A stretch of DNA of 64,000 nt from Colwellia sp. Its GTDB lineage: Bacteria > Pseudomonadota > Gammaproteobacteria > Enterobacterales > Alteromonadaceae. Every line of letters starts with the position of its first letter. Positions within the stretch are counted from its first letter, which is position 1. The notes under the pieces are model-generated. The model was not told where the DNA came from and did no database searches. It was given only the letters and a program-made list of their open reading frames with translations. The stretch is taken from NCBI GenBank assembly GCA_013215655.1, contig JABSOX010000024.1, forward strand, positions 3,446 through 67,445. The letters run 5' to 3'. Shown here in pieces: positions 1 through 64,000 of the stretch. A program made the position numbers and the translations under genes.

Positions 1-2499
1 TTAATTAGTGATTTTTATCCAGTTGATGTTGATTGCACCGCCTAAAAAATCTAAGCGTAGAGTTTGCTCTCCGGCAACTAAATCAATCATAGCTGTTTGA
101 GAAGTCCATTCTTGCCAACCACCAGTATCAGCTACCACTTGGCTATCAACGACAACGCCACCCACCGAGGTTTCAAAGCCATCACTTCCACCAGAACTGG
201 CTAAGCGGTATTCAATGTTATAAGTGCCATCGGCAGGAATATTCACGGTATAATCTAAAAAGGTGCCTGTGTCGATCCAACCAGCATTTAGACCACCACC
301 TTCATCGGCAGTCTCTTCTGTTTGTACATTGTCACTAGCAGCATCCCAATCTTCCGCTTCAAGGTGAATTTCAAATGCAGGAGGGAAAAGTTCAAACCAG
401 TTAATATTGATAGCACCGGCGACAAAATCAAAACGCACTAAGTGTTCACCAGCAGTTAACAAAAATTCACCAGACGATTGTGTTATCCACTCTTGCCAGC
501 CACCCGTATCTGCTACAACTTGGGCATCGACCTCAGTTCCATCAATAGAAAGAGTAAAGCCATCACTGCCACCAGAGCTAGCTAAGCGATAATCTATGCT
601 ATAAGTACCGTCAGTAGGCACTGTAATGATATATTCTAAAAAGGTGCCTGAATCGATCCAACCAGCATTTAAGCCACCGCCTTCATCAGCGGTTTCTTCT
701 GTTTGTACATTGTCACTAGCAGCATGCCAATCTTCCGCTTCAAAACGAATTGGCGCAGGGCCATCAGGTTTATCAGCTTCTTGAACAGCAAGCGGAGCTT
801 GTATACAGCTTTCATTTGAAATGCAGCTCAATTGAATGTTATCTAATTGGAAATGCACACCACCGTGAAATTCCACCACAAGAATAGTACCAACATTACT
901 GGTATCCAGTGGCAATGGATCACCCTCAACAACCCCAGGAATCCAATTCAACCAGTCAGGCGCAAGGAAAGGCGTATCAACAAAATCACTTACTGGAATG
1001 TTATAAGTAACCCAAGTATCAAGCTCAAGTTCAGCAACATTCCAAGTAAACATCCCCATATAAGGCCAACCTGTTTCCATTCTTATGTCGAGTGTTTCTG
1101 TTAGGGTATTCGCGCTGTCGATATACATATCGAAACTTAATAAAGCATCGCGACCTATAAATTCAATACCTGGCGCAGCGATATTAATGTTGGCATCACC
1201 GTCAGGGTGACTGACATCAATCACTAAGCCATGATCACCTTCAAGTGTTAATATTTCGATAACAGGAGCATTGTAATTACCGATAGAAAGCTCAGTGATT
1301 TCATCTGTGTGATGCCATGTTAAAGGAGTTAAGTCTGAAACTTTAACGTCATCTTTATCAAAGAAGCCATCAGTAAAAATTTCAGTAACTTTAGCACCGA
1401 CTGATTCAATTCGATCTGAAGCGGCTTTGTTTATTGATTTGTTAACATGAGAAGCGCAGTTTTCTACGTTAGTTTCAATTAACGGATCACAAGACCAAAC
1501 TTTGACATAGTCAATCAGCATTTCTGCAATGGGTTCAATACCATCGACTGCTAAATTAATCACAATTTGCATGTTTTGATTGAAAGGACCCGCATTGTCG
1601 ATTACGACTTCTTCACCGTTTAAGGTGTAAGCCCAAGTATTTAGTGGGTCAACTGTATGTATATGAATACCATCGACATACCAGCGAATCTGATCGGGTC
1701 CCCATTCAATTGCATAGTTATGAAACTCTGTTTTAGCGCCAGCAACAGTATCACTATTAAAGTTAACGCCGTTAGTCAGCCCTAATCCATAATGAGCTCC
1801 AGCGATAATGCCACCAGAGGTGACTTCCATCGCTGTGAGTGTATTTTCACCATCATAGATGTCAGCCATGGGTAATAAGCCGAACACCGAAAATATATCG
1901 TTGCCTTCAGGGAGTTGAATACTGGCTTCGATACGACCAGAGGAGATGCCATTAAGAGCTTTTACTGAAGAAGTAGTATCTTCTTGTGCAGTAATAACAA
2001 GCACGCCATCAGCAATACTTGCATTGACCCCTGTCCACACGCTTTCATCGAGTTCAGCTGTATCAAACTCATCACTCAATACCAGACCCCAACCGTAGTC
2101 CTCAATAGATTCAAAATCATTGGCAATATCAAAGGTCAGCAGTGCGGTATCAGTTTCACCTGTAGACGATTGAGTAGCGACATAAGTTATGCTATCGATA
2201 CCAAAAAAATCAGCACTTGGTGTATAAATAAAACTACCATCGGCATTAAATTCCAAAGTACCATTTTCTACACCACTGCCCTCAGCAACCGCAAAAGTTA
2301 GTCCTTCACCAATATCATTTTTACTAACGTCACCTTCAACAGGATCGCCGTCTTCTACACCCTCAACAATATCTCCTACAGCAAATAAATTACGGACTAC
2401 ATTTTGATCGGCGTCCCCACCACCGCAGGCCGTTAGGGACGTTGCTACTGTCAGTGACAGTGCGATAAGTAGTTTGTTTTCTATCATCGTAAACCCCAT
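1..2499 (-). CDS. Multi-domain lipoprotein: cadherin-like/Big_9 repeat, degenerate GH16 (laminarinase-like) domain, putative CBM-like middle domain, two C-terminal CBM6 modules
   Basis: Lipobox SLTAC; GTLEFNADGSFIYTP..F.G.DS.TY cadherin-like motif; GH16 scaffold LVLSDEFD, GRIEA, FHNYAIEW, WYVDG, NLAV, IDYVKVW; two EAED...GWI...YRLAS...VADTGGWQ.W...NINW CBM6 units; TAA stop at 1-3; start could be 2487. Confidence 0.85.
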   Translation of the reverse strand: MGFTMIENKLLIALSLTVATSLTACGGGDADQNVVRNLFAVGDIVEGVEDGDPVEGDVSKNDIGEGLTFAVAEGSGVENGTLEFNADGSFIYTPSADFFGIDSITYVATQSSTGETDTALLTFDIANDFESIEDYGWGLVLSDEFDTAELDESVWTGVNASIADGVLVITAQEDTTSSVKALNGISSGRIEASIQLPEGNDIFSVFGLLPMADIYDGENTLTAMEVTSGGIIAGAHYGLGLTNGVNFNSDTVAGAKTEFHNYAIEWGPDQIRWYVDGIHIHTVDPLNTWAYTLNGEEVVIDNAGPFNQNMQIVINLAVDGIEPIAEMLIDYVKVWSCDPLIETNVENCASHVNKSINKAASDRIESVGAKVTEIFTDGFFDKDDVKVSDLTPLTWHHTDEITELSIGNYNAPVIEILTLEGDHGLVIDVSHPDGDANINIAAPGIEFIGRDALLSFDMYIDSANTLTETLDIRMETGWPYMGMFTWNVAELELDTWVTYNIPVSDFVDTPFLAPDWLNWIPGVVEGDPLPLDTSNVGTILVVEFHGGVHFQLDNIQLSCISNESCIQAPLAVQEADKPDGPAPIRFEAEDWHAASDNVQTEETADEGGGLNAGWIDSGTFLEYIITVPTDGTYSIDYRLASSGGSDGFTLSIDGTEVDAQVVADTGGWQEWITQSSGEFLLTAGEHLVRFDFVAGAININWFELFPPAFEIHLEAEDWDAASDNVQTEETADEGGGLNAGWIDTGTFLDYTVNIPADGTYNIEYRLASSGGSDGFETSVGGVVVDSQVVADTGGWQEWTSQTAMIDLVAGEQTLRLDFLGGAININWIKITN
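4..741 (-). repeat. Intragenic tandem duplication of a CBM6 module (381 bp period)
   Basis: tgtcactagcagcat at 330 and 711; protein EAEDW[H/D]AASDNVQTEETADEGGGLNAGWID[S/T]GTFL repeated 127 aa apart. Confidence 0.9.
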
Positions 2500-2553
2500 G
2501 TCTCATATTTCTCATGTTTTTCATATTATTATATGGAACCTAGTATTGTTCTC

Positions 2554-2566
2554 AGCGGTAACCGCT
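2554..2566. promoter_or_regulatory. Palindrome AGCGGT-A-ACCGCT, candidate operator upstream of the GH16-like gene
   Basis: Perfect 6 bp arms, GC-rich in an AT-rich spacer, about 55 bp upstream of the start; regulator unknown. Confidence 0.3.
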
Positions 2567-3272
2567 TTAGAATATACCTACAGCTCTCTACTTTCGTTAT
2601 GTGCTATTCATTTGGCATAAAAGATAAGTTATCCAATTAATAACACTTTATCCTTTTTAGAATAGTGCTCAATTCATGTCGTCCTGTTGAATAACTCGAA
2701 CAAAAAAATAGTCATAAACCATGTGTTTGAGTAAATGTAATTATAATGGACACCTTATAAATAAAGGCTTACCAGCTATTATCGATTTTTTTAGTTTTTT
2801 AACTAAATTACAAATAATCGCTTGATACACTTATGCCATCCGTAAAGTTTTATGTTGTTAAGTGCAAACTTGGGAATAATAACCTTAGTTTTTTTTGCAA
2901 AGGAAATAGGTTTTCCGTTATTTAAATAAATGTGACAGATGGATGAGGTAAATTAATTTTTGCAAAAACAAAAAACGAACCAGTTATGGTTCACCTGTGA
3001 GCTTCTTACTTTAGCTAAGTTTCGATCTCATTTAGCTTCTCCTATAACTTAAAACAGTCATAACAGTTTGTAATTTACAGAGCGATAATGAACTTGAATA
3101 TTCAAATAAAATAGAGTTAAATAGCCGTCCTTCGTAGTTGATTTTTATCAAAACTATATAGCTGTAAGGATTTTAAAAAATTTGGCAGGCTATTAATTAT
3201 CTATTCACTGCATTAATTAGCCGCATCAAAATAAGGAAACTATCTGCTGTAATTAGCATTTACCGCGAATGC

Positions 3273-3286
3273 TACATTTTGTTACA
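3273..3286 (+). promoter_or_regulatory. RstA-box-like site TACATTTTGTTACA
   Basis: Exact match to the E. coli RstA box consensus TACATNTNGTTACA, about 80 bp upstream of an operon encoding an RstA/RstB-like pair. Confidence 0.55.
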
Positions 3287-3364
3287 GATGATGGATCTTG
3301 TTACGTCAATATCCTTGCTAGCTCGACATAATGTATTTAATTTCAACAACACAGATAACAACCT

Positions 3365-4231
3365 ATGAATAATTTAAAAATAAAAAAATCACTTATCCCA
3401 TACTTATCTTTGGCAGCGATTATGGTTGCCAGCGCTAGTTTTTCTAGTGCCAGTTTTGCGAGCGATATTACCCACAGTGTTAGAAGTAATGCTGAGCAAG
3501 CAGATAGTTCAGCAAACTATTTCGAAATTGGCATAATGTATGCCATCGGCTACGGGCCGTCTTTTGGTGAAGATGGCGAGTGGTCGAATACCGATCCGGT
3601 TATTAATGGTAGTTATACTTGGAACAACTTTTTTATTGAATCCTATAGTGAAAGTGGCAACGGCATGGCTGTTGGCTATAACGCCTTTAGTAATGATAAT
3701 TGGTCGTTCGACTTCACGGTGACCACTGACTGGTTCCAATATAACTACGACAATGACGGTCGTTATGCGCTTCTTAATCACGAAGAAGACCTTAACGAAC
3801 TGACTATTGGTGGTAGACTTACTGGTTATATCGGCAATAACATCGTGCAATTTGCCATCAATCAGGATGCAACTGGCGAAAATAATGGTACCACTATTTC
3901 AGCCTTGATTGGGCGAAGCTGGCAAGTAAGAAATTGGAACTTTCATGGCATTATCGGTGCAGAATACGCGTCTGCTAAACTTAATGATTATTATATCGGA
4001 GTTTCACCAGAAAAAGCGTCATATTATACTGGCCTAGATGCTTATGAAGCAGGTGCTAGTGTCAGCTTTAGTACCGAATTTGGCGTTACCTACCCGATCA
4101 CAGAAGACTGGGTATTCAGAGCTACTGGCCGAATTGCCACTATCCCTAATGAAGTTACCGATAGCCCTTATTATGTCAACAAAGACTCAGTAGCTACTTC
4201 ATTTCGTACTAGCCTTAGCTATGTATTTTAG
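3365..4231 (+). CDS. MipA/OmpV family outer membrane protein
   Basis: Signal peptide, amphipathic beta strands, YY.GV...A..Y.AG motif, C-terminal LSYVF beta signal. Confidence 0.8.
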   Translation: MNNLKIKKSLIPYLSLAAIMVASASFSSASFASDITHSVRSNAEQADSSANYFEIGIMYAIGYGPSFGEDGEWSNTDPVINGSYTWNNFFIESYSESGNGMAVGYNAFSNDNWSFDFTVTTDWFQYNYDNDGRYALLNHEEDLNELTIGGRLTGYIGNNIVQFAINQDATGENNGTTISALIGRSWQVRNWNFHGIIGAEYASAKLNDYYIGVSPEKASYYTGLDAYEAGASVSFSTEFGVTYPITEDWVFRATGRIATIPNEVTDSPYYVNKDSVATSFRTSLSYVF

Positions 4232-4244
4232 GGGAAACAGAAAA

Positions 4245-4721
4245 ATGCCTCTACTTAAACAAATTATAAATACACGAGTAAAAACAAATAAAATGACTAG
4301 CTTGAACATGGTTACTTCCCTATTCATTGCGTGCTGCTTTATATCAGTTTCGTCTAATGCTGAGACGACTAAATTAATTGACTCGTTAAGTCATACCGAA
4401 CAATTGGCACGACTGAAAGTAACGCCTAAACCTTGTGTCGCTCTTCGCAAAGGACAAAAATGCTACCTTGAGGTGACCTTTAGTTGGCACCACCCCAACA
4501 TTAGCAATTATTGCCTGGTTAATTCGACAACAAATAAAACAATTAAGTGCTGGCAACAACAAGCGAAAGGACAGGTTAGCTTTGATTTCCAATCAAAGCT
4601 AACTAATGACTTTGCTTTACGTAAGCAAGCATCATCAGTGGATTTAGCTCGTGCGCAAATACCTGTCGCTTGGGTATATAAATCATCAAAACGTGCAAAG
4701 TCAACTTGGAGATTATTTTGA
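4245..4721 (+). CDS. DUF3019 family secreted protein
   Basis: L..TPK.CVALRKGQ.CY motif with conserved cysteines, signal-like N-terminus; SD ggggaa before ATG 4245 (alternative start 4293). Confidence 0.7.
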   Translation: MPLLKQIINTRVKTNKMTSLNMVTSLFIACCFISVSSNAETTKLIDSLSHTEQLARLKVTPKPCVALRKGQKCYLEVTFSWHHPNISNYCLVNSTTNKTIKCWQQQAKGQVSFDFQSKLTNDFALRKQASSVDLARAQIPVAWVYKSSKRAKSTWRLF

Positions 4722-5464
4722 CGGTAATCAGTTTGACCGAAGACCTTGCTGCTAAGCATATTATGTTAGTCGAAGATGACATGTCGCTAGCCGAATGGTT
4801 TAGCGACTATCTAAGCGAACAAGGCTATTTGGTGACTCTTGCTACTAGAGGAGACGTTGCCATTGAGCTGATTGAGTCGGATCAGCCTGATCTGGTGATA
4901 TTAGACATCATGTTACCGGTAAAGGATGGCTTTGAAGTATGTCAGGCTATTCGCCCCTTTTATCATGGTCCCATTTTAATGATGACGGCTCGTGATCATG
5001 AAACTGACGAAGTACTAGGGCTAGAGCTAGGCGCTGATGATTATGTCGTTAAACCAGTCAAACCTAGGGTATTGCTTTCACGGATCAAAGCACTTTTACG
5101 TCGGTCTGCTTCACAGGGAATAGCGCCAGCAGTCATAGCAGAAATAGATCCAAATAAATTAACTTTTGGTCAGCTCTGCATCAATGCAAATTCCCGTACG
5201 ACTACTTTGGCTGGTGCTAAAGTAGCTATTTCGTCGAACGAGTTTGATGTGCTTTGGCAACTTGCTCAGGCAGCAGATAATCTGGTTAGCCGAAAAGAGC
5301 TAGTGATCCAGCGCAGAGGTATAGACTATGATGGCTTTGATCGCTCGATCGATATTCTGGTCTCAAGAATACGCAAAAAATTGGGTGATGATGCCAGCAA
5401 TCCCTATCGAATAAAAACCGTGTGGGGTAAAGGCTATTTATTTGTTAAAGATGCCTGGGAGTAA
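4718..5464 (+). CDS. OmpR-family response regulator, RstA-like
   Basis: LVEDD, LVILDIMLP phosphoacceptor, KP, winged helix DRSIDILVSRIRKKLG..IKTVWGKGY; TTG start after GGAG overlaps the upstream TGA. Confidence 0.92.
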   Translation: MTVISLTEDLAAKHIMLVEDDMSLAEWFSDYLSEQGYLVTLATRGDVAIELIESDQPDLVILDIMLPVKDGFEVCQAIRPFYHGPILMMTARDHETDEVLGLELGADDYVVKPVKPRVLLSRIKALLRRSASQGIAPAVIAEIDPNKLTFGQLCINANSRTTTLAGAKVAISSNEFDVLWQLAQAADNLVSRKELVIQRRGIDYDGFDRSIDILVSRIRKKLGDDASNPYRIKTVWGKGYLFVKDAWE

Positions 5465-5484
5465 CTTATGCCTAGGAATATAGA

Positions 5485-6765
5485 ATGCCAAAATTAACCT
5501 TATCACTATTATTGGTCATATTAGTTGCTGTGATAGGCATAGGTGGGGTGCTTGACAATTTTTTTAACCAATATCAAACACAGCTAAGCAAAGAGTCCGA
5601 TGAATTATCAGCCTATCGTCAATTGGGAAAATCTTTGGCTTCAACCCTAGATAAGCATCAAAACGCTCAACAATTCATCGCTAATTGGCAGCAAGAAAGT
5701 AAGCTTTCGGTTACCTTAGCTCAACTTGATGATTTCTTTTTACCCGACTCCTTAAAACAATCCTTTTATGGCGGAGAGCCGCTGGTCTTTGAAACAGACA
5801 ATAGTATATCCATGCATTTTATTGTTCCCTCCCAGAAAAGCGTATTGATCTTTAATATTCCACCTGTTGTTAAAGAAAGTCGCAATAGCGCATTGCAACT
5901 GCTGTTAACTGGCGTTTTTTATCTTGGTATTTTAATGATGGTACTCATTTGGCTGTATCCATTGATTAAACAATTGAGACAGTTGAGGCAAACCACCAAG
6001 GCTTTTGGCGAGGGTCAGCTAAAACAGCGAATTAATATTAATTCAACGTCTTATATCGCTAGTATTGAAAATGAATTTAACCGTATGGCCCAGCGGATTG
6101 AAACTCTAATCAGTGATAACAAGCTGCTCAGTGATGCCGTTGCCCACGATTTAAGGACACCATTGGCCAGGTTGCGTTTTGGAATTGAGATTTTACAGGA
6201 AACAGAAAAACCTGAGACAAGGGAGAAATACCAACGCCATCTATCTCGTGATATTGATGAAATGGAGCGATTAGTTAATGTATTACTTAATTATGCGCGA
6301 ATAGAACAATCAATGATGGCAGTCGAACAACAAAGTATCGACCTTAATGCACTGGTTGGACAATGTGTGGGTGCGGTAGCAGACGGCGACAAGGTCATTA
6401 ACTGGCATGCAACAGGCGCAGCAACGGTTACTGGTGATGCAAATTACCTCAGCATGTTAATCAATAATTTGCTCGGTAATGCTCTACAATATGCCGATAA
6501 TGAGATTACCTTAATGATTGCACAAAGTGGCACCAGGCTACAATTTATTATTAGTGACGATGGTCCCGGCATTGCAAAAGAAAAGCGCAGTGAGTTGTTG
6601 AAACCCTTTATGCGCGGTGAGCAGGCTCATGAAAAGCCGGGTTACGGCATGGGCTTGGCTATTGTCTCAAGAATAGCTCAATTACATGATGCCAAGCTGG
6701 TCATTTCCGACTCTGTTGAGCTGGGCGGTGCTGAATTCTGTGTGACCTTTAATCAGTCAATATAG
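5485..6765 (+). CDS. Sensor histidine kinase, RstB-like
   Basis: Two TM segments, HAMP, H-box AHDLRTPLARLRF, N-box NLLGNALQY, DDGPGI, GYGMGLAIV. Confidence 0.92.
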   Translation: MPKLTLSLLLVILVAVIGIGGVLDNFFNQYQTQLSKESDELSAYRQLGKSLASTLDKHQNAQQFIANWQQESKLSVTLAQLDDFFLPDSLKQSFYGGEPLVFETDNSISMHFIVPSQKSVLIFNIPPVVKESRNSALQLLLTGVFYLGILMMVLIWLYPLIKQLRQLRQTTKAFGEGQLKQRININSTSYIASIENEFNRMAQRIETLISDNKLLSDAVAHDLRTPLARLRFGIEILQETEKPETREKYQRHLSRDIDEMERLVNVLLNYARIEQSMMAVEQQSIDLNALVGQCVGAVADGDKVINWHATGAATVTGDANYLSMLINNLLGNALQYADNEITLMIAQSGTRLQFIISDDGPGIAKEKRSELLKPFMRGEQAHEKPGYGMGLAIVSRIAQLHDAKLVISDSVELGGAEFCVTFNQSI

Positions 6766-7258
6766 ACATAAAGCGGTCGTTATTGTTGTTCAAATCATCC
6801 CTCCAAACGCTCACTTTGCTACGTTAGCTGACTTTCCTGAATCGCTATTTAACAACAATATTAGCCATGATTGATTGAAAAACTATATAACTATAATGCG
6901 TTAGTACTTAATAGACGTATTTAAAAGCTTGAGGAAACAGATAAACATAATGAAGGTTCTGATTTTTGGTGCACATAACTAAAAGGTTAAATTAAACAAT
7001 AATATTTTATAAGTTTTTCATTGCTGCGCGTAAGTGGCTGTAACAAAGTATGTTTACAATCACAGCAACTCACAATTTTTTTTATCAAATTAATCAATCA
7101 CCTAAGAAATAAAAAAGATTAAGCAAGGTTATATGTAACCCATTAGTGACATTTGTTATTACATTTACCGCAATCTTTATTACAACCATTTCAGAAAAAG
7201 TTGCCACTATACAAGTAACAGAAAGTCTTGTTATTAATTTATTTTTAGGGGAATACCA

Positions 7259-7606
7259 ATGAACATGAAAAAATTATCTATCGCAGTTTTAATGACCACA
7301 GGTTTAATCGCTTCAACTCAAGCAGCAGATGTTGTTGCTGCAAATAATTCTCAATTTACTCAATTATGTGTAACTGCTGCCGCGGGTAATCGTGCCGCTA
7401 TGCATAACGCAATTAAGTCCTCTGGTTACTCACGTACTTATGTTGCTAACAATGTACAATGTAATGGTGAAAATATTATCAGTTTTGTTGAAAACAATGG
7501 TAAAAATTCAAATGCAATGATCCATACTTTAGACCGTACAGCGACTAAAGTTACCATTACAGATCTTGCTGATAACCGTGCAGAGAAAAATGTACATGCT
7601 GGGTAG
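7259..7606 (+). CDS. DUF3718 family secreted protein
   Basis: Signal peptide; T.LC..AA.G and V.CNG..I..F motifs typical of this Alteromonadales family. Confidence 0.7.
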   Translation: MNMKKLSIAVLMTTGLIASTQAADVVAANNSQFTQLCVTAAAGNRAAMHNAIKSSGYSRTYVANNVQCNGENIISFVENNGKNSNAMIHTLDRTATKVTITDLADNRAEKNVHAG

Positions 7607-7628
7607 TACTGTGTTTCTGAAGTTTAAT

Positions 7629-7652
7629 TCAGCGAGGGAACATGCTCGCTGA
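7629..7652 (+). terminator. Hairpin terminator after the DUF3718 gene
   Basis: TCAGCGAG-N8-CTCGCTGA stem followed by a T-rich tract. Confidence 0.6.
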
Positions 7653-7964
7653 GGCTTTATCTTTGATATCCATCTATTAAAATTTTCAACACCGAAACAC
7701 CTTGCAGTTATCGTCGAGCCGAATTCATCAAATATAATTTTCTCTTCGATACGATAACTGACATTTCATTAATTAGTTTTGATAACCTGTCTGTGCGCTC
7801 AGCGAAATAAATGTTGTCATGGTTAAAACGCTCATAAACAACAACTACAAAACATCCTTTAAATCTAAAGTTATTAACAATCGTCTGATAACTTTAAGGG
7901 GCATTTAGTTGATAAAATATTTATGACCCTTCAGAGAAATTCGTTTAGAATTTCACTTTGATTA

Positions 7965-9785
7965 TTAAACTTTGATAATAATATTTCTACCCGCATCTTT
8001 TGCTGCGTAAAGTCCGCGATCAAGTTTCTGATAAATATCTGTAAAAGAACTTATTGCTTTGTTAAATTCGGTGTATGAAAAACTGGCAGTGATAGAAACT
8101 TCGTTACCATTATCAATAACAACACAAGAATGTTCCATAGAGTATCTTATGCGCTCTAAAATTTCTTTAGCCTTGTCTGAAGAAATATCCTTTAAGCATA
8201 ATAAAAATTCTTCCCCTCCTATTCGGCCAAATACATCCTGTTGTCGAATATTTTCTAGCGTAATTTTTACAGCATGTTTAATGACTTCATCACCAATAGC
8301 ATGACCATAATTATCATTAACGCTTTTAAATTTATCCAAATCAATTAACGCAATTACGTGATGCTTTCCTTGAGAAGGGAGCTGTATACGACTCAAAGTT
8401 TGTAACATCGCTCTACGGTTTGAAATATTGGAAAGTTCATCGGTTTCAGCAAGGTGTTTATGTCTATTTTTAAGCTGCCAAAAAAGTAAAGCCAACAACA
8501 TAAAAACAGCTAAAATAGCCACAATCAACATTATGACTAATCGACTTGATTTCAGATCATTTCGCGCTAAAGAAAGCTCCATTTCTACGATGTTTTGATA
8601 AAGTTGTGCGCTACCAATTACCATACTAGATACTTGTTGTTCCAGTAATATCGCTCTATTCTTATCAAGATATTTATCAAAAAACATTTTTGCTTTAAGG
8701 CTGTCACCTTTTTCAATGTAGTATTTTGTTAAAAAGGTCAGTAGCCATATATCATCGGCTGAATAACTATTGGGATCCTTATTAACATCTTCTATAAAAG
8801 AAGATACACATACTTCTCTTTTAGCTTCAATACAAGCAAGTGCTCTTAATGTACTTATCCTCTTGGTATTGTACTCTATTTCTAAATCAGGAATTAACGG
8901 TGAGAGTTCGTCCATTAGACTAATTAATACGGGGTAATCACGTTTTTCATAAGCTATTTTTGCCTGATAAATATAACTTAAACCATCAGCCATTAAATTG
9001 CCCTTAAAGTGCAATCCCTCTTTAAGTAATAAAGGCACTATTTTTTCAGCACTTTTTATATCACCTGCATCCAAATAGTCTGTGCCGAGATTATAATAAC
9101 TGGTAAAACTTTCCATACTTTTTTCTTTTAATGGCATTAATGTCATTGCTTCTTGACGAAGTTTTGCCGCGGTAGAATTTTGTCCAATGAAGGCATATTC
9201 GTTGGCCATAGTCTCGAGTATATCTACTTTATATTTTTTATTTTTATCATCGTTGAGTGTTTCAAGTAACCGATAGAGCTTACGAAGCTTTTCAACTTGG
9301 TTATTTTTGTGACAAGAGGTAATTTCCACTTTGGTGAGCATAAACGTTAATGCAAAAGGTGTTTTGTTTGTAATTCTAAGCTTTGCTGAAGTGTTGTATT
9401 CACAGGCATTTTCATAATTGTATATGAATAATTCATTACCTACAGAGTGCAATGCTGCAAGATAAATATTAGGATCAATCTCATCTTCGGGGAAAATGGT
9501 TATCTTTTTTTGCGCTTCATGCTCCAATCCATACTGACCTTTACAATGATATATATTAGATTTTACGTATAATAAATAGGCATGTTGGTTGTACGAGAGG
9601 TTTTTGGTGTCTTTTAAATAACCTTCAATATCTGCTTCAATATCACCATACAAGCAGGTTTCATAGAAATCATCTCGCTCTTCCACTATATTGATAATTT
9701 CCTCAATATCAGACACAGCAAATACAGGTTGTGACCAGTAAAGTGCCGTAAATAACATTAAGATCCGTAAAGACAGATTAACCAT
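7965..9785 (-). CDS. Membrane-anchored TPR-like/GGDEF diguanylate cyclase
   Basis: Signal-like MVNLSLRILMLFTALYWSQPVFA (ATG 9785; the track start 9860 is probably over-extended), helical-repeat region, TM helix, DELSNISNRR, IDLDKFKSVND.YGH..GD, RQQD I-site, GGEEF. Confidence 0.9.
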   Translation of the reverse strand: MVNLSLRILMLFTALYWSQPVFAVSDIEEIINIVEERDDFYETCLYGDIEADIEGYLKDTKNLSYNQHAYLLYVKSNIYHCKGQYGLEHEAQKKITIFPEDEIDPNIYLAALHSVGNELFIYNYENACEYNTSAKLRITNKTPFALTFMLTKVEITSCHKNNQVEKLRKLYRLLETLNDDKNKKYKVDILETMANEYAFIGQNSTAAKLRQEAMTLMPLKEKSMESFTSYYNLGTDYLDAGDIKSAEKIVPLLLKEGLHFKGNLMADGLSYIYQAKIAYEKRDYPVLISLMDELSPLIPDLEIEYNTKRISTLRALACIEAKREVCVSSFIEDVNKDPNSYSADDIWLLTFLTKYYIEKGDSLKAKMFFDKYLDKNRAILLEQQVSSMVIGSAQLYQNIVEMELSLARNDLKSSRLVIMLIVAILAVFMLLALLFWQLKNRHKHLAETDELSNISNRRAMLQTLSRIQLPSQGKHHVIALIDLDKFKSVNDNYGHAIGDEVIKHAVKITLENIRQQDVFGRIGGEEFLLCLKDISSDKAKEILERIRYSMEHSCVVIDNGNEVSITASFSYTEFNKAISSFTDIYQKLDRGLYAAKDAGRNIIIKV

Positions 9786-10465
9786 AAAATATTGATACCT
9801 AAAATATCGAAATTTCGCTAAGCGTGATCTTATATTAAAGACTGCCAGTGGCGCAGTCAACCATATGTTTTAATTGAAAAATTTACAAGTAATTGACAAT
9901 GTACTTACAATTAATCCCCAACATCACTTTGCATAAACATATGTTCTGATTGATAGTTGTCCGCTAACGTCTTATAAATCGTAGGGACAAATAGCTGGTA
10001 AGCATAAGCTATATTTACATGCGAAAAATTACGGTTAAATTATTTATCTTGTCTGCGATAAAATATTGAAGTATATCTGCCATAACATCATATTAAACAT
10101 GATCATGTAATGCATTAGCATTAGGTCTTTCAACTGGAAGTGTTTAAAACAGCTGGAATTGCAAAGTAATTCTGCTGAGTAATTGTAGTTTTAAATGTGT
10201 ATAGCAGGGTGATTTCTACTTAAAGTTAACCTTTAAATATCAACTACCTTTGATGTAATTAACATCAAAACGTAAGTTATTATAATTACTGTAGCAACAA
10301 AATTTTATTAATCAAAATAATCTAACCGGTGTCAACTTTTTCAATCAGTTGACCTGAATAACGGCCGATAACTAGCTTCCGCATTACGGATAGAATTGTT
10401 AGTTTCTACAAGAGCTCATATTTTCTTAAAAGACTTAAATTTATCAGCTTAATATAATTATATTC

Positions 10466-10497
10466 AAAAAGCCCCGACACATAAATGACGAGGCTTT
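10466..10497 (-). terminator. Rho-independent terminator of selD-selU
   Basis: AAAAAGCC...GGCTTT hairpin, U-tract on the minus strand. Confidence 0.55.
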
Positions 10498-10566
10498 ATC
10501 AAATATTATTTTTGTTAAGCACACCAAATTGTCTATTTATTAAATCTAAGCCTGTGGCGCAATACT

Positions 10567-11682
10567 TTACAAATGGTGCAAAAAATCCACACATTGCGCG
10601 TTGTTACCACGAAAAATCACTCTGTCGGCCTTTAATCCTAACTGATATTGATACATAGGATCATAGTATTCGCTGAGCAGTGGTCTTAACCAATCAAGGT
10701 GATAGTGTGGTTGACCATTTAGCTGCTGAGTTAAGGCCACACTCTGTATTTTCTTTAACTGGCCATAACGTTCTGTACCAAGGCGCTTCCGTACTTTGAA
10801 TAAGCCTTGAACTAAATACTGGCTGAAGGCAATAAAACCTTGTTCAACGCCATATGTGGTTTTGTATTGGGTTGTCATTTGTATGATATATTCTTGATAT
10901 ATATGCTCAAGTCGATATTCTAAGCTTTCTTCAATTACTACTATTGGCGCTAATGTCATGGCTTGTCGTAAACTTTCAGGCAAATGGACACTACCAATTA
11001 ACCGGCCTTCATCTTCTAAAAGCAAGGTTTGCTCAAGAGAATAGCTACCGGTGATGTATTGCTCAGCCAGTTTATTTTCAAAATTTATTTGATTTGATTG
11101 TGCAGTAACGAAACCACCAAAACTAGAACCTCGATGGCCCGCTGCCGCTTCTAAATCTAAACTGTTAACACAATGAGCTAAAAAAGGCGTTTTTCCACAG
11201 CCGGTATTGCCGGCTAAAACTGTTAAAGGGTGTAACGCTAACTGTTCAAGTTCGCTGAGTAAAAACTGTCGAAGTGCTTTATAGCCGCCAATAAGCAGTG
11301 GATAGTTAACCCCTGACTCCTTTAACCAGCGCTGCACTGTTTGTGAACGTAAACCGCCGCGAAAACAATATAAATAACCCTGTGGATTTTCCCTGGCAAA
11401 GTTTTGCCATTGTGCTAACCGTCTTGCTTTACTCTGTCCGGTAACGAGTGAATTACCCAGGGTGATGGCGGCCGCTTGTCCTTTATTTTTATAACAAAGA
11501 CCTACTTCCGCGCGTTCATCATTATTCATTAATGGGTAATTAATTGACTGGTTAAATGCGCCCTTTTCAAATTCAATCGGTGCGCGTACATCCATTAAAG
11601 GGATTTTATTGCCAATAATAGCGCGAAAATCACTAGTATCGGCTCGTTCTATTGTTGAAGTACTTATGCTACTTATGGTCAT
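10567..11682 (-). CDS. selU: tRNA 2-selenouridine synthase
   Basis: Rhodanese domain DVRAPIEF..G and [10 protein letters not shown]-loop [20 protein letters not shown]; overlaps the selD stop (TAATG). Confidence 0.95.
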
Positions 11683-12713
11683 TACAACAAATTCACAGTT
11701 GGAGAAGTTGCTGCCACAAGTTCGCCAATGGGTTGTAGATTAAGGCCATTGTCTTGACATAACGCTTCAAAAGCTAGCTTGCCTTGTGGCTGTACAGCAA
11801 CAAGTAAACCGCCACTGGTTTGAGGATCGCACAACAGTGTTTTTTGTTTGGCGCTTAACGGCCCAACATGCTCACCATAACTATCAAAATTTCGCTGACA
11901 ACCACCCGGGATACAGCCTTGAATGATGTAATCGTTGACGAAATCAAGCAGCGGTACTTGGTCAAAATCGATAACCGCCGCAACACCACTGCCTTGACAC
12001 ATTTCCAAGAGGTGCCCTAACAGTGCAAAGCCGGTCACATCGGTCATCGCCGTAACCGTTTCCAGTTCTGCGAACTTTTGTCCAATTGTATTTAAGGTTT
12101 TCATGACTTGTGGCGCTAATTGCGCGTGCTCAGGTAACAATTTCCCTTGTTTTTCAGCCGTGGTTAAAATGCCAAGACCTAACGGCTTAGTTAAATATAA
12201 AAGATCGCCAACCCCTGCGGTATTATTTCGTTTTATCTGCGCATTATTAATCAGGCCAGTAACCGCTAAGCCAAAAATAGGCTCGGGCGCGTCAATGGAA
12301 TGGCCACCCGCTAACGGGATCCCTGCCTCAGCACAAATAGCTCTAGCCCCATCAAGCACTTGTTGGGCAATTTCTGGCGCTAAAATATTGACTGGCCAGC
12401 CTAAAATGGCTATCGCCATTAGTGGTTTTCCGCCCATGGCATAAATATCGCTGATGGCATTACAGGCAGCAATTTTACCAAAGTCAGTGGGATCATCGAC
12501 AATGGGCATAAAAAAATCAGTGGTTGAAATCACCGCTTGATCATTACCAATATCAAAAACGGCCGCATCATCCTTGGTGCTGTTACCCACTAAAAGAGCG
12601 TTGTTTTCTGGTAAAGTGAGAGATGATTTTAGCATCACATCAAGTACCGATGGTGAAATTTTACAGCCACAACCTGCGCCGTGTGAGTATTGGGTCAAGC
12701 GAATTGGTGTCAT
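11682..12713 (-). CDS. selD: Selenide, water dikinase (Cys-type)
   Basis: [57 protein letters not shown]. Confidence 0.97.
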
Positions 12714-13058
12714 AGTGATTCAGATAAAGAGTAAGTAACTAGATAATTTACAGTAATATCCCCCGTGTTACACCTGAGGATTAATATATAATTATTGATG
12801 CTGGCATAAAGCTTCAAATAAGGGCTTACTTACCATAAAATTTATCTCGGTTTGTGCGCCTTTCCGAAATACAAAATTATTTTTAGACCGTATATTCTTA
12901 GGCGAAATCGCCCCCTATTATTAATTGCAATATCGAGGAGGACCATACATTTGTGCCCCAATATAACTATCAAATTAGTTGCTAAAATTATAAAATCACA
13001 ACTAATTAAGATCTAATGTCCAACCACATACATTGAATTTTTTTAATTATCAAAGAAC

Positions 13059-13092
13059 AAAAAAGCGACCACTCAAAAGAGTAAGTCGCTTT
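13059..13092 (-). terminator. Terminator downstream of glmS, located inside the putative Tn7-like end
   Basis: AAAAAAGCGAC...GTCGCTTT hairpin with U-tract on the minus strand. Confidence 0.75.
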
Positions 13093-13103
13093 AATTCACG
13101 CAT

Positions 13104-13153
13104 AGGTAGTTCTAACTTTATTCGTTGGTTTCCAACTTTATTTAGAACCCACA
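13104..13153 (-). repeat. Tn7-like end: terminal TGT plus two TnsB-site-like direct repeats
   Basis: Minus strand reads TGTGGGTTCT AAATAAAGTT GGAAACCAAC GAATAAAGTT AGAACTACCT; AATAAAGTT at offsets 12 and 32; Tn7R begins TGTGGGCGGACAATAAAGT with AATAAAGT at offset 12. Confidence 0.72.
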
Positions 13154-13235
13154 AACAGCTTTCAACCGCCTATCATTATTCGACAGTAACCGATTTTGCC
13201 AAATTACGTGGTTGATCCACATCAGTACCTTTAAT
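13154..13235 (-). other. attTn7 site (glmS 3' end and insertion point)
   Basis: Conserved glmS tail [17 protein letters not shown] is the TnsD recognition region; the end begins 22 bp after the stop. Confidence 0.75.
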
Positions 13236-15008
13236 TATCGCCACGTAATATGAAAGTAGCTGTAAGGGTAGGGTATAAACAATCGGCGCAATTAGGTCAT
13301 CACACACAGGCACGTCGATAACCTTCATGGTTTCATCGCTGGTGAAGTTAGCTTTACTGTCAGCAAATACATACATTAGACCGCCACGAGCGCGAACTTC
13401 TTCAACGTTAGATTTTAATTTTTCAATCAAATCATTTTGTGGAGCTACTACAATTACTGGCATTTCAGCATCAATAAGTGCTAATGGACCATGTTTAAGC
13501 TCACCTGCGGCATAAGCCTCTGCATGAATATAGGAAATTTCTTTTAGCTTTAACGCGCCTTCCATCGCAATAGGGTATTGGTCACCTCGGCCTAAAAACA
13601 ATGCATGGTTTTTATCAGCAAAGTCTTCAGCAAGAGCTTCAATTGATGGGGCTAACGCTAAGACTTCATCAAGTTTAGCGGGCAAAGTCATTAGTGATTG
13701 TGCTATCTCAGCTTGTTTTTCTTTTGTCATACCGTGATGTTGTCCTATTGCTAGGGTCATCATCATCAAACCAACAAGTTGTGTGGTAAATGCTTTAGTT
13801 GATGCAACACCAATTTCTACGCCAGCTTTGGTCATAAAGGCTAAGTCAGACTCGCGAACTAACGAAGAACCGGCAACATTACAAATAACCAAACTTGATT
13901 TATAACCAATCTCTTTAGCTAAACGTAAGGCAGCTAAAGTATCAGCAGTCTCACCTGATTGTGAAATAGTGACGATAAGGGAATTTTTAGGGACAAAGGA
14001 TTTACGGTATCTAAATTCACTGGCAATTTCGATGTTACACGATACACCTGCTAGTGCTTCTAACCAATAACGTGCCACCATACCTGAGTGATAACTGGTA
14101 CCACAGGCAATAATTTGAACGTGTTCTATTTCTTTAAAAATATCGTCAGCACCTTCACCAAAAGTATTGATGTCTAAAACGCCACCCACTAAACGCCCTT
14201 CTAAAGTATTACGAACGGCTGTAGGTTGCTCGTAAGTTTCTTTCAGCATGTAATGACGATATTCGCCTTTATCGCCGGCATCGTTGCTTGCTTCAGTTTC
14301 TTTAATTTCTCGTTCAACGCTATTGCCATCAAGATCAACAATATTGACTTCAAAACGGGTAACTTCAGCGACATCGCCCTCTTCCAAAAATGAAAAGCGA
14401 CGGGTAACAGGTAATAATGCCATCATGTCTGAGGCAATAAAATTTTCGCCTAAACCATAACCAATCACTAATGGACTACCTGAACGAGCGACAACAATGC
14501 GGTCTTTGTCTGTTGAGTCCATCACAACCGTGCCATAGGCACCTTCAAGTTGTTTAACTGTTTTTTGTACCGCTGACAATAATGTTTCACTGCTTTTTAA
14601 TTCATGATGCACTAAATGAGTAATAACTTCGGTATCTGTCTGTGAGACAAACTCATAACCTAAACCTTGTAGACGAGTTCGTAACTCATTGTGGTTTTCT
14701 ATGATGCCATTATGAACAACAGCAATAGTATTGTTCGAAAGATGAGGGTGAGCGTTCACTTCGCTTGGAACACCATGAGTTGCCCAACGTGTATGAGCGA
14801 TCCCCGTACCACCAGCTAATGGTGCGTTTGATAAGGCATCGCCAAGCTCTTGTACTTTACCTAAGCGTTTCACACTAGTTAACTGATGGCTTTCATCAAT
14901 GATAGCCACACCTGCTGAATCATAACCGCGATATTCTAACCGTCTAAGTCCCTCTACTAATATATCTGCTACGTCTCGTTGTGCCACTGCACCCACTATT
15001 CCACACAT
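13176..15008 (-). CDS. glmS: Glutamine-fructose-6-phosphate aminotransferase
   Basis: [44 protein letters not shown]. Confidence 0.99.
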
Positions 15009-15059
15009 AAAATTTGTCCTTTAATTTTTAATCTTAATATTAATCAGTCATCGCATTGT

Positions 15060-15821
15060 CTAGTTAGCAATAATCAGATTAATACCTTGGTTAGTTAATT
15101 GATTAATTATTTCTTCTGATAAACCGTTATCGGTAATCAGGGTATGTACTTGTTGCCATGGCAATTCTAGGTTTGGTATTTTCCGACCAATCTTATCTGA
15201 CTCAACCATAACAATAACTTCTCTTGAAACCTCAGCCATAACTCGGCTAAGGCCAATAAGTTCATTAAACGTTGTTGTCCCTCGGGTTATATCTATACCA
15301 TCAGCACCAATAAATAATTGATCGAAGTCGTAACTGCGTAATACCTGTTCGGCAACTTGGCCTTGAAAAGCTTCTGAATGCGGATCCCATGTACCACCGG
15401 TCATCAATAATATGGGTTCATTTTCTAAGGCACGTAAATCACTGGCAATTGATAAAGAATTGGTCATAACAATTAATCCTTTTTTATCCTCAAGCTCGGT
15501 CACCAATGCAGATGTTGTCCGGCCGCTATCAATAATAATTCGGTTATGATCACGAATTAATAATACCGCTTGTTTAGCAATTGCTAACTTTCGTTTCGAA
15601 AGTTTTTCATTTTTAGTTTCGATGATTTCTTTTGGAAGTGAAATCGCACCGCCATACCGTCTTAAAAGTAAACCACTGGTTTCCAAAGCGGCTAGGTCTT
15701 TACGAATGGTTACTTCAGAAGTACTAAATTGTTTGGATAACTGATCTACACTTACCTTACCACTCTGATTAAGCTCGGTAATAATAGTGTGACGTCTTTG
15801 TTGAGTATTTCTTTTTGACAT
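15060..15821 (-). CDS. glmR: DeoR-family regulator of the glm operon (GlmR-like)
   Basis: HTH SEVTIRKDL..LE..GLL.R.YGGA, IIDSG.TT, FDQLFIGADGI; directly upstream of glmS as in Vibrio/Pseudomonas. Confidence 0.85.
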   Translation of the reverse strand: MSKRNTQQRRHTIITELNQSGKVSVDQLSKQFSTSEVTIRKDLAALETSGLLLRRYGGAISLPKEIIETKNEKLSKRKLAIAKQAVLLIRDHNRIIIDSGRTTSALVTELEDKKGLIVMTNSLSIASDLRALENEPILLMTGGTWDPHSEAFQGQVAEQVLRSYDFDQLFIGADGIDITRGTTTFNELIGLSRVMAEVSREVIVMVESDKIGRKIPNLELPWQQVHTLITDNGLSEEIINQLTNQGINLIIAN

Positions 15822-15862
15822 TTAGATGCTTAACTTTTGTTTCATTACTTTTGAACACAATT

Positions 15863-15881
15863 AAGTTTCGGTTTGAAACTT
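15863..15881. promoter_or_regulatory. Inverted repeat AAGTTTC-N5-GAAACTT, candidate GlmR operator
   Basis: Perfect 7 bp arms about 40 bp upstream of the glmR start. Confidence 0.5.
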
Positions 15882-15950
15882 TTAGCTATTAAAACAAAAG
15901 TTAGCTTATCTGGCAATGTTTATTTTTATTCAGGCTAGATACTAAAAAGA

Positions 15951-16691
15951 TCAATCTTTTTTCATCAATAAATGGCGGTATTCTTTAGTTTTTTGGTATT
16001 TATTCATTGCTTCTTTAAATGATTTAACCAGTAGTTCATCACTATTTATACTCAAAGCAAGGTAACTTGCTCTTCTATTTGCTGAAACAACGGGGCTATA
16101 GATTACTTTAACCGTTTTATTCTTATGTAGCTCAATGTACTTTTTAATGGCATTGGGATCATGGTAGACCAAATCGACTTTGCCACTAATGAGTAATTTA
16201 AATGCTGTTTCTGGTTTAGTAACAATATATAGATTATCTTTAAAACCTTTGCTGACCAGTTCATGGTAGCTATTTGAATTCCTGGTAACGCCTATCACTT
16301 TATTTTCAATATCACTATCAGTCGTTATTAAGTTTTCTGGTTTTGCTTCTAATGAAATAAATACTCTTGAGAGTTCACTTACAATGCCAATCCAATGAAA
16401 ATCATTTTCTCTTTCAGGTGTTCTGATGATACTTAAAATTAATGTGTTAGCTCTTTTAGATGCCAAATCAAAGGCTCTGGGCCAAGGCATAAAGTCTATT
16501 TTTGTTGTTAAAGAAAGCTCTTTGAGTAAAGCGTTGGTAATTTCGGCTGTTGGGCCCTTAGCCTTACCATTTTCAATGTAGTGCAGTAATTGCCGTTCGG
16601 CGGCAACAATACGTAAATTATTTACATCACCAGCTTTTGCAAAAAAGCAAAATAATGAAATTATAATAATAAGGAATATTTTAATCTGCAT
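15951..16691 (-). CDS. Orphan periplasmic substrate-binding protein (family 3-like)
   Basis: Signal peptide, G...EI..ALL, FMPWPRAF, IIRTPERE..FHWIG, AFKLLISGKVDL, YLALS. Confidence 0.8.
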   Translation of the reverse strand: MQIKIFLIIIISLFCFFAKAGDVNNLRIVAAERQLLHYIENGKAKGPTAEITNALLKELSLTTKIDFMPWPRAFDLASKRANTLILSIIRTPERENDFHWIGIVSELSRVFISLEAKPENLITTDSDIENKVIGVTRNSNSYHELVSKGFKDNLYIVTKPETAFKLLISGKVDLVYHDPNAIKKYIELHKNKTVKVIYSPVVSANRRASYLALSINSDELLVKSFKEAMNKYQKTKEYRHLLMKKD

Positions 16692-16757
16692 ACTTTAATA
16701 GTAACTTAATACTAGGTATTTTCATCTGAGATACCGCTAAATATTTTCCTTCGGGCA

Positions 16758-16785
16758 TAAAAAAAGGCGCAAATATGCACCTTTA
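16758..16785 (-). terminator. Terminator after glmU
   Basis: AAAAAAAGG(C)GC...GCACCTTT hairpin, U-tract on the minus strand. Confidence 0.6.
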
Positions 16786-16804
16786 TTATAAACCACTGAA
16801 AATA

Positions 16805-18175
16805 TTAATTTTTAATTGGCCGTGGCCAATTGCTAATATTTCTTTGTTTTCCACGTGCAACCGCTAAATCATTATCTTCAACGTCTTTAACAATAACAGA
16901 ACCCGCACCAATGGTTGCCATTGCCCCAATATTTACAGGAGCTACAAGTGAGCTGTTAGAACCGACAAATGCGCCTTCGCCAATAACAGTTTTAAACTTG
17001 TTTACGCCATCATAATTACAAGTAATTGTGCCTGCACCAATGTTTACCCTAGCGCCGATATCACTATCGCCTAAATATGAAAGATGACCCGCTTTTGCGC
17101 CTTCTCCCAGAGTGGTATTTTTCATTTCTACAAAGTTGCCGACATGGGAATCGTTTTTCATTACCGATCCTGGGCGGATACGAGCAAATGGACCCAGTGA
17201 ACAATATTCACCAATTTCTGCACCTTCAATAATTGAGTGTGGTTTAATCTCAGTATTTTTACCTATAGTACAATTTTTTAAAATACTGTTCGCACCTATT
17301 ATCACACCATCGGCAATAGCTACTTTACCTTCAAATATACAATTTACATCTATGACCACTTCTTGGCCTACACTAATTTCTCCACGAACATCAATTCTTG
17401 CGGGATCCCGTAATGTTGCACCGGCAAGCATTAACTCTTCAGCTTGACGTGCCTGATAGGCACGCTCTAATACTGCAAGTTGCACGCGATTATTAGCGCC
17501 AGATACTTCAATCTCAGTATCAGGGTGAGCAGTAGTAATAGTTTTACCTTCTCTATGGGCGGCAGCAATGATATCTGTAAGGTAATATTCACCTTGGGCA
17601 TTGTCACTTGAGAGGTTTGATAACCAACGCTTTAAATCACCACCATTGGCCAATAAAATTCCAGTATTAGCTTCATTAATTAACAACTGCTCTGCACTAG
17701 CGTCTTTCTGTTCAATAATGCCAACTACTTGGCCATTATCTCTAACAATTCTGCCATAACCTGTTGGGTTAGCTAAGTTTACTGTTAATAACGACATTCC
17801 ATCACTAGGCTTTACCGCTATCAAACTTTCTAACGTCGTAACTTTCGTTAATGGTACATCCCCGTAGAGTACCAGTACATTTTCATCATCTTTAATAAAA
17901 GGAGAGGCCATATCAACTGCATGACCTGTGCCTAATTGATCTACTTGCTCAACAAAAGTTAAATCATCTCCTGATTGTTTATCGGTGAGTTGTGACTTTA
18001 AAACATCGCCGCCAAAGCCATAAACTACATATATATTACTGGCGTTTAATTGCCTAGCACTATCAATTACATGACTAACCATAGGTTTATCAGCAATAGG
18101 GTGTAGCACTTTAGGCAGAGAAGAGCGCATACGAGTACCTTTACCCGCGGCTAGGATGACAACTGAAAGAGACAT
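16805..18175 (-). CDS. glmU: Bifunctional UDP-GlcNAc pyrophosphorylase / GlcN-1-P acetyltransferase
   Basis: [25 protein letters not shown], hexapeptide repeats, GTITCNYDG. Confidence 0.99.
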
Positions 18176-18369
18176 AGTTATTCCATTAGATGTTTTTATG
18201 ACGCTATTGTAGCGTTAATGATTGTTTGTTTAAATATTTGATCAGTTTTTTAATTTAATGAATTACCGATCAGCCCTCTTGAGGATGACCGCTATCGTCG
18301 CCCATTCAGTCACTGGCAACACAACATTACTTTAAAGGATCTAATAACTTATTATTCAACCCTAAATAT

Positions 18370-18407
18370 AAAAAAACGGCATTTACTATAAGTAAATGCC
18401 GTTTTTT
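18370..18407. terminator. Bidirectional terminator of the atp operon
   Basis: AAAAAAACGGCATTTAC-TATAA-GTAAATGCCGTTTTTT perfect stem. Confidence 0.9.
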
Positions 18408-18457
18408 GTTCACTAAAACTTAGTGTTTTCGGTATCTATAAGTTCGCTTGTAACAGT

Positions 18458-18880
18458 TTAAACTTTCTTTTTAGTCGCTTGAATTACGCGTAATTGCGCA
18501 GTCACACGAGCTAATTCTGCAGCTACTTCAGCATAGTCAACATCACCGCCATGAGCGTTCATGTGTTCTTCTGCACGTTGTTTAGCTTCTAAAACAACTT
18601 GTTCATCTAAATCGTCAGAGCGTACAGCAACATCTGCCAATACGGTCACACTATTTGGTTGAACTTCTAACATGCCACCAGAAAGATAAAGAATCTCTTC
18701 TTCTCCGCCGTATTTTACAATACGAGCCATACCAGGTTTTAGTGAGGTCAACAAAGGTGCGTGACCAGGCATAATACCTAATTCACCCTCTGTACCTGCG
18801 ATCTGTAGTGATTCAATACGACCAGAGAATATTTCCTCTTCGGCACTAACTACACTTAGATTTACTGTCATTGCTGACAT
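18458..18880 (-). CDS. atpC: ATP synthase epsilon subunit
   Basis: [23 protein letters not shown]. Confidence 0.97.
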
Positions 18881-18976
18881 ATCGACCTCCTAATAAGTAA
18901 GGTTAAGCTTAATCGTTCTTCAATTTACTAATGAGTAGTAACTAAAAACAACTAAGCTAAGTCCTTACTAATATGA

Positions 18977-20371
<1,395 letters not shown>

Positions 20372-20424
20372 TCAAATTTATAATTTAACGAAAACGTTAT
20401 TACCATAACTTGCTATTTAGAAAA

Positions 20425-21285
20425 CTAAACAGCCGCTGCACCAGCAACAATTTCACCCAATTCTTGAGTAATACTTGCTTGACGCGCTTTGTTATACACC
20501 AATTGTAAATCATCAATTAAGTCACTCGCATTATCAGTTGCAGATTTCATTGCAACCATACGAGCGGCTTGTTCACAGGCAAGGTTTTCAACCACGCCTT
20601 GATATACTTGAGATTCAACATAACGAACTAATAATTGCTCAAGCATTGCTTGTGCATCGGGTTCGTAAATGTAATCCCAACGATGTTTTATTTCTTCATC
20701 GTCTGACTTAGGTAACGGTAATAATTGATCTATTGTTGATTCTTGGGTCATGGTGTTAACAAATTTATTGTAAACAATAAATAATTTGTCAATTTCGCCA
20801 TTATCATAGGCATCTAACATCACCTTAACACTACCAATTAAATCGGTAATAGAAGGTCTGTCGCCTAAACCTGAAACCTGTGCGGTAACATTAGCTTTCA
20901 TATTATTGAAGAATGAAGTGGCTTTTGAACCCACTACCGCAAAATCTACTTCCGCGTCTTCACTCTGCCATTTGGCAGCATCTGCTAATACTTTTTTAAA
21001 CAAATTAACGTTTAAACCACCACACAAACCTCGGTCTGTTGATACCACAATATAACCAACACGCTTGACGGCACGCTCTTCCAAATAAGGATGGCGATAC
21101 TCTAAATTACCAAGCGCAATATGACCAATTACGTTTCGTATGTTCTGGGCATATGGACGAGAGGCAGCCATGCTTTCTTGCGCTTTGCGCATTTTGCTGG
21201 CTGCAACCATTTCCATAGCACTAGTGATCTTCTGAGTGTTTTTAACACTCGCGATCTTAGATTTTATCTCTTTACCACCGGCCAT
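20425..21285 (-). CDS. atpG: ATP synthase gamma subunit
   Basis: [29 protein letters not shown]. Confidence 0.99.
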
Positions 21286-21323
21286 GACTTTTCTCCGAAA
21301 CTTTATTTATGAATAAAAGATTC

Positions 21324-22865
21324 TTACCAAGTTTGCGTAGACTTGAATGACTCAAGTGCAGCATTTAAACTTGCTTCGATATCTTTATCGTATCCACCAG
21401 TTTCGTTGATTTTAGCCATCAACTCTGTATGTGCGCTGTTAACATAGGTATGTAACGCTGCTTCAAAATCACAGATTTTGTTTAAAGCAACATCGGTTAA
21501 ATAACCTTTTTCCGCAGCAAATAATGATACGGCTGTTTCAGCAACAGATAACGGGCTGTATTGATTTTGTTTCATCAATTCAGTAACACGTTGACCATGC
21601 TCTAATTGTGCGCGTGTTGCATCATCTAAATCAGAAGCAAACTGAGCAAAAGCCGCAAGTTCACGATATTGAGCAAGTGCTAAACGAATACCACCACCCA
21701 ATTTTTTAATGATTTTAGTTTGTGCAGCACCACCAACACGAGATACAGATAAACCGGCGTTAACCGCTGGACGAATACCTGAGTTGAATAAATCAGCCTC
21801 TAGGAATATTTGACCATCTGTGATCGAAATTACGTTTGTTGGTACAAAAGCAGAAACGTCACCCGCTTGAGTTTCGATAATAGGCAACGCAGTTAAAGAA
21901 CCGGTTTTACCTTTTACTTCACCGTTAGTGAATTTTTCAACATACGCTTCGTTTACACGAGCAGCACGTTCTAATAAACGACTGTGAAGGTAGAAAACAT
22001 CACCAGGGTAAGCTTCACGTCCTGGAGGACGACGAAGTAATAATGAAATTTGACGGTAAGCAACTGCTTGTTTAGACAAATCATCATATACGATCAGCGC
22101 ATCTTCACCACGGTCACGGAAGTATTCGCCCATAGAACAACCAGCGTATGGTGCTAAGTATTGTAGTGCAGCCGCTTCAGAAGCTGAGGCAACAACAATA
22201 ATAGTGTTTGCTAATGCGCCATGTTCTTCTAATTTACGTACCACGTTAGAAACAGTTGACGCTTTTTGGCCAATTGCTACGTAGATACATTTAATACCAG
22301 TATCTTTTTGATTGATAATGGCATCAAGTGCAATTGCAGATTTACCGATTTGACGGTCACCAATGATCAATTCACGTTGACCACGGCCAATTGGGATCAT
22401 TGAGTCAATAGACTTAATACCCGTTTGTACTGGTTGATCAACAGATTTACGTTCAATAACACCCGGAGCTACTACTTCTACTGGAGAGAAACCATCGTTT
22501 TCGATTGGTCCTTTACCATCAATAGGCTCACCTAATGTATTAACAACGCGGCCTAATAAACCACGTCCTACTGGTACTTCCAATATACGACCAGTACATT
22601 TTACTTTATCGCCTTCTGCTAAATCAGCATATGGACCCATAACTACCGCACCGACCGAATCACGGTCAAGGTTTAACGCGATAGCATAACGGCTACCAGG
22701 AAGTTCGATCATCTCACCTTGCATTACATCAGCAAGGCCATGGATGCGAATGATACCATCTGTTACAGAAACGATAGTACCTTCATTACGAGCTTCGCTG
22801 ACAACGTTGAACTGTTCAATTCTTTTCTTGATCAGTTCAGCGATTTCAGTGGAATTCAGTTGCAT
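21324..22865 (-). CDS. atpA: ATP synthase alpha subunit
   Basis: [31 protein letters not shown]. Confidence 0.99.
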
Positions 22866-22890
22866 GCTCTGTTCCCTTATCTCTTAAATG

Positions 22891-23424
22891 CTATGATTGC
22901 ATTGCTGTTGCTAAACGATTCAATTTATTTCTAAATGAACCATCGATAACCATGTCACCGGCTTTAATAACCAGACCAGACACAATACTTACATCAACAC
23001 TACAATTGAGCTTTACTTTACGATCCAAACGCTTTTCAAGCGCGGTGCTTATTGATGTTAATTTATCAGCAGTTAATTCAACTGCTGAAGTAACATCAAC
23101 CAATACGGTTTTCTCATGTTCAGCTTTTAATTCACCAAATTGAGTAACCACTTGGGGTAACACCGAAAGGCGTCCATTTTCAGCCAATATTTTAATAAAA
23201 TTTTGGCCTTCACTGTTAAGTTGTTCAGCACAGACTTTTAAAAAAATGTCTTGTGCTTGGTCAACCGATGCACCACCTGAAAGGAAACCTTTAATGGTGT
23301 CATCTTTTGAAACTTCTGCAGCAAATACTAGCATTTCTAACCAAGTATCTACGGCATTAGCTTCAACAGCAAAGTCGAACGCTGCTTTAGCGTAGGGACG
23401 AGCGACGGTTGTCAATTCAGACAT
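22891..23424 (-). CDS. atpH: ATP synthase delta subunit
   Basis: MSELTTVARPYAKAAF, GDMVIDGS. Confidence 0.97.
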   Translation of the reverse strand: MSELTTVARPYAKAAFDFAVEANAVDTWLEMLVFAAEVSKDDTIKGFLSGGASVDQAQDIFLKVCAEQLNSEGQNFIKILAENGRLSVLPQVVTQFGELKAEHEKTVLVDVTSAVELTADKLTSISTALEKRLDRKVKLNCSVDVSIVSGLVIKAGDMVIDGSFRNKLNRLATAMQS

Positions 23425-23438
23425 AGCTCATTCCCCTC

Positions 23439-23909
23439 TTAAAGTTCAGCTACAAGTTTATCTAAAATGTCGCTATGTGCAGCGGCATCGATTGAACGCT
23501 CAAGAATTTTCTCGGCACCCGCTATAGCTAGAACAGCGACTTGTTGACGAAGTTCTTCTTTAGCTTGATTACGTTCTGTTTCTATTTCAGCATGACCGGC
23601 AGCTAATATTTTAGCTTTTTCGGCTTCAGCTTTACCCGCGGCTTCTTCAACTATTTGTGCTTCACGCTTTTTAGCAGCATCTACGATGCTAGCTGCTTGC
23701 GCTTTGGCTTCTTTAAGTTGTTCCGTCGCTTTAGCTTGAGCAAGCTCAAGATCTTTAGCCGCACGGTCTGAAGCTGCAAGGCCGTCAGCAATAGTAGCTT
23801 GACGAGTTTCAATGGCTGCCATAATAGGTGGCCAAACAAACTTCATGCAGAAAAATACAAATACGACAAACGCAATTAATTCACCAATTATCGTGGCATT
23901 AATATTCAT
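23439..23909 (-). CDS. atpF: ATP synthase subunit b
   Basis: [35 protein letters not shown]. Confidence 0.98.
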
Positions 23910-23956
23910 TTGTGTACCTCCTATAAATTATTCGTGTAATAAATAAAGTTAAAAAA

Positions 23957-24223
<267 letters not shown>

Positions 24224-24341
24224 TTAAAGTAAAATTAAAAAGTTAATGTTTTTCTAGGCTTCCAGCCTTAACCTCTTTCGAGGCCGACCTCCGTCGTTTA
24301 AATTCTTTCCAGAATAATGAGTATTTCAAGCATCCTGCAAA

Positions 24342-25537
<1,196 letters not shown>

Positions 25538-25766
25538 TATGTTTAACACTAACCTCATACGATAACATTCGTAAAACAGAGACATTTTTAAAGTTAAAGT
25601 TTTAACTTTAAAAACCAGCGCAAGTATACTGAATTGCGTCTTGATTGCAACAAAATAGGTCTTTGTTGCACCACTAATATGCAAATACTCATTTGAATTG
25701 AACGTAACTAAAAGTTTGGATAACCAGATAAGCGATCATTTATTGAAATCTACTAATTAAATACAT

Positions 25767-25806
25767 AAAAAAACAGCCAGACAAATTTAATGAATAGCTG
25801 TTTTTT
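25767..25806 (-). terminator. Terminator after parB
   Basis: AAAAAAACAGC...GCTGTTTTTT. Confidence 0.6.
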
Positions 25807-25866
25807 AGTTTGTATTTTTATTGTTAACTTTATATTTACATAAATAAAGCAATTATAAATAAGTGT

Positions 25867-26748
25867 TTAGAATGAGCGAAATCTAGCAACTATACCGTCA
25901 AGCTCATCTAAATTGGTATAAGAAATAACCAGTTTCCCTTTGCCTTTTTTATTATGGGTAATAGCTACTTGTGATCCTAGCTTTTCAGAAAGGCTTTGTT
26001 CTAATGCTTTGGTATCAGGGTCTTCAACTTTTTTAACAACGTCTTTAACTGGTGCTTGTACTTTTTTAATTAAAGCTTCAGTTTCTCGTACGGTTAATTC
26101 TTTAGCTACCACCATGCGTGCGGTATTAGTTTGTTCATCATCAGACAATGCTAACAAAGCCCGTGCATGACCCATTTCTATATCACCATGTTCAAGAAAT
26201 GTTTTAACTTCACTGTTTAAATTATTTAAACGTAACAAATTTGTTACTGTTGTTCTGGATTTACCTACCGCATCAGCAACTTCTTGATGTGTTAATTCAA
26301 ATTCCATTAAAAGTCTTTCTAATGCTATCGCTTCTTCCATCGCATTAAGATCTTCACGTTGAATATTTTCAATAAGGGCAATAGCAACTGCAGATTCATC
26401 TGGCACATCTTTAATTATACAAGGAACTAAATCTAATTCCGCAAGTTGTGCAGCTCGCCATCGTCTCTCGCCAGCAATAATTTCATAACTATGCTCACTA
26501 ATGGGTCGAACAATAATAGGCTGAATAATCCCTTGAGATTTTATTGAATTTGAAAGATCATTTAAAGCATCAACAGACATATCTTTACGTGGCTGATATT
26601 TACCTGGATGCAATTGCTCAATCGGTAGCTTTTGCAACTCACTTTGATGAGCAATATTTTTAGCTTCTTGTTCTGATAGACCTCTAGGTGCAGATGTTAA
26701 TAAAGCATCAAGACCTCTGCCTAGGCCTCTACGTTTAGATGGGCTCAT
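25867..26748 (-). CDS. parB: Chromosome partitioning protein ParB
   Basis: GLGRGLDALL, YQPRK, IIAGERRWRAA, ENIQREDLN, GKSRTTVTNLLRL. Confidence 0.97.
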   Translation of the reverse strand: MSPSKRRGLGRGLDALLTSAPRGLSEQEAKNIAHQSELQKLPIEQLHPGKYQPRKDMSVDALNDLSNSIKSQGIIQPIIVRPISEHSYEIIAGERRWRAAQLAELDLVPCIIKDVPDESAVAIALIENIQREDLNAMEEAIALERLLMEFELTHQEVADAVGKSRTTVTNLLRLNNLNSEVKTFLEHGDIEMGHARALLALSDDEQTNTARMVVAKELTVRETEALIKKVQAPVKDVVKKVEDPDTKALEQSLSEKLGSQVAITHNKKGKGKLVISYTNLDELDGIVARFRSF

Positions 26749-26776
26749 AATAATTTTGCTCTTTTATACAGATAAG

Positions 26777-27574
26777 TTAACTAACTTTTACTTGTTTTTT
26801 TATTTTTGATCGATCATTACGACGTAATACTTCACCAGCTAAAGCTAAATATGCTTTAGCACCAGTAGACGATTTATCATAATACATTGCTGGTGTGCCA
26901 AAACTTGGTGCTTCAGCTAAACGAACATTACGAGGTATAACGGTACGGTAAACTTTATCGCCAAAATGTCGTTTTAATTGCTCTGAAACATCATTAGCTA
27001 AACGATTTCGAGGATCGTACATAGTACGTAAAATCCCTTCAATATGTAAATTACTATTCACAACAGACGTTAATTTAGAAATGGTATCCATTAATGCTGT
27101 TAAGCCTTCAAGGGCATAATATTCACATTGCATCGGGACTAAAACTGAATCTGCAGCGGTCATTGCATTTACCGTTAACATGTTTAGCGAAGGAGGGCAG
27201 TCAATAATTATATAGTCATAATAATTTTTTACAGCAGACAATGCATTTTTTAATCGATGTTCTCGTGAATATACTTCCATTAATTTAATTTCTGCTGCAG
27301 TGACATCGGTATTAGCAGCAATTAAGTCATAAACTCCGGAAGTTTTTTTACAAACAACCTGATCAAAAGGCTTTTCTTCAATTAGCAATTCATAACAGGT
27401 GGCATGTACTTCATATTTATCAATGCCGCTCGCCATGGTCGCATTGCCTTGAGGATCTAAGTCGACTAATAGGACTTTGCGCTTAGTTGCTGCCAATGAT
27501 GCGGCTAGATTCACAGAGGTCGTTGTTTTTCCTACGCCACCTTTTTGGTTAGCAACCGCTATAATTTTTCCCAC
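26777..27574 (-). CDS. parA: Chromosome partitioning ATPase ParA/Soj
   Basis: [39 protein letters not shown]. Confidence 0.97.
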
Positions 27575-27591
27575 AATAACCTCTAACGTGA

Positions 27592-28227
27592 TTAATTTTT
27601 TATTATTTTTTTAAGTTCAATGACATGACGCTCACCTTGTAAATTAGGCACGATTATTTCGCTGCTGTCTACAAACTTTATTTGTTCTGGTAAATGTTCT
27701 ATTTCTTCGCGAGGATATTGGCCTTTTAATGCAAAAAAACGACCACTTTCATTAGCAATTAAATGTTGACACCAATTGACCATATCTTCAAGTGAAGCAA
27801 ATGCTCGACTTAATACACCATCAAATAAGGTTTCAGGTTGGTAGTCTTCAACTCGAGATAAAACAGGAGTTACATTATTAAGTTTTAATTGAAAAACAAC
27901 TTGCCGTAAAAAAGTAATGCGTTTACCTAAGCTATCAAGTAATACAAATTTTCGTTCTGGAAATAATATAGCGAGTGGAATCCCTGGTAAACCAGGACCG
28001 GTACCTACATCAATAAATGACTCACCTTTTAATACCTTACCAACCATTAAGCTATCCATAATATGTTTAATTAACATATCACTGGTATCGCGTACGGCGG
28101 TAAGATTATAGGTCTTGTTCCATTTATTTAATAACTCAACGTATTGAATTAATAAATCTACTTGTTTTTCGGTAAGTACTAATTGGGCTTGACCAATCAA
28201 TAAAGTAAGTTGAGTTTTAAGTGTCAT
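27592..28227 (-). CDS. rsmG: 16S rRNA m7G527 methyltransferase
   Basis: [30 protein letters not shown]. Confidence 0.97.
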
Positions 28228-28269
28228 TTATTTTTTCGCATATATAATGTTTGCAGGAATCAACAGATT

Positions 28270-30159
28270 TTAAGCAGTTTTACGTAATAAACCATGCTTT
28301 TTGAGATAAACCAAAAGTAATGATATTGCTGCGGGTGTAATACCTGAAATCCGTGATGCTTTACCAAGTGTTTCAGGGCGAGCATCTGATAGTTTTGCAA
28401 CAACTTCATTTGATAAACCTGATATTTGAGAAAAATCAAAATCTATGGGGATCAGTGTATGTTCATGCCTTTTTTTCTTGGCTATTTCTTCTAGTTGTTG
28501 ACCAATATATCCTGCATATTTAGTTTGAATTTCTATTTGATCAGCGGCTTGTTTATTTTTTAATCCCGGACCAAATGTTTCGATAGCCATTAGATCTTTA
28601 TATTTAACTTCAGGTCGACGAATAAGTTCTTCTAAATTATTTTCTTTACTAATAGGAGATTTTAATAATAAATTAACTTCGTCAACAGCTTTATGATCCT
28701 TTTGCACCCAAATTGATTTTAAACGCTGACGTTCTAACTCAATACTTTCCATTTTTTCGCAAAATTGTTGCCAACGTTGATCACATACTAAGCCTAATTT
28801 ACGACCTGCTTCTGTTAAACGACTATCGGCATTGTCTTCACGTAATAATAAACGATATTCTGCACGAGAAGTAAACATACGATAAGGTTCTTTAGTACCC
28901 AAGGTTGCTAAATCATCAATGAGAACACCAATATAGGCTTGATCACGACCCAATATTAATTCATCTTTACCTTGTATACGACATGCAGCATTGGCGCCAG
29001 CAATAAGTCCTTGTGCTCCCGCTTCTTCGTAACCTGTAGTACCATTTATTTGCCCAGCAAAATATAAGTTTTTAATAAATTTGCTTTCTAAACTTTGCTT
29101 GAGATCTCGAGGATCAAAATAATCATATTCTATTGCATAACCTGGACGAGTAATATGAGCATTTTCAAAACCTTTAATTGAACGTACCAAATCCATCTGT
29201 ACATCAAACGGTAAACTCGTAGATATACCGTTAGGGTATACTTCATGTGTTGTTAAACCTTCTGGTTCAACAAAAATTTGATGTGAATCTTTATCTGCAA
29301 ATCGAGTTATTTTATCTTCAATTGAAGGACAATATCTTGGACCAACACCTTCAATGACACCCGTATACATGGGAGATCGATCCAGACCATTACGAATAAT
29401 ATCATGCGTGTTTTTATTGGTATGAGTGATATAACAAGATATTTGCTGTGGATGATCCTGTTGAGATCCCATAAAAGAAAAAATTGGTGTCGGCGTATCA
29501 CCGGGTTGTTCTTGCATTACTGAATAATCAAGCGTTCTTGCATCTAAGCGTGGCGGTGTTCCAGTTTTTAATCGGTCAATTCTAAAAGGCATATCACGTA
29601 GACGTTTTGCTAAATTATTACTTGCAGGATCTCCTGCTCGGCCACCTTGATAATTATTTAAACCAATATGAATCTGTCCCGCAAGGAATGTACCTACCGT
29701 TAGAACTACCGTTTTAGCTTTAAACTTTAAGCCCATTTGTGTTGAAACACCGACAACTTGATCATTTTCTATAATAAGATCATCACAAGGTTGTTGAAAA
29801 ATAGTTAAGTTTTTTTGGTTTTCTAAATAATTTCTAACAAAAGATCGATATAAAATACGGTCTGCTTGAGCTCTTGTCGCTCTAACGGCAGGTCCTTTGC
29901 TCGCATTTAATGTTCTAAATTGAATTGCAGCGTGATCAATTGCTGTTGCCATTAATCCGCCTAGCGCATCAATTTCTTTTACTAAATGACCTTTGCCGAT
30001 ACCGCCAATAGCTGGATTACACGACATTTGACCTAAAGTATCAATATTATGAGTAAGCAATAGTGTTCTACAGCCCATACGTGCTGCTGACAAACATGCT
30101 TCAGTACCTGCATGTCCACCACCAATTACTATTACGTCATATGACTCTTGATACCACAT
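28270..30159 (-). CDS. mnmG: tRNA U34 carboxymethylaminomethyl modification enzyme (GidA)
   Basis: [42 protein letters not shown]. Confidence 0.99.
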
Positions 30160-30239
30160 TAAATTTGACCTTTTGTTTATTACAATTCAATAGACTTTAA
30201 AATTCAGGCACGTATTTTAACTCTTTTTTAGGAGGAGGG

Positions 30240-30570
30240 GAATGATCAAAGAGGTAAAAAAGATCACGTTAAGATCGTCTCTATAAAATAAAGATCTTTA
30301 TTTAGATCTTATTACTATTACTTATTAAGGGCTAAATATTCTGTTGATAAGTGCTTTTTTCCTTTTACTTTTATAGTATTAGATATCAGTAAAGGTTGTT
30401 AATAAAGTTTGATCAAACAGGAGATAAGCTTTGATCAAATATGTATCTTATTCACAAAAATATTTATAAATAATTATATACACTGAATAATAATAAGAAA
30501 TTAATAGCTTATACCCAAAGTTATACACAATATGTATTTTTAATTTGTATTATTGTTGATAACTTATGGG
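30240..30570. other. Chromosomal replication origin oriC
   Basis: Between mnmG and mioC; GATC at 30244, 30262, 30273, 30293, 30305, 30411, 30433; 13-mer-like GATCTTTATTTAG and GATCTTATTACTA; DnaA-box-like TGTTGATAA 30342, TTATTCACA 30448, TTATACCCA 30509, TTATACACA 30521, TGTTGATAA 30554; dominant gene orientation flips across this region. Confidence 0.9.
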
Positions 30571-30578
30571 TAAACAGT

Positions 30579-31022
30579 TTAAAAGAGATCTTTATTTTCA
30601 TTTAGCCATTGTTGAGCGCATTCTTCAGGATCTATATCTAGGCTCATATCTAGGCTTAAATTTTCTAATATTTTATTACATCCCTTTGATATTAAAATAC
30701 TTTCTATTTTTTTTGCTGCTTGACAAAAAGTATCGTAATTGGAATCACCTACTCCTATAACAATAAATGATGTTGAGGATAGATCTTGATCACAGGCAGA
30801 TAGATCAGCAGCAAATTCTTGAATATTGTCGGGAAGATCCCCTGCGCCGTGTGTTGATGTACATATTAGCCAAATTTGATTGCTGCTTATAATTTGCTCA
30901 AATGTTGGTTTTAAATGTAAGGAAACATTATGTTTTAGTGCTACTAATTTTTCTTCGCATGCTTCTGCAACATATTCTGTTCCACCTAACATACTACCAA
31001 CGATAATTTGAAATTCTGCCAT
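30579..31022 (-). CDS. mioC: Flavodoxin-like protein MioC
   Basis: GSMLGGTEYVA, CTSTHGAGDLPDN, GDSNYDTFC; adjacent to oriC. Confidence 0.95.
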   Translation of the reverse strand: MAEFQIIVGSMLGGTEYVAEACEEKLVALKHNVSLHLKPTFEQIISSNQIWLICTSTHGAGDLPDNIQEFAADLSACDQDLSSTSFIVIGVGDSNYDTFCQAAKKIESILISKGCNKILENLSLDMSLDIDPEECAQQWLNENKDLF

Positions 31023-31218
31023 TTAACATACTCTTTATAATTGTTTTGCTAGCACACTTTAGCGTGTTTTTCGGCATGTGTAACTATTGAAGTATGCATA
31101 TATATGTTCTTTTATGTTGCAATATAAGAGGGGAAAAATAGTTTATTACAATTTGAAAAACCTAGAAATATTATTATTGGTTATTATTAGTTTTTAAATT
31201 ATTAATAAGGTTTATTTT

Positions 31219-31767
31219 ATGAGTAAATATTTAGCTAAACTTAGTATTTTCTTTATGATTTTATCATTTTCCGTTTTAAGCCATGCTGTTTCGGATAATA
31301 AAATAATCAAAGCAAATGATTACAATAGATCTTTAAAATCAGCAATTATGCTTTATAAGAAAGATAATTATTTGAAAGCATTACCTGCATTGGAATTGTT
31401 TGCCAGAAGAGGTGATAAAATGGCTCAATATATAGTTGGAACTATGTATTTAAACGGCCAAGGCTCAGAACAAGATTTGTTAAAGAGTTATGCATGGTTA
31501 ACTGTTGCTAATGAGCAAAAAAGTAAAGCATGGCTTAAACCTTTAGAAATGCTACAAGAAAAATTACCTAATGATTTTTTAGTTTTGGCTAAAGAAGAAG
31601 GTATAAAGTATATAGATAATTTTGGGATTACAACACAACGTTTATCTTGTAAAAATGTAAAAACTATAGGGTCAAGAACTCCGAAACATCATTGTAAAAA
31701 GTTACAAGTGAGAAAAGGATATTTTTATATCAACGATAATATAAATTATGCAAATAATTCTACGTAA
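31219..31767 (+). CDS. Secreted Sel1-repeat protein
   Basis: Signal peptide; A..GDKMAQY.VG.MYLNGQG..QD..KSYAWL..A Sel1 repeat. Confidence 0.8.
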   Translation: MSKYLAKLSIFFMILSFSVLSHAVSDNKIIKANDYNRSLKSAIMLYKKDNYLKALPALELFARRGDKMAQYIVGTMYLNGQGSEQDLLKSYAWLTVANEQKSKAWLKPLEMLQEKLPNDFLVLAKEEGIKYIDNFGITTQRLSCKNVKTIGSRTPKHHCKKLQVRKGYFYINDNINYANNST

Positions 31768-31793
31768 TTATTTATTTTATTTAAAAAACTTAG

Positions 31794-31826
31794 AACGCTC
31801 TTATAATTCAATTTAAGAGCGTTTTA
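31794..31826. terminator. Terminator between convergent genes
   Basis: AACGCTCTTA-N10-TAAGAGCGTT stem. Confidence 0.65.
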
Positions 31827-31931
31827 GTAATATAAGCTTTTATTTGTATGAGTGGCTAATTGGTTTATTTTTAGTCCTAAAGCTAGATAAATACGTTCGA
31901 TAAATAAAATTTTATACCAATGTGATGTTCG

Positions 31932-32417
31932 TTAATTTATACGTTTAACACTAATACGCCGTTTTGTACCGATCTTTTTCAATTTAAAAGTATTCATGAT
32001 CCCTCTTTTTATAATAATATTATCTCCTTCTTTGAATCTAGCCATTTTATCACCACTCTTTTCTTGCCAAATTTGATCGTTATCTAATTTTAATACCCAT
32101 TTATTACGTTTATTACGTTTTGCTGATTTAATGACTGATTTTATTTCATTAAATGCACTTTCTTCTTTAGTATTTAAATGAGTTTTTCCAAAAGTGGACT
32201 CTAAAATTTCGTTATTAGACGAGATATCTTTTTTTATTACAAGTTGTGGTGATTTAGTCATTGTAATAAAAGTATTATCAAAACATTTAAGTCTTTGAAT
32301 ATCATTCTTTATTTCTGAACATTTTAATAATGATGGAGTTGGTATGGTTGCCGCTATACTGAAATTTGCCACTATATATAATGAAATTACTGCATATTTT
32401 TTATTTATAAATATCAT
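31932..32417 (-). CDS. Secreted hypothetical protein with C-x-x-I-x-x-D-x-x-R-L-x-C-F-D motif
   Basis: Signal peptide, CSEIKNDIQRLKCFD, C-terminal LDNDQIWQ...GD.I.IKRG.M..F beta domain. Confidence 0.7.
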   Translation of the reverse strand: MIFINKKYAVISLYIVANFSIAATIPTPSLLKCSEIKNDIQRLKCFDNTFITMTKSPQLVIKKDISSNNEILESTFGKTHLNTKEESAFNEIKSVIKSAKRNKRNKWVLKLDNDQIWQEKSGDKMARFKEGDNIIIKRGIMNTFKLKKIGTKRRISVKRIN

Positions 32418-32493
32418 TTATGTCTCTATATTTTATGGTTGGAGTGTAATTTTTATCAATTAAAAAGTGTTACTTTATGGTGTTTTATATTGG

Positions 32494-33900
32494 CTATTTT
32501 CCAATACAAAAAGAAGAAAATATTTTGCCAAGAAGATCATCATTAGTAAATTCGCCAGTAATTTCATTGAGCTGGTTTTGACAAAGTCTTAGCTCTTCAG
32601 CCAATATTTCACCTGCAGCATAAGTCTCTAATTGTTCTAATCCTGTGGTTAAATGTTGGTAAGCTTTATCAAGTGCAACGAGGTGACGTCTCCTTGCCAT
32701 AAAACTTCCTTCAGTGCCGCCGTGGTAGCCCATAATATCTTTTAAATGATTTTTTAAGCTATCTATACCAGCACCAGTTTTAGCCGATAAAGTAATGATA
32801 GAATGACGCTCACCAAGTGAGTCAATAATCTCACTATATCCTGCGGGACTCATACTTATATCTGCTTTATTTCTAATAATGGTTACTTTTATATTTTCAG
32901 GTAATTTTTCGAAAAATTCTGGCCACTCTGTTTTGATCGTTAATTCATCATTTTTAATGGAATTATGATCCGTTGAATCAACCATTAATAAGACCCTATC
33001 TGCTTTATTGATCTGTTGCCATGCGCGTTCTATACCTATTTGTTCTACTTTATCTGTACTTTCTCTTAATCCAGCGGTATCGATAATATGTAAAGGCATA
33101 CCATCAATGTTTATCTGTTCTGATAATACATCACGAGTGGTGCCGGCAATGTCGGTTACTATGGCGCTTTCTTTACCACTTAAGGCATTTAATAAACTGG
33201 ATTTACCGGCATTAGGTTTACCTGCTATTACGACACGCATACCTTCGCGAATAATACTGCCTTGTTGTGCTTGATTACGAACATCACTTACTTGTTGGAT
33301 AATTTTTTTAAGATCCGTAACTATTTTTTTGTCCGCTAAAAAGTCTATTTCTTCTTCTGGAAAGTCAATTGCCGCTTCAACATACATGCGTAAATGAATG
33401 GTACTTTCAACCATATTGGTTATAAGCTTTGAGAAATCACCTTGTAATGAATGTAATGCACAACGAGCAGCTTGTTCGGAGCTTGAATTAATTAAATCAG
33501 CTATTGCTTCAGCTTGGGTCAGATCTAATTTGTCATTAAGAAATGCTTGTTCACTAAACTCCCCCGGTTTTGCCATACGTATTTTTGGTAATGCTAAAAT
33601 TTCTTTTAATAACATATCTAAAATAACAGGTCCGCCATGACCTTGTAGTTCAAGTACATCCTCGCCGGTGAACGAATTTGGCGCTTTAAAATAGAGTGCG
33701 ATACCTTGGTCTAGGGTTTGTTGATTAGTGTCATTAAAAGCTAAGTATTCGGCTGTTCTAACTTTAGGTATTTTACCTAAAATAGCTTGTGCAACATTTT
33801 TTACTTCTGGGCCGGAAATACGAATTATACCAACACCACCACGACCTGGTGCTGTAGCTTGAGCGGTAATTGTTTCTTTTTGATATAGAGCTTCAGTCAT
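32494..33900 (-). CDS. mnmE: tRNA modification GTPase MnmE (TrmE)
   Basis: [45 protein letters not shown]; start at MTEALY. Confidence 0.99.
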
Positions 33901-34115
33901 AATATTTCCTAATAAAGAGCCAGATACCAAGTTGACTAATTAACTGCTCATTTTTACTGGTTAAAAAAAAATAACTACTACGTTATAAATATCATAAGTA
34001 GAATAACTACTGATAAAATTTATGCTTTGTATTTATTCATTTTTCCTCATTAAAAAGTTGATCACTTAATCAATAAAATTGGTATGACTATTATAAACAT
34101 TTATTCTGCGGAAAT

Positions 34116-34142
34116 AAAAAACGACCATGAAGGTCGCTTTTT
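34116..34142 (-). terminator. Terminator after yidC
   Basis: AAAAAACGACC-ATGAA-GGTCG-CTTTTT. Confidence 0.7.
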
Positions 34143-34166
34143 AATCTTAATTATACGTACATAGTA

Positions 34167-35807
34167 TTACTTTTCTGCATTAGCTAATTTTTTCTTTTCA
34201 ATACCGCTAAAAATTATTTTCATCTGGGCAATGGAAATTAAGTTACTAACAAACCAATAAAGTACCAATCCTGAAGGAAACCAGAAGAAGAACACAGTGA
34301 ACATAACCGGCATATATTGCATAATTTTCTGTTGCATTGGATCTTGTACTGTCATCGGCTGTAGTTTTTGCATTACAAACATACTGATGCCCATTAAGAC
34401 AGGTAATATGTAATAAGGGTCTTGTGATGATAAATCTTGGATCCATAAACCAAATGGTGCATGTCGTAACTCAACACTTTCTAAAAATACCCAATATAAA
34501 GCTAAGAATATAGGCATTTGAACAATAAGAGGTAAACAACCGCCAGCAGGATTAACTTTTTCCTTGCGATACATTTCCATGGTAGCTTGTGACATTTTTT
34601 GTCGATCATCACCAAAGCGTTCTTTTAGTTGTGCCATTTTAGGTGCAAGGGCACGCATTTTAGCCATAGAGGTATATTGCGCTTTGGTTAGCGGATACAT
34701 GCCGCCTTTTACAATCAGAGTGATAATTATGATTGCGACACCCCAGTTGATGACAATAGATTGAATAAATATTAGTAAACTAAATAGAGGTTGGCTAATC
34801 ATAAAGAGGAAGCCGTAATCTATAGTTAAATCTAAATTTTCAGCTATTTTCTCTAAAACATCTTGGTCTTTTGGACCAACATAAAATATCGCAGATGTTG
34901 TTGCTTGTGAATTTACATCAATAGTAAGAGCAGGGGCTTTGAAGCCAATTACTGCATCTAGATTAGAAGAGTAGCTAGTGTAAATTTGGTTTGAATCATT
35001 TTTATTTGGTACCCATGAAGATACAAAATAATGTTCTAACATAGCAACCCAGCCACCTTTAGTGGTGATATTTAAATTGGCTTCGGCAATATCATCAAAA
35101 TCATATTTTTCATAGCGATCTTCAGATGTTGAATAGGCTGAACCACGATAAGTTGGCATCAATGTTGTGCCACTTTCTACTAGAGTTGATTGTTTGAGTT
35201 GCGCATACATTTGCACGCTTACAGGTGCTGATGTTTTGTTATTGATGATGTATTCAACGTTTACGCTATAGCTTGTTTTATCAAAAGTAAATCGTTTGAT
35301 AACTGATAAGCCATCATCGGTGATATAAGTTAAATCAATAACTAATGGTTGATCATTACTCAACTGATATGAAGAATTAGTTACTTGGTAAATAGGTCGA
35401 CCAGGAATAATTCTATCTAATCCTTGAGCACCGGTTAATCCACTTTGAGCAATATATTTTCTTGGGCCATTTTGCATGACTGTAAATGGAATGCCATTGC
35501 CTTGTTCAGTATCAAACTTGAGCAGCTTTGCCTCAATAATGTCACCACCTTGAGTATTGATTTTTAAGCTTAAAACATCAGTTTTAACAGTGATTATTTT
35601 TGCATTGGGCTTTGCTATTTTTATTGCAACATTTTCTGAATCACTAGACTCAGGGATAAAGTCACCATCGTTAGACGGGTCTTGGCCTGTTGTTTGACTT
35701 ATTGTTGGCTGAGCAATTACGGGAGCATTTTCTTTCTGATACTCAGTAAATAGCAAATAGGTGACAACCATAAGCGCAATAAAAAGAAAACTGCGTTGGG
35801 ATTCCAT
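34167..35807 (-). CDS. yidC: Membrane protein insertase YidC
   Basis: MESQRSFL, DYGFL, NWGVAII, NPAGGCLP, PSGLVLYW; start moved to ATG 35807. Confidence 0.98.
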   Translation of the reverse strand: MESQRSFLFIALMVVTYLLFTEYQKENAPVIAQPTISQTTGQDPSNDGDFIPESSDSENVAIKIAKPNAKIITVKTDVLSLKINTQGGDIIEAKLLKFDTEQGNGIPFTVMQNGPRKYIAQSGLTGAQGLDRIIPGRPIYQVTNSSYQLSNDQPLVIDLTYITDDGLSVIKRFTFDKTSYSVNVEYIINNKTSAPVSVQMYAQLKQSTLVESGTTLMPTYRGSAYSTSEDRYEKYDFDDIAEANLNITTKGGWVAMLEHYFVSSWVPNKNDSNQIYTSYSSNLDAVIGFKAPALTIDVNSQATTSAIFYVGPKDQDVLEKIAENLDLTIDYGFLFMISQPLFSLLIFIQSIVINWGVAIIIITLIVKGGMYPLTKAQYTSMAKMRALAPKMAQLKERFGDDRQKMSQATMEMYRKEKVNPAGGCLPLIVQMPIFLALYWVFLESVELRHAPFGLWIQDLSSQDPYYILPVLMGISMFVMQKLQPMTVQDPMQQKIMQYMPVMFTVFFFWFPSGLVLYWFVSNLISIAQMKIIFSGIEKKKLANAEK

Positions 35808-35812
35808 AAGAT

Positions 35813-36061
35813 TTATTTCTCTTTTTTTGATGGTGGCACGGGATCTAATCCTCCCGCATTTAGTGGATGGCATTTTAGTATACGTTTGCTTGCTAACCAA
35901 GCGCCTTTTAACACTCCGAAGTTATTTATTGCTTCAATCGCATATGAAGAGCAAGTAGGTGTGAATCGACAATTGTTACCAAGCAATGGGCTAAGCCAGC
36001 GTTGGTAAGACCTAACGATACTAATCGCTATTATTTGTGGCGTTGAATTATTTTTCGCCAT
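35813..36061 (-). CDS. yidD: Membrane protein insertion efficiency factor YidD
   Basis: [28 protein letters not shown]...GG.DPVP. Confidence 0.95.
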
Positions 36062-36384
36062 ATTTTTTCTAATTGTTTATTTATTTCGTTATTTTCGAGT
36101 TTATCTGTTCCTGATTTTACCATTACAACCATATCTACACCGGGTAAGTTATATTGGTTCAGTCGGAAACTTTCACGAATTTGTCTTTTTATTCTATTAC
36201 GTTGAACGGCTAATTTAACACGTTTTTTAGCGATAGCTAGGCCTAAACGATTTTGTTTATCTTTATTAGAAATAATAAGAATAGTGATATGGCTTGAGCC
36301 AAAACGAAGAGCTTTAGAAAATACTGCTTGAAATTGACCGGGAGTCAGCAGACGAGACTCCCGATTAAATTTATAAGTAACCAT
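36031..36384 (-). CDS. rnpA: Ribonuclease P protein component
   Basis: [38 protein letters not shown]. Confidence 0.97.
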
Positions 36385-36422
36385 AGTGGCTACCCTTTCT
36401 CTTTTTTAAAATCAAAAAGAGA

Positions 36423-36557
36423 CTATGCGCTTAAACGTACACGGCCTTTTGCACGACGACGTGCAATAACAGCACGGCCGTTTTTAGTTGCCATACGAGC
36501 ACGAAAGCCATGGTTGCGTTTACGCTTTAATATACTAGGTTGAAATGTTCTTTTCAT
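36423..36557 (-). CDS. rpmH: 50S ribosomal protein L34 (missing from the ORF track)
   Basis: Translated by hand: [44 protein letters not shown]. Confidence 0.99.
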
Positions 36558-36900
36558 CACGCTATCCGTCAGTTGTTGTTGCCCTGGCAAATCAGCCTAA
36601 ATGAGCAAAATGGTCTAAAAAATGAGGCGAAATTATATATAGATACTAACAAAAGGTCAATAGAAAAAAATTGTGTTATTTACTAAGATCTCAATAAGGA
36701 TCGTTTATGATCCTGATTATATCCACAGTTTCATCACATTTAAATTTGTAACTCTTGGTATTTGGTAATTCCAAAAAATTATATCTAATTTTTTTTAACA
36801 ATATTTTGATATATTTATTATAATATAAATCTTTATTATCAATGGATTATCGTTATTTACATGAAGCCAATTGATATATTGTAAAAGTCAATGTTGATGT

Positions 36901-36909
36901 TGTGGATAA
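36901..36909. promoter_or_regulatory. DnaA box in the dnaA promoter region
   Basis: Exact TGTGGATAA about 100 bp upstream of dnaA; three clustered GATC sites at about 36688-36712. Confidence 0.75.
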
Positions 36910-37010
36910 CTATAGAGATAATAGCTAAATAATTATAAAATTGCTTTCTGTTGTTCCACTATTTAGATTAAATATTTACGTAGAACTGTATTTAAGCACA
37001 GGAGTTTTGG

Positions 37011-38369
37011 TTGGATCAATCACTTTGGCAGCGTTGCCTTTCTATTCTTCAAGATGAATTGCCTGCACAACAATTTAGCATGTGGATTCGTCCATTAAAA
37101 AGTATTGTTGATAACAATATCATGACGCTATATGCACCAAACCGTTTTGTTCTTGATTGGGTTCGTGATAAATATGCCAATAGAATTAATGAATTAGTTT
37201 CTTTATATAATCCTTCTGATCCACCTTTACTTCAATTTGAAGTAGGTAGTGCACCTGCAAACAATGTAATGAGCAATACTGTTAGGTTAAAAAGCTCTGT
37301 TGATGTAACTCAAAAACCAGTCACAGCAAGTATTGATCCCAATTTACCTAAAACAGCTAATATCAATAGGAAATATACTTTTGATAACTTTGTTGAAGGT
37401 AAATCTAATCAATTAGCTAGAGCTGCGGCCTCTCAAGTTGCTGATAATCCAGGTTCGGCATATAACCCGCTCTTTATTTATGGTGGAACGGGACTTGGTA
37501 AGACACATTTATTGCACGCTGTTGGTAATGGCATATTATTAAAAAACCCCAATGCAAAAATTGCCTATATGCATTCTGAACGATTCGTGCAAGATATGGT
37601 GCGAGCATTACAAAATAATGCAATGGAAAAATTTAAGCAATATTATCGAAGTGTAGATGCATTATTAATTGATGATATTCAATTTTTTGCTGGTAAAGAT
37701 AGAACACAAGAAGAGTTCTTCCATACCTTTAATGCCTTACTTGAAGGTAATCAACAGATTATATTAACAAGTGACCGTTATCCAAAAGAGGTTGATGTTG
37801 AAGATCGACTTAAATCTCGTTTCGGTTGGGGCTTAACTATTGCAATTGAGCCACCTGAGTTAGAAACACGTGTAGCTATTTTAAAACGCAAGGCAGAAGA
37901 AAGTCATATTAATCTTGCTGATGAAGTTGCTTTTTTTATAGCTAAACGACTTCGTTCTAACGTTCGTGAACTTGAAGGGGCTCTTAATCGAGTAATTGCT
38001 AATGCCAATTTCACGGGCAGGGCAATAACGATTGATTTTGTTCGCGAGGCATTACGTGATTTACTTGCACTACAAGACAAACTCGTCACTATAGATAATA
38101 TTCAACGTACTGTGGCCGAGTATTATAAAATTAAAGTGGCAGATCTATTATCTAAACGAAGAAATAGATCTGTTGCTAGACCTAGACAAATTGCAATGGC
38201 ATTATCTAAAGAATTAACTAATCATAGTTTGCCTGAAATTGGAGATGCATTTGGTGGTAGAGACCATACAACTGTATTGCATGCTTGCCGTAAAATTAAA
38301 ACGTTACGTGAGGAAACTCATGACATTAAAGAAGATTATTCTAATCTAATTAGAACTCTTTCATCATAA
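37011..38369 (+). CDS. dnaA: Chromosomal replication initiator DnaA
   Basis: [41 protein letters not shown]; TTG start after AGGAG. Confidence 0.99.
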
Positions 38370-38400
38370 ATAACATAGTCTAATATTTGTAGGTATAAAA

Positions 38401-39503
38401 ATGAAGTTTTCATTAAACAGGGAATTACTTTTAAAACCATTATTATTGGTTTCGGGTGCTGTTGAAAGAAAAAGTACTTTACCCATTTTAAGTAATGTCT
38501 TATTTGAGGTTAGTGGTCAATCACTTACATTAACAGCTACTGATTTAGAACTAGAAATGGTTTCATACGCTATTATTGATAATCAAGGCGATGATGGAAA
38601 AGTAACTATACCTGCTAGAAAGCTTTTAGATATTTGTAAAAGCTTACCTGATGATTCGGTACTTTCTTTTGAAACAACGGGTGATGTTATAAAAATTAGT
38701 ACCGGTAGAAGTAAGTATTCTTTATCAACATTATCTGCTGAAGACTTTCCTAACATCGAAGAATGGAAAGGTGATGTGGAATTTAAATTGCAAAAATCCG
38801 AATTACTTCGCCTTATTGAAAGTACTCATTTTTCTATGGCAAATCAAGATGTTAGATATTATTTGAATGGTATGTCTATTGAAACTGAAGGAAATGAAAT
38901 TCGTTCTGTTGCAACAGATGGTCATCGATTAGCTATTTGTAAAATATCTAATCAATCATTAGATCTTCCTACTCGACAAGTCATTATTCCGCGTAAAGGT
39001 ATTCTCGAGATTATTCGCTTGTTGGATCCTGTGGATGAAGAAATACAAGTTTTTCTAGGATCTAACCATGTAAGAATCATAGATACGGGTTATTCTTTTA
39101 CTAGTAAATTAGTTGACGGTCGTTTTCCTGACTATAGAAGAGTATTACCAAGAAATGGTGATAAAATTTTGGAAACTGATAAAGATCAAATGCGCCAAGT
39201 TTTATCTCGAGCGTCTATTTTATCTAATGAGAAATTTAAGGGTGTAAGACTAAATTTTTCAAATACAGAATTGAAAATAACAGCTAATAATCCTGAGCAA
39301 GAACAAGCAGAAGAAGTTATTGAAATCGATTTTCCCTATGATGAAGTAGAAGTTGGCTTTAACGTTAGTTATGTACTTGATGTATTAAATGCAATCAAAG
39401 ATAGTAGAGTTAAGTTCACTCTTGCTGATGCTAACAGTAGTGTTGTAATTGAAGGTTGTGACTCTAGTGAAGCTATATATGTAGTAATGCCAATGCGACT
39501 ATA

Positions 39504-39504
<1 letters not shown>
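38401..39504 (+). CDS. dnaN: DNA polymerase III beta clamp
   Basis: ATDLELEM, QDVRYYLNG, ATDGHRL, SKLVDGRFPDY, VVMPMRL. Confidence 0.99.
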
Positions 39505-43048
<3,544 letters not shown>

Positions 43049-43076
43049 TATTTAAATTTTTAAGACTAAATAAAAT

Positions 43077-43106
43077 AATGCCCGGACATCAAATCTGGGC
43101 ATTTTT
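43077..43106 (+). terminator. Terminator after gyrB
   Basis: AATGCCCGGA...TCTGGGCATT-TTT. Confidence 0.8.
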
Positions 43107-43224
43107 GACTAAACTTTGAGTTGAGTAAATACTCGATTTTGTATATACACTCTAGGCTAATAAACAGACAGCGGTTATACTAGCAAGAGTCATTTTATCA
43201 TTCATATTAATAATTCGGATTTTC

Positions 43225-44160
43225 ATGAGTACCTTTAATATCAAAACTTTTCAGGGGCTGATTTTACAGCTTCAAGATTACTGGTCCCGTCAAGGTTGTG
43301 TCATTGTTCAACCTTTAGATTTAGAAGTGGGTGCTGGAACATTCCATCCTATGACGTTTTTACGATCTATAGGACCTGAGCCAATGAGTAGTGCTTATGT
43401 ACAACCATGTCGACGACCTACAGATGGTCGATATGGTGAAAATCCGAATCGCTTACAGCATTATTATCAATTTCAAGTAATGCTAAAACCATCACCAAAA
43501 AACATTCAAGAATTATATCTTAACTCATTGAAAGAAATGGGTATTGATCCACTTGTTCATGATATTCGTTTTGTTGAAGATAATTGGGAATCACCTACAT
43601 TGGGTGCTTGGGGTCTAGGTTGGGAGATCTGGTTAAATGGTATGGAAGTAAGCCAGTTTACCTATTTTCAACAAGTAGGGGGTATTGAGTGTGCGCCTGT
43701 TACAGGTGAGATAACTTATGGCCTTGAACGTTTAGCTATGTATATTCAGAACGTCGATAGTATTTATGATCTTGTATGGGCTGACGGCCCGATGGGCAAA
43801 GTTTTATATGGAGATGTTTTTCATCAAAATGAAGTTGAACAATCAACTTATAATTTTGAACACGCTGATGTTGAAGCTTTATTTAAACAGTTTGATCAAT
43901 GTGAATTAGATAGTCAGAAGCTTATCGAAGCAGGTTTACCATTGCCTGCATACGAACAAGTGATAAAAGCATCTCATGCATTTAATTTATTGGATGCTAG
44001 GCATGCCATTTCGGTAACTGAAAGACAACGTTATATCTTACGCGTACGTGCATTATCAAAAGCATGTGCAGAATCTTATTATGAAGCACGTAAAGCATTA
44101 GGTTTTCCACTGTGTAAAAACAATGAAAATAAAATCAATACACCTGAAGGAGAATCTTAA
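43225..44160 (+). CDS. glyQ: Glycine-tRNA ligase alpha subunit
   Basis: [41 protein letters not shown]. Confidence 0.99.
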
Positions 44161-46229
44161 TGGCTACTGAAACTCTGCTTATTGAATTAGGAACAGAAGA
44201 GTTACCGCCGAAGTCATTAAAGACCTTAGCAACCACTTTTTTTGAACAAATAAAAACTCAACTTGATAAAGCTGATTTAGCTTATGAAGATATTAAATGG
44301 TTTGCTACGCCAAGACGTTTAGCAATAAAAGTTATCGGCTTAGTCGATAAGCAAGCAGATAAACAAATAGAGAAACGTGGTCCTGCCATTAATGTTGCCT
44401 TTGATAGTGACGGTAATGCGAGTAAGGCTGCTCAAGGATGGGCGCGTGCAAATGGTATTAGTATTGAACAAGCAGAGCGATTGGTAACAGATAAAGGTGA
44501 ATGGTTATTACATAGAGCTACTCATGAAGGTAAAACTATTGCTGAGTTGCTACCTGCGATGGTTAACTTTGCTTTAGGTAAGTTGCCTATTCCTAAACCT
44601 ATGCGTTGGGGTAATGAACGTATACAGTTTATTCGTCCAGTTCATACTTTAGTTTTATTATATGGTGATACGATCATTGCAGGTGAGACTTTAGGTGTTA
44701 GTTCAAGTAATGTTGTTACAGGACACAGGTTTCATCATCATGGTTTAGTGACTATTAATCATGCTGATAACTACGAAGAAATTTTGCATGAAGCACATGT
44801 AATGGTTGATTTTGACAAACGCCAAGCAAAAATTTTAAAACAAATTAAAGATGCTGCTGATTCAATTTCAGGTAATGCATTGCTTGATGAAGAATTACTA
44901 AACGAAGTCACAGCACTAGTGGAATGGCCGGTAACCTTAGTCGGTAGCTTTGATGAATCGTTTTTAAATATACCTCCTGAACCATTGATATACTCAATGA
45001 AAGATCACCAAAAATATTTTCCAGTGAATGACAACAATGGTAAATTACTCAACAAGTTCATTTTTGTGGCAAATATAGAAAGCAAAGATCCACAACAGGT
45101 CATTTTTGGTAATGAAAAGGTTATTCGCCCTCGTCTTGCAGATGCAGAGTTCTTCTATAAAACAGATAGAAAACAATCGCTTGAGCAAAGGTTGTCAAGT
45201 TTAGAGTCGGTATTGTTTCAAAAGCAATTAGGTACACTTAAAGATAAATCAGAGCGTATTGCTGCATTAAGTGAATTTATTGCCAATGAAATTGGTGAAA
45301 ACCCAGTTAGTGCAAGTAGAGCAGGTTTACTGAGTAAAACTGATTTAATGACTGATATGGTTTTAGAGTTTCCGCAAGTGCAAGGCATTATGGGAAAATA
45401 CTATGCACTTCATGACGGTGAAGAACATGATGTTGCACAAGCGCTTGAAGATCAATATCGTCCACGATTCTCAGGTGATAAATTGCCGGAAGGAAATATT
45501 GGTTGTGCAGTTGCTATAGCTGACAAAATTGATACTTTAGTTGGAATTTTTGGTATTAATCAACAACCCAAAGGTGATAAAGACCCGTTTGCATTGCGTC
45601 GTGCAGCTATAGGTTTGATACGTATAATCATTGAGAAAGAACTAAACCTAGATATAAAAGATTTGTTAATGAAGAGCACTGAACTTTATGGTGACAAATT
45701 AACAAATGAAAAAGTATTAGAGCAAGTAATTGAATTTGTACTAGGTCGATATCGTGCCTACTATCAAGAAAAAAATATTTCAGTGGATGTTATTCAAGCC
45801 GTTTTAGCAAAATCGCCTATGGAACCACTTGATTTTGATAAGCGTATTAAAGCAGTCAGTTACTTTAAAGGCTTAACAGAAGCCCAGAATTTAGCAGCTG
45901 CAAATAAACGTGTTGGTAATATTCTCGCTAAATTTGATGGCACCTTGTATGAATCTGTCAAAACGAATTTGACAACGGAGCAAGCAGAGATTATTTTAGC
46001 TGAAAAGTATCAACAAATATTTAATGACGTTAAGCCATTAATGGCTTCAAAAAGCTATCAAGAGGCACTAACAGCCTTAGCATTACTGCGAGAACCTATT
46101 GATGCTTTCTTTGATAGTGTGATGGTGATGGCTGACGATGAAGCAGTTAAAATCAATCGTTTGACCCTGCTTAATGATATTCGTAATAGCTTCTTTGCTA
46201 TTGCTGATATTTCGTTGTTGCAGTATTAA
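44160..46229 (+). CDS. glyS: Glycine-tRNA ligase beta subunit
   Basis: LIELGTEELPP, TPRRLA, KPMRWG, DPFALRRAA, NRL.LL. Confidence 0.99.
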   Translation: MATETLLIELGTEELPPKSLKTLATTFFEQIKTQLDKADLAYEDIKWFATPRRLAIKVIGLVDKQADKQIEKRGPAINVAFDSDGNASKAAQGWARANGISIEQAERLVTDKGEWLLHRATHEGKTIAELLPAMVNFALGKLPIPKPMRWGNERIQFIRPVHTLVLLYGDTIIAGETLGVSSSNVVTGHRFHHHGLVTINHADNYEEILHEAHVMVDFDKRQAKILKQIKDAADSISGNALLDEELLNEVTALVEWPVTLVGSFDESFLNIPPEPLIYSMKDHQKYFPVNDNNGKLLNKFIFVANIESKDPQQVIFGNEKVIRPRLADAEFFYKTDRKQSLEQRLSSLESVLFQKQLGTLKDKSERIAALSEFIANEIGENPVSASRAGLLSKTDLMTDMVLEFPQVQGIMGKYYALHDGEEHDVAQALEDQYRPRFSGDKLPEGNIGCAVAIADKIDTLVGIFGINQQPKGDKDPFALRRAAIGLIRIIIEKELNLDIKDLLMKSTELYGDKLTNEKVLEQVIEFVLGRYRAYYQEKNISVDVIQAVLAKSPMEPLDFDKRIKAVSYFKGLTEAQNLAAANKRVGNILAKFDGTLYESVKTNLTTEQAEIILAEKYQQIFNDVKPLMASKSYQEALTALALLREPIDAFFDSVMVMADDEAVKINRLTLLNDIRNSFFAIADISLLQY

Positions 46230-46255
46230 GCTGTTTGTTTAATAAAGATCTATGG

Positions 46256-46285
46256 AAAGGGAAGCATTTAGCTTCCCTTTTTTTT
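46256..46285. terminator. Terminator between glyS and convergent tusA
   Basis: AAAGGGAAGC-ATTTA-GCTTCCCTTTTTTT, overlapping the tusA stop. Confidence 0.85.
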
Positions 46286-46513
46286 GATCAAATATAAGTA
46301 TGGTTTATCATTAACTTGTTGAGCAATAAGTTCATGTTCCATAAAGCGGCAAAAGCTGGGGATGTCGCGTGCTGTTGAAGGATCGTCTGCTTGCACAAGT
46401 AAAGTCTCTCCAATATTAATTTTTCTGATGTTTTTTCTAACCATCATCACGGGTTCTGGGCAACGTAAGCCAGTGGTATCTAACGTGTGATTTGCAGATT
46501 CAAAAATTGTCAC
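46268..46513 (-). CDS. tusA: Sulfur carrier protein TusA
   Basis: [34 protein letters not shown]. Confidence 0.96.
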
Positions 46514-46572
46514 TCTATAAGCTCGTCGTTTATAGCAAAATTATGGTTAGTGTAATGGTTGGTAAAACTTTA

Positions 46573-47478
46573 TCAATCCTTAATCGGCTCAGGTTTCGTT
46601 AAAGTTGTAATAAATGCTTCGATAGAGAATAAGGTGTTAATTTTTTTAGCGAAAGCTCGAGCATTAGATTTATCGGTAAATGCTTTTACGATAATCAGCT
46701 TATTAATATCATTAATATTGACGATTCTAAGTTGAACTTTAAAATTTTCACTATCAAATAATTGCTGTAAGAAGAGTAATTTTTGATTTGCGTTATCAAT
46801 ATTTTGGTAAGCAGCTAATTGAATATACCATTGAGTATCAACAGTGTTTAATGTTGATAAATTGATAATAGAAGCCTGCTTTTTCTCTACAGTAGCAAGC
46901 AGTGTCACTTTTTCAGTCTTAACAATTTTTTGTTTTGGGTCATCGGGTATTATGGTTTTTTGTTTACTAAATTGATAAGACTTAGTTGCACCAAATGACC
47001 AAGCGATTCCCAAAAAGACATTATGATTAGTGGATATTTGATTTGAATTAAACTGTGTCGTTTGTCCTAATTCAATATTTAAATTGGGGCCAATTCTATA
47101 TTTGGCAGAGAGCTTTATATAGGGTGCAGCTTGATTGTTTTTGATCAGTTGGTGATTACTACTTGCGGTAGTATAAGTAAGCCCGAGACCTGCTTTTATA
47201 GTTAAGTCATTGTTATAGTGTTTTAAAAAATTAGTGCCAAATAATATTGACGTATAATGACCTGATAGTTTTGTTTTTTCTTGTAAAATCTCTAAATCAC
47301 CACTTTGTATTATTCCGAGATCAAATTCAAAAGACTCATTATATTGATACCGATAGTTTAATCCGTAGCCGGGTAATGATTTTTGTTCTAAATGAAAGGA
47401 TATCAAAGGCATCAATGCATGGTTATTGGCTTTTACAAAAAGCGGCAAGAATAAAAATAATAACAGTAAGTAGGGCAT
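46573..47478 (-). CDS. Outer-membrane beta-barrel protein fused to a C-terminal SPOR domain
   Basis: Signal peptide; about 8 amphipathic strands ending GIAWSFG; K/T-rich linker; WYIQLAAYQNIDNA SPOR-like motif. Confidence 0.65.
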   Translation of the reverse strand: MPYLLLLFLFLPLFVKANNHALMPLISFHLEQKSLPGYGLNYRYQYNESFEFDLGIIQSGDLEILQEKTKLSGHYTSILFGTNFLKHYNNDLTIKAGLGLTYTTASSNHQLIKNNQAAPYIKLSAKYRIGPNLNIELGQTTQFNSNQISTNHNVFLGIAWSFGATKSYQFSKQKTIIPDDPKQKIVKTEKVTLLATVEKKQASIINLSTLNTVDTQWYIQLAAYQNIDNANQKLLFLQQLFDSENFKVQLRIVNINDINKLIIVKAFTDKSNARAFAKKINTLFSIEAFITTLTKPEPIKD

Positions 47479-47635
47479 AAATGTTTTGAGTAATTAAGTT
47501 GATAGCAAATAATACTGGTTATATCATTATTTTCGCCCAGTACAAATTATTTAACAATATTAACTTGCTTTGTCATGGTGTATGCAGGAATAATCAATGG
47601 GATAAGCAGGTCTATTTAAGTTGAATTGTTAAAAC

Positions 47636-49543
47636 ATGACGTTATTACGGATGAAATTTTTAATTATATTTTGGACTTTGAGCTTTATTGCTTATGGGGA
47701 TGCTGGTGATAAGCAACGGAAGTTATATTTATCAGCGGATAAACAAGTATGGAAATCAGACTCAAATCAATATAAAAGGCTTTATCAGCAACTTAACGAC
47801 TACCCACTACAGCCCTATTTAGATCAAAAAAGGCTCATGCATAATATTACTTTGGCAAAGTCGTCTGAAATTTTAAAGTTTCTGGATAAATACCAAGGTT
47901 CTCCGCTAGAGCGCCCGCTAAGAAAAAAGTGGTTAAAGTATTTAGCTAAACGTAATCGCCAAACCTTATTTATAGAGAGTTATAAACCCGTAGCAAATGT
48001 TGCTATGACTTGTTATTACTATCGTTATAAATTAAATAAGGGAGCGTTAGAAAAAGATATTCTCCCTAAAGTCACATCCTTATGGTTAGTAGGAAAGTCT
48101 CAACCTAAGGTATGTGATCCACTTTTCAAAAAATGGCAACAAGCAGGGTATAGAACTGAGAGCATTATTTGGCGACGTATTAAGTTAGCTGCAATAGGCG
48201 GTAAACATACTTTGATCCCCTATCTAACTAAACTGCTCCCTAAAAGCCAACAATATCTTGCCAGCCTTTGGCATAAAGTAAGACGAGACCCTGCCTATAT
48301 TACTCGTTTAAAGCGATTTAGAAATAAATCGGCTGCGGAAGCTGAAATTTTTAGTTATGGCATTAAGCGTTTAATTTGGCGTAACCCCAAAAGTGCGCTG
48401 AAAGTATATGACAAAGCGGTATCAGTATTTACTTTTACTGAGCAGCAGCAACAGCTTATCACTCAAAAATTCGCTTTGGCACTGGCAAGCAAACATCATA
48501 AAGATGCACAAAAGTGGCTACATAAGGTTGAAGCAAGGTTACTTGATGATGGCTTAATTCAGTGGCGTATAGCTGATGCACTTAGATCACAAGATTGGTC
48601 AGCAATAATTGCTGAATTGGATAGCTTACCTAAAGCTAATCAAAGTAAATTACTGTGGCGTTATTGGTATGGTCGTAGTCTTATTGAAACCGGTAATAAA
48701 GAGGCAGGGCAATCACTTTTAACTGAAGTGGCTACGCAGCGTCACTATTATGGTTTCTTAGCGTCGAGCTATTTGGGCATACCATTTAACTTGCAAGATC
48801 AGCCGCTAGAGTTTACTAAACAAGAAAAAACACAAGTATTTTCTCATGCGGCAGCTAAACGTGCTTTCGAATTTTTCTATTTAGGTCGTTATACCCAAGC
48901 ACGTAAAGAGTGGAATTATTGGTTGACTCATTTAAACGATAAACAAAAACTCATCGCGGCTAAAGTTGCTAATGAGGCGCAATGGTATGACCGGGCAATT
49001 TTTACGCTTTCAAAGGTAGGTTACCTGAATGATGTAAATTTGCGTTTTCCTTTAGCTTTTGATGATGAAATCATACGTCATTCAGATAAAAATAAAATTA
49101 ACCCTGCGTGGGCATTTGCTATTGCTCGCCGAGAAAGCTCATTTATGCCCGACGCACACTCTGCTGTAGGGGCAAAAGGGCTAATGCAGATTATGCCAGG
49201 TACAGCTAAGCACCTAATTCGTCGCTCTGTTTCTAAAAAATACTTATTAAATGCGCGTAATAATATTAAGTTGGGTACCAAATACTTGCGTAAATTACTT
49301 GATAGGAATAATGGTAATAGAGTTTTGGCAACCGCTTCTTATAATGCTGGTCCATATCGAGTAAAAAGCTGGCTTAAAAATATACCGTCAATTCCTGCCG
49401 ATATGTGGATCGAAACAATTCCCTACAAAGAAACTCGTGACTATGTAAAAAGTGTTTTAGCTTATCAGCAAATTTATCAGGTTAGAGTAGGGCAAAGTGG
49501 TTCGTTATTTGATGAATTGGTTACTATGGATATAGTCAATTAG
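47636..49543 (+). CDS. slt: Soluble lytic murein transglycosylase
   Basis: L.DYPL.PY, RHYYGFLA, IARRESSF catalytic Glu, GLMQIMPGTA, ASYNAGP, IETIPY.ETRDYV. Confidence 0.95.
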   Translation: MTLLRMKFLIIFWTLSFIAYGDAGDKQRKLYLSADKQVWKSDSNQYKRLYQQLNDYPLQPYLDQKRLMHNITLAKSSEILKFLDKYQGSPLERPLRKKWLKYLAKRNRQTLFIESYKPVANVAMTCYYYRYKLNKGALEKDILPKVTSLWLVGKSQPKVCDPLFKKWQQAGYRTESIIWRRIKLAAIGGKHTLIPYLTKLLPKSQQYLASLWHKVRRDPAYITRLKRFRNKSAAEAEIFSYGIKRLIWRNPKSALKVYDKAVSVFTFTEQQQQLITQKFALALASKHHKDAQKWLHKVEARLLDDGLIQWRIADALRSQDWSAIIAELDSLPKANQSKLLWRYWYGRSLIETGNKEAGQSLLTEVATQRHYYGFLASSYLGIPFNLQDQPLEFTKQEKTQVFSHAAAKRAFEFFYLGRYTQARKEWNYWLTHLNDKQKLIAAKVANEAQWYDRAIFTLSKVGYLNDVNLRFPLAFDDEIIRHSDKNKINPAWAFAIARRESSFMPDAHSAVGAKGLMQIMPGTAKHLIRRSVSKKYLLNARNNIKLGTKYLRKLLDRNNGNRVLATASYNAGPYRVKSWLKNIPSIPADMWIETIPYKETRDYVKSVLAYQQIYQVRVGQSGSLFDELVTMDIVN

Positions 49544-49592
49544 TCATTGGCTATATGGTATGATAAATGAAAAATTTCAGAAGGGTGGTCAA

Positions 49593-50912
49593 ATGAATAA
49601 ATTATCGACACTATATCCTGCGCATGTTGCAGAGCTACAACAACGAGCTAAAACTGCGTTATCTCGAGAAAATTTACAAGGTTTAGTTATTCATTCTGGT
49701 CAGGAAATAAAAGTCTTTCTTGATGATTACGGTTACCCTTTTAAAGTAAACCCTCATTTTAAAGTATGGTTGCCCTTGGTTGATGTACCTAATAGCTGGT
49801 TAATTATTAATGGTACGGATAAACCAACACTCATTTATTATCAACCAGTTGATTTTTGGCATAAGGTCATTGAATTAACAGATAGTTATTGGAATGAATT
49901 TTTCGATATAAAAATTCTAACTAATGCAGCTGATGTTGATAAGTTATTACCATATGATAAACAAAGTTATGCTTATATTGGTGGTCACATTGAAGTTGCG
50001 CGAGCTTTAGGTTTCGATAATATTAATCCTGAGCCTACCTTAAACTTTTTGCATTATCATCGTGCCTATAAAACACCTTATGAGCATGAGTGTATGCGTA
50101 AATCTAATGCAATTGCTGTTGCTGGTCATAAAGCAGCTAAGTTGGCTTTTTTACAAGGCAGTTCAGAGTACGATATTCAACAGACATACCTTAAAGCCAC
50201 TCAGCTCACTAACAATGAAACTCCTTATGGTAATATTGTTGCCTTAAATGAAAATGCCTCTATTTTACATTACACCGCATTAGATCGGGGAGTACCACAG
50301 GCTCATCGTTCCTTTTTAATTGATGCGGGTGCAAATTATCATGGTTATGCTTCAGATATTACCCGTACCTATTCATTTAAACGCGATAAATTTTCTGAGC
50401 TTATTACCCGTATGGACCAGCTGATGCTTAATGCTGTTGATTGTTTAAAGCCCGGTGTTAGTTACGTTGATCTACATATTAAAACGTATCGTGATATTGG
50501 TCATGTTTTACGTGAATTCGACTTTATTAACGTTGATGCGGATGTGGCAGTTGAATCTGGTATTATTTCTACGTTCTTCCCTCATGGTTTAGGGCATCAT
50601 TTAGGTTTACAGACTCATGATGTTGGTGGTTTTATGGCTGATGAAAGAGGCTCACATGTCAATACACCTGACGAACATCCCTTTTTAAGAACCTCTCGCA
50701 TAGTAGAAGCTAATCAAGTCTTCACTATTGAGCCCGGTTTGTATTTTATTGATTCACTATTAACAAAACTTAAGACATCAAAACATAGCACTATGGTTAA
50801 TTGGCAACAAGTTGATGAAATGCGTCCATTTGGTGGCATTCGTATTGAGGATAATATTATTGTTCATCAATCACATAATGAAAATATGACTCGTGAATTA
50901 GAACAGGGTTAA
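49593..50912 (+). CDS. pepQ: Xaa-Pro dipeptidase (prolidase)
   Basis: YPFKVNPHFK.W, DAGA.Y.GYASDITRT, PHGLGHHLGLQTHDVGG, TIEPGLYF, RIEDN. Confidence 0.97.
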   Translation: MNKLSTLYPAHVAELQQRAKTALSRENLQGLVIHSGQEIKVFLDDYGYPFKVNPHFKVWLPLVDVPNSWLIINGTDKPTLIYYQPVDFWHKVIELTDSYWNEFFDIKILTNAADVDKLLPYDKQSYAYIGGHIEVARALGFDNINPEPTLNFLHYHRAYKTPYEHECMRKSNAIAVAGHKAAKLAFLQGSSEYDIQQTYLKATQLTNNETPYGNIVALNENASILHYTALDRGVPQAHRSFLIDAGANYHGYASDITRTYSFKRDKFSELITRMDQLMLNAVDCLKPGVSYVDLHIKTYRDIGHVLREFDFINVDADVAVESGIISTFFPHGLGHHLGLQTHDVGGFMADERGSHVNTPDEHPFLRTSRIVEANQVFTIEPGLYFIDSLLTKLKTSKHSTMVNWQQVDEMRPFGGIRIEDNIIVHQSHNENMTRELEQG

Positions 50913-50934
50913 GTGAGTTAGTACTTCTACCGTT

Positions 50935-51555
50935 ATGTCAAAACCTTATCCTATTGCGGCTAATGAAGTTATAGAAGAAATTATCGTTAGTCGTAGCCGT
51001 TTTATTTGTCATTTAAGACCCTGCATCTCAACAGATGAAGCTAAATTATTTGTTAAAGAGTTACAAAAGCTTCATCCACAAGCGTCACACCATTGTTATG
51101 CGTATCTGTCAGGTCGAGCAAAGGATAGCCAAGGTTATGGATTTTCTGATGATGGTGAACCTTCGGGAACAGCAGGGCGACCTATGCTTGTTTCATTGCA
51201 AGGGGGAAACGTTGGTGAAATATGTGCCGTTGTTGTACGTTATTTTGGCGGTACAAAATTAGGTACGGGTGGCTTACAACGAGCATATGGTGCTAGTGTT
51301 CGACAAGCATTAACCTTATTGCAAGCTAAACTTAAAATACCTATGGTGCACAAAACGTTAGCGTGTCAATATACACAGGTAAATGATGTTCTGCACTTAC
51401 TTGAACAGGTTGGTGGTAAGGTTATGAGCCAAGACTTTACCGATAATGTCTTTTTATCATTGTCTTTGCCTGAAGAGCAAATTGATAATATCCACCAACA
51501 ATTACAAACATTGTCAGCTGGAAAGCTGAAATTAAAAAATGCTACATCTACATAA
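50935..51555 (+). CDS. yigZ: IMPACT family protein YigZ
   Basis: SRFI, ASHHCYA, DDGEPSGTAGRP, VVRYFGGTKLGTGGL.RAY. Confidence 0.95.
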   Translation: MSKPYPIAANEVIEEIIVSRSRFICHLRPCISTDEAKLFVKELQKLHPQASHHCYAYLSGRAKDSQGYGFSDDGEPSGTAGRPMLVSLQGGNVGEICAVVVRYFGGTKLGTGGLQRAYGASVRQALTLLQAKLKIPMVHKTLACQYTQVNDVLHLLEQVGGKVMSQDFTDNVFLSLSLPEEQIDNIHQQLQTLSAGKLKLKNATST

Positions 51556-51613
51556 GAAAACTGGAATGTATTTCAGTACTTTTTTGTTAGAGAAATAAAG
51601 ATAAAATAACAAC

Positions 51614-53065
51614 GTGCAATATAAAAACATCATCCGAATATTAGGTTTATTAGTTGCAATTTTAAGTGTAACTATGCTGCCACCTGCTTTTATCTCTCTG
51701 CTTTATCGAGATGGTGGTGGTGTTTCTTTCTTAATGGCTTTTGTCTTTTGTTTAGTGGTTGGTCTTTTATCTTGGTATCCTAATAGAGACTTTAAAGGAG
51801 ATTTACGTCCTCGCGAAGGCTTTTTGATTGTTGTTTTATTCTGGATTGTATTAGCGAGCTTCTCAGCTATTCCCTTACTTTTACTCAACGAACCCAATCT
51901 ATCCGTTGCAGATGCATTTTTTGAGTCTTTCTCCGGACTCACCACCACGGGCGCAACAATACTGACCAAAATAGATGGTCTTCCCCACGCACTATTATTT
52001 TATCGTCAACAGCTCCAATGGCTTGGTGGTATGGGAATCATTGTACTTGCTGTAGCTGTATTACCGATGCTGGGAGTTGGTGGTATGCAGTTATATCGAG
52101 CAGAAACTCCAGGGCCAGTTAAAGATTCTAAAATGACACCTCGTATTGCCGATACAGCTAAACATCTTTGGTATATATATCTTGGTTTAACAATAGCTTG
52201 TACTTTATCGTATTGGTTGGCAGGAATGTCATTTTTTGATGCGATATGTCATGCTTTTTCAACTATAGCGATTGGTGGCTTTTCTACACATGATTTAAGT
52301 ATGGGCTATTTTGATAGTCCGCTGATAAATTTTGTTTGTGTGATCTTCTTACTTATTGCCGGCGTTAATTTTGCGCTACATTTTGCTGTGCTTCATAGTC
52401 GTTCACTAAAAAATTACTTTTATGACCCTGAGTTCAAAGTGTTTTTATCAATACAGTTGGTGATTGTTTTGATTTGTTTTTTTGTTCTATTATCAACTGG
52501 AACATTCTCTGATGGCTTTGATACCTTTAATCATGCCTTGTTTCAGGCGGTATCTATTAGCACCACAGCGGGTTTTTCGACAACGTCATTCTCTGAATGG
52601 CCAACATTGCTGCCAATTCTATTGATTTTTTCTAGTTTTATTGGTGGCTGTGCAGGGAGCACTGGCGGTGGTATGAAGGTTGTTCGTGTTTTATTGTTGT
52701 ATTTACAAGGCTTAAGAGAACTTAATAAGCTAGTTCACCCACGGGCAATATTTAGTATTAAGTTAGGTAACAAGGCGCTGCCTAATCGAGTTGTAGAGGC
52801 CATTTGGGGCTTCTTTTCGGCGTATGCTGCAGTATTCATTATTTGTATGTTGCTACTACTTGCTGCTGGCATGGATGATATTTCAGCGTTCACAGCTGTT
52901 GCCGCATGTTTAAATAACTTAGGACCCGGACTGGGTGAGGTTGCGGCAAATTTTTCGAGTATTAATGATTTTAGTAAATGGGTGTTAATTGTTGCGATGT
53001 TATTTGGTCGGCTAGAAATATTCACCTTATTAGTTTTATTCACACCAGCCTTTTGGCGTTCTTAA
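51614..53065 (+). CDS. trkH: Trk potassium uptake channel
   Basis: FESFSGLTTTGAT, QWLGGMGII, STIAIGGFS, STTAGF, GGCAGSTGGG.K, NNLGPG, GRLEIF. Confidence 0.97.
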   Translation: MQYKNIIRILGLLVAILSVTMLPPAFISLLYRDGGGVSFLMAFVFCLVVGLLSWYPNRDFKGDLRPREGFLIVVLFWIVLASFSAIPLLLLNEPNLSVADAFFESFSGLTTTGATILTKIDGLPHALLFYRQQLQWLGGMGIIVLAVAVLPMLGVGGMQLYRAETPGPVKDSKMTPRIADTAKHLWYIYLGLTIACTLSYWLAGMSFFDAICHAFSTIAIGGFSTHDLSMGYFDSPLINFVCVIFLLIAGVNFALHFAVLHSRSLKNYFYDPEFKVFLSIQLVIVLICFFVLLSTGTFSDGFDTFNHALFQAVSISTTAGFSTTSFSEWPTLLPILLIFSSFIGGCAGSTGGGMKVVRVLLLYLQGLRELNKLVHPRAIFSIKLGNKALPNRVVEAIWGFFSAYAAVFIICMLLLLAAGMDDISAFTAVAACLNNLGPGLGEVAANFSSINDFSKWVLIVAMLFGRLEIFTLLVLFTPAFWRS

Positions 53066-53083
53066 ACATATAAATTTAATGTT

Positions 53084-54463
53084 CTAAAAAAAACTCAGGG
53101 CATCAAGTTGAAATAAAGATTCAACATCTGAAATGTAGCGCTTATTAACTAGAAAGATAATGACATGGTCATTGGTGAGTATTTTAGTATTCGAATGCGC
53201 GATAATTACTTCTTCGTTGCGGACAATTGCGCCGATGCTGACACCGGGTGGCAATTTTATTTGTTGAATAGTGCGACCAACAACTTTCGATGAATTTTCA
53301 TCACCTTGTGCTGCAATTTCAATCGCTTCAGCGGCGCCGCCACGTAGACTGTAAACATTATCAATATTGCCTTTTCTGACATGGGTTAATAACGCCGAAA
53401 TTGTTGCATGTTGTGGAGATACCGCAATATCTATGTCGCTCCCATGCACTAAATCAATATAAGCACTACGTTGAATAAGCACCATAGCTTTACGAACACC
53501 AAGGCGTTTCGCCAATAAAGAAGACATTATATTGGCTTCGTCATCATTAGTTACGGCAATAAATACATCAAAATGATCTATGTGCTCTTCAAGTAATAAT
53601 TCTTGATCAGATGAATCTCCGGTAAATACTAACGTATCGTTTAGTTCTTCAGCTAAATATTCGGCGCGTTTTGGTGAACGCTCTATTAGTTTAACTTCAT
53701 GATTTTTTTCAAGTATTCTTGCAAGACCTGCACCTATATTGCCACCGCCAGCAATCATTATACGTTTATAGGGCTGCTCTAATTTTTGCAGTTCGTTCAT
53801 TACTGTACGAATATGGATGCTGGCGGCAATAAAAAACACTTCGTCGTCAGCTTCAATAATTGTTGTGCCTAATGGACGAATAGGTTTGCCATTACGATAA
53901 ATGGCGGCAACACGGGTATCAATATTAGGAATATGTTCTTTTAACGTTGATAAAGCGTGACCAACCAATAAGCCACCATAATAAGCTTTTACGGCAACTA
54001 AACTGACTTTTCCTTTAGCAAACTCTAGTACTTGTAGTGCACCAGGGTAGTCAATTAGACGGGCTATATCTCGAGTTACCAGCTGTTCTGGAGCGATAAC
54101 ATGGTCAACAGGGATGTTTTTATTTTGAAATAGTTCTTCTTGGTACTTCAGAATTTTTGCTGAACGAATACGGGCAATTTTAGTGGTAGTATGAAAAAGA
54201 GAGTAACAAATCTGACAGGCAATCATATTGGTAGCATCGTCACTTGTTACGGCAATAACCAGATCCGCATCTTCAATGCCAGCTTGAATTAAAACATCGG
54301 GATGAGAGCCGTGACCAACTACAACTTGCAAGTCCATCTTATCTTGTAACTCTCTTAAGATTTCACTGTTGGTATCTATCAGTGTGATTTCATTTTCTTC
54401 TCTAACTAAATTCTCAGCTAAAGTTCCGCCTACTTGTCCTGCACCAATGATAACTATTTTCAT
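53084..54463 (-). CDS. trkA: Trk potassium uptake RCK subunit
   Basis: IIGAGQVG, two RCK pairs, [14 protein letters not shown]. Confidence 0.97.
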
Positions 54464-54464
54464 T

Positions 54465-55772
54465 TTATATTTCTTTTTTTACCAATTTAGCGTAGTAAAA
54501 ACCGTCCATTGAATGTTCGTTTGGTAATATTTGCCAACCAATATCAGTTTTGTTTTCTGTAATAGATATTAATAAAGCATCGTTATTATTTTCAATAAAG
54601 TGCTGAACTTGCTTGTTATTTTCTTCAGGTAATATACTGCAAGTCGCATAAAGCAAAGTACCACCCGGTTTCAGTAAAGACCATATGTTTTTGAGTATTT
54701 TTTCTTGTAACAAGGTTAATTGCTCAATATCGCTAGCTTTGCGTAACCATTTAATATCCGGGTGTCGTCGAATAACTCCTGTTCCTGAACAAGGTGCATC
54801 AAGTAATATTCGATCAAATAACTGACCATCCCACCATTCATTTGTTGCAGCATCAGCGGTTACTATTTTTGCCGTTAGTTTTAAGCGAGATAAGTTATCT
54901 TGCACACGTATTAAACGGTTTTCATCAACATCGAGAGCTAACATACTTTCGATTTGAGGAGTAAGCTCTAACATGTGACATGTTTTTCCACCTGGCGCCG
55001 CACAGCAATCTAAAACTCTATCATTTGGCTGACAATCTAATAGTCTTGCTGCTTGTTGGGCGGCACCATCTTGAATTGATACATGACCTTCTGCAAAATT
55101 AGGCAGTTTATTCACATCAACTGCTTGTTTTAATTTAATGGCCTTAGATAATGGGTCAATGTATTCATGTTGAATATCCACTTCATCTAACAATGCAATG
55201 TATTGTTCAACCGTATGATGTTGTTGATTTACTCGCAACCACATTGGCGGTTTATCTTGATTGGCTGTTAATATATTTTGCCATTGCTCTGGGTAAGCAA
55301 TTTTTATTTTTTTTATAAACCAACTAGGATGGTTAAATTTTATAGCATCAGGTAATTTTTCAGAGTCATCATTATTTTTATTTTGACGTTCAACTGTTCG
55401 TTGGTAGTTTCGTAATACTCCATTAACAAGCCCCTTTAAATGGCTATTCTTAAGAGGTTTTGTCGCGGCAACTGTTTCACTGACTGCAGCGTGGTCAGGA
55501 ATACGGGTATATTTTATTTGGTATAATCCAACTAACATTAAAAAATGAAAAACGCGTTGCTTACCGGTTAGAGGCTTTTGTATCAATTGTTGAACTTCGT
55601 ATTCAAGTTCAGGTAAATACCGTATTACGCCATAACAAATTTCTTGCAGTAAAGCTTTATCTTTACCTTCCACTTTCTCTTGCTGTTTTGGTAATTCATC
55701 ACCAAGACTGCGGCCTTTATCGATTACGGCATAAATACATTTCGCGGCCAATGCTCTAATATTTGTTGCCAT
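54465..55772 (-). CDS. rsmB: 16S rRNA m5C967 methyltransferase
   Basis: NusB-like N-terminus, [35 protein letters not shown]. Confidence 0.97.
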
Positions 55773-56767
55773 TATTTATTTTTCTCTAAATTTAAGTTTG
55801 CACCATTAATTATTTGCCCAACAACAAACCAGCTGGCACGAGCATTCAATATGTCGGCGGTTGGCAGGGCTTTTTTTCCGGGTATTTGCAGTACTTCAAT
55901 ACGTAGTGCATTTTTACCTGTAGCAACAATAATACCTTGTTTATCTGCAGAGATAATTGTACCGGGTTGTTGATTATCATTAACTTCAATAATACTCGCT
56001 TGCCATATTCTAATACGATGTTCTTTATCGCTTTCATTTTCGCGATAAGTGAATTGAGCAACAGGCCAAGGAATATAAGCGCGAATTTTTCGATGCAAAA
56101 CAGTCGCGTCTTCTTGCCAGTTAAGCTCTGCTTCAGCTTTATCTAATTTTTTGGCGTAACTTGAAAGTTCATTTTGTTGAGATTCCCGTTGATATTTCCC
56201 TGTTGCCATTTGGCTGAGAGTATCGAGTAACGCAATAGGACCAAGTTTGGCAAGTTTTTCATAAAGTGATGCACTGGTATCTCGTTCTGTAATCTTACAG
56301 TGAGATTTTAAAATCATATCGCCTGTATCAAGACCTTTATCCATTTGCATAATGGTGACGCCTGTTTCTATATCACCAGCTTCAAGAGAGCGTTGAATTG
56401 GAGCTGCGCCGCGCCATTTAGGTAGTAATGAACCATGCACATTGATACAACCTAAGCGCGGCGCATCAAGTATGATTTGTGGTAATAATAATCCATAGGC
56501 AACCACTACCATGACATCAGCATTATAATCAGCGAGTATTTGTTGAGCTGTTTGCTCTTTAAAGTTTGCAGGTTGTTCAACGCTTAAATTATGTTGTAGC
56601 GCTAATGTTTTGGTTGCGCATGCGGTAAGCTTTTTCCCTCGCCCTGCAGGTTTATCTGGTGGACAATATACCGCGACGATATTATGTTTGGAGTTAATTA
56701 ATGCTTGCAAATGTTGAGCTGCAAAATCAGGTGTACCAGCAAAGAGTATATTAAGAGGCTGTGACAA
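55772..56767 (-). CDS. fmt: Methionyl-tRNA formyltransferase
   Basis: [42 protein letters not shown]. Confidence 0.98.
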
Positions 56768-56804
56768 AGCTTTTTCCTATGGTAACGGGTATAAATAGTG
56801 TTGT

Positions 56805-57320
56805 TTAGTTATTGGTATTTTCTAAACGTGCTTCTTTTTCTAGTTTGATTTTTATTCTTTGGCGCTTTAAAGGCGAAAGATAATCGACAAAAAGTATGCC
56901 TTTTAGATGATCAAGTTCATGTTGAATACATATACCTAATAGTTCATCACCATCTAGGGTAAATTCATCACCGTTTATATCAAGCGCTTTTACGGTAACT
57001 TTGCTGTGTCGGTCAACTTTTGCATAACAGCCTGGAACAGATAAACAACCTTCTTCATTTATTAAAGTGTCTTCACTTTTTTTGATGATTTCTGGATTGA
57101 TCAAAATATAAGGTTGTTCTTTATTTTCAGAAACGTCAATAACGACAATCTGTTGATGAATATTCACTTGAGTTGCTGCAAGACCAACACCATTTTCATC
57201 ATACATGGTTTCAAACATATCATTAATAATGTTCTTCACATCATCATCCACTTTTTTTACAGCAAGTGCTTTGGTTCTTAATCTTTCATCGGGAAATCGT
57301 AAAACAGTTAAAATAGTCAT
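56805..57320 (-). CDS. def: Peptide deformylase
   Basis: [22 protein letters not shown]; start at [11 protein letters not shown]. Confidence 0.98.
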
Positions 57321-57447
57321 AATTTTTTCAAAAGAATTCGCGAAAATACGCATTGAGTGTTATGTTTCAATTTTAGCCATTAATTTAAATTAATAATAGT
57401 GGTTTAAGATAAATGCGTAATTTATACGTGAAAATAGGCGGCTTTCC

Positions 57448-58536
57448 ATGCTAAAAAAGTTTTTATTACTCACTATTAGCCTTATTTTTTCGACAACTCT
57501 ATTGGCTGAAGTGCTGACATTAAAGAATAATGCACCTAAATCATATGTGGTAAAAAAAGGAGATACTCTTTGGGATATCTCAGGAGTGTTTTTAAAAGAG
57601 CCTTGGTTGTGGCCAAAGTTGTGGCGTATTAATCCACAAATAGCTAATCCTCACTTAATTTACCCCGGCGACGAACTACATTTAGTTTTTGATGAGCAAG
57701 GTAACCCTATGCTGGTTAAAGGTAAACCTGCATTAAAATGGTCACCTAAAGTTCGTACCCAATTGAAAGATCAAGCTCCAGTAAAAACACTACCACTTGA
57801 TGTTATTGCACCATATATTAAATACGATATTGTTCTTTCAGGAGAGGTGATTGATTCATTACCTTATGTTATTGGTAATGATGAAGGTTATAAATCGGGT
57901 GTTGATGGTTTTAAGCTTTATATCAATGGCGATATTAACATCGGACAAAGTTATGCTCTCTATCAAAAATCAGAAGAGATATTTGATCCTATTACACAAG
58001 AAAGTTTAGGTTTTTATGGCCGATTATTAGCGACGGGCAAAGGTTTACGATCAGGAAATCATCAATTAAACGAGCCTGCGACACTTTACATTGAAGAAAC
58101 GAAACAAGAAATTCGTTCAGGTAGTTTTGTTTTACCTGTCAATGAGGGACAACTATTACCTTCATTTTTTACAATGCAAGCAGCAATAACGTCTAAACAG
58201 GCGGCAATTATTAAAACATCAAGTGGTGTGCGTGAATTTGGTAAATTAGAAGTTGTTATGATAAACGTAGGGGCTTTAGATGAAATCAATCAAGGTGATG
58301 TATTGTCAGTTAAGCGCAAAAGTCCAGGGGTTGTTGAAACCGGTATTGGTCCTGTTTATACCAGTGATGCTTCGCGCTGGAATCGATTAGCTAATAGTGA
58401 AAACTCAGATTATAATATGCCTAGTGAAACTGTCGGTAAACTTATGGTTTTTAAAGTACATGAAAAAGTGAGTATGGCGCTCGTCTTACACTCAAATAAG
58501 CCGTTAAGGTTAAAAGATATTATCACTGCTCCGTAA
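57448..58536 (+). CDS. LysM peptidoglycan-binding domain protein (def-divergent family)
   Basis: Signal peptide; YVVKKGDTLWDIS..FL..PW.WP..W..NPQI.NPHLIYPGD. Confidence 0.9.
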   Translation: MLKKFLLLTISLIFSTTLLAEVLTLKNNAPKSYVVKKGDTLWDISGVFLKEPWLWPKLWRINPQIANPHLIYPGDELHLVFDEQGNPMLVKGKPALKWSPKVRTQLKDQAPVKTLPLDVIAPYIKYDIVLSGEVIDSLPYVIGNDEGYKSGVDGFKLYINGDINIGQSYALYQKSEEIFDPITQESLGFYGRLLATGKGLRSGNHQLNEPATLYIEETKQEIRSGSFVLPVNEGQLLPSFFTMQAAITSKQAAIIKTSSGVREFGKLEVVMINVGALDEINQGDVLSVKRKSPGVVETGIGPVYTSDASRWNRLANSENSDYNMPSETVGKLMVFKVHEKVSMALVLHSNKPLRLKDIITAP

Positions 58537-58579
58537 TTTTTTCGGAGCTAACGATAGCCCTTTCTTAAGGAGGAGATAA

Positions 58580-59719
58580 GTGGCTGAAAACGAAATAGTG
58601 AGTACTTCCTCACAGCGCTCAAATATTCATTATTGGTTGGCTTTGAAGCTAGTTCCAAGATTAGCTATTCACAAAAAAATCAAATTAGTAAAGGCTGTGG
58701 GTTTATCTCAGCTATTTTCATTATCTACTAATAACCTTACAGTTCATAAACTTTCACAAAAACAACAAAAGGCAATTACATCGCCAGATTGGTTGAAAGT
58801 AGAAGAAATTATAAATTTAAGTTTAACGTGTCAAAGTGAGATTGTCGGCTTTGATGACGATCATTATCCTGATTTATTAAAAGAGATATATGACCCACCG
58901 TTAGTATTGTTTGTTAAAGGCAATATTAAACTCTTAGGCCAACAACAAATAGCGATTGTTGGTAGTCGAAATTCAAGTACATCAGGTCGTGATAACGCTT
59001 TTCAATTTGCTCATCAGCTTGTTCAACATGATCTGATAATTACTAGTGGTTTGGCGTTAGGTATTGATGCCGCTGCTCATAAAGGCGCACTTAATGGACG
59101 GGGAGGAACAATTGCGGTGGTAGCAACGGGGTTAGATAGTGTTTATCCTGCGAGGCATAGAGTTTTAGCGAAAGATATTGTTGTTAATAATGGTCTTATC
59201 GTTAGTGAATTTATTCCGGGAACACCACCCAAGGCAGGTCATTTCCCTCGGCGTAATCGTATTATCAGTGGTTTAAGTCTTGGTGTGCTAATTGTAGAAG
59301 CAACAATTAAAAGTGGTTCATTAATTACTGCTCGTTGTGCAATGGAACAGAATAGGGAGGTTTTTTCTATTCCTAGTAGCATTAAAAATCCGCAAGCACG
59401 AGGTTGCCATTGGTTAATTAAACAAGGAGCTAAATTAGTTGAAGAAGTTGCCGATATAGTAGAAGAAATAAATATTCCGATGAAATCTAGTCTAAACTTA
59501 AATAGAAACAACAACAAAGAAGGCGATACGGAAGAAAATCAAAATCAAGACTTGTTTAACGATTCATTGTTAGCTAGTGTGGGATATGAAATCACTCCTG
59601 TAGATATTGTGGTTTCCCGGAGTAAGCTACCCACAGATGTAGTATTAACTCGGCTAACAATGCTAGAGCTTAGAGGTCTGGTATCTGCAGTGCCAGGTGG
59701 TTATCTCAGAGTAAACTAA
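58580..59719 (+). CDS. dprA: DNA processing protein DprA (Smf)
   Basis: DPPLVLFVKG, IAIVGSR, SGLALGID..AH, FPRRNRIISGLS, SGSLITA. Confidence 0.97.
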   Translation: MAENEIVSTSSQRSNIHYWLALKLVPRLAIHKKIKLVKAVGLSQLFSLSTNNLTVHKLSQKQQKAITSPDWLKVEEIINLSLTCQSEIVGFDDDHYPDLLKEIYDPPLVLFVKGNIKLLGQQQIAIVGSRNSSTSGRDNAFQFAHQLVQHDLIITSGLALGIDAAAHKGALNGRGGTIAVVATGLDSVYPARHRVLAKDIVVNNGLIVSEFIPGTPPKAGHFPRRNRIISGLSLGVLIVEATIKSGSLITARCAMEQNREVFSIPSSIKNPQARGCHWLIKQGAKLVEEVADIVEEINIPMKSSLNLNRNNNKEGDTEENQNQDLFNDSLLASVGYEITPVDIVVSRSKLPTDVVLTRLTMLELRGLVSAVPGGYLRVN

Positions 59720-59784
59720 ATTGACTATTTGTTTCAAAAAGAAAATTTAATTAGTGAGTTTGGTCTTAATGTAAGGGGCTGGTT

Positions 59785-60258
59785 ATGTTTGATATATTGA
59801 TGTATCTATTTGAAAATTATATTCATAGTGAAGCCGAAGTGATGGTTGATCATGATTTATTAACTGATGAATTAACACGAGCAGGCTTCCACCAAGATGA
59901 GATTTATAAAGCGTTAACATGGTTGGAAAAATTAGCTGCTCTACAAGACAGTGAAGCTTATCCTTATTTAACACGTACCGTTAGTCGTTCTATTCGTATT
60001 TATACTCAAGAAGAAATGCAATTACTTGACGTTGAATGTCGTGGTTTTTTAATGTTCTTAGAACAAGTTAATGTACTTGATTTTTCTACTCGAGAAATGG
60101 TTGTTGACCGCGTAATGGAACTTGATACTCAACACTTCTCAATTGATGACCTCAAATGGGTTGTCTTGATGGTACTATTTAATGTACCGGGTAAAGAAAA
60201 TGCGTATTCGCAAATGGAAGACTTGATCTTTGATGAGCAGGAAGGGCCATTGCACTAG
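59785..60258 (+). CDS. smg: Protein Smg (DUF494)
   Basis: [16 protein letters not shown]...[30 protein letters not shown]. Confidence 0.95.
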
Positions 60259-60333
60259 TTCGGTGTGGTTAAATTCGCTTAAACCTTACTAATTATGACA
60301 TAATGCCTTCATCAATATTCTGGTGAACGTATT

Positions 60334-60897
60334 ATGTCAAATTCAGATAAACCTCTATTTTCTCACCATGAGCATGCTTTAGAAAAAGCTTATGAAGTGT
60401 GTCCTGAATGTGGCTGTGAACTTACTATAAAGAATGGTAAGTCGGGCGCTTTTTTAGGTTGCTCTGCTTATCCAACATGTGAATATACACGACCTGTTGT
60501 TGAACATGAGCGTATTGAAGATAAAATATTGGCTGGCACTCACTGTCCGCTATGTTCTACCCCCTTAGCGGTAAAACAAGGTCGCTACGGTATGTTTATT
60601 GGTTGTTCCAATTATCCACAGTGCCATCATATTGAAGATACTCACCATCATGAAAGTGCGGATGTATTATGTCCGAAGTGTGAAAAAGGTGAGTTACAAG
60701 AAAAAACAAATAGATACGGTAAAACTTTTTATTCCTGTAATGACTACCCTAAGTGTAAATACGTCGTTAATTACCCTCCTGTTGCTGAGAAATGTCCTCA
60801 ATGTCAATGGTCTATCTTAGTTAAGCGAAAAATGGCCAGTGGTGATGTCATAATATGTCCAGAAAAGAAATGCACCTATAAACGTAAAGCGGTATAA
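60334..60897 (+). CDS. Topoisomerase I C4 zinc-ribbon domain protein (YrdD-like)
   Basis: Repeated CP.CG..L...G..G.F.GCS.YP.C zinc ribbons. Confidence 0.9.
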   Translation: MSNSDKPLFSHHEHALEKAYEVCPECGCELTIKNGKSGAFLGCSAYPTCEYTRPVVEHERIEDKILAGTHCPLCSTPLAVKQGRYGMFIGCSNYPQCHHIEDTHHHESADVLCPKCEKGELQEKTNRYGKTFYSCNDYPKCKYVVNYPPVAEKCPQCQWSILVKRKMASGDVIICPEKKCTYKRKAV

Positions 60898-60936
60898 TCT
60901 TTTTAATTTTTTTACATAATTTTAAAGAGAGACGTC

Positions 60937-61440
60937 ATGTCATCAACATTTGTTGCCATTTTAATGGGGTCAGATTCTGACCTACCAGTGATGCAAGCCA
61001 CCATTGATATTTTAAAGAAGTTTGATATTACTCACGAAGTTCGTGTGAGATCAGCACACCGCACGCCAGAAGCAACCAAAGCGTATGTTAAAGATGCTGA
61101 AGAGCGTGGTTGTAAAGTATTTATTTGTGCGGCAGGTTTGGCTGCACATCTAGCGGGTGCTGTTGCTGGTATGACAACTCGTCCAGTAATTGGGGTACCT
61201 GTTGATTGTGGTCCTCTGCAAGGTCAAGATGCTTTGTTATCTACAGTGATGATGCCAGGTGGTATTCCTGTTGCAACAGTTGCTATTGGTAAAGCAGGGG
61301 CTAAAAATGCAGGTTACTTAGCCGCTCAAATGTTAGGTGTCGCTGATCAATCAATTGCTGATAAAGTAAAAGAAGAACGTGCAGCTAATGCTGTTGCTTT
61401 ATTAGCGAAAGATGAAGCAATGCAAGCTAAGTTATCTTAA
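60937..61440 (+). CDS. purE: AIR carboxylase / N5-CAIR mutase PurE
   Basis: ILMGSDSDL, SAHRTP, AAGLAAHL, PVIGVP, ALLSTVMMPGGIPVATV. Confidence 0.95.
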   Translation: MSSTFVAILMGSDSDLPVMQATIDILKKFDITHEVRVRSAHRTPEATKAYVKDAEERGCKVFICAAGLAAHLAGAVAGMTTRPVIGVPVDCGPLQGQDALLSTVMMPGGIPVATVAIGKAGAKNAGYLAAQMLGVADQSIADKVKEERAANAVALLAKDEAMQAKLS

Positions 61441-61455
61441 TTTAGCTTATAAATT

Positions 61456-62918
<1,463 letters not shown>

Positions 62919-63045
62919 GACAAAATTTTAATTCAATAATTAGTCGCTATATAATTTCTGATTTTATGCTGTAAATCACATATGTAGCGGTTTTCTAATA
63001 AATATAAGTCATTTTCGATAAATTTCGTGATATTGCTTATAAAAG

Positions 63046-63059
63046 TTGAGTTAGATCAA
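63046..63059. promoter_or_regulatory. FNR/EtrA-like box upstream of ompW
   Basis: TTGAG-TTAG-ATCAA, one mismatch to TTGAT-N4-ATCAA. Confidence 0.45.
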
Positions 63060-63126
63060 ATGCTCTACGAAAGTGTAGGTATATCATCAAGCCATTAAAT
63101 AACCCAAAAAATAAAGGGAATATCTC

Positions 63127-63804
63127 ATGGTTAAAAATATACTTACTCTTTCTGTCCTTAGCGTTCTTGTGCTTACTCCTGTAGCTTTAGCAAATCAAGC
63201 GGGTGACATTGTTATCCGTGGTGGTATCACTTCTGTTGTACCCGATACAGGTAAAACACGCATTTTATTACGCGGGGCAGACTCAGCAATGACCTTAACC
63301 GTTGATGATAATACGCAACTAGGTTTAAATTTTGTTTATTTTTATGATAGTAATTGGGCATTTGAACTTTTAGCGGCAACACCTTTTACACATGATGTGA
63401 CTATTCAAGATAAAAATTCAGTCTTGGGTGTCGACGGAGCTCTTTTAGGTAAAATAACGCAGTTACCACCAACGCTAAGTGCCTTGTATTATTTTGATAA
63501 CGATTCAAAATTTAAGCCTTATATTGGTTTAGGTGTAAACTATACAATTTTCTTTGATGAAAAGTTTGAACCAGCACCAAAAAGCTTAGGCTTAACTGAC
63601 TTGCAGTTAGAGGGATCTTTTGGATTTTCAGCTCAAATAGGTTCCGATTATCACATAACAGATAAATGGCATATAAATGCCTCAGTTCGTTATATTGATA
63701 TCCAATCAGATGCAACATTTGATGTTGGTGGACAAAATATTGGTAAAGCAGAAATAGATGTTGATCCTATGGTTTATTCATTGATGCTTGGTTATAAATT
63801 CTAA
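63127..63804 (+). CDS. ompW: Outer membrane protein OmpW
   Basis: AGD..IRGG...V.P, TQLGL...Y, ELLAATPF.H, LPPTL...YYF, PY.G.GVNYT.FF, YIDI, DPMVY...GYKF. Confidence 0.95.
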   Translation: MVKNILTLSVLSVLVLTPVALANQAGDIVIRGGITSVVPDTGKTRILLRGADSAMTLTVDDNTQLGLNFVYFYDSNWAFELLAATPFTHDVTIQDKNSVLGVDGALLGKITQLPPTLSALYYFDNDSKFKPYIGLGVNYTIFFDEKFEPAPKSLGLTDLQLEGSFGFSAQIGSDYHITDKWHINASVRYIDIQSDATFDVGGQNIGKAEIDVDPMVYSLMLGYKF

Positions 63805-63829
63805 AATCAATTAAGAGCCATAAATATTT

Positions 63830-63865
63830 AAGCAGTAACTTATCTTATAAAGTTGCTGCTTTTTA
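63830..63865 (+). terminator. Terminator after ompW
   Basis: AAGCAGTAACT...AGTTGCTGCTT-TTT. Confidence 0.75.
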
Positions 63866-63925
63866 TTTTAATTTTCACTTGCATCATATAGTCTATCAGC
63901 AAACCTCCTTTTTAATATTTCCCAC

Positions 63926-64000
63926 ATGGATCAATATCGCGTTTTTGGTAACCCAATTAAACAATCTCGTTCTCCTTATATTCATCAAGCATTTGCTCAA
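63926..64000 (+). CDS. aroE: Shikimate dehydrogenase, 5' fragment truncated by the window edge
   Basis: Translated by hand: MDQYRVFGNPIKQSRSPYIHQAFAQ. Confidence 0.9.
   Translation, partial: MDQYRVFGNPIKQSRSPYIHQAFAQ

Follow-up and report, generated by a model that had tools for sequence, protein, structure and literature searches.

The window (the whole 64,000-nucleotide stretch of DNA that was analysed, from the marine gammaproteobacterium Colwellia sp.) begins with a complete minus-strand gene for a predicted lipoprotein, in which the following features were located:

1–2499, minus strand: lipoprotein gene, complete, 832 residues, with the stop codon at 1–3 (open reading frame list and translation)
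ATG ending at 2487, minus strand: alternative start at M5, giving 828 residues
2528–2555, minus strand: sigma-70-like promoter match, 10/12, just 5' of the start codon (consensus scan only)
2425–2499, minus strand: signal peptide, with the lipobox L-T-A-C at 2425–2436 and its Cys25 (sequence)
2131–2382, minus strand: Big_9/cadherin-like Ig domain, residues 40–123 (PF17963, 46 bits, cut-off 23.6)
1474–2118, minus strand: predicted GH16-fold pseudo-enzyme domain, residues 128–342 (PF00722 and AlphaFold model)
1879–1893, minus strand: F-S-V-F-G replacing W-P-A-F-W, with both cleft Trp residues lost (alignments)
1822–1851, minus strand: degenerate catalytic strand G-E-N-T-L-T-A-M-E-V, with TLTAME at 1825–1842 (alignments and column counts over 49 members)
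766–1473, minus strand: CBM-like beta-sandwich, residues 343–578 (predicted fold)
391–747, minus strand: CBM6 copy 1, residues 585–703 (PF03422)
7–360, minus strand: CBM6 copy 2, residues 714–831 (PF03422)

The representative of the 100%-identical database cluster has 828 residues, and the promoter-like match is weak evidence, since the number of such sites in the region is not above the shuffled expectation. The lipobox, present in 18 of 20 related loci with Cys25 invariant, is followed by a conserved tether, G(n)-D-A-D-x-N-V-V-R; the Big_9/cadherin-like domain, for which Cadherin_5 scored marginally under its own cut-off, is probably a stalk. Pfam and structural matches confirm the domain order given by the original prediction (cadherin-like/Big_9, degenerate GH16, CBM-like, CBM6 and CBM6).

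Residues 128–342 belong to the GH16 family both by profile (PF00722, 50.6 bits against a cut-off of 22) and by fold, the best structural matches of the AlphaFold model (pLDDT 86.8) being GH16_3 laminarinases (TM 0.75). The interval for which loss of catalysis had been predicted, 1490–2100 (residues about 134–337), lies inside this match. When aligned with intact GH16 sequences, the canonical G-E-I-D-I-M-E stands opposite N-T-L-T-A-M-E, with T220 in the place of the nucleophile Glu, T222 in that of the Asp and E225 in that of the acid/base Glu; one PDB alignment (3iln) places E218 at the nucleophile position instead, in which case the other two are occupied by Thr and Ala. The catalytic triad is incomplete in either register, and the E-x-D-x(-x)-E motif of the enzymes is missing. 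The alignments also reveal five deleted cleft-forming segments, namely the GWGNNE-QYY loop, the YTSARL strand, the GGxWPG loop and two segments flanking the catalytic motif (the GWx triplet before it and a loop after it), and of the substrate cleft, the aromatic platform and the loops (WPAFW, GWGNNE-QYY, YTSARL and GGxWPG) are all either deleted or replaced. The translation of 1822–1851 as GENTLTAMEV, the presence of TLTAME at the catalytic motif, the change from WPAFW to FSVFG and the absence of the GWGN-E-QYY and GG-W-PG loops had been read from the DNA beforehand, and the alignments agree with each of these points.

This protein and its relatives, 49 distinct homologues, form a single monophyletic clade on a long stem (support 100/100), in which the catalytic triad is complete in no member. 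The original prediction had proposed to check the homologues for consistent loss of the nucleophile, and both nucleophile and Asp are gone across the whole clade: the nucleophile position holds Ala (19), Ser (15), Thr (3), Val (3), Glu (2), Arg (2), Gln (2) or Met (1), the Asp position is never Asp, and Glu occupies the acid/base position in only 19 of the 49 members and position 218, likewise, in only 19. Among the 1.84 billion representative proteins of the library searched, GE[ILV]DIME is intact in almost all of the next-best matches. The nearest relatives, a sister clade of metagenomic GH16 lipoproteins (loci L099–L110) that falls within or near the GH16_3 laminarinases, are uncharacterised endo-beta-glucanases regarded as active. 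The two clades have in common the lipobox, the N-terminal Ig-like domain, the same CBM-like domain directly after GH16, the same Cys after V-D-Y-V-R-V and an insertion at the same place in the GH16 domain (W-x-S-Y-Y-Y in the sister clade, L-N-T-W-A-Y here). Unlike the clade described here, the sister clade retains the catalytic motif, as E-[IFVA]-D-I-M-E, together with all cleft loops, is not followed by the receptor gene, and ends in Exop_C-type domains and not in CBM6. We found no earlier account in the literature of this clade, or of an inactive bacterial GH16 as a binding protein; the clade constitutes a clean bacterial case of a glycoside hydrolase becoming a conserved putative pseudo-enzyme that arose once and can be compared with active sister proteins.

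The GH16 domain is retained by every member and evolves under purifying selection, with a dN/dS of 0.12–0.18 (calculated with our own Nei-Gojobori script). Its mean pairwise identity (59%, against 63–67% for the CBM6 domains) is close enough for the domains to be taken as equally conserved. The possibility of a decaying relic was rejected on the basis of dN/dS and of the clade-wide conservation. Column counts show that the residues facing the former active site vary among members, and that other residues, absent from active GH16s, are invariant and specific to the clade (N219, the G-L-G after H-Y, N248 and the L-N-T-W-A-Y loop).

The domain that follows is bounded by two invariant Cys pairs (C337/C348 and C559/C565) and has no sequence match in Pfam or PDB. 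Its model (pLDDT 84.6) best matches CBM11, CBM30, the N-terminal domain of GH50 and the C-terminal domain of ExoP, and it is by predicted fold only that we place it among putative CBM-like beta-sandwiches; its copies in the sister clade match PF18559 (Exop_C) weakly. The two CBM6 copies together reach 145 bits with PF03422, both being above the cut-off, and each conserves the aromatic pair of cleft A, the Asn and the Glu. In copy 1, E589, W668 and N698/N700 are invariant wherever members have the residue, and a single member lacks an aromatic residue at position 614; in copy 2 the same holds for E716, W795 and N824/N826, and position 741 is always aromatic. The closest CBM6 domains of known structure, CmCBM6-2, ZgLamC CBM6 and BhCBM6, are beta-glucan binders. 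Glycan capture by the CBM6 pair is thus well supported by residue conservation. The same function is not supported for the GH16 cleft, and that domain may not bind sugar at all, because the positions facing the old active site are variable. The earlier proposal of a non-catalytic glycan-capture protein is supported, by the lost triad and by the conserved residues of the CBM6 domains, though capture is not supported for the GH16 cleft, whose positions vary freely.

Downstream of the lipoprotein gene, to the left of the window, there is a gene for a TonB-dependent receptor, as the original prediction had suggested looking for. It belongs to the TonB-Xanth-Caul subfamily (TIGR01782, 608.5 bits against a cut-off of 310), with both Plug and barrel domains present (PF07715 and PF00593). 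The receptor gene starts about 160 bp downstream of the lipoprotein gene in this genome, and 50–165 bp downstream in all 17 related loci with enough flanking sequence; here, the gap separating them has no minus-strand terminator, and a strong terminator is found behind the receptor gene. The lipoprotein domain occurs in 8 of 400 genomes of the same family and a receptor orthologue (at least 68% identity) in the same 8, always adjacent, while both are absent from the other 392, in which the next-best receptor matches have at most 48% identity. In one of the 8 genomes (G606) both genes look degraded, the receptor match having six stop codons and the lipoprotein frame only 373 residues.

The unit has the appearance of a two-gene operon in this genome, with the receptor as its last gene; 220 bp beyond the receptor, the contig stops in a short dispersed repeat. 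In most full-length related loci the next genes encode GH5+CBM6 and GH30 proteins, one locus having GH3 and GH16 as well; overall, the neighbours in relatives include GH5+CBM6, GH30 (closest to GH30_1), GH3, GH16 and GH81+CBM56. Thalassotalea sp. HSM 43, which can be grown in culture, is one carrier of the full locus. None of the hydrolase genes seen at this place in relatives (GH5+CBM6, GH30, GH3 and GH16) was found in this assembly, and when GH5+CBM6 and GH30 proteins from a relative were run against the genome by tblastn, the matches were at CBM6 level only. The idea that hydrolases lie just past the contig end was dropped in view of these matches and of the repeat. The polysaccharide locus originally expected to continue to the left does so as far as the receptor, and not as hydrolase genes in this assembly. 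In relatives, the catalytic domain of the GH5 protein matches exo-1,3-beta-glucanases (E about 1e-20 to 1e-13), and the neighbouring genes point to a laminarin-type beta-glucan as the putative ligand; this assignment rests on other genomes, since the GH5 and GH30 genes are absent from this one.

The lipoprotein is most likely a sugar-catching partner of the adjoining transporter and not an enzyme, as judged from sequences and predicted structures. We consider it probable that it is a non-catalytic, lipid-anchored glycan-binding protein that cooperates with the TonB-dependent receptor whose gene comes directly behind its own. Its N-terminal lipid would anchor it on the outer membrane, with the Ig-like domain as a stalk; the two CBM6 domains, and possibly the CBM-like middle domain too, would take hold of a laminarin-type beta-1,3/1,6-glucan by its chains or chain ends, and the captured glycan would be held near the receptor mouth for uptake. 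The GH16 domain would descend from a surface laminarinase whose catalytic residues and cleft loops were lost once, in the ancestor of the clade, and would now be a folded non-hydrolytic module acting as a spacer, a receptor-docking surface or a remodelled binding face. We infer the surface exposure, the ligand and the physical contact with the receptor that this scheme contains. More tentatively, the lipoprotein could be an obligate co-receptor of a classical (non-SusC) TonB transporter, with the presumably inactive GH16 domain docking on or capping the receptor and the CBM6 pair feeding it beta-glucan. If true, this would be a convergent gammaproteobacterial counterpart of the two-part SusC/SusD or TbpA/TbpB receptors, derived from a former laminarinase.

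Surface capture has to be weighed against a location on the inner leaflet of the outer membrane, where a lipoprotein facing the periplasm would bind oligosaccharides after their passage through the receptor and serve in retention or hand-over. Outer-membrane lipoproteins sorted by the Lol system face the periplasm by default in Gammaproteobacteria, the residue at +2 after the Cys is Gly, no known surface signal is present in the lipoprotein, and the linkage to the receptor is compatible with either orientation. We nevertheless regard this as unlikely, since its closest relatives, endo-acting GH16 lipoproteins carrying a stalk and CBM domains, have a build typical for an extracellular polymeric substrate, CBM6 domains and Ig stalks are typical features of CAZymes located outside the cell, and a lipoprotein gene followed by a receptor gene is the order of surface co-receptor pairs such as TbpB-TbpA.

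Alternatively, all activity of the protein could reside in the CBMs and the GH16 domain could be an inert folded remnant, a mere spacer between them and the stalk. The free variation on its old catalytic face and the loss of the cleft aromatics are what such a remnant would show, and non-binding spacer domains are common in surface glycan-binding proteins (SGBPs), in which Ig-like spacers have been described (PMC7974029; 10.1101/2023.09.07.556657). The low dN/dS and the many invariant polar and aromatic residues that active GH16s do not have argue against it, and a smaller Ig domain could serve in place of a pure spacer, yet every member has kept this one; we find this explanation rather doubtful. 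That the domain is still a hydrolase or transglycosylase, using non-canonical residues on an opened cleft, is very improbable: its fold is intact and under selection, and E218, which one PDB alignment puts under the nucleophile, and E225 are both Glu in this particular protein, but they are two residues wider apart than in E-x-D-x-x-E, the two positions are both acidic in only 13 of 49 members and neither is in 10, for which reason we rejected them as a substitute catalytic pair, and the clade has no Asp at the Asp position, no substrate-binding Trp residues and loops and no other conserved carboxylate pair on the cleft strands.

The proposed capture protein resembles SusE/SusF and SGBP-B of Bacteroidota in its lipid anchor, Ig-like stalk, tandem beta-sandwich modules, presumed lack of catalysis and adjoining TonB transporter, and Foldseek placed B. 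uniformis SGBP-B (7k44) among the matches of the middle domain. Its lipobox, domain order and adjacency to the transporter are those of an SGBP-like role, but it is not a member of the SusE/SusF family: it has no sequence homology to those proteins (no Pfam SusE/SusF match), its host is gammaproteobacterial and one of its modules is an inactive glycoside hydrolase. Moreover, its gene precedes that of the transporter, which is a receptor of the classical kind (TIGR01782), not SusC, and is without SusD; the Pfam tables of called genes, which cover five related loci, list no SusD-family domain. The likeness to SusE/F stated at the outset consequently holds as an analogy of role, and not as homology or with a SusC-type partner.

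The beta-1,3-glucan recognition proteins/GNBPs of insects and other invertebrates likewise keep a GH16 fold without catalytic residues as a non-enzymatic module. Loss of one catalytic residue or of both is reported for about 9% of GH16_4 members, and is rare, 0.7%, in bacterial GH16_3 (PMC6827312). These metazoan immune proteins, which are not monophyletic, differ in showing no wholesale loop deletions of the kind seen here and in having no lipid anchor, CBM6 or transporter partner; the lipoprotein does not fit their definition (metazoan GH16_4 with an N-terminal CBM39), being bacterial, without a CBM39 match and with GH16_3 proteins as its nearest structures. ZgLamC of Zobellia galactanivorans (CBM6-GH16_3), whose structures rank among the top matches by sequence and by fold, and the GH16-CBM6-CBM6 glucanases of Cellvibrionaceae also combine a GH16 laminarinase fold with a laminarin-type CBM6, but they are active enzymes with an intact motif and differ in domain order and lipid anchoring.

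In the TbpB-TbpA and LbpB-LbpA systems of Neisseriaceae and Pasteurellaceae, the gene of a ligand-catching lipoprotein lies directly upstream of, and is co-transcribed with, that of a dedicated TonB-dependent receptor. The gene order is the same here, with the two genes gained and lost together. The present pair differs in that its putative ligand is a glycan and not an iron-carrying protein, that the folds are unrelated and that docking is only proposed.

Glycan loci of Gammaproteobacteria have classical receptors and no SusD-like proteins, as a 2026 paper reports (PMC13000452). The clade, with a lipoprotein strictly co-inherited with one receptor, is a concrete candidate for the missing capture component of such receptors. 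Its carriers are Alteromonadaceae and Porticoccaceae/SAR92, which take part in the turnover of carbon in algal blooms. Because the domain passes the Pfam GH16 threshold, CAZyme surveys that rely on profiles will probably register these genes as GH16 laminarinases and thereby overstate hydrolytic potential.

The lipoprotein gene and its product comprise the following features:

Window 2499 to 1 (stop codon at 1-3), minus strand: lipoprotein open reading frame, 832 amino acids, the sole long frame over the finding
Cys25, from the sequence: signal peptide with the lipobox L-T-A-C at its end
Residues 40-123: Big_9 Ig-like domain, above the Pfam cut-off
Residues 128-342: GH16 domain, 50.6 bits in Pfam (cut-off 22)
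Residues 585-703 and 714-831: two CBM6 domains, from Pfam

Cadherin-like families scored slightly under their Pfam cut-offs, and the region first assigned to the GH16 fold (window 1490-2100) lies within the GH16 match. The middle domain (residues 343-578) had no matches in Pfam or among PDB sequences. The tether behind the lipidated cysteine (window 2398-2424, residues 26-34) is near-invariant among the related proteins, with a Gly run, D-A-D, x, and N-V-V-R; in Bacteroidota, acidic residues soon after the lipidated cysteine are a surface-export signal. A promoter-like site is present upstream of the gene (window 2528-2555). A terminator-like hairpin with a 10-bp stem (window 2973-2996, minus strand) is located in the 860 bp that separate the lipoprotein gene from a divergent MipA-type operon; the hairpin may insulate the lipoprotein promoter against upstream transcription.

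Translation of window 1822-1851 (minus strand) gives G-E-N-T-L-T-A-M-E-V. In alignments with the intact GH16 domains of GH16-CBM6 proteins and with PDB laminarinases, the canonical G-E-I-D-I-M-E corresponds to N219-T220-L-T222-A-M-E225, and therefore threonine replaces both the nucleophile glutamate and the aspartate. The alignment with PDB 3iln has a shifted register, with E218 at the nucleophile, Thr at the Asp and Ala at the acid/base position; the triad is absent in both registers (T220/T222/E225 or 3iln E218). F-S-V-F-G stands where intact GH16 domains have W-P-A-F-W, and the following five segments are deleted relative to these:

G-W-G-N-N-E-x-Q-Y-Y loop, 24-33 alignment columns
Y-T-S-A-R-L strand
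G-W-x triplet ahead of the catalytic motif
Loop behind the catalytic motif
G-G-x-W-P-G loop

The sequence details of the original prediction (lost motif, F-S-V-F-G and missing loops) were thus all borne out by the translation and the GH16 alignments.

A search of 5.8 billion proteins with the lipoprotein returned 34 clusters (E ≤ 1e-61). Apart from a single truncated one, each has the complete set of Pfam domains; where named by their sources, these proteins are a 'carbohydrate-binding protein' or a 'hypothetical protein'. Their hosts are Alteromonadaceae, Pseudoalteromonas and Thalassotalea, to which genome and metagenome scans added members from Porticoccaceae and SAR92. Among 49 distinct sequences, the nucleophile position is occupied by Ala (19), Ser (15), Thr (3), Val (3), Glu (2), Arg (2), Gln (2) and Met (1). 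A profile of the domain, run against a set of 1.84 billion representative proteins, gave scores above 195 bits for five full representatives and, after a gap, at most 165 bits for all others. In the best 70 matches, for which the motif was checked, G-E-[ILV]-D-I-M-E is retained below the gap in all but short fragments and three proteins. The three proteins (P0065, P0067 and P0096, the last in its third GH16 domain) are related to the active sister clade and keep the cleft loops, having independent and differing catalytic losses (G-Q-I-N-I-L-E, G-Y-L-E-I-V-N and G-E-I-D-I-V-N). In a maximum-likelihood tree, 16 pseudo-enzyme domains form a single group with 100/100 support and a long stem.

The nearest relatives of the lipoprotein (29-34% identity) are encoded by the metagenomic loci L099-L110. 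They, too, are lipoproteins and begin with an Ig-like domain, have the same middle domain behind GH16 and share with the pseudo-enzyme a clade-specific insertion and a cysteine behind the last strand; unlike it, they keep E-[IFVA]-D-I-M-E and every cleft loop. Judging from these shared and retained features, the pseudo-enzyme is a descendant of a surface-anchored endo-beta-glucanase of this type, inactivated once.

The GH16 domain has a dN/dS of 0.12-0.18 (Nei-Gojobori, pairs with dS of 0.18 to 1.0), its mean pairwise identity (59%) is close to that of the remaining domains (58-67%), and its AlphaFold model is confident (pLDDT 86.8), with GH16_3 laminarinases as best structural matches (TM ~0.75); it is therefore a folded module under selection. 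Since the three positions formerly facing the active site rank among the most variable of the domain and the cleft tryptophans are lost, it probably does not bind glucan through the ancestral cleft. Retention for a non-hydrolytic role is the best reading, and a pure spacer is a real alternative to it; residues invariant in the clade and absent from active GH16 domains (N219, the G-L-G after H-Y, N248 and the L-N-T-W-A-Y loop) may indicate that a new functional surface has arisen. Residual catalysis is unlikely: glutamate is present at the acid/base position in 19 of the 49 sequences and at position 218 in 19, positions 218 and 225 are both acidic in only 13 and neither is in 10, and none has Asp at the Asp position. 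That the domain is a relic is ruled out by its dN/dS, conservation and confident fold.

The middle domain was modelled as a beta-sandwich (pLDDT 84.6), with best matches to CBM11, CBM30, the CBM-like domain of GH50 agarases and the C-terminal domain of ExoP; its sister-clade copies weakly match Pfam Exop_C. Both CBM6 copies are nearest to beta-glucan-binding CBM6 domains (CmCBM6-2, ZgLamC CBM6 and BhCBM6), and the residues aligned with their clefts are conserved in the clade: aromatics at 614 (one member excepted) and 741, W668/W795, an Asn pair and a Glu.

The lipoprotein gene is directed leftward and the window begins at base 3446 of its contig (C83), on which a TonB-dependent receptor gene (1022 amino acids) follows in the same orientation after ~160 bp. 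This receptor is a member of TIGR01782 (TonB-Xanth-Caul; 608 bits, cut-off 310) and does not match the SusC family model. A terminator scan detected no minus-strand terminator between the two genes, and one with a 10-bp stem behind the receptor gene. The contig end beyond it is a short repeat dispersed on dozens of contigs, a likely REP- or MITE-like element at which the assembly broke; bases 1-165 (L167:1-165) contain two ~37-nt copies ~100 nt apart, and copies elsewhere are 75-97% identical. An orthologous receptor gene (63-88% identity) starts 50-165 bp past the lipoprotein gene in all 17 related loci with enough flank and is absent from every sister-clade locus examined. Of 400 genomes from the same GTDB family, 8 (in 3 of 59 genera) have the dead GH16 domain, which was found in none of 300 others sampled across the order. 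Within these 400 genomes, receptor orthologues of at least 68% identity are confined to those 8, adjacent every time, the next-best matches having at most 48%. In one of these 8, G606 (G606:C2:4304790-4310064), the lipoprotein frame has just 373 amino acids and the receptor match is interrupted by six stop codons, both genes apparently decaying together. The pair is thus gained, lost and apparently degraded as a unit. A full pair (lipoprotein 61% and receptor 71% identical to the gammaproteobacterial ones) is also present on a contig assigned to a Flavobacteriales MAG (L003, JBNMPD010000030.1), reflecting either mis-binning or inter-phylum transfer.

The proposal of a non-catalytic glycan-capture lipoprotein is supported by the clade-wide triad loss, the retained CBM6 cleft residues and the receptor linkage. 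In the best reading, the lipid-anchored protein would capture glycan for the probably co-transcribed receptor, with binding supplied by the CBM6 pair and possibly also by the middle domain. Lipoproteins of Gammaproteobacteria are not surface-exposed by default, and a protein facing the periplasm is a real alternative. Lipoproteins that bind glycans at the cell surface are well known from Bacteroidota. According to a 2026 paper (PMC13000452), SusD-like partners are missing from gammaproteobacterial loci, save acquired fructan SusC/D pairs; catalytic-residue loss is known in metazoan GH16_4 (beta-GRP/GNBP) and rare in bacterial GH16_3 (0.7%; PMC6827312). A full-text literature search found no description of the dead-GH16 lipoprotein clade, which is a variation on known kinds and not a new category.

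In relatives, several hydrolase genes lie behind the lipoprotein-receptor pair, namely a GH5+CBM6, matching exo-1,3-beta-glucanases in its catalytic domain, and a GH30 nearest to GH30_1; one locus additionally has GH3 and GH16, and another relative has GH81+CBM56 upstream. In bloom-associated Gammaproteobacteria, clusters of GH3/GH16/GH17/GH30, sometimes with GH5, GH81 and CBM6, are described as the predicted loci for laminarin (PMC8371827). The hydrolase genes of the relatives point to a laminarin-type beta-glucan as the likely ligand. Between the receptor and GH5+CBM6 genes of Thalassotalea sp. HSM 43 (L001:15822-19913), a 1363-amino-acid ThuA/GSDH/Malectin/Fascin protein is encoded. GH5 and GH30 orthologues were not found in the Colwellia sp. 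assembly. A separate locus of the same genome (contig C17; L166, 1-12148) encodes a receptor paralogue (37% identity, truncated at the contig start), two tryptophan-halogenase-like proteins, SapC, Cupin_8, DUF6445, a polysaccharide deacetylase, an intact lipoprotein GH16 (E-L-D-I-M-E) and an ExoP-like GH3, a gene content that points to a laminarin-type beta-glucan locus.

Follow-up and report, generated by a model that had tools for sequence, protein, structure and literature searches.

In a Colwellia genome, glmS is followed by selD and selU, and the question is whether the interval 10203-13158 that holds the two genes is, or was, a transposable unit. An earlier note on the window, i.e., the whole 64,000-nucleotide stretch analyzed here, had read this interval as a transposase-less mini-Tn7-like element at attTn7 with selD-selU as its only cargo. 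We favor another reading, to which we assign a probability of about 65%: a dead right-end relic at 13106-13153 lies beside a second copy of selD-selU, and 10203-13158 is no transposable unit.

A Tn7-like right end lies 22 bp downstream of glmS

The glmS gene (13176-15008, minus strand) encodes a protein of 610 amino acids with Pfam SIS and GATase domains. Its stop codon (13176-13178) is separated by a 22-bp attTn7 spacer (13154-13175, minus strand) from a transposon end that reads TGTGGGTTCTAAATAAAGTTGGAAACCAACGAATAAAGTTAGAAC on the minus strand, from 13153 to 13109. This right end begins with TGTGGG (13153-13148), and AATAAAGTT stands at offset 12 and is repeated 20 bp further on. The 20-mer of the end occurs a single time in the window, where none is expected. 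Over its ∼48 bp (13106-13153, minus strand), the relic comprises a terminal TnsB-type site, TGTGGGTTCTAAATAAAGTTGGAAAC at 13153-13128, which is intact, and a second site, AATAAAGTTAGAACT, which is decayed; measured against AATAAAGWTGGAAAC, they score 15/15 and 12/15, respectively. The TGT end with two spaced repeats that the earlier note had described at this distance from glmS was thus borne out.

Tn7R contains four TnsB sites, and in E. coli it starts 25 bp after glmS and is followed by tnsA. A hand alignment of the relic with E. coli Tn7R gave 18 of 26 positions identical in register, with TGTGGG, AATAAAGT, and AAAC in common. As in E. coli, the right end faces glmS, the orientation and position expected of the TnsD pathway, and a second site follows 20 bp on, although the spacing from glmS is 22 bp instead of 25 bp. 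Unlike Tn7, the window lacks both a tnsA following the end and a left end and has just one or two sites, and the genome has no tns genes. The same right end is present in 6 Colwellia genomes and recurs at glmS in other Colwellia; in relatives with a Tn7-like end, the spacer from the glmS stop to the TGT measures ∼22 to 25 bp by reading of the alignment. The comparisons with Tn7R and with the Colwellia relatives confirm a Tn7-like right end at the canonical attTn7 position. It is homologous to ends elsewhere and has neither a partner end nor tns genes, as befits a relic.

A genome scan for AATAAAGWTGGAAAC with up to 2 mismatches returned the relic as the only perfect site and no cluster of sites anywhere. 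A pair of AATAAAGTT motifs at 24550 and 24570 was rejected as an end: the pair falls within an atp operon ORF, neither its orientation nor its side of glmS fits, and it was treated as a chance occurrence. Matches of 17/20 to the end on contigs C15 and C120 also look like chance, because they are isolated and have no further site nearby.

The proposed left end is not a transposon end

The partner end had been placed in the earlier note at 10208-10227 on the plus strand. The count behind it was accurate, since GGTGATTTCTACTTAAAGTT at 10208 agrees with the right end at 15 of 20 positions in inverted orientation. Such a match is locally uncommon (∼0.03 to 0.13 expected in the stretch that was open to the earlier reader), and this counts against an explanation by a relic only. 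Its significance, in contrast, did not hold. Matches of at least 15/20 occur at 112 places genome-wide, or ∼0.10 per 10 kb per strand. The proposed end starts with GGTGAT, i.e., with GGT in place of TGT, so that it does not form a TGT...ACA pair with the TGTGGG of the right end, and none of the next six bases agrees with the GGAAAC half of the family TnsB site. Real left ends of this family carry 2 or 3 spaced sites. The left side of the interval lacks such repeats: the best TnsB-site-like 15-mer in 10191-10450 scores 11/15, a level met or exceeded in ∼13% of random 260-bp windows. The sequence has no significant homology to the ends of the family, and no left-end sites were found anywhere on contig C83, to which the window belongs. 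A by-eye likeness of 10203-10440 to the interior of family right ends was dropped because local alignments were no better than those of shuffled sequences. Since C83 ends 16.6 kb past the relic, a distant left end may lie beyond it; the relevant pattern would be an inverted TGTGGG with spaced AATAAAGTTGGAAAC sites.

The 5-bp flanks are AGCAG and AACAG, as had been described, and agree at 4 of 5 positions, but they are not an exact target-site duplication. The joined outer flanks, proposed to be a glmS terminator split by the insertion, fold at −8.5 to −10.5 kcal/mol and shuffled sequences average −9.9 to −10.5 kcal/mol, so this hairpin is at chance level. Among the genomes examined, no site with these boundaries was found, whether filled or empty (glmS stop joined to the sequence left of 10203). 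Homology to C. piezophila, to genome G003, and to a second selD-selU copy on contig C3 of the same genome stops at points other than the proposed boundaries.

The genome contains no source of transposition proteins

The ∼2.9-kb interval between 10203 and 13158 holds only selD, selU, and terminators near both ends, and the earlier statement that it contains no tnsABCDE genes proved correct. A Pfam search for TnsA_N and TniQ in the genome gave no match, and the positive controls G021 and G029 scored. With TnsA to TnsE from G021 as queries, tblastn did not find TnsB, TnsC, TnsD, or TnsE; the sole trace was a TnsA stub of 96 to 112 amino acids on contig C79, at a second glmS locus. A set of tnsA, tnsB, tnsC, and tnsD/tniQ was thus found neither within the interval nor elsewhere in the genome, which speaks against the suggested mobilization in trans. 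Close tns homologues were likewise not found in the 7 genomes with this end that were checked, including this one. Like the anatomy of the locus and its homologies, the absence of tns genes is an observation.

Elements of this family without tns genes are possible in principle, since Colwellia sp. MB3u-45 contains one (L165, 5888-10275), the sole cargo gene of which encodes an S8 peptidase with PKD domains. This mini-element shares the terminal TGTGGGTTCTAAATAAAGTTGGAAAC and the lack of tns genes with the window. It differs in that both of its ends carry the TGT, its left-end sites are spaced by 62 bp, and its 5-bp duplication is perfect (GCTGT/GCTGT).

The interval contains a native terminator and a second right-end fragment

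The relic directly adjoins hairpin A, part of a module (12940-13096, minus strand) that comprises the glmS terminator of the lineage, with a stem-loop at ∼13056-13092, and a further ∼110 bp. Hairpin A folds at −19 kcal/mol (z = −5.0) and is single copy in its own genome. In C. demingiae and in G009, a member of a sister genus, hairpin A follows glmS and no Tn7 sites intervene. C. demingiae also has a 91-bp copy of hairpin A and its flank that directly adjoins a three-site left end on its outer side, and in G024 hairpin A is found 20 kb from glmS, past an island. The glmS gene, the relic, and hairpin A are all common to the window and C. piezophila (to 13036 by blastn and to ∼12940 by eye); the junction between relic and hairpin A is the same there, yet selD-selU is absent. 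By these comparisons, hairpin A is most probably native flank that lay outside the former element. Between hairpin A and the selD promoter lies a REP-like dispersed repeat (12851-12963), which has many matches in C. demingiae, some of them at contig starts and in permuted order, and matches on contigs C116 and C1 of the same genome. An Rfam search of 9800-13300 returned nothing.

A second hairpin, hairpin B (10446-10508, minus strand; stem-loop at ∼10466-10500), has the same orientation as the relic and folds at −20.4 kcal/mol (z = −5.5). Right ends of the relic's family have a homologous terminator immediately after their TnsB sites. In locus L041 of G003, 9886-9948 is 78% identical to window positions 10446-10508 and 9949-10005 is 86% identical to 13106-13162, the two homologues being directly contiguous; Colwellia sp. 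12G3 has a similar hairpin after its TnsB sites. Given the contiguity in G003, hairpin B is a right-end fragment, in right-end orientation, only ∼220 bp inside the supposed left end. In the window it stands 2.6 kb from the relic, on the far side of selD-selU, which places selD-selU between two fragments of a single right-end family. This bracketing is not accounted for by a simple deletion model.

With a genuine right end at attTn7, an inverted 15/20 match, similar flanks, and a true tns-less relative in MB3u-45, 10203-13158 could be imagined as a complete nonautonomous element mobilized in trans. That view is largely refuted, and we regard it as highly improbable: besides the failures of the left side, of the duplication, of the flank hairpin, and of the search for tns genes and matching sites, the interval includes a native terminator and right-end-oriented fragments.

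The bracketing bears more directly on another possibility, namely, that selD-selU is past cargo of a larger or stacked Tn7-like element, loaded either between the TnsB sites and hairpin B or between two tandem right ends. The tns genes and left end would then be lost or lie past the contig end, and the unit would not be 10203-13158. The TnsB sites and hairpin B, contiguous in G003 and 12G3, do flank selD-selU here in the same orientation, and by eye a TGTAGAAAC motif follows hairpin B at the spacing of the next site in G003. Furthermore, a DNA comparison of positions 1-10200 with five other Colwellia genomes gave no match, and the GGDEF diguanylate cyclase encoded there (7965-9860, minus strand; Pfam GGDEF) is 34% identical to its best relative. 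Against this, hairpin A stands between the sites and selD, although in C. demingiae it is not part of the element and, in genomes whose glmS is followed by no Tn7 end, it serves as the glmS terminator. Known Tn7-like elements carry their cargo between the tns genes and the left end and not inside the right end. Moreover, C83 lacks left-end sites, and homology past hairpin B is not significant. We consider a larger element of this kind unlikely.

selD-selU is a second copy of a genus-wide operon

The selD gene (11682-12713, minus strand) encodes a predicted selenophosphate synthetase of 343 amino acids, of the Cys type (HGAGCGCK) and with Pfam AIRS and AIRS_C domains. The selU gene (10567-11682, minus strand) encodes a predicted tRNA 2-selenouridine synthase of 371 amino acids, with the rhodanese motif CFRGGLRS, the P-loop GNTGCGKT, and a Pfam Rhodanese domain. 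Both genes are intact by domains and motifs. SelD produces selenophosphate, with which SelU converts 2-thiouridine to 2-selenouridine at the wobble position of tRNA. The AIRS-type SelD with GCGCK, the rhodanese Cys and P-loop of SelU, the overlap of the two genes, and the conserved upstream region are all as in the gammaproteobacterial selD-selU (ybbB/mnmH) operon. The window differs from the usual operon in that its selD-selU is the second of two copies in one genome and adjoins glmS.

The copy on C3 is 85.8% identical at the nucleotide level, over 10532-12823 only. Amino acid identities are 91% for SelD (dN/dS, 0.08) and 87% for SelU (dN/dS, 0.18); dS is ∼0.5 to 0.6, the catalytic motifs are intact, and selD-selU is under purifying selection. 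A genus-conserved region upstream of selD (12714-12823, minus strand), a putative promoter or leader, was duplicated along with the genes, and its homology to the C3 copy and to the selD loci of relatives stops at ∼12791-12823. On the other side, the tail after the selU stop (10532-10566, minus strand) is common in the alignment to the C3 copy only, and blastn homology to five further Colwellia genomes likewise ends at the selU stop. The junctions of the selD-selU module show neither a duplication nor an inverted repeat.

One selD-selU copy, located away from glmS, was present in each of 12 other Colwellia genomes (7 same-genus relatives and 5 further genomes), and selD-selU beside glmS was seen in no other genome examined, as the earlier note had anticipated. 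Since all 12 and C3 of the same genome already have the operon elsewhere, the selenouridine trait was not brought this way, contrary to the proposal that it arrived as cargo of a Tn7-like element. The selD-selU tree is a star and identified no donor. In public genomes, a SelD-based scan brought up distant taxa almost exclusively and was uninformative.

The adjoining glmS is an extra copy next to accessory DNA

The genome carries a second glmS at C79:82401-84233, the product of which is 86% identical to that of the window glmS. In the tree, the window glmS groups with C. piezophila and Colwellia sp. 12G3 (support, 99/98), and the C79 glmS groups with G001 and has the downstream synteny of relatives. 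On this phylogeny, the window glmS is best regarded as an imported, xenologous extra copy. The DNA from the GGDEF gene to the contig end is probably strain-specific accessory DNA, and GC content gave no clear island boundary. Decayed end-like sequences after glmS were also recognized by reading in G001, G002, G005, G024, and C79, and at this position G021 carries a TnsABCDE element that is still intact. Ends of the family to which the relic belongs are found next to recQ, ubiG, and nrdB as well.

The presence of glmS and selD-selU in two copies each raises the suspicion that their juxtaposition is an assembly artifact, all the more as C79 merges into C83 inside atpD and as contig ends run into the interior of another contig in 32 cases. 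However, exact matches between 9801-19300 and the C3 copy extend over no more than 31 to 40 bases, far short of the k-mer of 77 apparently used in the assembly, and the 61- to 80-base matches to C79 start in atpC (∼18553), not in glmS or selD-selU. The copies are only 75 to 86% identical, and there is no second gene set genome-wide. An artifact therefore seems extremely improbable. Contamination by a second organism was rejected, since diverged duplicates do not occur as a genome-wide set.

A composite history, in which selD-selU was once Tn7-like cargo inside or between right ends and the atpC-glmU-deoR-glmS-attTn7 block was imported from a Colwellia strain similar to C. piezophila or 12G3, strikes us as quite unlikely. 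If true, attTn7 would be present twice in the cell as a landing site, with a separate Tn7 relic at either one.

A decayed attTn7 island

Returning to the reading that we favor, a Tn7-like element would have entered by the usual TnsD/attTn7 route, 22 bp past glmS. The rest of the element would later have been deleted, leaving one TnsB site intact and a second to decay, and the relic would then have been left abutting hairpin A, the native glmS terminator of the lineage. Past hairpin A, selD-selU would be an ordinary expressed operon, since it has its own genus-conserved promoter region; hairpin A may shield it from glmS read-through, and hairpin B may terminate it. This second, diverged copy would be seated in strain-specific accessory DNA downstream of the imported glmS. 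The order in which insertion and deletion took place, and the expression of the operon from its own promoter, are our inferences.

The locus is a decayed attTn7 island, ordinary in kind. Genomic islands and decayed remnants of Tn7-like elements reportedly occur at attachment sites. Remnants of Tn7-like elements are found at the nrdB site in Acinetobacter (PMC11014353). As at such att sites, a right-end remnant is followed here by variable, strain-specific genes. In contrast to them, the relic is ∼48 bp long and adjoins a native terminator, a second scrap lies 2.6 kb off, and the att site belongs to an extra, imported glmS locus.

The finding is mainly a correction: a convincing end and a tidy two-gene operon together mimic a mini-transposon, and relatives reveal a 48-bp scar beside a native terminator. 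As a spare copy, the genes for selenouridine do not represent a trait newly brought in. The analysis documents a family of Tn7-like ends in Colwellia, at least one copy of which is a clean nonautonomous element, as well as one genome with two diverged glmS/attTn7 loci. A caution follows, in that attTn7 scars can outlast their element by a long time.

A Tn7-like right end downstream of glmS

The minus strand of the window reads TGTGGGTTCTAAATAAAGTTGGAAAC CAACGAATAAAGTTAGAAC at 13153-13109, starting 22 bases past the stop codon of glmS (13176-15008, minus strand). A 20-mer of this end occurs once in the window, with 0 occurrences expected by chance. On reading the corresponding region in relatives with a Tn7-like end after glmS, we found that a TGT-initiated sequence with AATAAAG-type repeats begins about 22 to 25 bp past the stop; in the comparison genome G021, the TGT-initiated end is followed by intact TnsA, TnsB, TnsC, TnsD, and TnsE. 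Tn7R of E. coli begins 25 bp past glmS, rather than 22 bp, and is followed by tnsA; in a hand alignment, its first site and that of the window have TGTGGG, AATAAAGT, and AAAC in common, in register (18/26). These placements bear out the Tn7-like end that the earlier note had located here: it is genuine. A pair of AATAAAGTT with the spacing of the remnant (24550-24578, plus strand, 20 bp apart) lies within an atp-operon ORF (24342-25136) and was taken as a chance match, being in the wrong orientation and location.

Six Colwellia genomes carry the exact end TGTGGGTTCTNAATAAAGTT. It adjoins glmS in both Colwellia sp. 12G3 and C. piezophila, recQ in G003 (loci L041/L050), ubiG in Colwellia sp. MB3u-45, and nrdB in a C. 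psychrerythraea isolate; in C. demingiae, it forms a left end with three sites. The housekeeping gene next to this end family varies among several Colwellia genomes, and at L041/L050 (recQ), L166 (nrdB), and L169-L171 a conserved stretch of ∼120 bp (TGGAATTATTACGTTTAAG...CTAAGGGCAGTAGCTGCCACA) follows the sites. Among the genomes with this end family, a TnsB search of G041-G045 returned only distant matches (25 to 28% identity), on other contigs.

The interval as a mini-element

The earlier note had proposed that 10203-13158 is a transposase-less mini-Tn7-like element with selD-selU as its sole cargo. Only its right end proved real. The candidate left end at 10208 does match the right end at 15/20 positions, but there are 112 such matches genome-wide (∼0.10 per 10 kb per strand); moreover, it starts with GGT, not TGT, and agrees at 0/6 positions after that, where the other half of the site has GGAAAC, and the best TnsB-site-like 15-mer in 10191-10450 scores 11/15, a background level. 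The supposed target duplication fails as well, since AGCAG on one flank and AACAG on the other have one mismatch, and the joined flanks, thought to be a glmS terminator split by the insertion, fold no better than shuffled sequence. In contrast to the window interval, positions 5888-10275 of L165 (Colwellia sp. MB3u-45, by ubiG) have the form expected of a true mini-element and are one. Each end of this 4.39-kb non-autonomous Tn7-like element has a TGT; the left end has two sites spaced by 62 bp, the sites of the right end are packed, and the 5-bp duplication (GCTGT) is perfect. The element has no tns genes and a single cargo gene, encoding a 1,092-aa S8 peptidase with PKD domains.

The interval does lack tnsABCDE, as had been claimed, and the machinery is missing genome-wide too, save for a stub on contig C79. 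A Pfam profile search for TnsA_N and TniQ gave no match in this genome, while the positive controls G021 and G029 scored, and tblastn with TnsA-E of G021 matched the C79 stub only.

The selD-selU operon

selD (11682-12713) and selU (10567-11682), both on the minus strand, have a second copy on contig C3 with 85.8% nucleotide identity. Homology is limited to 10532-12823, from ∼110 bp upstream of selD, a stretch conserved genus-wide, through 35 bp beyond the selU stop; in the alignment, the ∼40 bp past this stop are common only to the C3 copy. Neither copy is disrupted, and both evolve under purifying selection (dN/dS of 0.08 for selD and 0.18 for selU; dS of ∼0.5 to 0.6). selD-selU is present once, and not near glmS, in each of the 7 same-genus relatives and in 5 further Colwellia genomes. 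The selenouridine trait therefore belongs natively to the genus, and the window operon is a diverged extra copy, either a xenologue or an old paralogue; the selD-selU tree gave no resolved grouping. The proposal that the trait arrived as Tn7-like cargo is therefore not upheld.

Upstream of selD, GTGTAACA...ATATTACTGTAAATTAG (12735-12790) is kept in every Colwellia selD locus aligned and is possibly a regulatory site; Rfam gave no match for it. Farther upstream, a REP-like repeat (12851-12963; GGGGCACAAATGTATGGTCCTCCTCGATATTGCAA... and GGCGAAATCGCC) has many copies in C. demingiae, in permuted order and some at contig starts.

Two hairpins and the origin of the remnant

The surviving element DNA amounts to ∼48 bp (13106-13153). 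Directly inside its two sites lies a strong terminator, hairpin A (∼13056-13092; z of −5.0). Hairpin A is found outside Tn7 DNA in several genomes: it lies ∼75 bp past the glmS stop in C. demingiae and after glmS in G009, from a different genus, with no Tn7 sites between in either, and 20 kb from glmS, past an island, in G024; in C. demingiae, a 91-bp copy of hairpin A and its flank also adjoins the outer side of a family left end, 15 kb off. By this distribution, hairpin A is native flank, and the remnant was probably left beside it by deletion of the remaining element. C. piezophila has the same junction of remnant and hairpin A, except that 20 bp separating the repeats of the site are lost; compared by eye, its sequence follows that of the window to ∼12940 and then gives way to unrelated genes.

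The C. demingiae copies (L164, 912-1002 and 16001-16091) form a 99% identical direct repeat of glmS terminator and attTn7 flank, one adjoining the three-site left end and the other glmS. The right end is absent, and an empty-site copy seems to have taken the place of the element's end nearest glmS. In G009 (L038), ∼10 tandem copies of CTAAGAA separate the glmS stop from the conserved terminator.

Hairpin B (10446-10508; z of −5.5), beyond selU, is homologous to a terminator directly after two TnsB sites in G003, where the homologues of 10446-10508 and 13106-13162 are contiguous; Colwellia sp. 12G3 has a similar hairpin after the sites. In the window, these pieces lie 2.6 kb apart, with hairpin A, the REP-like repeat, and selD-selU between them. 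Their separation on either side of selD-selU keeps alive the idea, which we consider unlikely, that the operon was formerly part of Tn7-like DNA that had been stacked or rearranged. The junctions of the pieces flanking selD-selU show no duplication or inverted repeat, and the idea does not rescue 10203-13158 as a unit.

A second glmS locus

The window glmS is an extra copy in the genome. Contig C79 has the order atpD′ (a 3′ fragment), atpC, glmU, deoR, glmS, and a 96-aa tnsA stub, followed by the downstream gene order of relatives; its end merges into the window's contig (C83) within atpD, over a 77-mer. C79:81953-87629 (L029) and window 13176-19238 hold two diverged atpC-glmU-deoR-glmS copies (amino acid identities of 97%, 79%, 79%, and 86%, respectively), that of C79 with its own Tn7-like end. 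The glmS tree joins the copy on C79 to G001, and that of the window to C. piezophila and Colwellia sp. 12G3 (support for the latter, 99/98). The glmU/deoR gap of the window copy holds a gene for a 246-aa periplasmic solute-binding protein (SBP_bac_3; 15951-16691), absent from the C79 copy and without a second copy in the genome. Contamination by another organism is unlikely, because no genome-wide set of diverged duplicates was found. To the left of selU, the GGDEF gene lacks orthologues in the relatives, and a comparison with five Colwellia genomes gave no DNA match to window 1-10200.

Altogether, the feature is a decayed attTn7 scar, of a kind already known, and the selD-selU operon beside it is a spare one within accessory DNA.
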